Shown piece by piece: positions 1-37,745 of a DNA stretch of 37,745 bases. A model generated the notes under the pieces. The model worked only from the letters and a program-made list of their open reading frames with translations, did not search any database and was not told the origin of the DNA. How positions within the stretch are numbered: position 1 is the first letter of the stretch; each line of letters starts with the position of its first letter. Source of the stretch: a virus. The DNA lies in IMG/VR virus record IMGVR_UViG_3300005882_000006; one strand, written 5' to 3'. The position numbers and the translations under genes are program-made.

Positions 1-99
1 GTCATCATGCGGCGCAAACGGGAATAGTAACATTTCCTGCTCGATCATAGCACTTATAAAATTATCGGGCAAGCCCTTCTCATTTTTATACATCAAGTC
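1..99. repeat. 99-bp exact terminal overlap, copy 1 (identical to 37647..37745)
   Basis: Direct reading: bases 1-99 equal bases 37647-37745 with no mismatch. The repeat lies inside the terL reading frame, so the window is a circular genome opened within terL. Confidence 0.97.
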
Positions 100-1413
100 A
101 TTAGGTAGCCATATTCTACCATTTTCAAAATCAGGCACTAACCTTCTTATTTTTTCTATCTTTGATAGGCGTTTTTGTCCTTTAGGCGGCAACTCAGTAA
201 TAGGAAAACGATAATTCTCCTCATTCATTTTCTTCTTGATATAATGCTGGTCGCTTGATGGATTTATACCTTCATATCCAACACGAATTGGCTTGCCTGT
301 TAATCCTGACCACTTACGGTGCAAATCAAAAAGCTTTTGCACCCTTTCCGTTGGGTTTAGTCTCTCTCTCAATCCATCAATTAAATACATATTCTGGTCA
401 GGTGACAATGCCCACACCGCCATAGCAGTATAATCGTTATCATTCTTAATTGCATCCTCTTTACCTTCAGCAGGGTCAACCAACATGTAAAGATTACATT
501 CTTTCGGGTCAAAGTCCTTAATATAGAAGTAATTGAAAAACTCTTTCTTAAACTCACCACCGTCTAAAGGCGATGGCTCTTGTAAATACTGACCAGCATA
601 GTTATAACTCCCTAGCTCTCGGCGCTTTTGGTCTAGCACTTCACGGCTAAACCTTTCAGGAAACATCAAATCGCCGTCTTCTAAACGCCACTCCTTACCC
701 CTAATAGAATAGCTATAAGAACGATTGATTGCTTCTGCTGGTAGCTTTAAATGATACCAACCCTCATCCTTTAGTAGCTCTCCCGTTGGGTCATCCTCGT
801 TCAATCTCTGCATATTGAGAATAAACCGCCCTGTTTGCGGGTTGTTAAAACGCGAGAACAATGTACCTCGTATCGTATCAATGCAGTTCTGCCTTTGCAC
901 TTGGCTTGCTGCTTCGTCAGGGTTTAGAGGGTCATCGCAAATCCCTATATCACACCCCTCACCAGTCACTGATGACATGCCTGATGTATAGTAATGGCCT
1001 TGGTCTGTTAATTCAAAGAATTGCTTTTGGTTTTGGTCTTGTTTGATTGCTATATTAGGATAAAGAGATTTATACCAGCTTGAGTTAATAAGCTCCCTTG
1101 TTTTTCTCGTCATCTTACATGCTAGGTCAAACTTAAATGATGTGAGCATAAACTTAACAGATGGGTCTTGACCAAATGCCCATGCTGGGAATGCAACAGA
1201 CGTTGATAGCGTCTTAAGTGAGCGTGGCGGCATGTTTATAATTAGGCGCTTTATCTCCTTATCCCATACTGCTTGCAAATGCTCAGCAATACAGTCTATA
1301 TGCCAATTATGAAGATAATCTATAGACGGCTCTAATGTTGCTACCGCCTTGCCTGTAAATACTGATAGCTTTTGCCTACATAAGGCTTTGAAAGTATCAT
1401 TATCTATAGTCAT
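1..1413 (-). CDS. terL: Terminase large subunit, N-terminal 471 codons (ORF runs off the left edge and continues at 37646..37533)
   Basis: Manual translation of the minus strand from the ATG at 1413 (MTIDNDTFKALCRQKLSVF...) meets no stop down to base 1. It has a Walker-A-like INMPPRSLKT and a Walker-B-like GCDIGICDDP, plus nuclease-half acidic motifs (MLVDPAEG, DYTAM). The start overlaps the stop of the upstream ORF. It is absent from the ORF track because it has no in-window stop. Confidence 0.85.
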   Translation of the reverse strand, partial: MTIDNDTFKALCRQKLSVFTGKAVATLEPSIDYLHNWHIDCIAEHLQAVWDKEIKRLIINMPPRSLKTLSTSVAFPAWAFGQDPSVKFMLTSFKFDLACKMTRKTRELINSSWYKSLYPNIAIKQDQNQKQFFELTDQGHYYTSGMSSVTGEGCDIGICDDPLNPDEAASQVQRQNCIDTIRGTLFSRFNNPQTGRFILNMQRLNEDDPTGELLKDEGWYHLKLPAEAINRSYSYSIRGKEWRLEDGDLMFPERFSREVLDQKRRELGSYNYAGQYLQEPSPLDGGEFKKEFFNYFYIKDFDPKECNLYMLVDPAEGKEDAIKNDNDYTAMAVWALSPDQNMYLIDGLRERLNPTERVQKLFDLHRKWSGLTGKPIRVGYEGINPSSDQHYIKKKMNEENYRFPITELPPKGQKRLSKIEKIRRLVPDFENGRIWLPNDLMYKNEKGLPDNFISAMIEQEMLLFPFAPHDD

Positions 1414-1807
1414 TTAATATTCTTGGTTTTTGCTTACCAAAGGCTTCTCTTGCCGTGCTCAATATATTAAGCGCTGGCTGGTCAAGGTTTGCACATGTAG
1501 GGATATCACGCATAAAGTTAATGACACCTACATTCTCATCTATAGTCCACTTCAAGCCTTGCTCTGCTAATTGCTCTAATTGCCCGCGTATCTCTTTGGG
1601 CACTACTGGTATTGCTTTTGGCTTAACATGGTCTTTCATAGTGGGAGCTTTCTTAACCACCTTCTTATCATGTTTACTCTCACCAGCTTCTAACATTGCT
1701 ATCAAGTCAGCTTTCTTGTCAGTGGGCTTAAATTTAATCCCCTTGTCTTTTAAAGCGCTCCTTAATGCATGTACTGGCAATTGTTCCAATTCTACTGTAT
1801 CGGTCAT
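1400..1807 (-). CDS. Hypothetical DNA-binding protein with SAP/HeH-like N-terminal motif
   Basis: The N-terminus LPVHALRSALKDKGIKFKPTDKKADLIAML resembles a SAP/HeH (Rho-N-like) helix-extended-helix motif and is followed by a Lys-rich linker. The gene sits between terS and terL, and its stop overlaps the terL start. Confidence 0.45.
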   Translation of the reverse strand: MTDTVELEQLPVHALRSALKDKGIKFKPTDKKADLIAMLEAGESKHDKKVVKKAPTMKDHVKPKAIPVVPKEIRGQLEQLAEQGLKWTIDENVGVINFMRDIPTCANLDQPALNILSTAREAFGKQKPRILNDYR

Positions 1808-1816
1808 TTATCTCTC

Positions 1817-2164
1817 CTATACTTCATAACCCATTTTTTTTAGTAACTCTATATCCGCTGGCTTTACATCATTGTCATCTTTATCTACTAAGCGGCGCTC
1901 TTCTTTCTTGGTTTCTTTCCATCCCATTCTGGCCTTACTCCACCATATTAGCGCTGTGGTATCGCCTTCCATTGCTTTGGTGAATAGCCTTTCAGATATT
2001 TGCATGTTAGCTCTTGATGCTGCGTTATCTAACTCTTCCCTATAGTGCTTTGCTAAAGTATCTCTATTTATTCCTATTACTCTTGCTATACTGTCTTGAT
2101 CTATCCCAGCAGCGCTCATACTTTCTACTAATCGTCTCTTTTCATCATTAGGTCTGTGTGTCAT
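1817..2164 (-). CDS. Terminase small subunit (putative)
   Basis: An HTH-like segment IDQDSIARVIGINRDTLAKHY is followed by TTALIWWSKARMGWKE, a pattern typical of small terminases. The gene lies just upstream of terL. Confidence 0.55.
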   Translation of the reverse strand: MTHRPNDEKRRLVESMSAAGIDQDSIARVIGINRDTLAKHYREELDNAASRANMQISERLFTKAMEGDTTALIWWSKARMGWKETKKEERRLVDKDDNDVKPADIELLKKMGYEV

Positions 2165-2194
2165 TATTTTATTATGCCCAAATGTGTTATGTAA

Positions 2195-2506
2195 TTAAGC
2201 ATCTAGCCTATAGTAAAGAGTAGCGCCGCCCTTAACGCCTACATCTAAAGTAGTTGCCCCAGTAGCATCACCTACTACATCCATATAGGTTGTTGTACAG
2301 TCACTATCTACCAATGACACTCTATGGTCTTCTTCGGCTTTAATGATGCAAGTGCGTGTATCTTGGTTTAGCGTAATGCTTTCAACTGTGGTTGATGTTG
2401 TAGCGTCTTGTGTGCGTGCTTTTTGCGCTGATAAGTCTGCGATTGATACACTGCGCGAGTTATTTGTGCCAGTATTACCAAACTCATATATAACGATTGT
2501 ACCCAT
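2195..2506 (-). CDS. Hypothetical beta-rich protein, first gene of the late operon
   Basis: Track ORF with SD GAAGGAG upstream of the ATG at 2506. It follows the terminator and the promoter-like site. Confidence 0.5.
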   Translation of the reverse strand: MGTIVIYEFGNTGTNNSRSVSIADLSAQKARTQDATTSTTVESITLNQDTRTCIIKAEEDHRVSLVDSDCTTTYMDVVGDATGATTLDVGVKGGATLYYRLDA

Positions 2507-2524
2507 GTGTAATTCTCCTTCTGC

Positions 2525-2553
2525 ATTATATTAAACCATTAAGAGGTTTTAAA
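2525..2553 (-). promoter_or_regulatory. Sigma70-like promoter candidate for the late (packaging/structural) operon
   Basis: The minus strand reads TTTAAA-N17-TATAAT (perfect -10), about 20 nt upstream of the 2506 start and just downstream of the terminator. Confidence 0.4.
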
Positions 2554-2573
2554 CAAGTGCTAAAGCTTAGCTA

Positions 2574-2606
2574 CAAAAAAAGAACCCCGCAAGTTAAATC
2601 GCGGGG
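2574..2606 (-). terminator. Rho-independent terminator ending the early-left operon
   Basis: The minus strand reads CCCCGC-GATTTAACTT-GCGGGG followed by TTCTTTTTTT. Confidence 0.75.
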
Positions 2607-2708
2607 TATTAGTTTGAACAGAGTATTACTACTCTACTCTAGGGGAACTTAATTAATCCTTAATGTCATGCTCTGGTGCGCGGGTTAATCTTTTACGGGC
2701 AAGCACTG

Positions 2709-2840
2709 TCAAATCGCAGTCGTCAACGTCTTGTATATTATCCGTTTACCTTCTAAAAGCTCATATTCACCCATACCAACATATTTAAAAACAAATTTCT
2801 GGCCAGAAAAAAACCTTGTTAAGCATTCCCCTATAATCAT
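2709..2840 (-). CDS. Small ORF, 43 aa (MIIGECLTRFFSGQKF...), not in track
   Basis: AGGAAAGGA SD lies 7-8 nt upstream of the ATG at 2840. The ORF starts 27 nt after the Gly-Tyr ORF stop and is the last ORF before the terminator. Confidence 0.3.
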   Translation of the reverse strand: MIIGECLTRFFSGQKFVFKYVGMGEYELLEGKRIIYKTLTTAI

Positions 2841-2867
2841 CTATCTATCCTTTCCTAATATACCGTA

Positions 2868-3143
2868 TTAGCCATAGCCAGAGCCATCGCCATAGCCATA
2901 GCCAGAGCCATAGCCATAGCCAAGGCCATAGCCAGAGCCATAGCCAAGGCCAGAGCCATCGCCATAGCCATCGCCATAGCCAGAGCCATAGCCAGAGCCA
3001 TAGCCAAGGCCAGAGCCATCGCCATAGCCAAGGCCAGAGCCATCGCCATAGCCATAGCCAGAGCCATAGCCATAGCCATCGCCATAGCCATCGCCATAGC
3101 CAAGGCCATTATCTAATCTGTGTTTCTGTTTAATTTTGAGCAT
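2868..3143 (-). CDS. Gly-X dipeptide-repeat protein (12-aa basic leader plus (Gly-X)39-Gly, X = Tyr/Ser/Asp/Leu)
   Basis: Track ORF with AAGGAG SD 9 nt upstream of the ATG at 3143. The start overlaps the end of the upstream gene by 14 nt. Confidence 0.55.
   Translation of the reverse strand: MLKIKQKHRLDNGLGYGDGYGDGYGYGSGYGYGDGSGLGYGDGSGLGYGSGYGSGYGDGYGDGSGLGYGSGYGLGYGYGSGYGYGDGSGYG
2871..3107. repeat. Hexanucleotide microsatellite, 39.5 contiguous units (minus-strand GGC-NNT)
   Basis: Direct reading of plus-strand units GCCATA, GCCAGA, GCCATC and GCCAAG with no spacers. Each encoded residue uses a single codon. Confidence 0.95.
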
Positions 3144-3516
3144 GGGCTTTAGCTCCTTGAATTAATTTAGCCGCTTTATCTGTACACTCAGTAATTGAGT
3201 AATCCTCCACAATAACCTTACGAACAACAACACCCGAAACTTTACTATCATCAGATAGGCCATGATTGCAAACGCCCTCATACCAGCTTTCTGTTTTTAC
3301 AGCAGGCCTGTGATACCACACGCGGCGGCACTCCTTCAAAATACAACCTGTATCGTCTGCTTCCTCCAAATACCCCGCGTTAATGCCCTCATTTCTTGAG
3401 CGAACAATGACATACTTTCCAATCATGTTTTTAAACAAACTTGATTGTGTTTGCTGCCCTCCAATTAGATTTTGCAGGTCTTTTAGTTGTCCAATAGTTA
3501 AATCGTTAATATTCAT
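3130..3516 (-). CDS. Hypothetical protein (128 aa)
   Basis: Track ORF with AAGGAG SD upstream of the ATG at 3516. I cannot name a family for it. Confidence 0.6.
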   Translation of the reverse strand: MNINDLTIGQLKDLQNLIGGQQTQSSLFKNMIGKYVIVRSRNEGINAGYLEEADDTGCILKECRRVWYHRPAVKTESWYEGVCNHGLSDDSKVSGVVVRKVIVEDYSITECTDKAAKLIQGAKAHAQN

Positions 3517-3738
3517 TTTAATCTCCTTTGTTATGAATTTTTATTTACTCAATATAAAAATGGGCGGGTGAAGCTATTTCAACGCTGTGCACTTCACTTA
3601 ACAGGTGTTATGCGCGCCCCTGCATGGTTACACCACAGTCCATGCCCTGCTTTCAACCCCGCCAGCATCTCACCTCTGTTAGGGGCTAGTGTTCTTCTTC
3701 ATTACTCACCTATAGGTATTTGATTTGTTGTTATGTAA

Positions 3739-3987
3739 TCAGCGGGGTAGTGCAAAATATGCTTTTACAATTAAATCCCGTACTCCGTTGTTTTTTAGCA
3801 TCTGATTTCCAAATTTGTTGTATTGTTCTTCATGGTATTTTTTTAATCTTTCAATCCCTTCCTCTGCGCTTACTTTAGACTGATAAATTTTTGGCTGCCA
3901 GAAACCGCCTTTATTGGTTAGAACCAATATTCCCCAAGTGCCCTTATAAGTTTCGATTTCGTCTAGTTCTGGTTTTTCTTTTAACAT
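3739..3987 (-). CDS. Hypothetical protein (82 aa; start moved to the internal ATG)
   Basis: The track ORF begins at a GTG at 4032. The ATG at 3987 (MLKEKPELDE...) overlaps the stop of the upstream 44-aa ORF (ATGTTAA), which suggests translational coupling. Confidence 0.5.
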   Translation of the reverse strand: MLKEKPELDEIETYKGTWGILVLTNKGGFWQPKIYQSKVSAEEGIERLKKYHEEQYNKFGNQMLKNNGVRDLIVKAYFALPR

Positions 3988-4115
3988 GCTACCACCATAT
4001 ATAACATTACTGCTAAGCACATAAGACCGCACATAGCCAGCCCTATATCTTCTCTAGCTTTACGCTTTTTGTTTAAATACTCAGTAGCTGCATTAATTCC
4101 TGATTGTCTGTTCAT
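3981..4115 (-). CDS. Small tail-anchored membrane protein, 44 aa, not in track
   Basis: The product is MNRQSGINAATEYLNKKRKAREDIGLAMCGLMCLAVMLYMVVAC. AAAGGGGA SD lies upstream, the C-terminus is hydrophobic, and the stop overlaps the next start. Confidence 0.4.
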   Translation of the reverse strand: MNRQSGINAATEYLNKKRKAREDIGLAMCGLMCLAVMLYMVVAC

Positions 4116-4188
4116 TTTATTCCCCTTTCGTTATTCTTAATCTACACCACTTTATTTACACTGTAAAGCACTTTTTTATTTTATTTTT

Positions 4189-4800
4189 TTATAGCTTCGC
4201 TCCATTGTAGTAATCATTCCAGCTTATCTTGCATTCACGGCTACCTTGCTCTTTGGGGTTTTTAAGGCTTGCTTTTAGTTTATCCTGAACGCTCTTTGGC
4301 ATCTTCTCAAAGTGCGAGTAATCAGGCTTATGGATTTTTTTCTTCTCTTTTTCTGGTTTCAAGTCCTCAATCGCTTGGTGTAGCCAATTTTCAAATTCCT
4401 CTTCTGGCATTTCTTCTGAAGATTGCCTTAATTGCTCACGTTTTTTCTTTTGCTTTTCAAGTGTTGCGTTTCTTGCTGCAATCAGCTCTGGACTATGTTC
4501 CGATTTATTCTTTGCATCCTTTTCGCATAGTTGCAGTATGTCATGCGGAGTTGGTAGCTCTCTCTTTTCCCGCATCCACTTCATGAATGCCTTGGTTATT
4601 GCATCCCCATCATAGGCATGTAAAACCATTGAGAACCCGCTAACCATGTTTTCTAGGCTGTCAGGTTGCTTACCGTAAGTCTGAAAGATGTCGTAGCTCT
4701 GACGTATCAGCAAAGCTATCGTCTTCAAATTGTGCTTCCTTGGCGATTGCCCTCGCGATTGCTGCGTCTGCACGTTCGGCGTGAGTGAGTTGTTGTCCAT
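4189..4800 (-). CDS. Replication-associated hypothetical protein (start at ATG 4800, or TTG 4728 behind AAGGAAG)
   Basis: Track ORF 4189..4929 trimmed. It overlaps the upstream replication gene out of frame by 131 nt (59 nt with the TTG start). The C-terminal half is a charged K/E-rich coiled coil. Confidence 0.5.
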   Translation of the reverse strand: MDNNSLTPNVQTQQSRGQSPRKHNLKTIALLIRQSYDIFQTYGKQPDSLENMVSGFSMVLHAYDGDAITKAFMKWMREKRELPTPHDILQLCEKDAKNKSEHSPELIAARNATLEKQKKKREQLRQSSEEMPEEEFENWLHQAIEDLKPEKEKKKIHKPDYSHFEKMPKSVQDKLKASLKNPKEQGSRECKISWNDYYNGAKL

Positions 4801-5440
4801 TGCTATTTCCTTTCTTTGGTGCGTTAGGCCATTCAAACGAGTTTCTAAATGCTGCCACATAATCCTTGTATGTCTTTCCGTTGGATTTACAATAATCCTT
4901 AAACTTTTCCAAAAGCCTATGCTCGTCAATCATTAGATATTTCCCAGAAACTCGCTTTTCTGTTAGCCAATCCTGTATATGTAAAACTGACAAATCTTCT
5001 ATACTATTACCTTTACTATTACCTTTACTATTACCTTTACTATTACTTGTCACCCTTGCTTGACCCTTGCTAGGGTCATCTAAGGGTCTTAAATATTCTT
5101 GTTTTTCAAAGTCTTGCGGTATATTGTATTTTTTCAGCTCATCAATAATAGATTTGTGTGCTCTATTATTGTTACGTAAACTTTTTTGTTGGAATTTTAC
5201 AAATGACGGGATAAAAATCGTATTGTCATCTATATAATGGAGTTTATTTGAAAATGCTTCCAAGTCGGATTTGTTTATTTTCACACCTATATGAAAGCTC
5301 ATCGCATCGAAATCTGGTTCTATAATGCCAGCAAATGAACACTCCGCCAACAGGTATTCCCACAAGCATTTATGTTTTGGCGATAGCTTCCTATACCATG
5401 GGTTTCTAAATTTGTCGCTGTCTGTAAATCTTTTTGGCAT
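4670..5440 (-). CDS. Phage replication initiator / replisome-organizer-like protein
   Basis: The N-terminus FRNPWYRKLSPKHKCLWEYLLAECSFAGII...IPSFVKFQQ matches the pattern of phage replisome-organizer N-domains. A (NSKG)n linker separates two domains. Confidence 0.5.
   Translation of the reverse strand: MPKRFTDSDKFRNPWYRKLSPKHKCLWEYLLAECSFAGIIEPDFDAMSFHIGVKINKSDLEAFSNKLHYIDDNTIFIPSFVKFQQKSLRNNNRAHKSIIDELKKYNIPQDFEKQEYLRPLDDPSKGQARVTSNSKGNSKGNSKGNSIEDLSVLHIQDWLTEKRVSGKYLMIDEHRLLEKFKDYCKSNGKTYKDYVAAFRNSFEWPNAPKKGNSNGQQLTHAERADAAIARAIAKEAQFEDDSFADTSELRHLSDLR
5002..5048. repeat. 12-bp direct repeat x3.8 (TACTATTACCTT) inside the replication gene; candidate iterons
   Basis: Direct reading. The repeat encodes NSKGNSKGNSKGNS, and AT-rich sequence lies at 5090..5240. 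Confidence 0.8.
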
Positions 5441-5531
5441 GTCTGCCCCTTTCTGTTTAAAGGGTTAAGGTTGACTGGCCTGTTGAAACAGCAACAGCTT
5501 GCGGGAGGGATCAGCTCACACCAGCCAATTC

Positions 5532-5559
5532 ATATTATACGTGATTAATTCATTGTCAA
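5532..5559 (-). promoter_or_regulatory. Sigma70-like promoter candidate upstream of the replication genes
   Basis: The minus strand has a perfect TTGACA (5554-5559), a 16-nt spacer and TAATAT (5532-5537). A perfect TATAAT also occurs, but only 14 nt from the -35. Confidence 0.5.
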
Positions 5560-5572
5560 CAGAAGATTACAG

Positions 5573-5992
5573 TTAGCTTCTAAGCTCTTCTATTTCAACA
5601 TCGCACCGCCCTCGTAAAAATTCCTTCTCAAAGTGGTGCTCTCTATCTATGCCCATAACCTCAAATGTAGGCCATTTCACAAACTTATAGTTATCGTCTT
5701 TTAAAAGGCCAATACTCACCAAGGAATCAGCCGTGAATTTATGAATGCCAAACCCTACATTGTCCTCATCGAAATCGCCGTTACGTTCCATATAATATTT
5801 TAAATGTAACCTGATAGGGTTTTGAAATTGGTTTTTATTATACAAGCCTAAAGACTTTATATAATCATAGAATATCATCTTAGCATTGTGCTTTTCTCGA
5901 TGATGCCTATTAGCAAATGTATTTGCGTTTAGAGGGTAAGACTTCTTTTTTTTCTTACCAAGAATTATGCGTGTAGGTACTATGAACTTCAT
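5573..5992 (-). CDS. rusA: RusA-like Holliday junction resolvase
   Basis: Size 139 aa. The acidic motifs GDFDEDNVGFGIHKFTADSL and LLKDDNY fit the RusA D-x-D-N / K-x-x-x-D / DD pattern. Confidence 0.5.
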   Translation of the reverse strand: MKFIVPTRIILGKKKKKSYPLNANTFANRHHREKHNAKMIFYDYIKSLGLYNKNQFQNPIRLHLKYYMERNGDFDEDNVGFGIHKFTADSLVSIGLLKDDNYKFVKWPTFEVMGIDREHHFEKEFLRGRCDVEIEELRS

Positions 5993-6116
5993 TTAATTCT
6001 CTTTAAAAAAACATTCACCCCTGAAAGCCCGTTGCTCACTTTGATATATTTTTAGACTTTTAAAAAATGTTTTAAAATATATGTGGATTCTTTCTTTTAC
6101 AACGCAGGGGTAAATC

Positions 6117-7082
6117 TTATATGAGCTTCCCAGTCTGATTTTTTGCGGCCTTTAAATTCTTAACTGCCTGCCTGAAATACGACGGTTTCAACTCAATTCC
6201 CATGCCTTTGCGACCTAGCTCGACTGCGCCATAAACTTCGCTGCCAATACCCATAAACGGCGTAAATACAATATCATCAGGATTGCTCCAAAGATGAATG
6301 CAACGCTCAATCACATCCAATTGCAATGGCGATATATGCTGCTCATCCTTTTCATCCCTAGCACCTCGATATTGTAGAGTTCTAGATTGATTGATATCCG
6401 TCCATACAGGGCTTGCGTAACGCTGCCATACTTCGATTGAATGCCATTTTTTAGCTTCTTCTTCGCTCATGCGTTTAAGCTTGTTTTCTATAGGTTCTGG
6501 AGCTGCACCTTCTCCTATATAATACTCAAATCGTGGGTTGCCTTTACCATTGCCCACTGGCTCTTCATTATCGTTTGGCTTTCTAAATGTCACGATATAA
6601 TCAGCAAGCCCTTGGCCTGAAATTGTACTATCCTTTGACACTTGAGCATGTAAAAGTCTGATAGACTTTGTGCGTTGTTGAGCCACTACAGGATCTTTCC
6701 AAATGCACACCTCGCTTGAGAATATCCAGCCCTTTTCTTGAAATAGCCTGATAACCTCACCCCTAAAGTCACGCATACCTATAAAGCCGTCATGCGTTTT
6801 AGATGTTGGGAGCTGCATACAATGTACGCTTGCCAATCGCCCTTGTTTTGTAATTCTAAGCAATTGCTCCACTATATAGCCGTAATGTTTATAAAATGCT
6901 TCGCCTTCATTATTTGATATATCTCTGTCTGAATTAGAAAACTTATAAAGCCCCTCAAAAGGTGGTGAGTGTATAGAATATCCAATCGAATTTTCAGGAA
7001 TAGCTTTCATAAGCTCGCAGCTGTCTCCTTCATAAATTGCGTATTCTTTCGTTATTTCTTGATTGATTGCTTTTAAATCCAT
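6117..7082 (-). CDS. DNA amino-methyltransferase (N6-adenine or N4-cytosine, beta-class order)
   Basis: The catalytic motif SPPF (IHSPPFEGLY) is near the N-terminus and the AdoMet motif FTPFMGIGSE near the C-terminus. The start overlaps the helicase stop by 10 nt. Confidence 0.8.
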   Translation of the reverse strand: MDLKAINQEITKEYAIYEGDSCELMKAIPENSIGYSIHSPPFEGLYKFSNSDRDISNNEGEAFYKHYGYIVEQLLRITKQGRLASVHCMQLPTSKTHDGFIGMRDFRGEVIRLFQEKGWIFSSEVCIWKDPVVAQQRTKSIRLLHAQVSKDSTISGQGLADYIVTFRKPNDNEEPVGNGKGNPRFEYYIGEGAAPEPIENKLKRMSEEEAKKWHSIEVWQRYASPVWTDINQSRTLQYRGARDEKDEQHISPLQLDVIERCIHLWSNPDDIVFTPFMGIGSEVYGAVELGRKGMGIELKPSYFRQAVKNLKAAKNQTGKLI

Positions 7083-8445
7083 GATGGCATCTCCATTTTT
7101 TCTTGAGGGTTATATTGAGCAGTTTCACGCACTGCACCGCGTATATTATCTGCGCTTAAATCAGCCATATGCTTAACCATTTGATTCATCATATGTTGCG
7201 CTTGATGTTCTTTGCGTTTGATATTCTGCACTACGGCGCCTTCTAATTCGCTCGCCACAAAATGCGCGTAAACTTCTTTAGTTTGCCCGAAACGGTAAAA
7301 TCTACGTATGGCCTGATATATCTGCTCAAAACTATCATTTAAACCGACAAATACTGTATTGTTGCAGTGCTGCCAATTCATACCAAACCCGCAAATAGAA
7401 GGCTTAGTGACTAGCTTTGTAATATTGCCTTTTGCAAAATCTTCTAAAATCTGCTCTTTCTTGTGGTCAGGCATTGAACCAGAAACTTCTACAGCTCCAT
7501 CGATTCTATCGGCAAGCATTGCACTTTCATCATTAAGATTGCACCACAAAACCCAAACTTCATTAGGATTGTCATTAACAATCTCAACTGCCTTATTAAC
7601 TCTATCTTCAATAGTTGCCCTGCGGGCTGATAAACGCTCGCTCATGCTTTGAGCTTCTAGCGGGAATAATAAACCAGTATCCACATTTGCTTTATATTCT
7701 GCACCTACTGTGTGTTGTATTTGATGTAATTTAGGAAGGATATATTTTGAGCCATCATATCCCAAATCAGCAGGGCTTTGATACATAACAGACCACGAAG
7801 CCATCCATTTCCAAAATTCACTCTCAGCATGGCCTTTTAAACGCCAATCTTGCGTCTTTGCAGCGTCATGTACAAAGAAAGTAGAAAGCATGTCTGTATA
7901 GCTCATAATACCGCAGAATTGAGAATGATTGCCCAGCTCCATATAATCGTTGGGGCTAGGGGTTGCCGTTGCTGCAAGCCTATAGGGTATTTGTGAGCAG
8001 CTCTCTATAAGTCGCGTTCTAAAATGGCCTGAGTGATTTTTTAAAATACTACTCTCATCTAATACAACCCCACCATATTTTGACAAATCAAAATGCTCTA
8101 TTTTTTGATAGTTGGTAATCTGTATAGGGTGGTCACATCCATCATTAACATGAATAGCATCTATCCCGAATTTTTCAGCTTCTCTTTGCATTTGAGCGGC
8201 AACCGCTAATGGTGTAAATATTAGAACTGGTTTTTTTCTGCTTCAAATAATTCATTCGCCCACGATAATTCCTTAATAGATTTACCCAAGCCAGTACCAG
8301 CAAATATGGCAGCTCTACCTCGTTTACAAGCCCACGATATAATGTCGCGTTGAAAATCAAACGCATCATCCGTAATACCAGAAGCAGAAAAACCAACTGG
8401 CGGAGCTGTTTTAGATTTCTTGTTTAAAAATAAATTATAATCCAT
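7073..8445 (-). CDS. SNF2-family helicase, interrupted: needs a -1 shift at A_AAA_AAC (plus-strand T7 run 8231..8237)
   Basis: The N-terminal ORF (ATG 8445, AAAGGAAAG SD) carries motif I, FAGTGLGKS, and stops at 8221. The -1 frame continues KKPVLIFTPLAVAAQMQREAEKFG and then LDESSILKN (motif II), LAATATPSPN (III) and QAIRRFYRFGQ (VI). Confidence 0.8.
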
Positions 8446-8481
8446 CTTCTTTCCTTTCGTTACTAATATAGTTATTAACAA

Positions 8482-8572
8482 AGTAAATCAATGTCAACTA
8501 AATTTTTTTATTTTTTTCTGTTTACAGCGTAAAATAAATTTGATAAGTTTATTTTAACGAAAGGGGAATGAA
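8482..8572. promoter_or_regulatory. Divergent early control region
   Basis: The plus strand has TTTACA (8521-8526), N17 with TG, and TAAGTT (8544-8549) ahead of the 8573 gene. The minus strand has a perfect TTGACA (8492-8497) ahead of the helicase but no good -10. The region is AT-rich with T-runs. Confidence 0.35.
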
Positions 8573-8839
8573 ATGATTTATGAAGTATATGTAACAGGCA
8601 CAACAAAAGTTATAGCAGATGCCTACAATAGAGAAGAGGCTATAAATAAAGCTCAAGAGTATTGCGATGATTACTGTTTAGGTGGTGAAGCGATGGTTTT
8701 GGAGTGTGAGCTAGTTATCAGTGATGACGATAAGGAAACAAGTGAAGATATTATGTTTTACCCTACATGGGATGAAAACGAAGTATCTGACTATGGTCAA
8801 CACTGCGTATGGAATAAAACACAAACAGGGTGTAAATAA
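8573..8839 (+). CDS. Highly acidic early protein (88 aa), first gene of the rightward operon
   Basis: Track ORF with AAAGGGGA SD. It has 20 Asp/Glu against 6 Lys/Arg. Confidence 0.6.
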   Translation: MIYEVYVTGTTKVIADAYNREEAINKAQEYCDDYCLGGEAMVLECELVISDDDKETSEDIMFYPTWDENEVSDYGQHCVWNKTQTGCK

Positions 8840-9042
8840 TGAACTACGATAAAATAAGAGAAGCTCTGGATATAGCTGAGCAAAAAATATTATCAGTATC
8901 TAAGATGTTACCAGAAGATGAGGTTAATATGGCGCTTGATGGGATTTATTATATGCGCCGCTCAATGCTTATTGAAAGCGCGTCATGTATAAATGAGTTG
9001 CCAGAACCGAATATAACTAAAGTAGTGAGGGCTGTATTATGA
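8839..9042 (+). CDS. Hypothetical protein (67 aa)
   Basis: Track ORF with a TAATG overlap with the upstream gene. Confidence 0.5.
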   Translation: MNYDKIREALDIAEQKILSVSKMLPEDEVNMALDGIYYMRRSMLIESASCINELPEPNITKVVRAVL

Positions 9043-9081
9043 CACAAGAAGCAGAATGGTACGAAAAAATGGAGCTAAGTA

Positions 9082-9222
9082 ATGATTAAGCTATACAGTA
9101 TTAAAGACGCGAGACCAGAAGGTGATGCTGAAGAATGGGGAGAATACTTCATTCATTTGCTGAGTAAACGTGAAAACACAGTAACAGCGCGTGAGATGAT
9201 ACGCAGGGAGACTATGAAATGA
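9082..9222 (+). CDS. Small ORF, 46 aa (MIKLYSIKDARPEGDAEEWGEYF...), not in track
   Basis: GGAG SD lies 7 nt upstream. The stop overlaps the ATG of the 9219 ORF (ATGA-type coupling). Confidence 0.4.
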   Translation: MIKLYSIKDARPEGDAEEWGEYFIHLLSKRENTVTAREMIRRETMK

Positions 9223-9425
9223 TTAATTTTAAAGAGAAGTGGATAGCCAAAAGAATACACGTCTACGCTATGAGGAGTTTTAATTATGCTGAGTGTGTAG
9301 ATGCGGCTCAATTCGATTGGGACTGGCAACACGGAGAAGCTAGAAAGCGATTAGATAAATGCTTTCCAGAATGTGCGCCACTGGCGATTTTAGCAGGTAT
9401 AAATTTCGGTGGTATTAATGACTAG
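9219..9425 (+). CDS. Hypothetical protein (68 aa)
   Basis: Track ORF, coupled to its neighbours on both sides. Confidence 0.5.
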   Translation: MINFKEKWIAKRIHVYAMRSFNYAECVDAAQFDWDWQHGEARKRLDKCFPECAPLAILAGINFGGIND

Positions 9426-9528
9426 AGAAGAAATGAAAACACTAGTAAGTGATTTAACAATAGAAGAGCTTAATTTATTAGGCTTTGAAATTGGCGTTGA
9501 ATTAATGGAAAGAGAAGGAAGATTATAA
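9418..9528 (+). CDS. Small ORF, 36 aa (MTREEMKTLVSDLTIEELNLLGFEIG...), not in track
   Basis: The start overlaps the end of the upstream ORF. The stop TAA shares its last A with the ATG at 9528. Confidence 0.35.
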   Translation: MTREEMKTLVSDLTIEELNLLGFEIGVELMEREGRL

Positions 9529-10436
9529 TGGATTTACAAAATAAAAGGCACTGGGACGCGTTGTGCATGACAGACCCAAAATATACGAAGGAATTTAAGA
9601 GGTCTGGCGGGTTTACAGGTACATCACAAAACCCAACTTACGCGGTAATGAAAATGACTGAACACTTCGGGCCAGTAGGTTTGGGTTGGGGTATGGAAAA
9701 GCCTGAATATGAATACATAAACGCATTTGAAGGGCAGGTTCTAGTGTATTGTAGTGTTGCTGTCTGGTATAAGGATGGAGATGAAAAAGCCTACGCTTAT
9801 GGCGAAGGTGGTGATGTGGCGGTAGGTAAAAATAAATATGGCCTATTTATTGACGATGAAGCCAGAAAAAAATCTTATACTGACGCACTTGGGAATGCTT
9901 TTAAATTTATAGGTAACGCTGCAGACCTGTATCTTGGCTTGTATGATGATAGCAAATATGTCAACAGCATGAAGGAAAGGTTTAAAGGCTCAGAAAAGCC
10001 ATTAGAATTAAACGATACTCAAGATAAAAAACTAAGAGATTTTAATTTCTTGCTAGGCTCATTAAAAGACCCTGTAGATATAAATTCATTAAATGATGAA
10101 TATGCAGATTTCATAAGGGACTTGCCAGAAAAAAAACAAGAGGAAGTGAATGAAAGTTTAATTCTGGCACGCAGCAGGGGCAAGGCAATTGTGGGAAATA
10201 CCTATCACTTTAAAAATGTTGAACACGCAAGGGCTTTCTACCAGAGTATGATAAAAAAAATTCCCGCGTCATCAGACATTAAGTCCATGAATGAATATAT
10301 GTCTAGATGGGAGGGTAAGTTTAAGGCTCTCGACAGGTCTTTAGCTAAAAAAGATGAGGTGGATGGCATGAAGCCTTACGAGTATATAATGAAACTTTAC
10401 AAGGAAAAAATAGGACAAGTTAATGCAGATAAATAA
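9528..10436 (+). CDS. Rad52/Sak-like single-strand annealing protein
   Basis: The segment GEGGD...DDEARKKSYTDALGNAFKFIGNAADLYLG resembles the Rad52/Sak family core. It lies in a module with SSB, RusA and a NinB-like gene. Confidence 0.55.
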   Translation: MDLQNKRHWDALCMTDPKYTKEFKRSGGFTGTSQNPTYAVMKMTEHFGPVGLGWGMEKPEYEYINAFEGQVLVYCSVAVWYKDGDEKAYAYGEGGDVAVGKNKYGLFIDDEARKKSYTDALGNAFKFIGNAADLYLGLYDDSKYVNSMKERFKGSEKPLELNDTQDKKLRDFNFLLGSLKDPVDINSLNDEYADFIRDLPEKKQEEVNESLILARSRGKAIVGNTYHFKNVEHARAFYQSMIKKIPASSDIKSMNEYMSRWEGKFKALDRSLAKKDEVDGMKPYEYIMKLYKEKIGQVNADK

Positions 10437-10641
10437 AATAAAGTGGCACGAGTTGCCACGAGGAAAGAATATTCATTTCTTTACAGGCACTCAAGAGGAC
10501 TGGACTAAGAAACTCGAAGAAAATAGCTCAGCTTTTAAGTTAGCTAAGTTAGCAGGGGTTAAAGTTTTAAGAGCTTATAATAAGAATGTGGCAAAAGGTT
10601 ATTCAACAGTTCGCCAGTTTAATTTTTACTTTCAAAGATAG
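10423..10641 (+). CDS. Hypothetical protein (72 aa)
   Basis: Track ORF; overlaps the end of the upstream gene by 14 nt. Confidence 0.45.
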   Translation: MQINKIKWHELPRGKNIHFFTGTQEDWTKKLEENSSAFKLAKLAGVKVLRAYNKNVAKGYSTVRQFNFYFQR

Positions 10642-10652
10642 GAGATAGAGTA

Positions 10653-11096
10653 ATGTCAGTTAATAAGGTAATTTTAGTGGGTAACATAGGCACAGACCCA
10701 GAGATTAGGGTTATGCAGTCAGGCGATGAGGTTGCGAACTTCTCACTAGCCACATCTCAAAGCTGGAAAGACAAGCAAACAGGTGAGCGTAAAGAAAAGA
10801 CAGAATGGCATAAAGTCGTCGTCTTCGGCGGTGTTGTTAAGGTGGTTAAGAACTACCTTAAAAAAGGCTCTAAAGTTTATATTGAGGGGCAACTTGAAAC
10901 ACGCTCATGGGAGCAGGACGGGCAAAAGAGATACGCAACCGAGGTTGTTTTACGTGGGTTCAACTCAAGCCTTGTTATGCTGGATGGTAAGAAAGAGGAA
11001 GCTAAGCAAGCTACAGACGCTTATGCTCCTGCTTCTGGTGGTGGGTTAGAGGATGAAATCCCATTTATGCGACACAATGACTTTGTAGGAGGTTAG
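10653..11096 (+). CDS. ssb: Single-stranded DNA-binding protein
   Basis: The OB-fold N-terminus is MSVNKVILVGNIGTDPEIR...TEWHKVVVFG. An acidic DEIPF motif sits near the C-terminus but is followed by 9 extra residues. Confidence 0.9.
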   Translation: MSVNKVILVGNIGTDPEIRVMQSGDEVANFSLATSQSWKDKQTGERKEKTEWHKVVVFGGVVKVVKNYLKKGSKVYIEGQLETRSWEQDGQKRYATEVVLRGFNSSLVMLDGKKEEAKQATDAYAPASGGGLEDEIPFMRHNDFVGG

Positions 11097-11097
11097 G

Positions 11098-11514
11098 ATG
11101 AAAATTAAATTAAAAATAGAAAAAGAATATGATGTTAAAAAGCTGGCTGCCAGTGTAGAGGTCAGGTACTGGGAGGACGCTTCTGTGGATGGTGTAGAAG
11201 ATACAAGTGGTGATTTAATTCCGTGCAGAAATGGTGATTGTTTTGAGCCTATTATATGCTTGTATAGCGGAATCATTTTAAATTGGGAACGTGGTAAGGA
11301 TGCAGAGATACATTATAAAGTCTGCGACGCTGGGGAATATATTCTTCTTGATGACGAAGATAACGAGGTTATTAAAATTGATGGATATGTCATTGACATG
11401 ATGTGCCCAGAAGGCGGCGGGTATGGTGATTACGTTATAATGAATGTTGGTAAAGAAGGGGATATTCAAAATTGGAAGGTATCTTTTGATGAATTTACTG
11501 ATACCGAAGACTGA
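11098..11514 (+). CDS. Acidic hypothetical protein (138 aa)
   Basis: Track ORF with GGAGG SD inside the ssb 3' end. Confidence 0.55.
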   Translation: MKIKLKIEKEYDVKKLAASVEVRYWEDASVDGVEDTSGDLIPCRNGDCFEPIICLYSGIILNWERGKDAEIHYKVCDAGEYILLDDEDNEVIKIDGYVIDMMCPEGGGYGDYVIMNVGKEGDIQNWKVSFDEFTDTED

Positions 11515-11836
11515 ATATATACGCGATAAAAAGCACTTAAAGTTTGTAGCATCTCTTCCTTGTATATTGTGTATGAGGAAAGATGTTCAAGCAGCGCATA
11601 TTCGGTCAGGTAATGGTGCAGGTATGGGGCTAAAATCTGGAGATAACTTTACAGTCCCACTCTGCATATCATGCCACAAGCACCAACATAATGTTGGGAA
11701 TGAGAAGTCGTTCTGGCGTTCGTTTGGTGGTATTGATAAAGCTTCGGCGACAGCTAATGAGCTGTATAAGCATAGCGGAGATATACCAGAGGGATTATTG
11801 ATAGTAGGTAAGTTTTACAATGATTATAAAAGATGA
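11489..11836 (+). CDS. Cys/His-rich HNH-like (DUF968-type) nuclease-associated protein
   Basis: The motif LPCILCMRKDVQAAHIRSG...VPLCISCHKHQH is present. The start was moved to the ATG at 11489 behind GGAAGG. Confidence 0.45.
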   Translation: MNLLIPKTEYIRDKKHLKFVASLPCILCMRKDVQAAHIRSGNGAGMGLKSGDNFTVPLCISCHKHQHNVGNEKSFWRSFGGIDKASATANELYKHSGDIPEGLLIVGKFYNDYKR

Positions 11837-12233
11837 GCAATCAAGATTAAAAGCTATTGAGCTTATAATGAATTGCAAAATTCCTGCGACCATATCTATC
11901 ACGGATGGTCAATCTAGGAGTTCATTACAAAATGCCCAACAGTGGCGTTGGTGTCAGCTTATCGCAAAGCAAAAGGGCGATGAAACACCATGGGATATTC
12001 AGGCGTATAATAAGCTTCATATTGGAGTGCCCATCATGCGTGAGGTCGATTGGTTTCGTGAGAAGTATGATGTAATCATTAAGCCGCTTGAGTATGAAAA
12101 GAAACTAAATCTTATGAGTGGTGACATGTTTCCCGTAACAAGACTTATGAGTAAAGAACAAAAATCAAGATACCTAGACGAGGTTGCTCGTTACTGGTCA
12201 GGAAAAGGGTTTTATTTAGAGGGGAGAATATGA
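11820..12233 (+). CDS. NinB/Orf-like recombination mediator
   Basis: The segment RSSLQNAQQWRWCQLIA parallels the lambda NinB segment RSLDQNRKLWACLGDVS. Size and context fit. Confidence 0.4.
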   Translation: MIIKDEQSRLKAIELIMNCKIPATISITDGQSRSSLQNAQQWRWCQLIAKQKGDETPWDIQAYNKLHIGVPIMREVDWFREKYDVIIKPLEYEKKLNLMSGDMFPVTRLMSKEQKSRYLDEVARYWSGKGFYLEGRI

Positions 12234-12442
12234 ACAATTCCATTGAAGGACGACAAAAAATAAAAGAAGAAACGCTTGGGTATATTAAGCAGTATAAAAA
12301 AGACTATGGTTACTACCCTAGTTTTGCCCAAATAGGCAAGCACTTTAATATCAGCAGGGTTGCAGGGCGCAATAGGGTGCTGAGATTAAAAAATGAATTA
12401 AAAAACATTTATGCGTATAAAAGTACTTTACAAAGTAAATAA
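12230..12442 (+). CDS. Small winged-helix/LexA-N-like DNA-binding protein (70 aa)
   Basis: The segment GYYPSFAQIGKHFNISRVAGRNRVLRLK is HTH-like. ATGA overlap with the upstream gene. Confidence 0.4.
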   Translation: MNNSIEGRQKIKEETLGYIKQYKKDYGYYPSFAQIGKHFNISRVAGRNRVLRLKNELKNIYAYKSTLQSK

Positions 12443-12478
12443 ATTGATATAGGGTATAATTAATAAAGGGGATATAAA

Positions 12479-12643
12479 ATGATTGTTTGCAGTTTTGATG
12501 GTCTTGAGTTTTACAAAGGTTATCTTGGTGCAAATGATTTATCGCTCAAAGATATTAAATATCGAGTAGCTATATCCCTTGGTCTTAAACCGAATCAAAT
12601 AAGGGTACGCTATGTTAACATTACACACACTACCAAAGACTGA
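12479..12643 (+). CDS. Small ORF, 54 aa (MIVCSFDGLEFYKGYLGANDL...), not in track
   Basis: AAAGGGGA SD lies upstream and a perfect TATAAT hexamer sits at 12455-12460. Confidence 0.35.
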   Translation: MIVCSFDGLEFYKGYLGANDLSLKDIKYRVAISLGLKPNQIRVRYVNITHTTKD

Positions 12644-12710
12644 GTACGATTTAACCAAAGAGGAGCTAATCGAAGCTATTCGTGAATGCTCATTATCAAC
12701 TGTTCACTGA
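12612..12710 (+). CDS. Small ORF, 32 aa (MLTLHTLPKTEYDLTKEELIEAIRE...), not in track
   Basis: It overlaps the previous small ORF and ends 7 nt before the next ATG. Support is weak. Confidence 0.2.
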   Translation: MLTLHTLPKTEYDLTKEELIEAIRECSLSTVH

Positions 12711-12717
12711 GGTTATT

Positions 12718-12939
12718 ATGGATGTCAGAGAATGCCAGCGAAACAGTGCAACAGCCCTCAGAACAAGAGTTAAAGTTATGGCGCATCAGGTTGTGGCGAT
12801 TTGTCAGGATTTAGAAATTGAGGAAAGTGGCGCTAATATAGCACTTTTAAAAGAATGTATCTCAGAAATGCTCATTTTTGCTGCTGAATACAACGCATAC
12901 AGAAACAGTTCAAGGATGTTTAAAGATGAACGAACATAA
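12718..12939 (+). CDS. Hypothetical protein (73 aa; start moved from GTG 12682 to ATG 12718)
   Basis: GAGG SD lies upstream of the ATG at 12718. Confidence 0.45.
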   Translation: MDVRECQRNSATALRTRVKVMAHQVVAICQDLEIEESGANIALLKECISEMLIFAAEYNAYRNSSRMFKDERT

Positions 12940-13132
12940 CCAAGCACTAATCTTTGTAACAGCCCTACTTATATTCGGTATAGCCTTTCTGGTGATAGCC
13001 ATTAAGGAAAGCCAGCCAATAGCATTAGGCACAGAATGCCGTAGTGGGCTTAAGCAGGATACATTATACGCAGGACGAATTGATTGTGCTGCGGTTGGAT
13101 TAAGTAACATAGAGCCAGCAGGAGGTGAGTAG
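12926..13132 (+). CDS. Small single-pass membrane protein (68 aa)
   Basis: The product MNEHNQALIFVTALLIFGIAFLVIAIKESQ... has one N-terminal TM helix and two Cys in the tail. AAGGA SD; start moved to the internal ATG. Confidence 0.5.
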   Translation: MNEHNQALIFVTALLIFGIAFLVIAIKESQPIALGTECRSGLKQDTLYAGRIDCAAVGLSNIEPAGGE

Positions 13133-13134
13133 AT

Positions 13135-13293
13135 ATGGACTACAAAGTTTTAATACTGCTTTGCGTAATGATTATTAGCTATGCAGGATGTACTGCTTAC
13201 ATAGAAGGGGCAGATAGTTTGTCAAAAAATTTGAATTGCACATTAAATCTAAAAATAGACGATAAGGAGCAGCAAAATGACAATGCCAGATAA
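13135..13293 (+). CDS. Small lipoprotein, 52 aa, not in track
   Basis: The product MDYKVLILLCVMIISYAGC-TAYIEG... has a signal peptide with an A-G-C lipobox-like cleavage site. AGGAGG SD; the ORF begins 2 nt after the membrane-protein stop. Confidence 0.5.
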   Translation: MDYKVLILLCVMIISYAGCTAYIEGADSLSKNLNCTLNLKIDDKEQQNDNAR

Positions 13294-13708
13294 GATATAC
13301 GCAGGGACAACCCTTAATCAAAAAACTTGTGGCAGTTGGTTTGAAGAGCCATCTATGGGTTACAGAGAACCAGAAACACCCTACACCCGCACCGACCTAT
13401 ACGAAGCCAAGCAAGCCGAACGTGACTCTCTTAAATCTGAAAACACACGCCTTCGTGAGCGCTTAGAAATGGGCTACGCCTACACACTGGACGGTGAAAA
13501 GGTAGAGTGCGAAATAAGCGAAAGCACAGATGGGATTGCCTGCCGTGATGCCACTATAAAGCTTTTAGAGCGTGAGATTAAAAAGATTAAAGCACAAGCA
13601 GATGCGCTGTGTGATGCTTTAACACATATCTTGCTAGTTCATAGTGATACAGCCGAGGAGTTTGCGCAACAAGCAATAGACAACTACAAACATAAAGAGA
13701 AGGAGTGA
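13277..13708 (+). CDS. Hypothetical coiled-coil protein (143 aa)
   Basis: Track ORF. Confidence 0.5.
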   Translation: MTMPDKIYAGTTLNQKTCGSWFEEPSMGYREPETPYTRTDLYEAKQAERDSLKSENTRLRERLEMGYAYTLDGEKVECEISESTDGIACRDATIKLLEREIKKIKAQADALCDALTHILLVHSDTAEEFAQQAIDNYKHKEKE

Positions 13709-13712
13709 AACT

Positions 13713-13838
13713 ATGTTTACAGAAGAACAAATAGAAATTGCAAAATCATACGAGGAAAGAGCATTTGCAGCGCTCAATAATCCAGAAGAATTTGAGCGTA
13801 TTATGGCCGAATTTGAGGAAGTTAAGGCAAGCTGGTAA
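13713..13838 (+). CDS. Small ORF, 41 aa (MFTEEQIEIAKSYEERAF...), not in track
   Basis: AAGGAG SD lies upstream. Two GC-rich hairpins follow (13842-13857 and 13861-13900). Confidence 0.35.
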   Translation: MFTEEQIEIAKSYEERAFAALNNPEEFERIMAEFEEVKASW

Positions 13839-13898
13839 GCAATTCCCTAACGGGAATAGTGGGGCGGTGAGGAAACTCATAGAGTAAGTACGGCCGCC

Positions 13899-13959
13899 CC
13901 GCGATTGATGATATTAAAAGATGTCTTGATAAACTTATGGAGGAGCTAAATGAAAACTA
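13899..13959 (+). repeat. 61-bp perfect direct repeat, left copy (cassette boundary)
   Basis: Identical to 16988..17048. It contains a gene 3' end remnant, a GGAGGAG SD and ATGAAAACTA. Confidence 0.95.
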
Positions 13960-15038
13960 CAATTATTGATAAAAATTATAAAGGATTGAAGCAGGTCGAA
14001 AATGGAGATTATGTTCTCAATGGCGACCTGGTTATAGAGGGAAATCTTGAGGTAAAACTTGACGATAGGCTTGTTGTAAAAGGATTTAATACAGTTAATG
14101 GTTGGATGAAAGTTGATAAATCAATCATTGTCGAAAAGTATCAGAAAGTCGGTGAGTATCAGGAAATCGGCGGGTCTCAGGAAATCGGTGAGTATCAGGA
14201 AATCGGCGGGTCTCAGAAAATCGGCAGGTCTCAGAGAATCGGCGGGTTTCAGGAAATCAGTGAGTGTCAGAAAATCGGCTGGTCTCAGGAAATCGGTGAG
14301 TATCAGGAAATCGGTGGGCGTCAGAATATCGGTGGGCGTCAGAAAGTCGGTGAGTATCAGGAAATCTGTGGGCATCAGGAAATCGGCGGGTCTCAGGAAA
14401 TCGGTGAGTATCAGAGAATCGGCGGGTTTCAGGAAATCGGTGAGTGTCAGAAAATCGGTAGGTATCAGGAAATCGGTGGGTCTCAGAAAATCGGCAGGTC
14501 TCAGAGAATCGGCGGGTTTCAGGAAATCGGTGAGTGTCAGAAAATCGGCTGGTCTCAGAAAATCGGCGGGTCTCAGGAAATCGGTGAGTATCAGAGAATC
14601 GGCGGGTTTCAGGAAATCGGTGAGTGTCAGAATATCGGTGGTAACTCTGACGTAAAAGCAGGACGCTGCGTCATGTTGTCAATCACAATTAAAGGCACGA
14701 TGAAAACAGGACTGAGGATTTTTGCAGGGACATGTAATTGGAGAGACATTTCGGAACAAGAAAAAACAATCACCTGCGCCAAAATGGAAGGCGGTGAGAT
14801 TTGCTACGGTATCTTAAAAGAAAGCGGTAACACTGGCGCTGGCCTTAATATATTCGACTGGCTTAATGAACGTGGATACCTCATCACCAAAGAGAAGCTT
14901 GATAAGATTGAGGGGTTGAAGAAATCTTTCACCCCCATAGACAAACTAGAAAGCTATGACGAATACATGACAGAAAATGAAGTGAATGCTTACAATCTAG
15001 CGTTACATGATGCTGTAAAGATACTTAAGGGGGAGTGA
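13950..15038 (+). CDS. Hexad-repeat (G-x-x-Q-x-I x27) beta-solenoid-like protein with unique N- and C-terminal domains
   Basis: Track ORF with GGAGGAG SD. The frame runs through non-repetitive flanks. The N-terminal LNGDLVIEGNLEV...VVKGFNTVNGWMKV is already beta-helix-like. Confidence 0.7.
   Translation: MKTTIIDKNYKGLKQVENGDYVLNGDLVIEGNLEVKLDDRLVVKGFNTVNGWMKVDKSIIVEKYQKVGEYQEIGGSQEIGEYQEIGGSQKIGRSQRIGGFQEISECQKIGWSQEIGEYQEIGGRQNIGGRQKVGEYQEICGHQEIGGSQEIGEYQRIGGFQEIGECQKIGRYQEIGGSQKIGRSQRIGGFQEIGECQKIGWSQKIGGSQEIGEYQRIGGFQEIGECQNIGGNSDVKAGRCVMLSITIKGTMKTGLRIFAGTCNWRDISEQEKTITCAKMEGGEICYGILKESGNTGAGLNIFDWLNERGYLITKEKLDKIEGLKKSFTPIDKLESYDEYMTENEVNAYNLALHDAVKILKGE
14151..14636 (+). repeat. Tandem 18-bp repeat x27 with near-identical 72- and 90-bp higher-order blocks
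   Basis: Direct reading: 14205-14294 vs 14475-14564 differ at 3 of 90 positions, and 14385-14456 vs 14565-14636 differ at 1 of 72. Confidence 0.95.
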
Positions 15039-15247
15039 TGGAAACTGGAGAGCTATTAGCCTTATGTAGAGAATTAAAAGGTGTGTCACTTCGAGAAGTG
15101 GAAAATAAAACAGGAATTTCAAATGCTTACCTAAGTCAAATAGAGAGCGGTAAAATCAAAAACATATCATTTACAAACGCTGTGAAGTTGTGTCGTTTCT
15201 ACAACCTCACACTTGATAGATTAGCGGAGACAACCAATGAACGATGA
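15038..15247 (+). CDS. XRE-family HTH transcriptional regulator (69 aa)
   Basis: The segment SLREVENKTGISNAYLSQIESGK is a classic XRE HTH. The ATG shares 1 nt with the stop of the repeat protein (TGATG). Confidence 0.8.
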   Translation: METGELLALCRELKGVSLREVENKTGISNAYLSQIESGKIKNISFTNAVKLCRFYNLTLDRLAETTNER

Positions 15248-15356
15248 AACAAAACCAGCAATCGGAAGTGATTTAAAAATCTATCTAAAAGGTGAAAGCC
15301 CTTTTGTTACGGTAATCAGATACACAGATATCGGACTTAATTCTGCATTTTTATAA
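15237..15356 (+). CDS. Small ORF, 39 aa, not in track
   Basis: It overlaps the XRE 3' end, and its stop shares an A with the next ATG (TAATG). Confidence 0.3.
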   Translation: MNDETKPAIGSDLKIYLKGESPFVTVIRYTDIGLNSAFL

Positions 15357-15526
15357 TGATTTGCGCTGCGGTGGTTCTTTATCAGGCTTTCGTTAATCAC
15401 GATCATTTGTGCATTATTCTTATTTGCATCCACCTCGGTATAGCGTATGGCGACAGCGTTTATAAGAAGCGGCACGATAGCGTTGGATACGGATTTATTA
15501 AAGGATTTACAGGAGAGAAACCATGA
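15356..15526 (+). CDS. Small ORF, 56 aa (MICAAVVLYQAFVNHDHLCIILICIHLG...), not in track
   Basis: It is coupled on both sides (TAATG upstream, ATGA with the 15523 gene). The N-terminal half is hydrophobic. Confidence 0.35.
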   Translation: MICAAVVLYQAFVNHDHLCIILICIHLGIAYGDSVYKKRHDSVGYGFIKGFTGEKP

Positions 15527-15906
15527 CCGACACGATTGAGATGATTGAGGAAGCTTTAGCGGCGTATAAAGGATGGATATGCGATGGTGAATTATTGATG
15601 CCACGGAACTCTATTGACGCGCTGACCAAAGCAGAGACCAGATTGTGTAATAGCGGAAAAACAATCAAAGCCACCCTATCCGTCCTAAAGCGCATAGCAA
15701 GCGGGGATGATTGGTTTGATATTGAGAGTGCGCCAACAAAAAATGGGGGCAATGGAAAAATTATTTTGCGCTCTCCTAATTATCGAGAAGACCAGATTGT
15801 TTATATTGATAACTGGTGGAGGGGTGGACATTCTGCGGAAAGCAAGCCCTTTCAATGGAAACACATCGACCACGCCGAACACATTAAAATGCTCTTAGAG
15901 CAATAA
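15523..15906 (+). CDS. Hypothetical protein (127 aa)
   Basis: Track ORF with GGAGAG SD. Confidence 0.55.
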   Translation: MTDTIEMIEEALAAYKGWICDGELLMPRNSIDALTKAETRLCNSGKTIKATLSVLKRIASGDDWFDIESAPTKNGGNGKIILRSPNYREDQIVYIDNWWRGGHSAESKPFQWKHIDHAEHIKMLLEQ

Positions 15907-16001
15907 CTAAAAGGATCAAAAGATGAATAAAGACCAAGAGCAACAGATAGACGCGCTTATTTGCGACAATTCAAATTAAGGAAGCTAGAAAGGCATAGAA
16001 A

Positions 16002-16244
16002 ATGAGCATACGTGAAAAGATAATCGAAAATGTAGCAAAAACCATGCGTGAAGAAACATATACTTGTGACAATGACGAAAGAATAATAATTGAAACATTA
16101 AAGGAATCCCTAAATAACTGCATTATTATCGATAATGTGGATTTTCAATCAGCATTGCAAACAGCCGAAACTTTAGGATTGTCGAATATTGAAACAAAAG
16201 CGCTAGTCAGTGAGCTTATACAATCAGATATAGGGAGCAGATAA
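16002..16244 (+). CDS. Hypothetical protein (80 aa)
   Basis: Track ORF. Confidence 0.5.
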   Translation: MSIREKIIENVAKTMREETYTCDNDERIIIETLKESLNNCIIIDNVDFQSALQTAETLGLSNIETKALVSELIQSDIGSR

Positions 16245-16246
16245 AA

Positions 16247-16537
16247 ATGAGCGATAATAAAAAAACGTTAGAGGCTTGGGAACGTGTAGCAGCATACGCA
16301 ATAGACATGTGCAGCCTATCTGGAAATGCCAGTACAACCTACGCGATAAGGAAAGATATAGAAACAATCCTAAGCGCCCTCAAAGCCCTGCGAGACGAGA
16401 ACAAGCGGTTGCGGGATGCTTTGGAGTTTTATGCAGACCCTAATTCATATCGCAAGGACATGGATAGCGGACAAACGGATATTTATAACGACAGAGGCCA
16501 ACGCGCCCAGCAAGCCATAAACCCAAAAGGAGAGTGA
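16247..16537 (+). CDS. Hypothetical protein (96 aa)
   Basis: Track ORF. Confidence 0.5.
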   Translation: MSDNKKTLEAWERVAAYAIDMCSLSGNASTTYAIRKDIETILSALKALRDENKRLRDALEFYADPNSYRKDMDSGQTDIYNDRGQRAQQAINPKGE

Positions 16538-16894
16538 GTGAAGCGGGTATTTAGAATACGCAGAAAAGACACGGGGCAGTTTTTCGCAGGGCTTGCATAC
16601 CCTTGGATAGACAGCGGTCATCCAGTCTGGAATGATAAGGGCGCTTTCTATCGAGATATAAGTGTTGTTATTGCTTGGCTGCGTGTTCTGTCTTGCGACT
16701 GGTCATCAATAAAAGAGCCAGCAAACAAGATAACATGCGTCACTGCCAAGAAGCTTATAAAATACATAGATCACACCTTTGATGAAAAGATGCTTGTGCT
16801 GTATGAGGTTGTTGTGAATGACATAACTATAAACGGAGAAGAGGTTATAAAGGCTTGCGATTTTACAAAGGAAGCTACCCACGCAGGCGCCTAG
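16538..16894 (+). CDS. Hypothetical protein (118 aa, GTG start)
   Basis: Track ORF. AAAGGAGAG SD sits in the upstream gene's end, and the GTG directly follows the TGA. Confidence 0.5.
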   Translation: MKRVFRIRRKDTGQFFAGLAYPWIDSGHPVWNDKGAFYRDISVVIAWLRVLSCDWSSIKEPANKITCVTAKKLIKYIDHTFDEKMLVLYEVVVNDITINGEEVIKACDFTKEATHAGA

Positions 16895-16923
16895 AGCGTA
16901 TTGACGCTATAGACTGGGAGGGG

Positions 16924-17049
16924 ATGAAGAAACCAAACTACGGAAATATGGCACTTAAAAGCATTAACAAAACAAAGGGCTACAACGCCGCGATTGATGA
17001 TATTAAAAGATGTCTTGATAAACTTATGGAGGAGCTAAATGAAAACTAG
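16924..17049 (+). CDS. Small protein, 41 aa (start moved to ATG 16924); its 3' end forms part of the 61-bp repeat
   Basis: GGGAGGGG SD lies upstream of the ATG at 16924. The track version (16855) overlaps the previous gene by 40 nt. Confidence 0.4.
   Translation: MKKPNYGNMALKSINKTKGYNAAIDDIKRCLDKLMEELNEN
16988..17048 (+). repeat. 61-bp perfect direct repeat, right copy (cassette boundary)
   Basis: Identical to 13899..13959, at an offset of exactly 3089 bp. Confidence 0.95.
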
Positions 17050-17380
17050 AATACAAGAAGCGCTTGAGCAACTTCCGTTAATGCACCACATAAGCACAGG
17101 TGAACCGTTGTCTGACGAAAGCATAAAGCGAAATGAAGCCATAGACACAGCGATAGCAATCCTAGAACACCTCTTAACGCTAGAGCTAGACGAGGGTATG
17201 CCGAATGAAGTTTGGGCAAAATCAAAAGGATATGCCAATACAGGGAGCGCAGAAAAGCCAAATCGTTTTATGATTGGTGAGTGGTGGGCAGATGATGAAT
17301 ATGGAACTCGCTACACCCAACCCGCCGCGATACTTGCAGAGATAGAAAAGAAGATAGGGGAGATAAATGAAACCAACTAA
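17039..17380 (+). CDS. Hypothetical protein (113 aa); start codon lies inside the right 61-bp repeat
   Basis: Track ORF. Confidence 0.55.
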   Translation: MKTRIQEALEQLPLMHHISTGEPLSDESIKRNEAIDTAIAILEHLLTLELDEGMPNEVWAKSKGYANTGSAEKPNRFMIGEWWADDEYGTRYTQPAAILAEIEKKIGEINETN

Positions 17381-17650
17381 AGAAGAAATACAGGCAGCAC
17401 TGGATGCTTTGGATAGGATGAGAGAATGTAACCACTCGACAGAAAGTGAGTACTTGCGCGACATTGAAGCAATCAAGAAAGCCCTTGACGCTTTCTGGGA
17501 GAGAGAACTTGACGAGATAAAAAACTTGAGGATGCTTTAAAAGACTCCTATTTGAATGAACACACTTATGCCCCTGTTCATATCATCATGAGGGCAGCCA
17601 AAGAGTACCTAGAGCTTATTAAAAAGGATGCAAAAACATTAAAGACCTAA
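17367..17650 (+). CDS. Hypothetical protein, interrupted: the zero frame stops at 17540, and the -1 frame from A_AAA_AAC (17519..17525) continues to 17650
   Basis: The zero frame reads MKPTKEEIQAALDALDRM...ELDEIKNLRML*. The -1 frame reads ...EIKK-LEDALKDSYLNEHTYAPVHIIMRAAKEYLELIKKDAKTLKT*. It has no start codon of its own and opens only 5 codons before the heptamer. Confidence 0.45.
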
Positions 17651-17699
17651 AGAATGCGTTTCGTTCCAGTAGTCAAATATATCTGAAAGCTCAGTATCG

Positions 17700-20600
17700 C
17701 TAAAGACCAAAACCATAACGACCATTCATAGCATCAAACGCGCCCTCACGTTCCGCAGCACTTAGGCTATCAAGCGTGTGCAGATACCCGTAAAGCTTGC
17801 CTATACCGTTATCAACCTGAGAGCCGCCGACCTTAACTCGAACCTTGCTTGTGTAACCATCAGACGGGTCAAAATTAAGCGTGGCTGTATTGTGTCCGTT
17901 CACGTAAACATTGCAGCTTGATGATGATATGAAATCTAGTGTGATTATAAGCTTTTCACTTGCACCTATTCCTGTCGTGATTGTCTGATTTGACGCTGCT
18001 TCATTCTGTGAATACACAAGAGTGCCATTTGAACGAAGATACATTTGAGCGCTTGTTGTTACAGTTCCGACCGAGTTAGTAAACGTAATAAATGCACCGA
18101 ATGCTGGTAAAACGGACGGTGTTTCAATAGCAAACATGATTGTTAGGTTTCCAGTAGCGCCATAGTCCGTGTCGTAGTCAAGAATTGTGTCAGTATCAAG
18201 TACGAGGTGGTCAGTTGAGAATACTGGTTCTGTGCCTGATATATTAAACCCTGATACAGTACCGCTCACAGTGTCAATATCACTAACATTTGAGCCGCTT
18301 GAATATGTCTTAGAGCTGTCCGTTGCTTCTAAATAGGCTACCTGATTATCGAGTGATGCAATATAATCTGTGATACTAACACTATAGTCATGAACAAACA
18401 TCAACGGTAGCTCACGCGCACTGTTTGATTTGATACAGTTATTAACATTGTCAGAATAATAAGCGTTATTGCCGTAGATGTAGTACAGGTTAAGCTCGTC
18501 ACTTGCTTCAATCGCAGCGTCAAGAGTTAGGCGAACCGTGCTTGCATCTTGTCTGTCTTGTGAAGTGATTGTAACCTCTTCACCGTCTGCGTCAAGCAAC
18601 GCAAACCCTTCAATCCCACTTGTTGGGGTGAAGTCTGTTGAGCCATAATGAGTGATGCCAACATCAACATACGTATTACCAATAACACCCGCAGCAGATG
18701 AAATAACAGGCGGTTTAGCTGCATGTAGATCAATAATTCCGCGTTGCTCCATGTCAAACCAAAGCAAGCGATAGCCCATAGTCGTGTAATCTTCTGCATA
18801 ATAGTGGGCAGAACCTAAGTTGTTATCAAATCCCCATGTTGCAGGTGCGTTGAAGTCATAAGCCCAATCAAGCTCTTGGACTAGCTCAAGCTCTGCTTCA
18901 CGGAACGCTTGTAGAATAATGTCAGGGGTGTTTGATAAGCGCCCACAAGCAAGCTGACTGTACATGACCATGTTAGGGTAGCGTCTACGCAACTCAAGCC
19001 AGCACTGCTTTGTGCCGTACTTCCATAAATCCATTGGTACTGTTTCAGGCTTGGTTTCATCGAAAGGTAGATCAAACTGCCACTGATCCCATGCACATAC
19101 TTTAACATTGTCTTCATTAAAGCCGTTGCGCCTATGGTGGTCATTGATAGAAATATCCCAAACGTTACCAAAAGTGTCTTCGTCTTCGTCCCATAAATAC
19201 GTGTTTAAAGACGCTGCGTTAGGGTCAAGCTGTCTGTTACGCTTAAGCATCGCCGAGCCACCTTGTATGCGTGGGTCATAAAGAGACGTTAGCATAAAGT
19301 CAGATACATATTTTCGCGCTTCGTTGTAGAAAGCAACCTCGCCATCACCTCTAAACACAATGTTAGTGTTAGGGTAAAGCATAATTTTATTGATGTTTGA
19401 TTGTGGCCCTAATAGATAAACAGTCTTATTTGAACCAATTGATTTTTCAAGCCCTTGTTCATTTGTCAAGGTATCATTAAAAACTTTTAGTTCATGCAAA
19501 ACCATAGAAGTTCTTAGTGATGAATTGGTTGTGTCTCTAAGATAAAATGTATCAAGTCCTATTGGAGAAGCACTTATATCATTAGTGAATTGTAATTCAC
19601 CTTTATCATACACAAGCATTGTGTCCTCATCCCAAGTGATGAGGGTGCTGTCATAACGTGGGGTTTTTGAGCGTATTCCGTAATTGTAGGTGAAATCACT
19701 AGAACCGCCAGACACAAAAGAAACTTTGTCATCTCCTGTGTCAGTAACACGTTTTGCAATAGCATTATTTGCAGGATTGCTTGAATTTGCTAATGCCCAG
19801 CCGTCTTGTCCTGTGTCTCCACCCCACATGATAGAACGAACATAAAATGCCCCCACATCATCTAATTCCCCAAAGTTAGTTACTGAAACAATCTCATCAC
19901 CACGAGATGCAGACGCTCCTGCTGTATCAATGGGGAAAGTCAAGTGGGGTAAGTATTTAGAGCCTGTATAGCCGTCTTCTTCTTGCATATCAGCCATAGC
20001 AAAATGAATTGTCATACCATCAGGCACAACAAGACGCATTTTATCACTGCTAGAAGCGGGGGTAATGTCTAGTTTTGAAGCCCAAGCCCACTCACGGGCT
20101 AGTAGGTATTCTTCACCTTCTCCACCAATTGAGAGTGTTGCATAAAGCTCATCACTTCCTGACACAACCTTATAAGTAAGCTGTGTGTTATGTGCGTTCG
20201 TATTGCCTACTGCACCAGCCCATTCAATCGTAACGTCTGAACCGCTCGCTGCAACTTCCCATACTTGGTCATTATTTGTAAAGCTAGAATTAAACGGCGC
20301 TGTTGCGTCAGTTACTACGGTCACTGAACCACTACCAGTGTCGAAGTGATCTGTAACAGCATCGGCACTTGGACGAGCATACTCAATTTTATTTGTGCGG
20401 TCAACTTGACTAAGTAAACCATTCAATTCACCACCACCAAAAGTACGCTCATAAATAGGTTCACTTGCTGCTGATAAAGCCCACTCGCCATCACTGTCAA
20501 TATAAACCGCCTGACTTGTTCTGGTTGTTGAAACGCCGATTGTTGAAGCAACCTCTGTAAAATCATGCCCTATGCCGTAAATAGATATGCCGTCACTTGT

Positions 20601-21914
20601 GAATGAGTTTATTGCTGCTTCTATGCGAGGAGCAATAATAGCTTGTTCTGCTTGCGCTAAGTGTAAGCCATCATCTTGTGTAGCTTCAATGTCTGAAATA
20701 TCAACAAAAGCCATCCATGGAACAGACGCAGCCAGTTCTTTCTGGGCTTCTTGTATCGCTGACCAATTAGCTTGTGTTGCGCTATGAGTGGTGTCTAGAG
20801 CAGTAACCCACCTATGCAGAGAAACAATAACAATCGGGTGGTCGCCAACAACTTTTCTATACTCTGTGAATAATTCTAAAACTGCTGCTTTGTAATCTTC
20901 TTTACTTGTTCCAGCAATAGCATCACTCTCACCTTGGTGCCATACTGTATATGTGAGTGTTCCTGCTTGTTTAGCCATTAAAGCGCGGTTCACTAAAGCA
21001 TGGAAACGCTGTGCAATTACGCGGTCAGCAACTGTAAAAGAAGTGATATATGGAACCCAGTCGGCAATTTCTGTGTTGCCTTTTGCTGCGGGTACGGCAA
21101 ACCACTCAAAATCACTGTCTGCGGTTTTAAGCGCGTCAACCACAAGCCCCTGATAGCCAAGTGCTGCTGTATCTGACAAAACACTACTCAATATTACTGT
21201 GTCTGTGTCATCATCAGCTGGGTCAGAATAATCTTCATAATCACCTGAATTTGTGAGAAGCTTGTTAGTATTTGTGTATGTATGTGAGCCTGTGGATGCT
21301 ACGCCTACCGAGTTCGATTGCCCCGCAAATACAACGCCGCGCCTTGTATTGTCGTATGTGATTGTAGGGATGATGTCAGTTGAGTTTTTACTCAAGCTGC
21401 GTGCAAAAGCTTCAGTTGAACCAGTGTCATATAAGGCAACATATTCAATCGTTCCTTGCAAATCAGCAACACGCTGAGCCAAATAAACATTAGACACAGT
21501 GTCAGGAAAGCTTAAACCGCTTTCCACATAATATATCTCTTCGCCGTTCATATATATTTGAAGACTTCCATCTTTCCAACGCACCACGAACCTCTGGCGA
21601 TTAGGTAGGAAAGTACCGTTAATAGTGTTGATAATTTCAGCCGTTTGAGAAACACCACCAACTGTTATGATTATTTGAAAAGTTTCAGTATCACGATGGA
21701 ATAGCTCAAAACGGTTGTTGTTGTTAGTGTAGAATGAAAAAATAGTTTCATAGTTTGTGCGCGTGTATGGTGTTGTGGTTGTACTGTCTATCACAACCAT
21801 TCCTTCTTCACCACTATACAATGTAGCGTCTGGTGTTGATTTTTCAAACGCAGAAAATACAGGCTTTAACCCACCATCCCTAACAAAACCAAGTCCAAAT
21901 CCTAAACCTAACAT
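17700..21914 (-). CDS. Giant tail fibre/spike-like protein (1404 aa) with LamG-like ends and a sialate-O-acetylesterase-type (SGNH-like) domain
   Basis: Esterase blocks are FAGQSNSVG (aa 196-204), WHQGESD (aa 325-331) and DDGLH (aa 414-418). A second, degenerate copy runs GPQSN...AWDQWQFD...GSAHY. Jelly-roll-like N- and C-terminal regions. Confidence 0.6.
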   Translation of the reverse strand: MLGLGFGLGFVRDGGLKPVFSAFEKSTPDATLYSGEEGMVVIDSTTTTPYTRTNYETIFSFYTNNNNRFELFHRDTETFQIIITVGGVSQTAEIINTINGTFLPNRQRFVVRWKDGSLQIYMNGEEIYYVESGLSFPDTVSNVYLAQRVADLQGTIEYVALYDTGSTEAFARSLSKNSTDIIPTITYDNTRRGVVFAGQSNSVGVASTGSHTYTNTNKLLTNSGDYEDYSDPADDDTDTVILSSVLSDTAALGYQGLVVDALKTADSDFEWFAVPAAKGNTEIADWVPYITSFTVADRVIAQRFHALVNRALMAKQAGTLTYTVWHQGESDAIAGTSKEDYKAAVLELFTEYRKVVGDHPIVIVSLHRWVTALDTTHSATQANWSAIQEAQKELAASVPWMAFVDISDIEATQDDGLHLAQAEQAIIAPRIEAAINSFTSDGISIYGIGHDFTEVASTIGVSTTRTSQAVYIDSDGEWALSAASEPIYERTFGGGELNGLLSQVDRTNKIEYARPSADAVTDHFDTGSGSVTVVTDATAPFNSSFTNNDQVWEVAASGSDVTIEWAGAVGNTNAHNTQLTYKVVSGSDELYATLSIGGEGEEYLLAREWAWASKLDITPASSSDKMRLVVPDGMTIHFAMADMQEEDGYTGSKYLPHLTFPIDTAGASASRGDEIVSVTNFGELDDVGAFYVRSIMWGGDTGQDGWALANSSNPANNAIAKRVTDTGDDKVSFVSGGSSDFTYNYGIRSKTPRYDSTLITWDEDTMLVYDKGELQFTNDISASPIGLDTFYLRDTTNSSLRTSMVLHELKVFNDTLTNEQGLEKSIGSNKTVYLLGPQSNINKIMLYPNTNIVFRGDGEVAFYNEARKYVSDFMLTSLYDPRIQGGSAMLKRNRQLDPNAASLNTYLWDEDEDTFGNVWDISINDHHRRNGFNEDNVKVCAWDQWQFDLPFDETKPETVPMDLWKYGTKQCWLELRRRYPNMVMYSQLACGRLSNTPDIILQAFREAELELVQELDWAYDFNAPATWGFDNNLGSAHYYAEDYTTMGYRLLWFDMEQRGIIDLHAAKPPVISSAAGVIGNTYVDVGITHYGSTDFTPTSGIEGFALLDADGEEVTITSQDRQDASTVRLTLDAAIEASDELNLYYIYGNNAYYSDNVNNCIKSNSARELPLMFVHDYSVSITDYIASLDNQVAYLEATDSSKTYSSGSNVSDIDTVSGTVSGFNISGTEPVFSTDHLVLDTDTILDYDTDYGATGNLTIMFAIETPSVLPAFGAFITFTNSVGTVTTSAQMYLRSNGTLVYSQNEAASNQTITTGIGASEKLIITLDFISSSSCNVYVNGHNTATLNFDPSDGYTSKVRVKVGGSQVDNGIGKLYGYLHTLDSLSAAEREGAFDAMNGRYGFGL

Positions 21915-21915
21915 A

Positions 21916-22296
21916 TTATTCTCCTACCGCTTGCTGCAGCTTATCTAGTTTCTCCGCTATACGTTCACATCTTGCTTGATATGCAGATATGGCTGGATAA
22001 GGGTTTCCAAATCTGGAAGCGCCTCCTTCTCCATTAGCACCTTTGGGGGCGCTACGTTCGCAGGACATGTGGTACATGCCCCTAGCGATATGCCGATCAT
22101 TGATATCATTAAGATTTTGCACGTATTCATTTGTTATACCCTCGTTTTTTATAAGCTTCTCGTTTGCAGCCTTTGCGCTTTTCAGTTCGTCTCTCAAAGA
22201 GCCTATCCGCTGCCATGCCCAATATGAGAAGCCAGAAAGCAAGACGAATACGGAAAGTAACCCAATGGCGAAATATAGCCTTACCCCTCCAAACAT
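21916..22296 (-). CDS. Rz: i-spanin (Rz-like)
   Basis: It has an N-terminal TM helix (LYFAIGLLSVFVLLSGFSYWAW) and a coiled-coil periplasmic domain. It overlaps the endolysin end and contains Rz1 in the +1 frame. Confidence 0.7.
   Translation of the reverse strand: MFGGVRLYFAIGLLSVFVLLSGFSYWAWQRIGSLRDELKSAKAANEKLIKNEGITNEYVQNLNDINDRHIARGMYHMSCERSAPKGANGEGGASRFGNPYPAISAYQARCERIAEKLDKLQQAVGE
21957..22130 (-). CDS. Rz1: o-spanin (Rz1-like lipoprotein), 57 aa, fully embedded in Rz; not in track
   Basis: Manual translation gives MNTCKILMISMIGISLGAC-TTCPANVAPPKV... with a lipobox L-G-A-C and a Pro-rich mature part. GAGGG SD lies 8 nt upstream of the ATG at 22130. Confidence 0.65.
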   Translation of the reverse strand: MNTCKILMISMIGISLGACTTCPANVAPPKVLMEKEALPDLETLIQPYLHIKQDVNV

Positions 22297-22748
22297 AGCG
22301 CCCGCTCTGATTCCCTGCGCCTAATCAATCCGCGCAATTTAATGCCCTTTGCAAACACCCATTTCGAAAGCTCATTGCATCCACCCACAACATCGCCCGC
22401 ATTTAGCTTTTTACGCAGCGTGGAACGTTTAAAATTCTCAATACCCACATTATAAGCAAAAGACGTTAACGCCGCTCTACGTGTATCAGGCATTGGAACG
22501 TAAATATAATTATCAACGGCCTGCAGGTACTCAAGAATCTCATCATTCAAAAGCGCATCGCATTCCTCAGCACTCATCTCATCACCAAGCTCTACACCGC
22601 GTGTATGCCCGTAGCAGATTGTAGGGATACCAACAGGGTCAAGGTATGCTTTAGTCTCCAAGCCCTCCCACGGCGCTATAAAAGCCGCCGCCAGTGCCGC
22701 TGCGCTGCTCCCTGCTAAAGCTGTTTTTTTAAATACACCAAAATTCAT
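22281..22748 (-). CDS. SAR-type endolysin, GH24 lysozyme
   Basis: The catalytic triad spacing E-x8-D-x5-T is present in WEGLETKAYLDPVGIPT. The N-terminus KKTALAGSSAAALAAAFIA is Gly/Ala/Ser-rich and fits a signal-anchor-release segment. Confidence 0.85.
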   Translation of the reverse strand: MNFGVFKKTALAGSSAAALAAAFIAPWEGLETKAYLDPVGIPTICYGHTRGVELGDEMSAEECDALLNDEILEYLQAVDNYIYVPMPDTRRAALTSFAYNVGIENFKRSTLRKKLNAGDVVGGCNELSKWVFAKGIKLRGLIRRRESERALCLEG

Positions 22749-22933
22749 TTCTTGATCTTCGTAGCTTCTTTATGCCATTTCCAAATTAAATACGCCGCTT
22801 GCAGTATAATATAAATCAAAGTCGCAATCATAACCGCGTCATTAAGAGTGATCGCAGAATATACCGCCCCACCAACGGCGGGGACAGCTTTCGCGCTTTC
22901 TATAATTGTATCATGTTTCATACGGCTCTCCAT
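22745..22933 (-). CDS. Holin (two-TM, pinholin-like)
   Basis: The 62-aa product has two hydrophobic segments and a Lys-rich C-terminus. ATGA overlap with the endolysin. Confidence 0.65.
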   Translation of the reverse strand: MESRMKHDTIIESAKAVPAVGGAVYSAITLNDAVMIATLIYIILQAAYLIWKWHKEATKIKK

Positions 22934-23053
22934 GCTTTATATCCTCCGATATAACCTTTCTTTAAACTAAACAACTCCACAAAATAGCACCTGTTAACAA
23001 TTCCCCGCTTTTAATTTCTCGATAGGTTAAGCATATTATGTTTGCTGTGATTA

Positions 23054-23572
23054 TCATAATACCGCCATAAAAATAAGTATTGATATGCCGCCCAAGAATG
23101 AAGCCGTAAATTCAGATATGGCGTGAGGGTCAAAGCTAACCCTGCCTTTTGCATGAGAACCTATCTCGTAACCTATAGGCCACATAATAGCCCCAAGCCC
23201 GCCTACAGGAAGCGTAATTATAAATCCTTTAACAGCGCACGATACCCAAGAGTAACCTTCATCACCCAATTTATATCCGAACAATCCAGCTATAAAATCA
23301 TTAATAGATTTTAAAGTACCGCCACGCTTTGTATTAGGCTCATGGCTTTCCCATTTCAAGAAATACCATGTTCCAGCGTTAAACCCTGCCCATGATACCG
23401 CTGTGCCCAATATAATAAGAAACAAAGACACATATATATTAGTGAAGGATAATCCTAGAGCCAGTCCATATGGCAGTGAATGCAGCAATCGCGGAAGAAA
23501 CGATACTGGCGATATACCAGCGCCCTCAATGCGTCCAAGCACGCCAAGTATAAAGGGAAGTGCGTATATCAT
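23054..23572 (-). CDS. Polytopic membrane protein (172 aa), unknown function
   Basis: Track ORF with 4-5 predicted hydrophobic helices. Confidence 0.55.
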   Translation of the reverse strand: MIYALPFILGVLGRIEGAGISPVSFLPRLLHSLPYGLALGLSFTNIYVSLFLIILGTAVSWAGFNAGTWYFLKWESHEPNTKRGGTLKSINDFIAGLFGYKLGDEGYSWVSCAVKGFIITLPVGGLGAIMWPIGYEIGSHAKGRVSFDPHAISEFTASFLGGISILIFMAVL

Positions 23573-23600
23573 TGGCCTATATTCCCCACCATCGCGCCCA

Positions 23601-25652
23601 TTACTCTTGCGCCTGTTGTGTTATGTTAGAACTACCCGTCACCCCCGCGCCCTGTGCATACAATACATCAAATCTAGGTCTTGTAATTGCATAAAGCTCA
23701 AGCGATTGTTTCCGCGCCTCCGCTGGTAAATTGCTGCTCCTAAGGCCGTTAAGTATCTTTAGCTTTTTAGTGGGGTCCGTCTCATAAAGTATATCGGCAA
23801 TCTTGGCAGATGTCGCATCATCTATAGCGCCAAAGTATCTAATGCTTATTCTGCGAAGTGCTTCGTTAACAGTCTTCTTAGGAACATTCCTGACATCTTC
23901 AATATCAATACCATTGACCATAGCTTTCGCCGTTTCCCTTCTTGCGGTATCCGAACCGCCTAGAACCCTGCGCGTTAAATCAAGCAGCTTCTTCTCATCA
24001 TTTACAGACTGCATAAGGTTTTGATATTCTGTATCTGACAGCGCCGCCTTTAATTTGCTCTGGTTATTTAATATCATGTTTACGTTTCTAGTATCGCTTG
24101 TGTCGCTCAACTTCTCACGTACTGCTTTCCCTATTCCTATTTTGTAAGCGTTCTTTTCTGACGGGTTGAGTTGACTTACTCTCTTTGCAATCAACTCAGG
24201 GTCTTTCCTTAGAATATCCTTACCCTCTTTCATTATTGAATTGATGCTTAAATAATCACCAGCCTCGGCGCGAGCCTTTGCATAAAGTCCAGTGGTGTCC
24301 AGATTATCTAATTCTTCCACAAGCGCATTTTTAATAGTAAGCAATCCGCCTAGTTGCTGGTCATCCGCTGGAGTAAAGTTCAAGCCGCGCTCTTTCATCC
24401 TTTCTAAAATGTTTATCTTCTTATCAAGGTTTCTCTTTACAGCATCAAGCGTTCTAAGGTTTAAGCCCTTCGCAACGCCGCCCTGAGATTTATCCATCAT
24501 TCCAAGTTGCACCAACTCATTATTTAGGGCTGTCAATTCTGGGTCTGGCTTAGATAACAACTTCATTTCATTCTGTGTGTTTTCTACAACTTCTCTAAAC
24601 GCACTCTTTGTGGCTGGGCGTGTCAATATGTTGTCAAGTCTAGGTGATGATAGGGCTTTGTTCCCGTCAAATGCTTCTTTGTAAAGCGGGGCTGCTTTAG
24701 CCCTGCCAGCCGCTAATAAATCATCGGCGTGTGTGTAGAAATTATCAACGCTTGATATGTTGTTTGTTATAGCGTCCTCAATTCTTGTTTTAATACCACC
24801 GACTTTTCCGTACAGTTTGGTTTCACTGACCGCTCTGCCAGAGGGGAACATAGCAGCCGCCTCAGATAAAGATCTAGTTTTATTACCCATTAAGTCCATA
24901 AGAGATATATTACCGTCCTCATACGCTTTAAGCGCATCTTCATAATCAACGCCAAAATCATCTTTAAGAACATTTCTGACCTTTGCGATTGCTTGAGGAT
25001 TTTGCATGGCATTAGGAGATGCTCTTTGGCTTTCTATCAGTTGACCTAGAGTTTTTCTTTCTGTTTCACCGCTTATTTTGCCTGTCAGCTTGCCAAGCGC
25101 ATCATCAGCATAGTTCGCCAATTTTCCTAATTGCCCGCCAATATAACCAGCAACAGGGGCAGCCACAGCGCCGCCAGCAGCACCACCCAAAGCGCCCAGT
25201 CCACGGTTTTGAATTCCCCCATCAGATGACCCCGCTCCATATAAACCCCCTGATATAGCACCAAGTCCAGCGGCTGTTGTTTTTGGCATTGCCGTTGCTG
25301 CCGTTCGCATTGCTGACATAGCTTGCGGCGCTCTCGCTGCCAATGTTGCCCCTGCACCATAACCTGTACCAATCCCTCCCGCCAATTCACTTAATATAGA
25401 TTGCACTGGATATTGTTCTCTAGCCCTAGATATTTCATCGCGCCCTAACTCCAAAGCAGAGCTATAAGCATCAGATATAGGCATTCCTGTAGCTACAGAA
25501 GCAATAGGCGCAGCTATTAATGCTTGCAGCTCATCAGAAAACCCAGCCGTAAGACCTTGACCAAGTGTTGATGCAAGAGCGCCAAACCTAGATATTGGCC
25601 TTGATACTTCCTGCGCATTACCTGAATTTGATAAGAAATCTTTTGCCTTCAT
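23601..25652 (-). CDS. Internal virion / ejection-type protein candidate (683 aa)
   Basis: It is large, with Gly/Ala-rich hydrophobic stretches in the N-terminal third (GALGGAAGGAVAAPVAGYIGG). Its position follows the tail genes of a podovirus-like module. Confidence 0.35.
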   Translation of the reverse strand: MKAKDFLSNSGNAQEVSRPISRFGALASTLGQGLTAGFSDELQALIAAPIASVATGMPISDAYSSALELGRDEISRAREQYPVQSILSELAGGIGTGYGAGATLAARAPQAMSAMRTAATAMPKTTAAGLGAISGGLYGAGSSDGGIQNRGLGALGGAAGGAVAAPVAGYIGGQLGKLANYADDALGKLTGKISGETERKTLGQLIESQRASPNAMQNPQAIAKVRNVLKDDFGVDYEDALKAYEDGNISLMDLMGNKTRSLSEAAAMFPSGRAVSETKLYGKVGGIKTRIEDAITNNISSVDNFYTHADDLLAAGRAKAAPLYKEAFDGNKALSSPRLDNILTRPATKSAFREVVENTQNEMKLLSKPDPELTALNNELVQLGMMDKSQGGVAKGLNLRTLDAVKRNLDKKINILERMKERGLNFTPADDQQLGGLLTIKNALVEELDNLDTTGLYAKARAEAGDYLSINSIMKEGKDILRKDPELIAKRVSQLNPSEKNAYKIGIGKAVREKLSDTSDTRNVNMILNNQSKLKAALSDTEYQNLMQSVNDEKKLLDLTRRVLGGSDTARRETAKAMVNGIDIEDVRNVPKKTVNEALRRISIRYFGAIDDATSAKIADILYETDPTKKLKILNGLRSSNLPAEARKQSLELYAITRPRFDVLYAQGAGVTGSSNITQQAQE

Positions 25653-27074
25653 TTACTCATATCCAAATTGATTTATTAGTATTTCTTCACCTTGTTCTTC
25701 TGTAAGTTTACCAGACAACACATCATCCCTAACGGATTGTGCGGTAGGGTAATCAATACCTAACTGAGATAGCCCTTTATCAATTTTGGACTGTATATTG
25801 CCATAATATCTTTCTAAATCCTCAATATTCCTCATTAGGTCTTCATCTCTTTGACCGACCGTTAAGTTAGCGACTTTATCTGTTATAACTTTTAACTCTT
25901 TCTCACTCAAAGCGCCAAAGCCAGTTGCGCCAGTTTTTGATTGACTTTTAGCTTCTGAAAGTACGTTAATTGCCGCCCCCGATTTAGGTCTTGATAGAGT
26001 TTGTTCTAATTGTGACCTTCTAGAGGTCGGGCTTGCTTTTGCGAACCAACCCTCTATGCCGCTTGTTGCTGTACCTGGCGCAAGCCTTGTGGGGGCAATT
26101 ACGCCCAATCCTGAAGTTTCTGGCCCTATTAATTCCTTAGCCCTTTTTAAGTCCTCAAGATAATTGTCAATCTCATTTCTTTGCGATAGTAGTGTATCTC
26201 TGTTATTTACCTTCTCTTGAGCTATTTGAAGCTTTTCTGACGTTCTATCTCTTAACATCTCAAGCTTATCAAGCTCGTTTTCATCGAAATCAGGCGTTAG
26301 TATAGCTTGATCTAGCAATTCATTAATCTCAGATAGCTCACTTTCAGCCTGCACTGCTTGATTGTCAATTGTTAATGGTTGTGCCTGTTGTACTGGCGCT
26401 TGATAGCCAACTTCCTTTGGCACGTTTTGGCTTTGCTGTCTATTTAACAAATCACCAATACCTGTTTTTGGCTGCATGTCTCTCCTTGCTTTTTCAAGCT
26501 CAAGCTGTGCTTTCTCTAAGTTTATTCTATCAAGCGGGCTTACTGTCCCGTTCGCTTGCTTTTCAAGTATCTGATTTCTTAATCTGGCTTCTTGTAGACT
26601 TAACTGCTCTAGCTCACTAGGCGGCGCTGTTATCTCTGCAATCTTTCCTAGCGTTCCAAGGTTTTCTATACCAGCCCCAGCTATTAACTCAGGCGGCAAT
26701 CCTAGATTAGTAGATAGATTACCAAGCACTTCTGGATTGGTTAAAACCTGCTGCATTTGCTCGCGCTGTCTTTGTATTCTATCTCTTTCTTCTTTTTCCA
26801 ATCGTAAACGCTCATTCTCCATGGATATTTGTCTATCTCTATCAGCTTTACGTTGTGCTAGAACCTCATCACGCTGCCTATTCTCCATCATGGCCTGATA
26901 CGGGGCTTGCGTTGATTGCACAGCAGATTTATAAGCATTTACATCTGCACCATTAGAAATAACTTTAGGCGCAGCATATTGGCCTATTCTATTTTGGTAT
27001 GCGTATTGGTCTAGGTTGCCTAGCATATTATTAAAAGCGCCTATACCTTTTTGTATGTCATTAAAACTTATCAT
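25653..27074 (-). CDS. Internal virion / ejection-type protein candidate (473 aa, Q/E-rich coiled coil)
   Basis: Called from position and composition; it abuts the next gene. Confidence 0.35.
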   Translation of the reverse strand: MISFNDIQKGIGAFNNMLGNLDQYAYQNRIGQYAAPKVISNGADVNAYKSAVQSTQAPYQAMMENRQRDEVLAQRKADRDRQISMENERLRLEKEERDRIQRQREQMQQVLTNPEVLGNLSTNLGLPPELIAGAGIENLGTLGKIAEITAPPSELEQLSLQEARLRNQILEKQANGTVSPLDRINLEKAQLELEKARRDMQPKTGIGDLLNRQQSQNVPKEVGYQAPVQQAQPLTIDNQAVQAESELSEINELLDQAILTPDFDENELDKLEMLRDRTSEKLQIAQEKVNNRDTLLSQRNEIDNYLEDLKRAKELIGPETSGLGVIAPTRLAPGTATSGIEGWFAKASPTSRRSQLEQTLSRPKSGAAINVLSEAKSQSKTGATGFGALSEKELKVITDKVANLTVGQRDEDLMRNIEDLERYYGNIQSKIDKGLSQLGIDYPTAQSVRDDVLSGKLTEEQGEEILINQFGYE

Positions 27075-27082
27075 ATATACCC

Positions 27083-27856
27083 CTAAAAACCCGGCCCATA
27101 AGCACCCTGCATTGACCCAATCATATTGCCAAATCCCCCACTAAATAAGCCTTGACCACCAGTTGATAGCCCAAAGCCTGCCGCGCCCAAACCGCTTAGT
27201 GCTGGCATTGCCAAACCTGCCAATTGACCAATACCTCCCAGACTACCAAGCAATCCACCACCACCGCCTGATGTGGTTGCGGGGCTATATGTAGAAGCCC
27301 TTATAAATGGTGATGTACCTGTAGTATATGTTTGGTAAGCAGATACGGGAGCCATGCGCTGTTGCAAGTCAACACTTCTCTCTAATCCACCAAAATTCAA
27401 CAAATTACCTATACCTTGTTGGTATTGGTTTTGAGCCATATTATATTGGTTTTGCATTGCACTAGATATAGCATCAAGCCTTGCGTTTTCTAAGTCAGCT
27501 TCACCTTCTCTATGGCGCGAACCACCAAAAGCACCAGCCTCACTTGCTCTTGATGCCAAGGCACTTTGCGGCGCTTCGAATTGCTGATTAATGTCTTGTG
27601 TAATAATATCTCGATACGGGCTTAAGAATGTTTCTATATTCTGTCTGTAAGCGTTTGTATCAGTGAATGGTGATTGAATAAGCCCTTGAGCCATAAGCTC
27701 ATCGCTAGTCAATCCCATAGGTGAGAAATATTGGGAAGGGTCATCTAGGAACTGCTGACCGTAGCTTGTCGCTGTATCATAAAGTTTTTGTATGTGCTCT
27801 GGTAGTTGTGGCGATCCTAACGTTGCCTCTTGTCCACCGCCAAATATACTATCCAT
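27083..27856 (-). CDS. Internal virion protein candidate (257 aa, Gly-rich C-terminus)
   Basis: Called from position and composition. Confidence 0.3.
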   Translation of the reverse strand: MDSIFGGGQEATLGSPQLPEHIQKLYDTATSYGQQFLDDPSQYFSPMGLTSDELMAQGLIQSPFTDTNAYRQNIETFLSPYRDIITQDINQQFEAPQSALASRASEAGAFGGSRHREGEADLENARLDAISSAMQNQYNMAQNQYQQGIGNLLNFGGLERSVDLQQRMAPVSAYQTYTTGTSPFIRASTYSPATTSGGGGGLLGSLGGIGQLAGLAMPALSGLGAAGFGLSTGGQGLFSGGFGNMIGSMQGAYGPGF

Positions 27857-28238
27857 GAAATACTCCTACTAAATGTCCTTCATTGTTAACAAAGCCTTCT
27901 CTCTCTAATATTTTTATTATTCCTCGTTTATGAGTATAACAGAAAATACGCTTTCTACCATAATAAACTGAACTTGCTATACAAACTCTTATTATCTCAG
28001 TTAAAGCCTTATGAGTTTCATTTGGCTTATTTTCAGGATTTGCGTGCCAAAATGTTATTATTGAAAAATCACAATCCGTTAATGCCAAAAACCCACATGC
28101 CTTATTGTCATAGTTAAAGCCTATCTTAGGTAAACTTGACATAGGCGGTGGCACATCATCCCACCAGTTACAATACATCTCATAATCATCAACCTTACTA
28201 AAAGGCCTTAGAACGTGCTTAGTGCCACTCTCCGCCAC
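27849..28238 (-). CDS. GNAT-like acetyltransferase fold candidate (129 aa)
   Basis: The C-terminal pattern YYGRKRIFCYTHKRGIIKILEREGF resembles the GNAT acetyl-CoA-binding region and the ...GF ending. Confidence 0.3.
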   Translation of the reverse strand: MAESGTKHVLRPFSKVDDYEMYCNWWDDVPPPMSSLPKIGFNYDNKACGFLALTDCDFSIITFWHANPENKPNETHKALTEIIRVCIASSVYYGRKRIFCYTHKRGIIKILEREGFVNNEGHLVGVFHG

Positions 28239-28495
28239 TCTAAATCTCCGCTATCGTCTACAATTACATATAAATATTGCGTACCGCTATCTTCACCTAC
28301 TGCAATATCGCCAATCTTTTCAGTCCCTATAATATCCGTGATTGATGACGGTTGAGAATATACTCGACTGCGGCTTGTGTCCATATCCGCATAATCTTCT
28401 AAGTCCTCATCCCTTGAGCGTGTTGCATCTTCAATCCATCTAAGAACTTCATTAAGTCCAGCATTAATGGATAGAACTTCATACTTCTTATTCAT
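28208..28495 (-). CDS. Acidic hypothetical protein (95 aa)
   Basis: Track ORF with an ATGA overlap with the upstream gene. Confidence 0.45.
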   Translation of the reverse strand: MNKKYEVLSINAGLNEVLRWIEDATRSRDEDLEDYADMDTSRSRVYSQPSSITDIIGTEKIGDIAVGEDSGTQYLYVIVDDSGDLEWRRVALSTF

Positions 28496-30513
28496 TTAGG
28501 CGAACTTTCTATAATCTCTTGATACCATTGGCCACTCTCATATACTTGGTCTAGCTCATTGCCAGATACTTTATAATTCCAATATCTGCCGTTTTGGTTG
28601 GTTGTTACGCGCCCATCATCACTTGATACTGTATATGTTTTATTACTCTTAACCGATGACATAGGATAATCCTTTGATTTCACCTGAACCGTTATATCGC
28701 CAGTTTGCGTGTTGTCAGGAATAAAAGCATCAATCCCTATTGTATTAGTACCACCAAAACTATAAGGCGTTTCAAAGTACCATTCCATAGCTTCACCGTC
28801 TGCGTTCACACCATTTTCGTGCAAATATAGAGTACCAGTAGAATTAATCATATATGGTGTTTGCGATAATATAGCTGGGTACTCAACGGCTGTTCTTTCT
28901 ATATTATCAATAGACCATGCAAATGTATCAATATTCACAGTCACTACTCTATTTGGCTCATTACTATCTGCGCTTGGATAATGCCAGCTTATCTCTCTAT
29001 AAAGTGGATTATAAAAACAGAATATCTTTTCTTTTTGTCCAAAGTTTATATCGTCAAATACGTATTGCAAGCATGTCGAATGTGTTGATGAATTAGACGG
29101 TATAACCTCAACATTACCACCGCGCCACATGTGAAAATTATTGTTGCTCATCCAAAACGCAATGCCGCTCGCGGTAGCTCTAGCATTCTGCGCTATAATT
29201 CCCACGCTATTATCAAGCTTCTTTGTCTGCCATATAAACTGCCCGCCAATATACCTAAACGTATATGTTTGGCTTTCCGTAAATAATAAATTATATCCCC
29301 GTACTGAACATTGTGAAATCCAATCACCAGCACCCTCTATATCATCCTCACCAGCTTGGCCAGAAGTCCAGTCAGTTAAACCGCCTTGGTCTGCCCATTG
29401 TATCCTATTTCCCGTAGACTCTGCACCAAGTACAACTGGTATATTATCACTTACAAAAACATAATTTCCTTGTGGTGCGTTGCTAACTATAGATGGTGCT
29501 TCTGATCGCGTACCGTTCCATTGATACAGCTCTGACTGGTCGTTACTCATAGATAATGTCAAATCGCCAAATCTATCATGTGACCATATTCTTGGTGGAT
29601 TAGTGTTTGATGAGTTTTTACCAACACCATAAAGACCAACACCATAAAGCCCCATACCATAGCCAAAACCTAAAGCCGTGTCTTCGTTGCCATCTTCTAT
29701 TTCTTTTTGATATGTAGTAGAAGCACCGCCGCCGCCTGTAACTGAGCTTGTCGCTGTGCCTGATGTATATATATCAAATGAATTAGTTTGTGAGTTTCTG
29801 ATAATAAATTCTAAATTAATATCCACAGCATCTATACCGCCAGTTGTTGCGGCGCTAGCTATCTTAACCCTATCGCCATCTAATTGTCCATGTGATGTTG
29901 CGTTTACCGTGATGATACCAGTGGCACGAACTACAGAAGCCCCGCCACCAGTGCCAGAAGATGTCGCTGGTGTATCAACAATAATAGACCATGTATCTGC
30001 AGTTACTGAGCGAATAAAATGAGATGCGTTTATGTCTGTGTTAGGTATTCCATTAGTTGTGGTAGCCCCAGATATTGTCACTGTATCACCTGCTTGCAAT
30101 AAATGAGCAGTATCGGTAAATGTGATAGTGGTTGAGCCGCTAGTGGTTTCTATTGGGTCACTAGATAATGTACCGTAAAATGTATCTAAACTATTCGCTA
30201 TGGCGTTTGTGGTTGTTGATAATGGGGTTATGTTGGTTAGAACTGTACCGAACACATCGTAAAGCTTTGAGTGAGTTCCTATTAAATACCGATTATACGC
30301 GCCAAGTTTATAAGAAAATATAGACCTTGGCCTACCAGATATTGTTATGTTATTGTCAAAATCATATGAAGCAAACCCTCCTTTTTTTTGGGGATACCCA
30401 TCAACAAACCTAATGCCCAAGCAATCTATATAATGTTGCGTGGTTGATGTAGACTGATCTGTTGAAGGCTCAACACCTTCTAATATTTGTAATGGTACTA
30501 ATCTAGTTGGCAT
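28492..30513 (-). CDS. Tail structural protein (673 aa) with two tandem ~68-aa beta-domains
   Basis: Called from position and size. The internal duplication spans aa 127-195 and aa 198-266. Confidence 0.45.
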   Translation of the reverse strand: MPTRLVPLQILEGVEPSTDQSTSTTQHYIDCLGIRFVDGYPQKKGGFASYDFDNNITISGRPRSIFSYKLGAYNRYLIGTHSKLYDVFGTVLTNITPLSTTTNAIANSLDTFYGTLSSDPIETTSGSTTITFTDTAHLLQAGDTVTISGATTTNGIPNTDINASHFIRSVTADTWSIIVDTPATSSGTGGGASVVRATGIITVNATSHGQLDGDRVKIASAATTGGIDAVDINLEFIIRNSQTNSFDIYTSGTATSSVTGGGGASTTYQKEIEDGNEDTALGFGYGMGLYGVGLYGVGKNSSNTNPPRIWSHDRFGDLTLSMSNDQSELYQWNGTRSEAPSIVSNAPQGNYVFVSDNIPVVLGAESTGNRIQWADQGGLTDWTSGQAGEDDIEGAGDWISQCSVRGYNLLFTESQTYTFRYIGGQFIWQTKKLDNSVGIIAQNARATASGIAFWMSNNNFHMWRGGNVEVIPSNSSTHSTCLQYVFDDINFGQKEKIFCFYNPLYREISWHYPSADSNEPNRVVTVNIDTFAWSIDNIERTAVEYPAILSQTPYMINSTGTLYLHENGVNADGEAMEWYFETPYSFGGTNTIGIDAFIPDNTQTGDITVQVKSKDYPMSSVKSNKTYTVSSDDGRVTTNQNGRYWNYKVSGNELDQVYESGQWYQEIIESSPK

Positions 30514-31299
30514 TTAGTGTCCTATAGCAAACCAATAAAAAGATAAGTTTACAGTCCCCTGTATCTCATCACCAATAACTGTAAAACCAGTAGTTGACGT
30601 TTCATCACCGTCCACTGGAAGGGATACATTATTATTAGATCCTGCAGCAGAGCTTTGTATAGGCGTTGTTTGGATATTTAAAACAGCATTAGGAAACTCA
30701 ACTGGGAAACTAACCGATGTAGAGCCGGGGGCGGTAATGCTATCGGTACCCCATTGATGTATGACACCGCCAGCTAAATATTGATAACCATCTGAAGATA
30801 AGTCCTGATTATCACCGTAAAATTTAGGAGCTATAGCTTTGGCAGATTCAGTACCAGCTATTACACCAGCATCATCAGCAAAACTTGTTGTGGCTGTTGT
30901 TATTTGCCAATTGCTACCATCGCAAGTTATTTGCAAAACATCATTGGCAGATTGAATAGTTGTTGTTTCATTCCCATCTATAGTTTCTGTGCTGTTACCA
31001 TCAATGGTGATTGTGTTGGTTACATCAATGGCCTTAAATCTAACTGTAAAGCCATTATATACGTTAGAAGCAGCAGGTAAGTTTATTGTGACTGCTGCTG
31101 ATGATGCATCAATAAGATATGTATAATTAAACTCAGTAGCAGATACGGCAAAGCTTGCGCTCTCCGAGCTTATGAATAAGGTTAGCTTACTGTCTATCTC
31201 ATCCCAATTATCATTAAGATAGCCGCCCCACAAGTCCGCGTCTGTAGCATTGTTTATCAGTGGCTTATTGAAACCAAAGTTAGTTGTTAATGTTGGCAT
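30514..31299 (-). CDS. Tail fibre protein with a conserved N-terminal anchor and a C-terminal receptor-binding-type domain
   Basis: The N-terminus is MPTLTTNFGFNKP...DADLWGGYLNDNWDEID. The C-terminus is VIHQWG...VSFPVEFPN...TGFTV...FYWFAIGH, a pattern common in short tail fibres. Confidence 0.6.
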   Translation of the reverse strand: MPTLTTNFGFNKPLINNATDADLWGGYLNDNWDEIDSKLTLFISSESASFAVSATEFNYTYLIDASSAAVTINLPAASNVYNGFTVRFKAIDVTNTITIDGNSTETIDGNETTTIQSANDVLQITCDGSNWQITTATTSFADDAGVIAGTESAKAIAPKFYGDNQDLSSDGYQYLAGGVIHQWGTDSITAPGSTSVSFPVEFPNAVLNIQTTPIQSSAAGSNNNVSLPVDGDETSTTGFTVIGDEIQGTVNLSFYWFAIGH

Positions 31300-31552
31300 T
31301 GTGGTGCTCCCATATTTTAAATACTGTCTGTGTTGGCTTTAAAAGTTTAACTCTCTCATCATTATAATCAATCGTGCCATCTTCTCTGGTTAATCCAGCT
31401 TGCTGCACTTTACGCTTCCATATTTCGTTAGGTTCTACAACGTACTTTCTAGGGAAACGCCCCATTAATGTATCACCCATATATGACATATAAGCATCAT
31501 TATCAGGGCAATATTTATAATCCAATCCGTGTTGTGTATTTATATATTCCAT
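31280..31552 (-). CDS. Hypothetical protein (90 aa)
   Basis: Track ORF. Confidence 0.45.
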   Translation of the reverse strand: MEYINTQHGLDYKYCPDNDAYMSYMGDTLMGRFPRKYVVEPNEIWKRKVQQAGLTREDGTIDYNDERVKLLKPTQTVFKIWEHHNANINN

Positions 31553-31911
31553 TAGCTTTGCCTCTCACTTAATATAACATAACCATTCTCAAGCGCTGTA
31601 ACATTTCTTGATGCGATTTCATTCTCAACCCACAACTCTATTCTATCGTTATTGTTCATTGTGCCAATGGCGTTAAATGCCACACCCTCTGCACGACCAG
31701 ACGCATTCAATGTAGAGCCAGCAGTCTCAGATAAATCAACATAAGAAGATGCACTATCATCCCACAAGCGCACATAAACGTTAATCACATCTCCATTTGT
31801 ACCAGTGAAAGATAAGTTACCCTTCACCTCTACCTCAATTGTATTATCACCATCATAAACAAAAGCATTATCAGTAGAGTGTGTTTGTAGACGTGTTCTT
31901 TGTTGATGCAT
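31552..31911 (-). CDS. Hypothetical beta-rich virion protein (start taken at ATG 31911)
   Basis: The track ORF begins at GTG 31920. It overlaps the upstream gene by about 41 nt and has no clear SD. Confidence 0.4.
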   Translation of the reverse strand: MHQQRTRLQTHSTDNAFVYDGDNTIEVEVKGNLSFTGTNGDVINVYVRLWDDSASSYVDLSETAGSTLNASGRAEGVAFNAIGTMNNNDRIELWVENEIASRNVTALENGYVILSERQS

Positions 31912-32062
31912 AAGGTGCACCCGCTGGTGTCCCGCCTACCGTATTAAGCGAAAATAACACAACACTATCCTCTTTTAAGTTACCAACTACCAATGTAGCT
32001 CCTGTTGTGCCTGTCGCTGTAATTTGTCCAGCAATATAACGTTTAAATTCACCTGCAATCAT
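31871..32062 (-). CDS. Hypothetical small virion protein (63 aa; start moved to ATG 32062)
   Basis: AAAGGAGAAAA SD lies upstream of the ATG at 32062. Confidence 0.45.
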   Translation of the reverse strand: MIAGEFKRYIAGQITATGTTGATLVVGNLKEDSVVLFSLNTVGGTPAGAPYASTKNTSTNTLY

Positions 32063-32075
32063 TTTGTTTTCTCCT

Positions 32076-32708
32076 TTATAAAATTGGTTGCGTTTGTAAA
32101 TATCCAGTACCAAGTAAATTGCCACTACGCTCCCTCATAGCTCGCAATTCAACTCTTTCCAACTCAGAGTAAACAAGGGCGTATTGTGCGTCATCCTTGT
32201 CCTCTGCGTATATATTCTTTAATGCCCTAACCATGATTAGGTCTTCTGCATAAGTCGTAAAATCGTTACTATCGCCGTCCGCCGTTAAGTCCTCATACGA
32301 CTTAACATAGCGCAGCTTCAATGTGTAAGCTTTGTCAGGTGTTGGAAGTAATAAGAATGAGCCATCCTTATATAAATAATATTCTGGCCTTCCTTTCTGG
32401 TCATCATCACTCTCAAAAAACTTATCCGCTGGCAGTTTACCTAAATCTATCTTAACTTGGTCATCAATGAGCAATAAGCCGTTAACCTGTAACTCATTCA
32501 CCAAATCTGCAGGAACGCTTGGCACATCCTGAGTGCCAGCAGTTAACGTGATAGTGGCTTCATCTTCATTAAACCAAAATCTAAAATTCTGGTAATATCT
32601 AACCGCACGATTAATCTCTTCATCCACTGCGGTCGCAGAAAGACCTGTAAAGCTAGGGTCTTTAATTTTACGAGCTATTCTGTTTCTCAACTGCGACAAC
32701 GTGGCCAT
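32076..32708 (-). CDS. Head-tail adaptor/connector-like protein (210 aa)
   Basis: The N-terminus LSQLRNRIARKIKD...AVDEEINRAVRYY is typical of head-completion and adaptor proteins. The position after the capsid genes fits. Confidence 0.4.
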   Translation of the reverse strand: MATLSQLRNRIARKIKDPSFTGLSATAVDEEINRAVRYYQNFRFWFNEDEATITLTAGTQDVPSVPADLVNELQVNGLLLIDDQVKIDLGKLPADKFFESDDDQKGRPEYYLYKDGSFLLLPTPDKAYTLKLRYVKSYEDLTADGDSNDFTTYAEDLIMVRALKNIYAEDKDDAQYALVYSELERVELRAMRERSGNLLGTGYLQTQPIL

Positions 32709-32766
32709 ATCAATTTATCCTTTAGAGAGAGGAACGGGATAAACCAACCTTGGCAACCCGTAGAAA

Positions 32767-32786
32767 GCACCCCAATTAAGGGGTGC
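32767..32786 (-). terminator. Stem-loop after the capsid/decoration genes (partial terminator or mRNA stabiliser)
   Basis: The minus strand reads GCACCCC-TTAATT-GGGGTGC followed by TTTCTA. The stem is a perfect 7 bp but the T-tract is weak. Confidence 0.45.
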
Positions 32787-32794
32787 AATCCATA

Positions 32795-33259
32795 TTAGCT
32801 ATCGTAAGACACAAGAACATCAAATGTTACTGTGCCTTCACTTTCAGTTACATTAACGTCATTCTCTAACGCTAACCAACCATTACCTTCTGCAACAAAA
32901 GCCATACCCTCAACTTCATCAATTGAAATCCAACCGCCAGCTTGACCAGCGTTTGAAGCAGATGCAAAAGCATCAACATCATTTGTGAAGCTAGTATCAT
33001 CATCATAGATAATACCAAGGTTTACTAGACTGTCTGTTCCAGCATCAATGTCAGTGATGTGTACCGATTTATCGCTAAGCGTAAAGCGTGCGCCTTTTTG
33101 GAAAGGAACAAGGCCAATAAATGCCCCTGCTACCGTACCACTAGGAACAGTCACTGTGCCTTTTACAGCACGCGCTGCACCAGATGGGTCACGCTTAACT
33201 TTTAGATAGTCTGTATCATCACCAGCGTATTGTGTAGGTACTACTGTAGGTGTTGTCAT
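32795..33259 (-). CDS. Capsid decoration/cement-like protein candidate (154 aa)
   Basis: It lies immediately downstream of the capsid gene, is beta-rich, and is followed by a hairpin. Confidence 0.35.
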   Translation of the reverse strand: MTTPTVVPTQYAGDDTDYLKVKRDPSGAARAVKGTVTVPSGTVAGAFIGLVPFQKGARFTLSDKSVHITDIDAGTDSLVNLGIIYDDDTSFTNDVDAFASASNAGQAGGWISIDEVEGMAFVAEGNGWLALENDVNVTESEGTVTFDVLVSYDS

Positions 33260-33268
33260 CTAAGCCTC

Positions 33269-34402
33269 CTATACGTGTGCTGCTGCGTAAGTTGAAAGAA
33301 CAAACGAACCAATGTCTTCACCGTTAGATGGAGCCATTTTCTTAATGCCGTAGATAGACGACAAATCATAACCCTTAACGTAGTCATAATCTGAAAGCTG
33401 TACGAACATTTTGAATGGTACGTCTGTATCATCTTTACCAATACCGCCGAATGGTGAAGCGTAAGAAAGTGCATCCTTACCTACCATTACAGCGCGGCGT
33501 GCAGTTGTGATTGCTGCTGATGTTGAGCTGTTAGCACCAATCGCGACACGTGGCGCACGATAGATTTTAACATTCTCATACATACCAACAAGAACTGGCT
33601 TACCGTTGTATTTGAAAGATAGATTGCTTTCCTTGCCACCTTGCTCTGCTGCAAGCTCGTTTTGATACCATTGAACGGAACCTGAGCTATCATGCTTCAA
33701 ATCAGTTACCTGATAAGGGTGCAGGAATAGCTTAAAGTATCCATCATCACATGGCTCGATAGGCTGGTCATTAGATGTGATTGTCTCACATGCAAAGTCT
33801 AGCAAGTCCATTGTGAAAGTATCGGCACTTGTCAATGCTTCATCGGCTGCACCACCACCTGCACGGATAATACGGTTAGATGTAGGCGCTGTTGGTGTAT
33901 TGTGACCTTGCACATGTAACTTATCTGCAGCGCTAGCATATGTAGTGCCGTTCAAAGTAAATGATGTAGGGTTTACGCCAGCCAATTGATTAAGAACAGA
34001 ACTATCCATCAACTCAACTGCGCGTTTTGCTAAAAGATTAGCTGACACTTCATCAAATTCAATGTTAGTACGTTGCTGCTCAATAGAACGTGCGTTAGGG
34101 TTAGATACCAATAGACGCGTTAGGTTAATAGTCATGTTATGACCGCCTAAGTTAAGCGCTTCTTCGTTACCGTAGCCTGTACCACCTTCGCCAATTGGAA
34201 CGTCTGTTAGTTTAGCAGCGTAATCAAAGCGAATATCATCGCCTCGGTTATCGCCACCGCGGAATTTTGCAGATGCATCGTACATTGCGCCATCTTTGAC
34301 ACATAGACCGAATACAGACTGCTGCATTTGCTCCACCCAAGTCTTCTTTTCCCATTTTTTTACAGTAGAAGAATTGGCAGAACTCATTGTTGTAGTAGCC
34401 AT
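33269..34402 (-). CDS. Major capsid protein
   Basis: The 377-aa product lies after the scaffold gene. The N-terminal region (KKWEKKTWVEQMQQSVF...IRFDYAAKL...GEGGTGYGNEEAL) has the pattern seen in HK97-fold capsid proteins of scaffold-dependent podoviruses. Confidence 0.7.
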   Translation of the reverse strand: MATTTMSSANSSTVKKWEKKTWVEQMQQSVFGLCVKDGAMYDASAKFRGGDNRGDDIRFDYAAKLTDVPIGEGGTGYGNEEALNLGGHNMTINLTRLLVSNPNARSIEQQRTNIEFDEVSANLLAKRAVELMDSSVLNQLAGVNPTSFTLNGTTYASAADKLHVQGHNTPTAPTSNRIIRAGGGAADEALTSADTFTMDLLDFACETITSNDQPIEPCDDGYFKLFLHPYQVTDLKHDSSGSVQWYQNELAAEQGGKESNLSFKYNGKPVLVGMYENVKIYRAPRVAIGANSSTSAAITTARRAVMVGKDALSYASPFGGIGKDDTDVPFKMFVQLSDYDYVKGYDLSSIYGIKKMAPSNGEDIGSFVLSTYAAAHV

Positions 34403-34540
34403 GAGTTACCTCGTAAGTTAAAGTTAATTAACCGCCAAGACCTTTAAAGTTGGGAAAACCTCGATGTTTTTTGTATAAGAGATTCGGAACTCTCTGCGTA
34501 TTATAGGCGCGACCCCTGCGTTTTATAGTGCGCGAACACA

Positions 34541-34572
34541 TAAAAAGGCGTGTCCAGAACATCCAGACACGC
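34541..34572 (-). terminator. Rho-independent terminator-like hairpin between the scaffold and capsid genes
   Basis: The minus strand reads GCGTGTC-TGGATGTTCTG-GACACGC followed by CTTTTTAT. Confidence 0.5.
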
Positions 34573-34606
34573 ACATTCTAACATACTTTTTTTTAAATGA
34601 AAAGCC

Positions 34607-35425
34607 CTACCATCCCATATCTGATAATGTCATGTTTGAAATCTCATCCATATCATCATCGTCTAATTCTGAGAATGTTTTCTTAGCCGCTGCACTACCC
34701 TTGCCGCCTGTCATGGCGTTAGGTTTTGACATCTCTTTCGCTGCTTGCAGATTTGTTTTTGGCTTAGCCTTTGTATATCCCAATTCCACTGCATAGCTAT
34801 CAAGAACATCTACAATGTTTTTTGCTTCATTATAAATAGCTTCTACTGGGTCTTGACCTAGCATATGAGCCTTGTTTGCTATGACAAGCTTCTCTCGGCG
34901 TAAATGGTCGCTAGCCTGTCGCTCTGTCATGCCACGCTTGATTAGGTTTTTCTTCGTAAACCCTAGTGCTTTTTCCACTACATCATCATAGTCTGTAAAG
35001 GCTTCTTTAAATTCATCCTCCATAGGCTTTAAAGCAACTTCATCTTTATCCATAAGCTCGTTTTCATGTATCTTTTGCAATGCGGGAATGTATGGCTCTA
35101 GCGGATTGCTCTCAGCTTTCTTCACAGTGTTATCTACTGTCTGCTGATATTGAGATTGATTAGCTTCTCTCTGTTTTTCCTGTTCTAGCTTTTGCTTTCG
35201 GCGATCTCTATATGCTTGCTGTTTTTTGGCAGCGTCCTCGTCACTGTCATCATGTGCATTCTCGCCATCTGCTTGCTCATCAACTTCATCTTTATCATCA
35301 TCTTCGTGTTGTTCCTCTACCTGAATAGGCTCATCTTCATCTTGAGTATCATCAATAACATTTTCAATAACCTCCTCTTTAACCTCACCACCCTGCAAGG
35401 CTTTTACTTCTTCATCGAACGACAT
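34607..35425 (-). CDS. Scaffolding protein
   Basis: The 272-aa product has a very acidic N-terminal third and is helical and charged. It lies between the portal and capsid genes, and no protease gene is present. Confidence 0.6.
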   Translation of the reverse strand: MSFDEEVKALQGGEVKEEVIENVIDDTQDEDEPIQVEEQHEDDDKDEVDEQADGENAHDDSDEDAAKKQQAYRDRRKQKLEQEKQREANQSQYQQTVDNTVKKAESNPLEPYIPALQKIHENELMDKDEVALKPMEDEFKEAFTDYDDVVEKALGFTKKNLIKRGMTERQASDHLRREKLVIANKAHMLGQDPVEAIYNEAKNIVDVLDSYAVELGYTKAKPKTNLQAAKEMSKPNAMTGGKGSAAAKKTFSELDDDDMDEISNMTLSDMGW

Positions 35426-35436
35426 GCACTCTCTCC

Positions 35437-37533
35437 TTATATTGTGACATTTACATCATTGTAGTTTTTCGCCGCCAGTATGTCATTTTCAATAGACTTA
35501 CTTTCAACATCTTCCATAGTCTCTTCAATCTCAACTCGAGTTTTTGAAGTCTTCTCTATAGTCTCTTGCGTTTGCGCCTTTGTCTTGTCAATCTCCGCTA
35601 ATTGTCTAGCCATTTGTACCTGCATTTGCTGTGATTGCAATTGCTGTAACTGGTCTTGGAGCGGTTTCATCATTTGTTGCATCTGCTCTTGTGATATCTG
35701 TTGCTCGCCTAGCAACACATCAATGATAGACTTCTTATCTCTTTCAGGAATTGGCATATACTTAACAGCAGCAGCATACATCTGTGTATATCGTGGGTCG
35801 CCGATAGCTTGCATAGATTGCGCCATTTGAATAAGTGTTTGTGTGTAGTATTCTTTTTGTGTAGGTGTTTCTGGCATCTCTCCTACGCTTACTTGGTACT
35901 CATCTACCAAGAAATCAGGGCTTATACGCTCAAACAACATATTCCCATCTGGGTCAAATACCTTGAACATCTCGCCACGTGAGCTTTCGGCTAGCAATCT
36001 CATGAATGATAGCATCAACCTTGCTTGCTCTTTCATATATAAGTCCGCGCTATCGAAATAACACGCCATTGTTGTCATAGCTTGCTTAATTCTCTGGCGC
36101 TGTAGCATAGCTGTTTCGTTGCCACTAGCGACAACACCGAAAAAGCTCTCATCAATACCAGTTACCAATCCAAAATTCTCATTAGAAGTTTGTAGTATGG
36201 CTTCATAACCAGTATTCAACTGTGGTTGCGCCTTTGGTTGAACCTTTCCACCTGAAAGAGCGCCAGAATTAACACGTGTAGCTGAATTAAATCTAGCCCA
36301 AGATGCCTCAAATTCAGCCACGTTATCCACTGCGTCATCTTCATACATAACACCACCACGGGCATTGCTCGCGATGATAAGCATAAATTCAGTTAATGAC
36401 TTGTTATAGTATCTTTGAGGCTCTCTCATACTCGCAACTATGCCCGTCCAGATGCGGTTTACGTCATCATAATCGCCTGTCTTAAATTTAAGGCTAAACC
36501 CTTCCTGAGATACAGAACGATACTTAGTAAATACTCTCTGACCAGATATAACAGCAGTATAATATACGCTGCGCTTATCAGCTATAGGGTTATACTCAAG
36601 ATTAAATAGTTTAAATATCTCTCTTACATCAGCATAATTCTGCTTACTAATACAAAGCATCTCAGCTTCTGGATTAAATCTGAATATGCCATCTTCACTC
36701 TCAATTGTAGAAAATGCCACCATCAATTCTTGAGCTTCTTGCGGGCTAGATAAGTTATAAAGCGGGTTTTCAATACGGTAAAACTTCTCAACCTCTACCC
36801 ATTGATAAAAGTAAACACGAACACGTTTTTTCTTGTTATCTGCCCACTCATAAGCTATTTTATCTTGGATACCACCATAAGGATTAAATTCATAATCCAA
36901 GCTATCGTCATCTTGGCTTGATGTTTCAAAATCATCTCCTTCTGCGTCAAATAACTCTTCTGCTTCCTCTGGGTAGTAATCACGTACACGGTAGACCCAC
37001 CTTGCATCAAGCAAGTTTGGATGCACTGCGCTTGGATCCCACCCACATTCGCAAGGGTCTACCCTTTCCTCTATAATCTCACCAGACGGAAGTCTTGTAG
37101 GATTGCCAGCTTTCAGAGTAATAGCCGTATCAGTAACGCCAACACCGCCTATAATTAAATCTTTATCCTGCCTTGTCTCGTGCTGTGCTGCATGGCAATT
37201 CTCCCGCACATAATCACTAAATCCGTTTAGATACTCAGTATAGGCGACTTGGTCTTGTCGGTTGTCAATAACTGCCTGATAGTCTGGCTTTCTTCGCATT
37301 TGCGCCATAAAACCAACCATTGAATTCACATATGGTTTCACACGGTTAAATGACACTTCTTTAACTTGCCTAGATGCGCCACGACCTATAAAAACATCGC
37401 CTTTGTAATTCATGTAATCGCCAGAATAGAAAGAACGGCACTCTTTAATATGTTTCCATTGCCCTTTCAAGCCTGATTTTGTGGCCGAGTAGTGGTCATA
37501 GAATTGATCGAGTAGTTTTTTATCTGATAGCAT
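35437..37533 (-). CDS. Portal protein
   Basis: The 698-aa product starts with its ATG overlapping the terL stop by 1 nt. Its Gln-rich C-terminal helix resembles a portal barrel. Confidence 0.8.
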   Translation of the reverse strand: MLSDKKLLDQFYDHYSATKSGLKGQWKHIKECRSFYSGDYMNYKGDVFIGRGASRQVKEVSFNRVKPYVNSMVGFMAQMRRKPDYQAVIDNRQDQVAYTEYLNGFSDYVRENCHAAQHETRQDKDLIIGGVGVTDTAITLKAGNPTRLPSGEIIEERVDPCECGWDPSAVHPNLLDARWVYRVRDYYPEEAEELFDAEGDDFETSSQDDDSLDYEFNPYGGIQDKIAYEWADNKKKRVRVYFYQWVEVEKFYRIENPLYNLSSPQEAQELMVAFSTIESEDGIFRFNPEAEMLCISKQNYADVREIFKLFNLEYNPIADKRSVYYTAVISGQRVFTKYRSVSQEGFSLKFKTGDYDDVNRIWTGIVASMREPQRYYNKSLTEFMLIIASNARGGVMYEDDAVDNVAEFEASWARFNSATRVNSGALSGGKVQPKAQPQLNTGYEAILQTSNENFGLVTGIDESFFGVVASGNETAMLQRQRIKQAMTTMACYFDSADLYMKEQARLMLSFMRLLAESSRGEMFKVFDPDGNMLFERISPDFLVDEYQVSVGEMPETPTQKEYYTQTLIQMAQSMQAIGDPRYTQMYAAAVKYMPIPERDKKSIIDVLLGEQQISQEQMQQMMKPLQDQLQQLQSQQMQVQMARQLAEIDKTKAQTQETIEKTSKTRVEIEETMEDVESKSIENDILAAKNYNDVNVTI

Positions 37534-37745
37534 TACACATCCAATACGCTTATTTCTTGACCCCAGTAATCACGCTCATTTGAAGCTACTCTCACCTTTG
37601 GGAATATCATGTTCATATCATATATCATAGACATAGCATCCATAAAGTCATCATGCGGCGCAAACGGGAATAGTAACATTTCCTGCTCGATCATAGCACT
37701 TATAAAATTATCGGGCAAGCCCTTCTCATTTTTATACATCAAGTC
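37533..37745 (-). CDS. terL: Terminase large subunit, C-terminal end (same gene as 1..1413; total about 508 aa once the 99-bp duplicate is removed)
   Basis: The track ORF 37533..37742 is in frame with 1..1413 through the 99-bp overlap. The stop TAA at 37533-37535 overlaps the portal ATG by 1 nt. Confidence 0.85.
   Translation of the reverse strand, partial: DLMYKNEKGLPDNFISAMIEQEMLLFPFAPHDDFMDAMSMIYDMNMIFPKVRVASNERDYWGQEISVLDV
37647..37745. repeat. 99-bp exact terminal overlap, copy 2 (identical to 1..99)
   Basis: Same as copy 1. The unique genome length is therefore 37,646 bp. Confidence 0.97.

What the first reader, a model, noticed from the sequence alone, without database searches (positions are those of the whole stretch)
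2868..3143. Strict (Gly-X)39 dipeptide-repeat ORF, Gly-Tyr rich, encoded by a 237-bp hexanucleotide microsatellite
A minus-strand ORF with a strong SD (AAGGAG 9 nt before the ATG) encodes the 12-aa basic leader MLKIKQKHRLDN followed by 79 residues of perfect Gly-X alternation. X is only Tyr (18), Ser (9), Asp (7) or Leu (5). Each residue type uses a single codon (GGC, TAT, TCT, GAT, CTT), which suggests a young, slippage-prone repeat that stays in frame. The [G/S]-Y-[G/S] triplets match the motif of FUS-type low-complexity domains, and Gly/Tyr-rich structural proteins and antimicrobial peptides are similar. I know of no standard phage gene like this. It is the last substantial gene of the early-left operon, lies just upstream of the packaging genes, and is followed by a 43-aa ORF and a strong terminator. 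Possible roles are a condensate or fibril former, a secreted or toxic peptide, or a purely DNA-level element near the packaging region.
Basis: partly seen in the sequence, partly recalled or inferred. Interest (0 to 1): 0.7.

Follow-up and report, generated by a model that had tools for sequence, protein, structure and literature searches.

The report
Phage Gly-Tyr repeat protein with Sm-like partner
The odd Gly-X repeat is a real, translated phage gene, and it always travels with a small Sm-like barrel protein as a widespread two-gene cassette that nobody has described, in which the repeat changes length and order very fast while keeping its glycine/tyrosine/serine/aspartate make-up.

Summary
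It is not an orphan. Its ATG lies 14 nt inside the 3' end of a DUF6948 gene (3130-3516). In 32 of 34 assessable related loci (DUF6948 identity 26-60%), including cultured Pectobacterium, Ralstonia, Iodobacter and Vibrio phages, the same arrangement recurs: DUF6948, an overlapping start, a short leader, a (Gly-[Tyr/Ser/Asp/Asn])n array of 27-129 residues, then a stop. Codon sets differ between loci (Gly GGC/GGT/GGG, Tyr TAT/TAC, Ser TCT/TCC/TCA/AGC) while the amino acids stay the same. Arrays are also fused in frame to folded domains elsewhere. Selection therefore acts on the protein. Arrays differ in length and order between phages whose flanks are 100% identical. DUF6948 is predicted (pLDDT 87) to be an Sm/LSm-like barrel, and the repeat protein is predicted to be disordered. 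No family model, defence model or paper describes the pair. The function is unknown. My favoured, inferred mechanism is a cytoplasmic multivalent Tyr "sticker"/Gly-Ser "spacer" polymer that works with the Sm-like partner. The non-coding DNA, secreted-peptide and RiPP readings are disfavoured.

The parts
3130..3516 (-). Partner gene: a 128-aa DUF6948 protein predicted to be an Sm/LSm-like beta-barrel with an N-terminal helix. It is the first gene of the cassette.
   Evidence: Pfam PF22253 DUF6948, E 1.7e-13, 50.9 bits against a cut-off of 27, plus a weak SM-ATX hit. AlphaFold2 on a 40-sequence alignment gives pLDDT 87 and pTM 0.74. The top 50 Foldseek PDB matches are all Sm/LSm. The exhaustive profile search finds 890 representative clusters.
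3153..3158 (-). Shine-Dalgarno AAGGAG for the Gly-X ORF, lying inside the 3' coding end of the DUF6948 gene, 9 nt before the ATG.
   Evidence: Read directly from the sequence. An SD-like core sits 3-13 nt upstream of the Gly-X ATG in 25 of 37 related loci, against 19% at random positions.
3130..3143 (-). The 14-nt overlap between the Gly-X ORF start (ATG 3143..3141) and the DUF6948 stop (TAA 3132..3130). This is an arrangement typical of translational coupling.
   Evidence: The same ATG-inside-the-upstream-gene geometry (ATG 8-14 nt before the stop, +1 frame) is seen in most related loci.
3108..3143 (-). The 12-codon basic leader MLKIKQKHRLDN (net charge about +2.6).
   Evidence: The leader is conserved in close relatives (MVKIKQRHQVNN, MLKIRQKYILSN, MLKIKEKHKAEN) but differs between distant clades.
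2871..3107 (-). The 237-nt hexanucleotide array (GGC-NNT)x39 plus a final GGC, encoding a 79-aa strict Gly-X core. X is Tyr 18, Ser 9, Asp 7 and Leu 5. The core has pI about 4 and is predicted to be disordered.
   Evidence: Homologous arrays occur in more than 40 loci, with different codon sets encoding the same amino acids.
2868..2870 (-). Stop codon TAA occupying an X position of the last repeat unit (GGC TAA). The DNA repeat ends exactly at the end of translation.
   Evidence: In 29 of 29 complete related ORFs the 6-nt periodicity ends at the stop codon, and in 19 of 29 the stop directly follows a final Gly codon.
2709..2840 (-). A 43-aa ORF between the cassette and the terminator. Its membership of the cassette is doubtful.
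   Evidence: It has only weak PHROG hits (E 2e-4). No equivalent follows the cassette in the Ymer, PhiPLPE or Vibrio phages, where a hairpin follows the array directly.
2584..2607 (-). Intrinsic-terminator-like hairpin (9 pairs, 6 of them G-C) followed by a T-run, closing the early/replication operon that ends with the cassette.
   Evidence: A promoter-like site at 2553..2525 follows it.

Best explanation
SHOWN: ORF 2868..3143 is a real protein-coding gene. It is the second gene of a conserved, mobile two-gene phage accessory cassette. Gene 1 encodes a DUF6948 protein with a predicted Sm/LSm-like small beta-barrel. Gene 2 starts at an SD plus ATG embedded in the last codons of gene 1, which implies coupled translation. 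It encodes a short leader followed by an intrinsically disordered, acidic (Gly-[Tyr/Ser/Asp])n polypeptide that runs to the stop codon. The array DNA is a hexanucleotide repeat that gains, loses and reshuffles units in frame (concerted evolution). Order and length therefore change even between phages with identical flanks. Selection preserves the reading frame, the boundaries and the Gly/Tyr/Ser/Asp composition. INFERRED (mechanism): because composition is conserved and sequence is not, the product acts as a low-complexity 'sticker-and-spacer' polymer in the infected cell's cytoplasm. The regularly spaced Tyr side chains (18 Gly-Tyr-Gly motifs here) would be the stickers, Gly/Ser the flexible spacers, and Asp would keep the chain soluble. 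The array, not the leader, is what always accompanies DUF6948. I therefore propose that the Sm-like partner, probably an oligomer, binds the array multivalently. This would give a two-component network, scaffold or condensate-like assembly that organises or sequesters some process during the early-to-middle phase of infection. Confidence that it is a translated gene of this cassette is about 0.9. Confidence in the multivalent-scaffold mechanism is about 0.3.
For: Coding and cassette. A DUF6948 homolog is followed at once by a Gly-[Y/S/D/N] array ORF in 32 of 34 assessable loci, and by other Gly-X arrays in the remaining 2. The same holds in cultured phages: Ymer-genus Pectobacterium phages, Ralstonia NK-7, Iodobacter PhiPLPE and Vibrio IKEMa6-1. 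The Gly-X ATG lies 8-14 nt before the DUF6948 stop in most loci. SD-like motifs occur in 25 of 37 loci against a 19% background. The repeat ends at the stop codon in 29 of 29 complete ORFs. Protein-level selection. Each locus uses one codon per residue, but the codon sets differ between loci (Gly GGC/GGT/GGG, Tyr TAT/TAC, Ser TCT/TCC/TCA/AGC, Asp GAT/GAC). The alternative frames read differently in different loci. Arrays are fused in frame to folded domains (P0031, P0002, P0007, DUF7666 proteins). One natural DUF6948 + Gly-X single-chain fusion has heterogeneous codons (P0237). Hypervariability. Contigs encoding an identical DUF6948 protein and an identical leader carry ORFs of 49, 52, 76 and 95 aa. 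Ymer and Amona have a 100% identical DUF6948 gene and 200-nt downstream flank, but arrays that differ in length and order. L062 has three tandem cassettes with products of 145, 185 and 143 aa. The cassette moves as a unit between genome neighbourhoods. Partner and physical properties. DUF6948 model: pLDDT 87, and all top 50 PDB fold hits are Sm/LSm. Gly-X protein: pLDDT 41 with no secondary structure. Its core has pI about 4 and contains no Lys or Arg. The array stays next to DUF6948 even when the leader is replaced by a 75-aa domain or when a C-terminal domain is added.
Against: There are no expression, interaction or phenotype data, so the mechanism rests on analogy. The Sm-like assignment rests on a predicted structure with marginal Foldseek E-values (4e-3 to 3e-2). 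The profile finds no PDB sequence match. The oligomeric state is unknown. DUF6948 is roughly neutral (pI 6.8), which is not what a classical RNA binder looks like. Similar arrays also occur without a DUF6948 neighbour (DUF7666 fusions in L064, and L065), so the partner is not obligatory for every array. About 9% Asp gives net negative charge, which opposes simple self-association. A single-sequence AlphaFold run cannot detect intermolecular beta or fibril structure. Some of the array length variation in metagenome contigs may come from assembly error: 5 of 13 close-relative contigs break inside the array. Multiples of 6 nt are expected from slippage alone.
Confidence: 0.6

Rival explanations
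1. Arms-race accessory factor (anti-defence or host-takeover decoy). In this reading the Gly-X polypeptide, presented or chaperoned by DUF6948, jams or titrates a host machine such as a protease/unfoldase, a Tyr-directed enzyme or an immune sensor. Its hypervariability would then reflect diversifying selection and not neutral repeat turnover.
For: The cassette sits in accessory 'moron' or nin-like positions and moves between genome neighbourhoods. The arrays differ between phages with identical flanks. The cassette is sometimes duplicated or triplicated (L002, L021, L062). It is absent from many related phages: no near-DNA relatives were found, and only 12 of 50,697 phage records carry DUF6948.
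Against: There is no hit to any PADLOC model or named family. High repeat mutability alone explains the variability. Composition, not a specific epitope, is what is conserved. No target is suggested by any neighbouring gene.
Confidence: 0.2
2. The physiological product is an Sm-like protein carrying a low-complexity tail, like eukaryotic SmD1/SmD3/LSm4. The tail would be joined either by occasional +1 frameshifting at the overlap (…CAA AAT TAA A…) or non-covalently, and it would simply tune the RNA-chaperone activity of the Sm-like ring.
For: The array lies in the +1 frame relative to DUF6948 in most loci. One natural in-frame fusion exists (P0237). The Sm/LSm-like fold is supported. From general knowledge, Sm, LSm and Hfq proteins commonly carry disordered Gly-rich C-terminal tails.
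Against: Every locus has its own ATG or GTG, usually with an SD. The frame relation is not universal: it is +2 in L021, L026 and L030, and 0 in L014. No conserved slippery motif was seen. Arrays with large N-terminal domains of their own (P0002) cannot be tails of DUF6948. DUF6948 is not basic.
Confidence: 0.1
3. RNA-level element. In this reading the (GGN-NNY)n transcript, with GG every 6 nt, is itself the ligand of the Sm-like protein, acting as an autoregulatory site or sponge. The peptide would be secondary.
For: The Gly codons force a GG dinucleotide every 6 nt in all loci. From general knowledge, Sm-like rings such as Hfq bind short periodic RNA repeats. The two genes are always on one transcript.
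Against: The amino-acid repertoire (Y/S/D) is conserved across different codon sets. The start, SD and stop boundaries coincide with the repeat. In-frame fusions to folded domains exist, and so does a fused array with heterogeneous codons. None of this is needed for an RNA ligand.
Confidence: 0.06
4. Silk-like or amyloid-like structural material. In this reading the Gly-X alternation forms stacked beta-sheets that build a fibre or plug, possibly associated with the virion.
For: Strict Gly-X alternation is the hallmark of fibroin crystalline regions. Ralstonia phage NK-7's copy is auto-annotated 'fibroin heavy chain-like protein'. In the Ymer phages the cassette lies beside the tail-fibre gene.
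Against: The X residues are bulky or charged (Tyr, Asp) and not Ala/Ser. The arrays are short (27-129 aa) and variable in length. The gene sits in early or accessory regions, not in structural operons, in the window and in L061 and L063. There is no signal peptide. The monomer prediction is disordered.
Confidence: 0.05
5. A non-coding DNA microsatellite (a packaging-, recombination- or replication-related repeat), or a secreted, RiPP or bacteriocin-type peptide.
For: Four of the six frames are open across the repeat. In this window it lies near the packaging genes. The leader-plus-core layout superficially resembles a RiPP precursor.
Against: The DNA motif is not conserved between loci but the protein pattern is. 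The position relative to the packaging genes is not conserved. The boundaries match the translation signals. There is no modifying enzyme, protease, transporter or signal peptide in this or related loci. The core length varies between identical phages, which is unlike RiPP cores.
Confidence: 0.03

Closest known systems
FUS/EWS/TAF15-type low-complexity (prion-like) domains with [G/S]Y[G/S] motifs (from general knowledge)
   Same: Both have dense, regularly spaced Tyr residues flanked by Gly/Ser: 18 Gly-Tyr-Gly motifs in 79 residues here. Both are predicted to be disordered. In both, composition is conserved and sequence is not. Both are paired with an RNA-binding-type fold, here an Sm-like partner.
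   Different: There is no homology. The window protein shows strict period-2 Gly-X alternation, lacks Gln and Pro, and is rich in Asp (net charge about -7). It is tiny (9 kDa), phage-encoded, and a separate polypeptide from its folded partner. Phase separation is untested.
Sm/LSm proteins with Gly-rich dipeptide or low-complexity tails (SmD1/SmD3 Gly-Arg repeats, LSm4 tail) and Hfq variants with Gly-rich C-terminal extensions (from general knowledge)
   Same: A small Sm-like barrel is functionally coupled to a Gly-X dipeptide repeat. One natural covalent fusion exists (P0237).
   Different: Here the tail is normally a separate, translationally coupled protein. X is Tyr/Ser/Asp (acidic) and not Arg (basic). 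The Sm1/Sm2 sequence motifs, ring formation and RNA binding of DUF6948 are unverified, and DUF6948 has an inserted helix and its own set of invariant residues.
Silk fibroin heavy-chain crystalline repeats (GAGAGS/GAGAGY)
   Same: Both show strict Gly-X alternation with Ser and Tyr among the X residues, are encoded by highly repetitive DNA with extreme codon bias, and are prone to length polymorphism. GenBank auto-annotation of the NK-7 homolog uses this name.
   Different: There is no Ala. Asp and Tyr dominate. The protein is 50-100 times shorter, has no secretion signal and no terminal domains, and is cytoplasmic and phage-encoded. It is not homologous to fibroin.
Hexanucleotide-repeat-encoded dipeptide-repeat proteins (C9orf72 GGGGCC giving poly-GA/GP/GR) and the EBNA1 Gly-Ala repeat
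   Same: A 6-nt DNA repeat is translated into a Gly-X dipeptide polymer. The only PDB sequence matches to the window protein are (GS)n linkers and a GR20 dipeptide repeat. EBNA1's repeat is, like this one, a viral Gly-X repeat.
   Different: The C9orf72 products are pathological and arise from non-AUG translation. The window ORF has a canonical SD plus ATG, a conserved partner and a selected mixed X composition. The EBNA1 repeat is embedded in a large protein and contains only Ala.
Bacterial and phage simple-sequence contingency loci and collagen-like (Gly-X-Y) phage tail-fibre repeats
   Same: Both involve slippage-prone tandem DNA repeats inside genes, with rapid length change between near-identical genomes.
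   Different: The unit here is 6 nt, so slippage never switches the frame on or off. It changes valence and length only. The periodicity is 2 residues, not the 3 of collagen. The gene is not part of a tail-fibre gene.

Membership tests
   The window gene at 3130..3516 is DUF6948 (E 1.7e-13). The same pairing is found in 32 of 34 assessable loci, in cultured phages, and with the short 96-aa DUF6948 forms.
   The window has a 14-nt overlap and AAGGAG 9 nt upstream. SD-like motifs occur in 25 of 37 loci against a 19% background.
   The window has a 12-aa leader, a 79-aa core and no tail. X is Y/S/D plus 5 Leu, and Leu is rare in the family (12 of about 1330 X residues).
FUS-type [G/S]Y[G/S] low-complexity domain | A high density of [G/S]Y[G/S] triplets in a disordered region with few charged residues. 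| tested here: inconclusive
   The protein has 18 GYG triplets in 79 aa and is predicted to be disordered. It also has 7 Asp and no Gln, unlike the SYGQ composition of FUS. There is no sequence homology.
FUS-type [G/S]Y[G/S] low-complexity domain | Tyr-dependent phase separation or hydrogel formation. | not testable with these tools
   This requires purified protein or live-cell imaging.
Sm/LSm superfamily (for the partner protein) | The Sm fold: an N-terminal helix followed by a strongly bent five-stranded beta-sheet. | tested here: met
   The AF2 model has pLDDT 87 and its order of elements is helix, three strands, an inserted helix, two strands and a C-terminal helix. All top 50 Foldseek PDB hits are Sm/LSm, with probability about 1.0 and target-normalised TM-score up to 0.77. 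This rests on a predicted structure only.
Sm/LSm superfamily (for the partner protein) | Sequence membership (Sm1/Sm2 motifs or a significant profile match), hexameric or heptameric ring formation, and RNA binding. | tested here: inconclusive
   There is only a weak Pfam SM-ATX hit (E 0.04) and no PDB sequence match for the profile. Ring formation and RNA binding cannot be tested here. The protein's pI of 6.8 is not basic.
Silk fibroin heavy chain | Gly-X alternation with X mainly Ala/Ser, a secretion signal, conserved terminal domains and very large size. | tested here: not met
   The alternation is present, but there is no Ala, no hydrophobic signal sequence, no terminal domains and only 91 aa. 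The name in GenBank for the NK-7 homolog is a compositional artefact.
RiPP precursor / class II bacteriocin | An adjacent maturation enzyme, leader peptidase or exporter, and a conserved leader motif such as a double-glycine leader. | tested here: not met
   The neighbours are DUF6948, small hypothetical ORFs, replication genes and terS. No enzyme or transporter is present here or in related loci. The leaders are not conserved between clades. Core length varies between identical phages.
Phase-variable contingency locus | A repeat unit that is not a multiple of 3, so that slippage switches the reading frame on and off. | tested here: not met
   The unit is 6 nt. All observed length differences are multiples of 6, and no frameshifted copy was seen.
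Known anti-phage defence or counter-defence proteins | A match to a curated defence or anti-defence model. | tested here: not met
   Neither protein has a PADLOC hit. PADLOC holds defence models, not anti-defence models, so a counter-defence role is not excluded.

The most novel reading that the evidence does not exclude
Tailed phages carry a widespread two-component system for building intracellular assemblies. It would consist of an Sm-like oligomer (DUF6948) and a separately translated, hypervariable (Gly-Tyr/Ser/Asp)n 'sticker-spacer' polymer. Together they would form a condensate- or gel-like compartment or scaffold in the infected bacterium. Hexamer slippage would continuously retune the valence, and so the material properties, of the polymer. 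This would be a prokaryotic-virus counterpart, evolved independently, of eukaryotic Sm/LSm-plus-low-complexity-tail RNP-granule scaffolds.
Probability: 0.25. Interest if true: 0.85.

Novelty: categorically new. Interest (0 to 1): 0.72.

Why it matters
If this is right, a conserved and mobile phage gene pair has gone unnoticed. The DUF6948 family has 890 clusters at 50% identity, and cultured phages of Pectobacterium, Ralstonia, Iodobacter and Vibrio carry the pair. It was missed because low-complexity filters hide the repeat protein from BLAST. Gene callers also pick the wrong frame or strand, or skip the ORF altogether. It would be one of the simplest natural low-complexity proteins known: two-residue periodicity and essentially four amino acids, with a dedicated folded partner. 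Natural variants differ only in repeat number and order. That makes it a ready-made system for testing how valence and composition govern the function of disordered proteins in bacteria. It would also allow a test of whether phages use condensate-type organisation outside the jumbo-phage nucleus. The system is directly testable because the Ymer-genus phages and their hosts are in culture. Practically, the result shows that annotation pipelines systematically mishandle such genes and that metagenome assemblies break at them.

Tried and rejected
1. Near-DNA search of window 1-12000 against 50,697 phage records found no match, so close annotated relatives could not be used.
2. tblastn of the Gly-X protein against phages found nothing, because the low-complexity filter removes the query. 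I worked round this by anchoring on the DUF6948 neighbour.
3. Exact-product look-up of the Gly-X ORF returned 'not on record'. The cause is that the JGI gene call on the sister contig took the Ala-Met frame.
4. Pfam, PHROG, NCBIfam and PADLOC scans of the Gly-X protein gave only sub-threshold compositional hits (TrAA12, a serine-rich protein).
5. The PDB sequence search gave nothing for the DUF6948 profile. For the Gly-X protein it gave only (GS)n linkers and GR20.
6. A single-sequence AlphaFold2 run on the Gly-X protein gave pLDDT 41. This is consistent with disorder but says nothing about possible intermolecular structure.
7. A BFVD fold search returned only other uncharacterised DUF6948 proteins.
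8. I considered programmed +1 frameshifting or readthrough that would fuse the two ORFs, because the +1 frame relation is so common. I set it aside as the main model because every locus has its own start codon, usually with an SD, and the frame relation is not universal.
9. I considered a universal DUF6948 requirement for all such arrays and rejected it. The DUF7666-array fusions and L065 lack a DUF6948 neighbour, by both hhalign and Pfam.
10. 'Length differences are multiples of 6' is only weak evidence for coding, because slippage or mis-assembly of a 6-nt unit gives the same result. I relied instead on the codon-set differences, the translation boundaries and the in-frame fusions.
11. Seven literature searches (DUF6948/DUF7666, fibroin-like phage protein, glycine-tyrosine repeat phage, Sm-like with glycine-rich phage, motif strings, the Ymer paper) found no description of the pair.
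Full report
**1. The observation**

The minus-strand ORF 2868..3143 exists exactly as described.
- It encodes 91 aa: MLKIKQKHRLDN followed by 79 residues of uninterrupted Gly-X alternation.
- There are 40 Gly, all GGC. X is Tyr 18 (TAT), Ser 9 (TCT), Asp 7 (GAT) and Leu 5 (CTT).
- AAGGAG lies at 3158..3153, 9 nt before the ATG.
- Tandem Repeats Finder scores the DNA at 300 over 2869..3102.
- The array has 59% G+C in a 41% G+C window.

An open frame is not informative here, because four of the six frames are open across the repeat. The case for a gene has to rest on other evidence.

**2. What the window is**

The window has a 99-bp terminal direct repeat, and a large-terminase ORF spans the two ends. 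It is therefore a complete, circularly assembling phage genome of about 37.65 kb. The genome is known from two JGI metagenome samples.

It encodes portal, major head, virion and tail proteins, a helicase, a DNA methyltransferase, RusA, an exonuclease and a terS-like protein. It has no tRNA genes and no close DNA relative among 50,697 phage records.

The Gly-X ORF closes the replication/accessory operon. A 43-aa ORF and a terminator-like hairpin (2607..2584) follow it.

**3. It is not an orphan: a conserved two-gene cassette**

The upstream gene is a DUF6948 protein (Pfam E 1.7e-13). I used it as an anchor and retrieved 31 viral-contig loci and 5 genome loci whose DUF6948 proteins are 26-60% identical to the window's.
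- In 32 of the 34 loci with enough downstream sequence, a Gly-[Tyr/Ser/Asp/Asn] array ORF follows immediately.
- The other two loci, which have only partial DUF6948 matches, carry Gly-Leu or Gly-His/Gln arrays.
- A few loci are duplicates or near-duplicates (L017 = L034; L023-L025), so the number of independent observations is slightly lower.

The geometry is conserved. The array ORF's ATG lies 8-14 nt before the DUF6948 stop in most loci (for example aaATGtcaaagctcaaTAA). An SD-like core occurs upstream in 25 of 37 loci, against 19% at random positions.

Across 42 such ORFs:
- the leader is 4-23 aa;
- the core is 27-129 aa;
- the tail after the last Gly is 0-3 aa;
- X totals are Ser 473, Tyr 426, Asp 287 and Asn 44, and everything else is rare.

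In 29 of 29 complete ORFs the 6-nt periodicity of the DNA stops at the stop codon. In 19 of them the stop sits in an X position directly after a Gly codon, as in the window (GGC TAT GGC TAA).

Cultured phages carry the cassette:
- Eight Ymer-genus Pectobacterium phages, where it is annotated 'hypothetical protein'.
- Ralstonia phage NK-7, annotated 'fibroin heavy chain-like protein'.
- Iodobacter phage PhiPLPE, where the array is present but unannotated.
- Vibrio phage IKEMa6-1, whose record has no annotation.

The cassette occupies different neighbourhoods:
- the end of the replication module, before terS, in the window and in L061 and L063;
- an isolated two-gene unit between oppositely oriented tail-fibre and membrane-protein genes in Ymer;
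- the genome end, before HNH/RecE/Bet, in PhiPLPE.

The two genes therefore move as a unit.

**4. Protein or DNA?**

The codon sets, however, differ between loci:
- Gly is GGC in most loci but GGT in L008 and GGG in L006, L013 and L014.
- Tyr is TAT or TAC.
- Ser is TCT, TCC, TCA or AGC.
- Asp is GAT or GAC.

The alternative frames translate differently in different loci: Trp-Leu and Ala-Met in the window, Arg-Leu and Ala-Thr in PhiPLPE. Only the Gly-[Y/S/D] reading is conserved.

Similar arrays are fused in frame to folded domains in other small phage proteins. One DUF6948 protein (P0237) carries a C-terminal Gly-X tail in the same chain, encoded with heterogeneous codons (GGT/GGC/GGG, GCG/GCT). 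There the alternation is maintained without any DNA homogeneity.

Together with the conserved start, SD and stop boundaries, this shows that selection acts on the translated product.

I treat 'length differences are multiples of 6' as weak evidence only, because slippage or mis-assembly of a 6-nt unit gives that result anyway.

**5. Hypervariability**

- Contigs encoding an identical DUF6948 protein (P0082) and an identical leader (MLKIKEKHKAEN) carry array ORFs of 49, 52, 76 and 95 aa with different internal order.
- Among isolate genomes, the Ymer-genus arrays are 162 to 270 nt long.
- Ymer and Amona have a 100% identical DUF6948 gene and 200-nt downstream flank. Their arrays differ by 18 nt and in order throughout the interior, while the first and last units are shared.
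- L023, L024 and L025 share identical junctions, but the two complete arrays (L024, L025) have 110 and 94 residues.
- L062 carries three tandem cassettes with near-identical flanks and products of 145, 185 and 143 aa.
- Five of 13 close-relative contigs end inside the array. This shows that assemblies break there, and it is a caveat on metagenome-derived lengths.

The picture is concerted evolution by in-frame gain, loss and reshuffling of hexamer units, at a rate far above that of the flanks. Selection acts on composition and boundaries, not on sequence. The family is old. Only the individual units are 'young'.

**6. The partner and the physical nature of the product**

A 40-sequence DUF6948 alignment shows a strongly conserved core (…GKYVIVRSRNEGINAG…ADETGVIL…ARRLWYHKP…ESWYEGVANHGLS…) with 24 invariant positions.

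AlphaFold2 gives a confident model (pLDDT 87). A low-confidence N-terminal helix is followed by a five-stranded barrel with an inserted helix and a C-terminal helix.

All top 50 Foldseek matches in the PDB are Sm/LSm proteins (E 4e-3 to 3e-2, probability about 1, target-normalised TM up to 0.77). This is consistent with a weak Pfam SM-ATX hit.

Sequence-level membership of the Sm superfamily, ring formation and RNA binding remain untested. The protein is about neutral (pI 6.8). Neither the PDB by sequence nor the viral structure library supplies a functional annotation.

An exhaustive profile search finds 890 representative clusters, and almost all of them end with the domain.

The Gly-X protein is predicted to be fully disordered (pLDDT 41, no secondary structure). 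It has a basic leader (+2.6) and an acidic core (-7.3, no Lys or Arg), and it has no hydrophobic signal sequence.

When the array protein has a 75-aa N-terminal domain in place of the short leader (P0002), or an added C-terminal domain (P0031, P0007), it still sits directly after, and overlaps, a short (95-96 aa) DUF6948 gene. The constant companion of DUF6948 is therefore the array, not the leader.

The pairing is not universal. DUF7666-array fusions and the L065 arrays lack a DUF6948 neighbour.

**7. How it most likely works**

Shown:
- It is a translationally coupled gene pair.
- The product is disordered, acidic and Tyr-studded.
- Selection acts on composition.
- Valence is hypervariable.
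- The cassette is mobile and sits in accessory positions.

Inferred: the product behaves as a sticker-and-spacer polymer, with Tyr as stickers, Gly/Ser as spacers and Asp for solubility. The Sm-like partner, probably oligomeric, would engage its repeated motifs, giving a multivalent two-component assembly (scaffold or condensate) in the cytoplasm during early-to-middle infection. I put about 0.9 on the gene/cassette identity and about 0.3 on this mechanism.

Rivals:
- an arms-race decoy or inhibitor, with the variability driven by diversifying selection (0.2);
- an Sm-like protein whose low-complexity tail is supplied in trans or by occasional frameshifting (0.1);
- an RNA-level ligand for the Sm-like protein (0.06);
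- a silk- or amyloid-like structural material (0.05);
- non-coding DNA, or a secreted or RiPP-type peptide (0.03).

**8. Comparison with what is known**

The closest analogies are:
- FUS-type [G/S]Y[G/S] low-complexity domains;
- Sm/LSm proteins with Gly-X or low-complexity tails;
- fibroin Gly-X crystalline repeats;
- hexanucleotide-encoded dipeptide-repeat proteins.

Each shares one or two features and fails on others, and none is homologous (see the membership table). No Pfam, PHROG, NCBIfam or PADLOC model covers the Gly-X protein. Seven literature searches, including the paper describing the Ymer phages (PMC11445585), found no description of the pair.

The sequences are in public databases, but as unrecognised, mis-called or unannotated ORFs. 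As a kind of system it appears to be new.

**9. Verdict**

The key context was missed: a conserved Sm-like partner and a widespread family. The DNA-element and secreted-peptide options are disfavoured.

Interest is 0.72. The pair is a widespread, experimentally tractable and undescribed phage module with an unusual evolutionary mode. Its function is still only inferred.

Noticed in passing
window 13950..15038 (+); DNA repeat 14138..14641: A second repeat protein. This 362-aa ORF has a centre made of about 28 tandem hexapeptides (Q-[E/K/R]-I-G-x-[S/Y/F/C]; 18-nt period). It hits only phrog_5353, of unknown function (E 7e-18). It looks like a hexapeptide-repeat (beta-helix-like) protein.
   Followed up: partly
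window 1..99 and 37647..37745; terL across the ends: A 99-bp terminal direct repeat is present, and a large-terminase ORF (about 510-540 aa) runs across the window ends. The window is therefore a complete, circularly assembling phage genome of about 37.65 kb.
   Followed up: yes
L041 827..1081; L043 2805..3080 (-); L039 1173..1409: Annotation pipelines mishandle the array. The JGI gene call on the sister contig took the Ala-Met frame (84 aa). An NCBI MAG annotation called a 91-aa ORF on the opposite strand. Iodobacter phage PhiPLPE leaves the array unannotated between gp84 and gp83. tblastn with the default low-complexity filter finds nothing.
   Followed up: yes
L062 2305..4432: Three tandem copies of the cassette are present. 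Each is a 95-aa DUF6948-like gene followed by an overlapping Gly-X protein with a C-terminal domain. The flanks are nearly identical and the products are 145, 185 and 143 aa. L002 has two array ORFs after one DUF6948 gene, and L021 has array ORFs on both sides of it.
   Followed up: partly
L045, L047, L050, L052, L053 (contig ends): Five of the 13 contigs of the closest relatives terminate inside the Gly-X array. Short-read metagenome assemblies break at this repeat, so array lengths taken from metagenomes should be treated with caution.
   Followed up: partly
L036 2368..2768; L031 3403..3456; L022 2726..2905: Other dipeptide-type arrays occur near DUF6948-like genes. L036 has (Gly-His/Gln/Arg)n and L031 has (Gly-Leu)n, each downstream of a partial DUF6948 match. 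L022 has a (Gly-Arg)n-reading stretch upstream of its DUF6948 gene. The reading frames and the significance of these were not established.
   Followed up: no
P0006, P0054 (L064 2261..2734); P0040 (L065 2612..3333): Gly-[Tyr/Ser/Asp/Asn] arrays also occur fused to a DUF7666 domain in a prophage-like early region next to an integrase. They also occur as two consecutive array proteins in L065. In both cases there is no DUF6948 neighbour. The array is therefore a more general portable module in phage small proteins.
   Followed up: partly
window 4670..5440 (-), DNA 5002..5046: A 256-aa ORF upstream in the same operon contains a perfect 12-nt x 3.8 tandem repeat that encodes (GNSK)n (…SNSKGNSKGNSKGNS…). 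This is another short in-frame coding repeat in the genome.
   Followed up: no
window 4189..4929 and 4670..5440 (-): The two listed ORFs overlap by 260 nt (4670..4929) in different frames. The 246-aa one starts at TTG and has a weak helicase-loader hit. The real start of the downstream gene is probably internal.
   Followed up: no

Follow-up and report, generated by a model that had tools for sequence, protein, structure and literature searches.

Deletion mutants formed between short direct repeats are classical in phages T7, T4, and lambda, and morons are independent transcription units inserted between conserved phage genes. The H47 genomic island, which has no recombinase of its own, is excised through flanking direct repeats (PMC5426353). 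In temperate phages, homology-driven mosaicism is generated by Rad52-like recombinases together with Orf/Rap; Orf contributes to this mosaicism, and the minimum homology for Red-beta is quoted as ~30 bp (PMC3945230). An older idea, reviewed in PMC3974807, invokes conserved boundary or linker sequences between modules.

The locus described here is found in the window (the whole 37,745-nt stretch analyzed, IMG/VR record IMGVR_UViG_3300005882_000006). Its setting may be a region of recombinational reshuffling, the array of accessory genes that closes the early operon of a P22-portal-type phage from oil-field production water. A first-pass annotation had reported perfect 61-bp direct repeats with an offset of 3089 bp, and these were confirmed: the repeat R (CCGCGATTGATGATATTAAAAGATGTCTTGATAAACTTATGGAGGAGCTAAATGAAAACTA) occurs at 13899-13959 and 16988-17048 with 61/61 identical positions. 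R can be extended to 65 nt with one mismatch (64/65; C13960 vs. G17049). It is the sole long dispersed repeat in the genome, compared with a longest exact dispersed repeat of 14-18 nt in 20 shuffled sequences, and R sub-patterns with ≤3 mismatches returned only the two known copies across the whole genome. The sequences flanking the two copies are mutually unrelated and the boundaries of R are sharp. The block and its flanks contain the following features:

13713..13838, + strand: 41-aa ORF, the gene next to the left junction in the left flank (A); independent contig L002 contains it, and it has no family matches
13842..13857, + strand: hairpin 1, ATTCCC / GGGAAT with loop TAAC
13859..13902, + strand: hairpin 2, GC-rich 10-bp stem (13859-13868 / 13893-13902)
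13899..13959, + strand: R-left, orphan copy with the 3' end of an X-type ORF lacking its 5' part, SD GGAGGAG, and ATG AAA ACT
13950..15038, + strand: hexad-repeat protein gene, 362 aa, with 18-bp units in a tandem array at 14137-14641
15035..15247, + strand: XRE-family HTH_3 regulator, 70 aa, identified by profile matches
15237..15526, + strand: two short ORFs of 39 and 56 aa, coding status doubtful
15523..15906, + strand: p127, small protein, distantly homologous to members of small-gene arrays in other phages
16002..16894, + strand: three small ORFs (p80, p96, p118), no family matches
16924..17049, + strand: ORF X, 41 aa, last 20 codons in R-right
16988..17048, + strand: R-right, copy of R in its coding context
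17039..17380, + strand: p113, ORFan gene (right flank, A'), SD and first 3 codons in R-right

The block resembles the direct-repeat deletions of T7, T4, lambda, and H47 in having identical repeats around possibly dispensable DNA, no dedicated recombinase, and a predicted precise loss in which one copy is kept. It differs in that R, at 61 bp, is long enough for efficient exchange driven by phage recombinases, in that R doubles as a working gene junction and would leave the downstream gene its SD and start, and in that loss is deduced here from footprints in the assembly graph. The identical repeats above ~30 bp and the absence of a dedicated recombinase or transposase are two properties that the block shares with repeat-bounded deletable segments. 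As in phage mosaicism and the linker idea, the breakpoint falls at a gene boundary, and the phage has an Orf (NinB) homolog, an SSB, RusA, and possibly a Rad52-like protein; in contrast, the homology lies within one genome rather than between genomes, and R was found in no other genome. A further likeness was seen in an unrelated phage, L015 (IMGVR_UViG_3300033153_007861), which has two adjacent hexad-repeat genes and in which an exact direct repeat covers the SD, start, and first codons of a hexad gene. The L015 duplication takes in the entire gene, with head-to-tail copies ~950 bp apart, whereas the one in the window is limited to the junction, and its copies are separated by eight other ORFs. 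Like a moron, the block is an accessory block at an operon end and is missing from the one known relative. Unlike a moron, it is bounded by a duplicated target sequence, and a scan covering consensus promoters found no + strand terminators or sigma-70-like promoters above background at the block boundaries, where a moron would carry its own. The analysis suggests that the block clearly exemplifies an ordinary process, in which direct repeats recombine and the DNA between them is deleted. It reveals no new mechanism; direct-repeat deletion and homology-driven mosaicism are both well established.

R occupies a gene boundary, where X stops and the following gene starts. R-right corresponds to codons 22-41 of ORF X (ending in AIDDIKRCLDKLMEELNEN) and overlaps the p113 ATG at 17039; the TAG stop of X uses G17049, the first base past R-right, and gene callers begin X at a TTG at 16855 (64 aa). 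In R-left, the X reading frame is open for just 6 codons upstream and has no start codon, so this copy is an orphan fragment. It lies at the foot of hairpin 2, whose core (13861-13867/13894-13900) is extendable to 10 bp and whose 3' arm takes in the first 4 nt of R-left. Hairpin 2 is not a canonical terminator because no T-run follows the stem. Each copy has its own strong SD and ATG. These findings agree with the first-pass annotation, which had described the right copy as the 3' end of a 41-aa gene overlapping the next start, the left copy as an orphan remnant beside a hairpin, an SD and start codon in each, and both hairpins, the second by its core.

A third, imperfect hairpin lies inside R (13904-13930, equivalent to 16993-17019 in R-right), and the local sequence folds more stably than its shuffled versions (z-score = -3.1). 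With this hairpin and identical SD/start regions ahead of both genes, selection might be thought to have kept the duplicate as a common cis element, either a translational operator or an RNA hairpin coregulating the hexad gene and p113. This explanation is highly improbable: the locus has no Rfam match, the genome holds no third copy, and perfect identity over 40 nt of noncoding, non-SD sequence is more simply a sign of recency.

In our assessment, R probably arose when a single gene junction was recently duplicated within the genome, and it is now a deletion substrate. The duplicated junction would comprise the tail of the small ORF X, the SD, and the opening codons of the gene that follows. 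On its 5' side, R runs into X at R-right, and on its 3' side it runs into the native N-terminus of the hexad protein at R-left; because each side is native at a different copy, X-R-hexad looks like the original adjacency, an order of events that we infer. The left copy had been proposed to donate its SD and MKT start to the hexad gene. The SD and ATG are present, but the start is, judging from the homology of the hexad N-terminus (MKTTIIDKNYKGL) to the beginning of the L015 hexad gene (MKVVIDEKYKGL), native to the hexad-repeat gene family and not foreign. The present order R-hexad...X-R would be a circular permutation of X-R-hexad with R at both ends, a pattern that either a trimmed tandem duplication or crossing over with a circular or concatemeric form should produce; at the foot of the GC hairpin, an illegitimate join may have closed off the left end. 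A simple whole-gene duplication was ruled out, given that the block genes showed no paralogy with the flanking genes.

The same arrangement could also have arisen if only 61-65 bp moved between the loci, by template switching at the hairpin or by microhomology-mediated conversion via ATGAAAACTA.AAT, in which case the 3.09 kb was never an inserted unit. The left boundary within the 3' arm of the 10-bp GC hairpin and the agreement of the hexad gene and p113 at 13/14 nt after the ATG would fit such a copy, and a distant relative (L005) has, in the position of the hexad gene, a gene with the same C-terminal patches, making the hexad gene not obviously cargo. We nevertheless consider a short-patch copy unlikely, as it requires precise in-frame replacement of the start region at one locus and leaves the native look of both sides of R in the permuted order X-R-hexad unexplained. 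The two routes have identical downstream consequences (deletion and polymorphism), and closer relatives are needed to separate them.

Following a junction duplication, the 61-bp copies would be a substrate for homologous or single-strand-annealing recombination. The computed product of R × R recombination loses exactly 3089 bp and leaves the p113 SD and start intact, bearing out the prediction of the first-pass annotation that the block could be lost precisely with the gene at 17039 preserved. A reciprocal or unequal R × R product would hold a cassette-R-cassette junction. The acting enzymes would presumably be host functions or the following phage proteins:

5573..5992, - strand: RusA-like Holliday junction resolvase
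9528..10436, + strand: p302, candidate Rad52-like single-strand annealing protein just upstream of SSB, on weak evidence
10653..11096, + strand: SSB
11820..12233, + strand: NinB/Orf-type recombination mediator

An annealase belonging to the phage had been assumed, and p302 is a candidate for that Rad52-like role, but its identity is marginal. Rad52 was the top match (E = 0.02-0.12), 2/42 members of the p302 family match Pfam Rad52_Rad22 (best E = 1.8e-4), and PHROGs labels the family "exonuclease." The p302 slot holds ERF in the distant relative L012, with no real similarity between the two proteins, and the AlphaFold2 single-sequence model of p302 was unusable (pLDDT 39).

Between the R copies lie the hexad-repeat gene, the XRE/HTH_3 gene, and seven small ORFs, which matches the content noted earlier apart from a count of "about eight" small ORFs. 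Scans of the block with Pfam, PHROGs, NCBIfam, and PADLOC recovered the HTH regulator and the hexapeptide-repeat protein only; the latter looks like a left-handed beta-helix-type protein. PADLOC found no defense system, and the composition profile gave no foreign-DNA signal. A discrete block with a regulator, set between direct repeats, could in principle be an element moved by a dedicated enzyme, through att-site recombination, transposition with a target-site duplication, or endonuclease homing. The probability of this is close to nil. No integrase (tyrosine/serine recombinase) family, which an island between attL and attR would encode, matched in 13700-17400, and no transposase or homing-endonuclease family was found in or beside the block. 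The R copies contain no terminal inverted repeats, and 61 bp is far above the 2-15 bp target-site duplications of transposons, IS elements, and MITEs. The HNH gene at 11444 is 2 kb from the block and belongs to a conserved SSB-HNH-NinB module.

Contigs with 100% identity to the window were recovered from two other metagenomes, JGI samples 3300005086 and 3300005078, and cover the junctions hairpin|R (L002), X5'-R-p113 (L003), and R-p113 (L001). Given this independent coverage, the repeat is not an assembly artifact; the first-pass annotation had said that such an artifact would weaken its mobility model. It is extremely improbable that the window is chimeric, with a 34.6-kb phage fused through the shared 61-mer to another strain or to a separate 3.09-kb circle. 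The older contigs do break at R, and the join of R-left to the hexad gene (13959/13960) was seen in the window alone; an exact look-up of the hexad protein for a second contig across this junction found nothing on record. However, the window closes as a circle through a 99-nt terminal overlap, which implies k=99, above the length of the 61-bp repeat, so that every junction needs real 99-mers. L003, from another sample, runs cassette-R-p113 and passes R by 37 nt. A cassette joined to A' also needs a left partner, and the only contexts seen preceding R were A and the cassette itself.

The end coordinates of these contigs are informative. In sample 3300005086, L001 starts at 16988, L002 ends at 13959, and L003 ends at 17085, with a 98-nt (k-1) overlap. 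The oil-field samples were assembled with MEGAHIT (PMC5563965), and unitigs were simulated on de Bruijn graphs with k=61, 81, and 99, a final k of 99 being assumed for the real assembly. A pure cassette-plus genome at k=81 or 99 yielded an unbranched circle with no break, consistent with the overlap of the window. A mixture of genomes with and without the cassette yielded, at k=99, the unitigs 16988..13959 and 13862..17085 together with one of 135 nt across the junction, which is below reportable length. The real contigs have exactly the ends of the k=99 mixture (13959, 16988, and 17085), and the k=61 and k=81 simulations gave other ends (13958/16989/17047, and 17067). L001 and L002 together comprise 34622 nt, the simulated 34618 plus 4. 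Since the ends match the mixture and not a pure population, an R-mediated presence/absence polymorphism is indirectly supported, and the coordinates indirectly show that cassette-plus genomes coexist with an A-R-A' variant in sample 3300005086. The deletion variant anticipated earlier thus has a counterpart in the contig ends, although the spanning junction itself was not directly seen. The same ends are expected if the second variant held a different cassette between the same repeats. If read mapping confirms the polymorphism, the locus would be a clean natural case of an uncultured phage population still gaining or losing an accessory block by way of repeats, with base-resolved breakpoints and an arrangement that preserves expression of the downstream gene. 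In terms of method, exact contig ends from a de Bruijn assembler can expose minority structural variants whose junction unitig is unreportably short.

In the second sample, L004 ends exactly at 17048, the simulated end for a cassette-R-cassette junction; the chance of a coverage dead end there is roughly 1 in 20 to 1 in 40. A more elaborate reading would treat the 3089-bp unit (cassette plus one R) as a recombinase-less mobile cassette that the general recombination of the phage cycles among three states (integrated, excised as a circle, and tandemly repeated), attaching by means of a portable gene junction made up of stop, SD, and start. Were this very unlikely proposal true, the ends 13959/16988/17085 (deletion) and 17048 (cassette-R-cassette), from two samples, would be footprints of a cycle that never costs the first gene of the cassette or the downstream resident gene its expression.

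The first-pass annotation had favored module exchange at a conserved gene-boundary sequence. In that case R would be a linker conserved among phages, alternative cassettes would be swapped at R by homologous recombination, and the variant in 3300005086 would hold another cassette rather than a deletion. R does lie exactly on a gene boundary with a portable SD and start, ends 13959, 16988, and 17085 fit an alternative cassette between the same repeats equally well, and conserved boundary sequences were proposed for lambdoid phages (PMC3974807). The searches argue against it, and we regard it as distinctly unlikely. R had no match in 2.9 M viral contigs, either as the exact 61-mer or as a codon-degenerate 30-mer, and no true match of either kind in metagenome contigs (a collection evidently without the source samples). 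A lone codon-degenerate 30-mer match in the latter (L006) had no similarity to the window and was dismissed as chance. X and p113 had self-matches only among 5.8 billion proteins, and no contig was found with another genomic context for the upstream 41-aa ORF or p113. GenBank phages gave no match to 12500-18500 by megablast or to p127, p118, and p143 by tblastn.

Queries with p113, p143, the tail-fiber C-terminus, and a p143 alignment led to one relative contig only, L005, which is partial and only distantly related. Homology with it runs up to 13711, spans 14878-15040, and picks up again at 17700, and none of these breakpoints coincides with 13899, 13959, 16988, or 17048. L005 lacks 15041-17699 and most of 13712-14877, and the 3' end of the hexad gene, inside the block, is common to both sequences. 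The comparison of related genomes suggested earlier thus did not single out the R-bounded interval: the sole relative differs over 13712-14877 and 15041-17699 rather than at the boundaries of R. The L005 contig is also binned in an Alteromonadaceae MAG.

The perfect 61-bp direct repeat (R) reported by the first-pass annotation is present as described. Features of the window at and near it are:

13899-13959, left copy of R: orphan 3' end of ORF X, Shine-Dalgarno sequence (SD), and ATG (13950) of the hexad-repeat gene
16924-17049, ORF X, 41 aa
16988-17048, right copy of R: codons 22-41 of X, SD, and ATG (17039) of p113
17700-21914, minus strand, tail fibre or spike, 1404 aa, with a SASA (sialate O-acetylesterase-like) domain

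A single mismatch (C13960/G17049) follows the 61 bp, then three more identical bases; past this extension, the flanks on either side share no similarity between the copies. R is the sole long repeat of the window besides the 99-nt overlap of its termini and two tandem arrays. Sub-patterns of R, searched across the window with up to three mismatches, gave these two copies and no third, and the longest exact dispersed repeat in shuffled-sequence controls (n=20) was 14-18 nt, against 61 bp for R. The gene assignments of the earlier reading also held. The right copy combines the end of X with the SD (GGAGGAG) and start of p113, a 113-aa ORF, and the left copy is an orphan fragment in which the X frame lacks a start codon and stays open for just six codons upstream, positioned to serve a 362-aa hexad-repeat gene. 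The two hairpins described at the left junction are both real, and the stem of the second extends to 10 bp (13859-13868 with 13893-13902), taking in the first four bases of R. This stem is followed by no T-run and was not flagged by the terminator scan.

The window was assembled as a circle with a genome unit of 37,646 bp, and its 99-nt exact terminal direct repeat (1-99 identical to 37647-37745) is consistent with a de Bruijn assembler using a final k of 99. Structural genes include a P22-type portal, an SU10-type adaptor, a major head protein, and the tail fibre. R sits in a rightward operon (~8573-17650) convergent with the tail-fibre gene. The same operon encodes p302 (PHROG label "exonuclease"), SSB, a DUF968/HNH protein, and a NinB/Orf mediator; a RusA-like resolvase is encoded on the opposite strand. 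The cassette between the R copies holds the hexad-repeat gene, an XRE/HTH_3 gene, and seven small ORFs without family assignment. The hexad-repeat gene contains 28 copies of an 18-bp unit (14137-14641; 78-81% matches), and its product gave LpxA/LpxD/GlmU hexapeptide β-helix matches, all sub-threshold. Within the cassette, no integrase, transposase, or homing endonuclease families and no terminal inverted repeats were found, and the composition profile showed no GC discontinuity across it.

The phage was recovered at 100% identity, through exact-protein look-ups, from JGI metagenomes 3300005086 and 3300005078, which derive from North Sea oil field production waters and were assembled with MEGAHIT (PMC5563965). 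The contigs, in window coordinates, were:

L001/L016, sample 3300005086: 16988-3935, across the origin
L002, sample 3300005086: 3932-13959
L003, sample 3300005086: 14591-17085
L004, sample 3300005078: 15334-17048

An assembly artefact is a very unlikely source of R. The 99-nt overlap that closes the window sets its assembly k at 99, which exceeds the length of R, so R was incapable of producing a false join there. Independent contigs back the hairpin/R, X5'-R, and R-p113 junctions and the whole cassette-R-p113 span; the join of left R to the hexad-repeat gene is seen in the window alone. Other contig ends lie away from R. L001/L016 and L002 overlap by just 4 nt (3932-3935), within a leftward gene; this break is a dead end rather than a k-1 branch and may stem from a gap in coverage or mark a physical end of the genome. 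L003 starts inside the 18-bp array of the hexad-repeat gene, where the k=99 graph of the window predicts no end; this start may be due to variation in repeat number within the population.

The contig ends at R were compared with node-centric de Bruijn unitigs simulated for several populations at k=61, 81, and 99.

Simulated populations and predicted unitigs
Cassette-plus only, k=81 or 99: no ends; a single unbranched circle, matching the window
Any mixture, k=61: ends at 13958, 16989, and 17047; not observed
Cassette-plus and R x R deletion product, k=81: cassette unitig end at 17067; not observed
Cassette-plus and R x R deletion product, k=99: unitigs 16988..13959 (34,618 nt) and 13862..17085, and a 135-nt junction unitig
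Cassette-plus and cassette-R-cassette junction, k>61: cassette unitig 13899..17048

The ends observed in sample 3300005086 were 16988 (L001), 13959 (L002), and 17085 (L003). The overlap between L003 and L001 is 98 nt (k-1), and L001 and L002 together span 34,622 nt, the predicted 34,618 plus the 4-nt overlap at the unrelated dead-end break. Contigs are usually reported from a cut-off of 200 nt, and the 135-nt junction unitig would fall under it. Coverage gaps are a very unlikely cause of three exact coincidences. Because the three ends match the k=99 simulation of a plus/minus mixture, we infer that the sample held both cassette-plus genomes and a variant in which the left flank and R lead into the right flank. 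Precise deletion of the cassette is the simplest case of such a variant; the contig ends would be no different if the variant carried another cassette flanked by the two R copies. The end of L004 at 17048, from the low-coverage sample 3300005078, is the one predicted for a cassette-R-cassette junction and is only suggestive of an excised circle or a tandem duplication of the cassette.

Precise loss through R was performed in silico and, as the first-pass annotation had proposed, p113 retained its SD, ATG, and full reading frame. The product is a 34,557-bp genome (37,646 minus 3,089), or 34,656 bases within the 37,745-base window; the other product of the exchange is a circle of 3,089 bp, with X leading into the hexad-repeat gene. 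The minimum homology quoted for Red-beta is ~30 bp, about half the 61 bp of R, and mediators of the Orf type play a part in exchanges of this kind (PMC3945230). As for the proposal that the phage's own annealase would act on R, an Orf/NinB homolog, SSB, and RusA are encoded, but the annealase itself was not established. The candidate, p302 (9528-10436), belongs to a large family (3906 homologs); searches of PDB, NCBIfam, and Pfam each gave Rad52 as its best match, weakly (E = 0.02-0.12), two of 42 relatives match Pfam Rad52_Rad22 (best E = 1.8e-4), and its AlphaFold model was unusable. Its slot upstream of SSB is occupied by ERF (1342-1959) in a distant relative, L012, whose SSB, HNH, and NinB proteins are 61%, 49%, and 55% identical to those of the window. 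This looks like non-orthologous replacement in the recombinase slot.

The view of R as a conserved gene-boundary sequence used for module exchange was not borne out, as R was absent from the other sequence collections searched and the breakpoints of the relative differ. Neither the exact 61-mer nor a codon-degenerate pattern identified R in 2.9 M viral contigs and a metagenome collection, one degenerate-pattern match having been rejected as unrelated to the window. X and p113 had no homologs among 5.8 billion proteins, and GenBank phages contained nothing similar in sequence. The only relative found was IMGVR_UViG_3300026518_000030 (L005; contig JALUXV010000495.1, binned in an Alteromonadaceae MAG). 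It has in common with the window the end of the p143 gene (to 13711), two 3' patches of the hexad-repeat gene, and the tail fibre from 17700 (70-80% nucleotide identity). The patches (14878-14912 and 15012-15040 in the window; 5680-5714 and 5781-5809 in L005) are 93-94% identical at the nucleotide level and fall in a 126-aa gene of L005, with diverged sequence between them. These limits define differing blocks at 13712-14877 and 15041-17699, so the suggested comparison of relatives places the boundaries away from those of R; part of the cassette is common to the relative, and p113, outside the cassette, is not. The right-hand homology of the hexad-repeat gene stops just where the next gene begins and reads as a classic gene-boundary mosaic joint.

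The origin of the duplication was informed by an unrelated 52.7-kb viral contig (IMGVR_UViG_3300033153_007861) with two tandem hexad-repeat genes at 5008-6126. An identical SD/start segment lies in front of each, a 114-nt exact stretch is common to both, and a 14-nt deletion frameshifts the N-terminus of the second. The first starts MKVVIDEKYKGLEKVE and the window gene starts MKTTIIDKNYKGLKQVE; therefore, the start codon at the right edge of left R is native to the hexad family and, contrary to the earlier proposal, was not donated from X/p113. Since X is the native context of the 5' part of R, X-R-hexad reads as an original adjacency. The present order would then be a circular permutation of it, with R at both ends, arising by tandem duplication trimmed on both sides or by crossover with a circular or concatemeric copy. 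By either route, an illegitimate join at the hairpin foot would have sealed the left end and, on the right, the p113 body would have been fused after codon 3-5. Less probably, a 61-65-bp patch was copied by template switching instead. The orphan copy is perfectly identical over approximately 40 bases that are neither coding nor SD, which argues for a recent event.

R and the cassette behave like classical direct-repeat deletion substrates of phage genomes and resemble the H47 island, which has no recombinase and is excised through its own flanking repeats (PMC5426353); they are another case of this known phenomenon. Shared linker, transposon, integrative element, and moron were all rejected, as for each of them a defining feature was looked for and not found. 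The case stands out mildly in two respects: what was duplicated is an entire gene junction, so that the gene downstream is predicted to remain expressed after cassette loss, and the assembly-graph footprints point to polymorphism in nature. Elsewhere in the window, 12-bp-period tandem arrays occur in the leftward gene block at 2821-3144 (18 copies) and 4999-5046 (3 copies). A 56-nt segment at 4112-4167 (minus strand) is repeated in inverted orientation at 8521-8576 (plus strand) with 73% identity; both copies end AAAGGGGAAT..ATGA, right before the first gene of the leftward or rightward block, and look like a shared promoter/leader of two divergent early units.

Follow-up and report, generated by a model that had tools for sequence, protein, structure and literature searches.

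Left-handed beta-helix proteins (LpxA, LpxD, GlmU and gamma-carbonic anhydrase; PF00132) follow a strict six-residue period in which an aliphatic residue is followed by glycine. The hexad protein described here, encoded in a viral stretch of 37,745 nucleotides (IMG/VR virus record IMGVR_UViG_3300005882_000006; hereafter the window), resembles them in this period, in the single short strand predicted for each hexad, and in weak HMM matches that are limited to the repeats. It departs from the hexapeptide signature [LIV]-[GAED]-X2-[STAV]-X, in that positions i and i+1 fit but all 27 hexads have Gln at i+4; in the sister I/A hexads, the large and the small residue of the signature trade places. 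Unlike the left-handed beta-helix transferases, which act on acyl-CoA or acyl-ACP at trimer interfaces, the hexad protein has no catalytic or trimer-forming context.

FapA proteins (DUF342; PF03961) are larger cellular proteins bearing other domains, and their coils carry about one (E)AGG-x-I-like motif per ~18 residues, as opposed to three idealised hexads. The (E)AGG-x-I motif of the I/A hexads in the family resembles the FapA solenoid, and 5 of 19 homologues, of the I/A type, align to the start of that solenoid just under the gathering threshold (best 1.1e-6, for relative P0015, with 28.9 bits against a cut-off of 31). The window protein itself has no match to the FapA model. Bactofilins (PF04519), like the hexad protein, are small, non-enzymatic, beta-helical and rich in G and I/V, but they polymerise into filaments via uncapped helix ends, independently of nucleotides, whereas the hexad family has conserved caps; PF04519 does not match the window protein and matches one of the 19 relatives (E = 0.012).

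Pentapeptide-repeat proteins (Qnr, MfpA; PF00805, PF01469) offer a functional analogy only, as capped, non-catalytic, single-chain solenoids with a very short repeat, two inward positions and a variable repeat number. There is no sequence relationship: the hexad period is 6 (18 bp) rather than the 5 of A(D/N)LXX, whose repeats make a four-sided helix, the Pfam Pentapeptide model does not match, and the hexad protein does not have a strongly acidic, DNA-like surface. The last comparison is with ST1_0045 of Streptococcus phage phiST1 and its relatives, hypothetical proteins of the early region that adjoin ERF and SSB and that are likewise built from tandem hexads, nearly perfect and recently duplicated in higher-order blocks. 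ST1_0045 aligns with the hexad protein by tblastn (30% identity over residues 19-232), but its hexad is the canonical-like V-x-G-D-A-x (G-D-A-x-V-x), both of its terminal regions differ, and it is without the FAG-C-W / TITCGK / YGILKE cap module described below.

The hexad gene of the window (Table 1) is a real, translated member of a family of small proteins borne almost entirely by phages and prophages. It is preceded by a strong Shine-Dalgarno sequence, GGAGGAG (13939-13945), 4 nt 5´ of the ATG (13950), and the ORFs at 14113-14655 (+ strand) and 14121-14375 (- strand) are by-products of the repeat array in other frames. Both a catalytic domain and a signal peptide are absent from the hexad protein. 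A megablast search of positions 12000-17000 against GenBank phages gave 0 matches.

Table 1. Features of the hexad gene and its surroundings, in window coordinates
Feature	Position	Strand	Remarks
65-nt direct repeat, copy 1	13899..13963	+	Holds Shine-Dalgarno, ATG and first 14 nt of hexad gene
Hexad-protein CDS	13950..15038	+	362 aa; homologues support
N-terminal cap region, residues 1-67	13950..14150	+	Beta-rich; 62% identity to L014 orthologue
27 tandem 18-bp units, G-x-x-Q-x-[IV] hexads, residues 68-229	14151..14636	+	Predicted beta-solenoid rod
Conserved C-terminal cap, residues 230-296, GGNSDV...RIFAGTCNWRD...EKTITCAK...GGEICYGILKESG	14637..14837	+	Family signature; pLDDT 87-98
Tail, residues 297-362	14838..15035	+	Helical, low-confidence model
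XRE/Cro-type HTH gene (HTH_3), 70 aa	15035..15247, ATG 15038	+	Neighbour not conserved in family
65-nt direct repeat, copy 2	16988..17052	+	Junction: ORF 16855-17049 end / ORF 17039-17380 start

The original prediction, made from the sequence of the window, had described an uninterrupted run of 27 hexads encoded by 18-bp repeats and organised in near-identical higher-order DNA blocks, and both parts of this description were confirmed. Hexad position 1 is Gly in 25 of the 27 units (Ser and Cys once each) and position 6 holds Ile 26 times and Val once, next to the invariant Gln at position 4; a degenerate hexad, EKYQKV, sits just before the run. Tandem Repeats Finder reported a period of 18 in 28 copies (14138-14641) with a score of 497, far above chance, and longer periods of 36 and 54 with scores of 595 and 611. 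Blocks 14205-14294 and 14475-14564 are mismatched at 3 of 90 nt, and blocks 14385-14456 and 14565-14636 at 1 of 72 nt; such near-identity of multi-unit blocks shows very recent duplication. Where window units differ, the changes lie in the first and second codon bases for residues 2, 3 and 5 of the hexad. A test for positive selection was not significant, with one synonymous change among ~15 inferred steps between unit types, compared to ~18% expected (P ~0.2, binomial estimate).

A word-indexed search identified 19 homologues of the hexad protein, and 37 family loci came from IMG/VR viral contigs. The most conserved part of the family is not the array but the segment directly after it. A profile of this C-cap (the 65-aa segment 3´ of the array) matched 409 protein clusters at E<=1e-3, of which 160 reach E<=1e-10, with clusters made at 50% identity, and nearly all matches are small phage or prophage proteins (44-315 aa among the matches listed). 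Two loci from supposedly cellular MAGs (L011 and L012) are prophages with ERF, gp3, replication protein O and terminase. The C-cap consensus is F-[AI]-G-x-C-x-W-[RK] ... EKTITCGK ... G-x-[VI]-x-YGILKE-x-G, and can also be rendered FAG-x-C-x-W-R ... EKTITCGK ... YGILKETG over ~65 aa. The window protein carries this consensus right after its array: its residues 230-296 align with 14 homologues, with F, G, G and G invariant, and are 71-80% identical to those of the two close orthologues L014 and L054. Thus, what had been taken for a unique C-terminal domain of ~130 aa is in its first half the family-defining module, and the rest is a tail with a probable fusion.

Family members share a common plan of a beta-rich N-cap, 3 to ~28 hexads, the conserved C-cap, and a short variable tail, and the window protein likewise has tandem hexads of one type between an N-cap and a C-cap. 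Most members carry G-x-x-I-x-A hexads, and the Q type is a minority; N-cap residues 1-45 of the window protein are nonetheless almost the same as in L033, a member with I/A-type repeats. The statement that the protein belongs to no known family holds for curated families, since Pfam returned 0 families for the hexad protein at E<=1, but not more widely, given that the protein belongs to PHROG 5353 (unknown function; E = 6.6e-18) and to the large metagenomic family described here. The C-cap profile had 0 matches among PDB sequences at E<=10, and no description of the hexad family was found in the literature on hexapeptide repeats, glutamine ladders, beta-helices, DUF342/FapA and phage beta-solenoids.

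The length of the rod is set by the count of 18-bp units, through in-frame duplication and deletion of multiple units that occurred independently in each phage lineage. Close orthologues have 3 hexads (L014, 170 aa) and 21 hexads (L054, 254 aa), all in frame, so that the 27-unit window copy represents an expanded allele, and the expectation of recent in-frame expansion and a length-variable rod was borne out. Elsewhere in the family, L015, L017 and L047 reach 25-28 hexads, and long arrays of 17-28 units recur across many independent lineages. The codons for Gln and Ile/Val are uniform inside each array but vary from one phage to another (CAG/ATC in the window, CAA/ATA in L054, CAA/ATT in L047, CAG/GTT in L037), which shows that each array expanded separately. 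Exact-word scans of IMG/VR and JGI metagenomes with the flanks of the window array matched no same-species allele, and repeat polymorphism was therefore judged from orthologues at 60-80% identity. The apparent frameshift of a family gene in MW202524 is due to an additional G (+1) in a G-run, with unit number unaffected, and is thus no case of a repeat-number change that breaks the frame, which the original prediction had named as ruling out a functional protein.

The original prediction of a beta-helix or solenoid is in agreement with AlphaFold2, which modelled each hexad as one strand, both for the full-length protein (pLDDT 71.5) and, with a 47-sequence alignment, for residues 152-296 (pLDDT 96.2, pTM 0.88). 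From these models, the hexads are predicted to form a single-chain parallel beta-solenoid. Since the modelled strands read x3-Q-x5-I (for example, Y-Q-R-I), Gln and Ile share one side of the strand. Across the family, 185 of 186 hexads with Q at position 4 have I/V at position 6 and none has Ala, while I/L/V at position 4 is mostly paired with A/S/T/G; no array mixes Q-type and I-type hexads, cap boundaries excepted, and the surface positions 2, 3 and 5 have equal residue preferences in the Q and I/A types. These patterns make the suggested Gln ladder plausible. The handedness of the solenoid, the residues per coil and a Gln that faces inward are inferred. Each hexad would consist of a 2-residue turn (G-x) and a 4-residue strand (x-Q-x-I), with Gln (position 4) and Ile (position 6) pointing into the core, where stacked Gln could form a buried amide ladder, and with positions 2, 3 and 5 (E/G/R/W, Y/S/F/C and E/K/R) clothing the surface of the rod. 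By analogy with other hexad solenoids, three hexads (18 residues) may make up one coil; DSSP of the model only hints at an 18-residue periodicity. Foldseek searches of PDB with the full-length and pLDDT-96 models gave no match at E<0.4, and a search of BFVD returned an uncharacterised Caudovirales protein and generic solenoids, with baseplate and Peptidase_S74 proteins among the top matches, at TM-scores of 0.2-0.4.

The hexad gene is part of a mosaic accessory region that closes the early/recombination operon. It lies downstream of exonuclease, SSB, HNH and NinB genes in a + strand operon, and is convergent with the gene for a 1404-aa tail protein; other family members adjoin SNF2 helicase, DNA polymerase III alpha/ThyX, ERF or replication protein O. 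The two copies of the 65-nt direct repeat (64/65 identity) flank a 3089-bp module that starts with the hexad gene, and copy 1, read in another frame, is the 3´-terminal remnant of a gene that resembles ORF 16855-17049. In a related phage (L051), the mosaic region with the hexad gene is missing. Tail DNA at 14878-14912 (94% over 35 nt) and at 15011-15040 matches the 3´ end of orf126 of L051; because of these matches, the last ~50 residues of the hexad protein probably stem from a resident gene, otherwise unrelated, whose 3´ end became fused to the hexad gene. Pfam and PADLOC searches of the tail and of every ORF in the 3.1-kb module gave nothing useful. The proposed coupling to an XRE regulator is physically real, with the stop codon of the hexad gene (TGA, 15036-15038) overlapping the XRE ATG by 1 nt. 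The overlap is no evidence of regulatory pairing, however, because XRE is absent at the other family loci examined: clustering of neighbouring ORFs within ±3 kb at 29 loci found no partner common to more than 4 of them, and an XRE gene at none of the 28 others.

Taken as a whole, we consider it reasonably probable that the locus encodes a Q-core member of a family of capped solenoids whose length is set by the number of units, and that the window copy is an expanded and fused allele. Tentatively, given that there is no catalytic domain and no signal peptide and that caps are conserved at both ends, the protein would most likely act non-enzymatically within the infected cell. With the absence of other features as the guide, it would be a rod, rigid and soluble, for binding or scaffolding, made early in infection and showing its variable surface and/or its C-terminal tail to a partner. 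We hold as doubtful the proposal that it founds a new beta-solenoid class with a buried Gln-ladder (Q/I) core that is evolutionarily swappable with I/A, used by phages as a length-tunable spacer, ruler or binding rod, with the array as a built-in means of diversifying length and surface rapidly in a host-phage arms race. The long array could also be functionless, the outcome of a neutral runaway, by replication slippage or unequal recombination, in an accessory gene that is dispensable, with the extra coils structurally harmless. This is unlikely overall, with several points in its favour: the closest orthologue, with only 3 hexads, presumably works, so the long array may lack adaptive meaning, arrays were homogenised phage by phage and grew independently, the blocks are near-identical, and L051 lacks the mosaic region. 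On the other hand, G, Q and I/V are strictly kept in each unit while surface positions vary, which argues for protein-level constraint on each unit, and neutral runaway accords poorly with the recurrence of 17-28-unit arrays in independent lineages. That the array is instead a DNA element (origin iterons or protein-binding sites) and the ORF incidental is essentially refuted, despite the very high DNA identity of its 28 tandem 18-bp units. Orthologous arrays keep G/Q/[IV] through different codons, on which ground the iteron reading was rejected, and conserved protein domains surround the array in hundreds of homologues, with a strong RBS and an intact frame.

Also doubtful is an anti-defence or host-takeover decoy that mimics a nucleic acid or host protein surface, as Qnr and MfpA do, with turnover driven by an arms race. 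A non-enzymatic capped solenoid in an early/accessory phage region, with a variable surface and fast turnover, would suit such a role, the L001 homologue directly follows a pentapeptide-repeat gene, and the hexad protein is mildly acidic (pI 5.2, array net charge -8). This charge is far too weak and too balanced for a DNA mimic, with E about as frequent as K at position 5, and the DNA-mimic reading was rejected for this reason; the family has a median pI of 5.25 with some neutral members. Nor is the earlier suggestion of a defence role supported, in that there was no match to PADLOC or anti-defence families beyond a single PADLOC-DB hit on the tail (12.9 bits, E = 0.007), the neighbouring XRE matches generic HTH models, and defence or counter-defence genes are not conserved as neighbours. 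It is improbable that the protein is a polymer-forming cytoskeletal or polar scaffold like bactofilins or FapA, making end-to-end filaments in the infected cell. The sub-threshold matches of relatives and the target-normalised Foldseek TM-score of 0.36 to bactofilin 2n3d favour this, but the E-value of the latter is not significant (2.0), the window protein matches neither model in Pfam, and conserved N- and C-caps would be expected to prevent end-to-end association, as solenoid caps normally do. A part of the virion (fibre, whisker or decoration) tuned in length through repeat number is very improbable. Tail fibres and spikes often contain beta-helices, baseplate and Peptidase_S74 proteins are among the top BFVD matches, and the hexad-gene region meets the tail gene convergently; yet the hexad gene is on the strand opposite to the structural operon, inside the recombination/early operon, other members lie beside replication genes, the small single-chain model has no trimerisation or chaperone domain, and the BFVD scores reflect generic solenoid likeness. 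An ordinary left-handed beta-helix acyltransferase is effectively refuted. The repeat region has weak matches to LpxA, LpxD and GlmU (PDB 4eqy, 3.3e-8; NCBIfam LpxA, 29 bits) and [IV]-G fits positions i and i+1 of the signature, but the best NCBIfam match is about 8-fold below its curated cut-off of 226 bits, Pfam Hexapep gives no match, Gln occupies the i+4 site that needs a small residue, and a flanking acyltransferase domain is absent. Foldseek, which is weak on repeat folds, gave TM-scores of 0.14-0.25 and E > 1 for LpxA, LpxD, GlmU, gamma-carbonic anhydrase and NeuO (the last four with the pLDDT-96 model). The claim that the protein is neither an ordinary hexapeptide acyltransferase nor a bactofilin stands.

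The hexad family is widespread yet unstudied, and its rod length is free to change between relatives. Our data define a widespread phage accessory gene family of more than 400 clusters that has no Pfam model and undergoes rapid concerted repeat evolution. Identifying a partner of the hexad protein could bring to light a new tactic of host takeover or counter-defence; on present evidence a dispensable passenger is equally possible. If the structure prediction holds, the protein would be a natural, highly regular, self-capped beta-solenoid with a polar core of stacked Gln, similar to ladders considered for amyloids and polyQ, in an apparently soluble protein that has been sampled naturally at 3 to ~28 repeats and has a sister form with a hydrophobic I/A core. 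It would thus serve as a clean model of how beta-helices fold and are capped and of the energetics of Gln ladders, and possibly as a scaffold for design.

The original prediction could place the hexad protein, which is built on G-x-x-Q-x-[IV] repeats, in no known family. This stands for Pfam, which gives no match, but not for PHROGs, where it matches phrog_5353 (function not annotated; E = 6.6e-18), and we show that it is a member of a large phage family rather than an orphan. A word-indexed search returned 19 homologues from metagenomes that are arranged like the window protein. A profile of the C-cap, the non-repetitive 65-aa segment after the array, was built from alignment A2 and compared with 1.84 billion representative proteins; it matched 409 clusters at E<=1e-3 (160 of them at E<=1e-10), those listed all being 44-315 aa long. 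The C-terminal domain had been called unique, but its first half is this C-cap, the stretch best conserved across the family. Family loci came from IMG/VR viral contigs (37) and MAGs (5), and both MAG loci examined were prophages, with ERF, gp3, replication protein O and terminase. Family members run from a beta-rich N-cap, which has several sequence types, through n hexads and the C-cap (consensus F-[AI]-G-x-C-x-W-[RK]-[DE] ... EKTITCGK ... G-x-V-x-YGILKETG) to a short variable tail. One Q-type protein (P0013, 315 aa) has an N-terminal zinc-ribbon-like extension with CxxC pairs, and this copy may be non-phage, since its neighbours on contigs of 45-63 kb are cellular housekeeping genes (L20, IF3, SmpB, adenylosuccinate synthetase).

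The window comes from a phage genome and carries genes for portal, major head, virion and tail proteins, helicase, methyltransferase, exonuclease, SSB, HNH endonuclease and NinB; it contains no tRNA genes, and no close relative was found among GenBank phages. The hexad gene is shown to be a real gene, its protein under selection. On recount, every figure first reported for the array is correct, including the hexad number, the block mismatches and the near invariance of position 1 (Gly in 25 of 27), position 4 (Gln in 27 of 27) and position 6 (Ile in 26, Val in one). Tandem Repeats Finder reports 28 copies of an 18-bp unit, with only 16 distinct 18-mers in the array. Two long ORFs crossing the array in other frames are repeat by-products, not genes. 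The window phage has a second recently expanded low-complexity protein, consisting of nearly all G-Y/D/S/L dipeptides, whose sole family match is a weak, sub-threshold one to Pfam TrAA12-like; a perfect 12-bp repeat lies within a 256-aa protein.

Coordinates of features in the window and at related loci
Feature	Position	Strand	Details
Hexad CDS	13950..15038	+	362 aa; Shine-Dalgarno GGAGGAG in front
Hexad array	14151-14636	+	residues 68-229; 27 hexads without interruption
Block pair	14205-14294 vs 14475-14564		3/90 nt mismatched
Block pair	14385-14456 vs 14565-14636		1/72 nt mismatched
Other-frame ORF	14113-14655	+	SVSIRKSAGLRKS...
Other-frame ORF	14121-14375	-	DFLILTDFL...
orf126 patch 1	14878-14912		94% over 35 nt; encodes LITKEKLD
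orf126 patch 2	15011-15040		encodes KILKGE then stop
65-nt direct repeat	13899-13963 and 16988-17052		64/65 identical; 3089 bp apart
Inverted repeat	13862-13898		GC-rich, GGGGCGG ... CCGCCCC; loop ~23 nt
Dipeptide ORF	2868-3143	-	91 aa; GYGDGYGDGYGYGSGYG...
Its tandem repeat	2869-3102		12 bp, 19.5 copies
Perfect 12-bp repeat	5002-5046		3.8 copies; (SNSKGN)x3, in ORF 4670-5440 (-)
P0013	L007/L008 6001-6948
Split family gene	L053 2766-3168		MW202524, Manatee Spring podovirus
ST1_0045	L052 2906-3868		Streptococcus phage phiST1, KC413988
Three ORFs	L054 3883-4395		74, 114, 170 aa
Pentapeptide_2 protein	L001 5287-5988		PF01469
DUF6745 protein	L012 3128-4405		425 aa
Tetrapeptide-repeat ORF	L012 3393-3782		G-[IL]-K-S; other frame of DUF6745 ORF

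The predicted in-frame expansion and variable rod length are borne out by close orthologues, which share the N-cap (~62% identity to L014) and C-cap (71-80% identity) and carry 3 (L014, 170 aa), 21 (L054, 254 aa) or 27 (window) hexads, all in frame; repeat number is thus shown to vary in frame. The window array is at the top of the length range, yet it is not unique, because arrays in three other loci (L015, L017, L047) reach 25-28 units. Gln and Ile/Val codons are uniform within each array and different between phages (window CAG/ATC, L054 CAA/ATA, L047 CAA/ATT, L037 CAG/GTT), which shows both that selection acts on the protein, not on a DNA motif, and that arrays were expanded or homogenised separately in each lineage. 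A DNA-level element is effectively excluded. Units of the window array differ at codon positions 1 and 2 of hexad positions 2, 3 and 5, and in Gly GGT/GGC. The synonymous deficit among them is not statistically significant, and positive selection is therefore not claimed. In the podovirus L053, the family gene is split by an extra G (GGG to GGGG) in a G-run inside the last hexad, which shifts its C-cap into the +1 frame. The shift, due to a sequencing error or marking a pseudogene, is not a change of repeat number.

A beta-helix or solenoid had been suggested, and AlphaFold2 confidently predicts a beta-solenoid fold. In the full-length model (19 sequences; pLDDT 71.5) each hexad forms one strand of 3-4 residues, the cap scores 87-89 and the helical tail scores low. 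In the model of residues 152-296 (47-sequence alignment; pLDDT 96.2, pTM 0.88) the strands are x3-Q-x5-I and the turns G-x, so Gln and Ile lie on one face of each modelled strand, and because Ile must be buried, we infer that Gln would be buried in the core as well. Homotypic arrays fit a stacked ladder, probably a Gln/Ile core ladder, perhaps, by analogy with other hexad solenoids, with three hexads per coil; the DSSP pattern gives only a hint of an 18-residue period. Neither model has a significant PDB match in Foldseek (best E-values 0.42 and 0.76), left-handed beta-helix enzymes giving TM-scores of 0.14-0.25, and the best structural match in BFVD is an uncharacterised Caudovirales protein. 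The repeats alone weakly match LpxA, LpxD and GlmU (4eqy 3.3e-8; 29 bits vs a cut-off of 226), and I/A-type relatives narrowly miss the FapA threshold (28.9 vs 31 bits). Such matches reflect a shared periodicity rather than membership of those families, and an acyltransferase is effectively excluded.

Most of the family carries G-[EGWS]-[GSY]-I-[EK]-A hexads (I/A type), and a minority including the window protein carries G-[GEWR]-[YSF]-Q-[EK]-[VI] hexads (Q type). Residue preferences at positions 2, 3 and 5 are the same in both, the differences being confined to positions 4 and 6. Among 921 hexads, 186 carry Gln at position 4, and position 6 is Ile/Val in 185 of these and never Ala; where position 4 is I/L/V, position 6 is mainly A/S/T/G. 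No array mixes the types, save for a hexad abutting a cap. Caps are shuffled with respect to core type: window residues 1-45 are near-identical to those of an I/A-repeat member (L033). ST1_0045 represents another, distinct family of hexad proteins, with G-D-A-x-V-x hexads in perfect 24-aa super-repeats and MAMPKY repeats in front. Since it sits directly upstream of an ERF recombinase and SSB, expanded hexad solenoids seem to be a recurring feature of early regions in phages.

The related phage L051 (IMGVR_UViG_3300026518_000030) is 79-81% identical in nucleotides to the window in both flanks and has a single 126-aa ORF, orf126, in 756 bp (5243-5999) where the window has ~4 kb (13711-17700); this stretch is therefore a hypervariable accessory slot beside the tail gene. 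The hexad gene lies late in the + strand early/recombination operon, convergent with the tail gene, and our analysis shows a mosaic setting and a fused tail for it. Its end is matched by two patches of the orf126 3´ end, and where family tails usually end '...GYKIIKE*' the window reads '...RGYLITKE-KLDKIE...', so that, judged by sequence, the last ~50 residues seem to stem from a resident gene fused in frame. The fused tail is absent from L014 and L054. The 65-nt direct repeats, which correspond to a gene junction (ORF 16855-17049 end/ORF 17039-17380 start), flank a 3089-bp module that opens with the hexad gene and also holds the XRE gene along with five small ORFs, and copy 1 supplies the RBS and start codon of the hexad gene. 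The pair resembles a scar left by recombination, and it could also act as a substrate for module loss. The inverted repeat just upstream of copy 1 has no T-run after it, and the terminator scan made no call there. Coupling to the 70-aa HTH_3/XRE gene is real as a 1-nt overlap (TGATG), but that gene is part of the mosaic region; at the 28 other family loci no XRE-like ORF lies within 3 kb, nor is any other neighbour conserved. Among individual neighbours, the third ORF downstream of the 21-hexad orthologue in L054 has a Fic motif (HPFMDGNGRSGR), and other repeat proteins lie directly upstream of family members, a Pentapeptide_2 protein in L001 and a DUF6745 protein in L012.

What the protein does is a guess, and a tentative one: a non-catalytic rod, produced early in infection, that would bind or act as a scaffold inside the cell. 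The foremost rival is neutral runaway expansion of the array. A decoy or mimic ranks next, with no defence assignment from PADLOC. Less probable is a polymer of the bactofilin or FapA kind, bactofilin 2n3d giving Foldseek TM-scores of 0.27 (query-normalised) and 0.36 (target-normalised); the caps would block polymerisation. A virion fibre comes last.

The original observation is thus confirmed and its interpretation partly supported. As modelled, the protein is a beta-solenoid of hexads whose core would be built on glutamine, and its phage family lacks annotation. It makes an appealing subject for structural and design studies, and its biology hinges on finding a partner or a phenotype.
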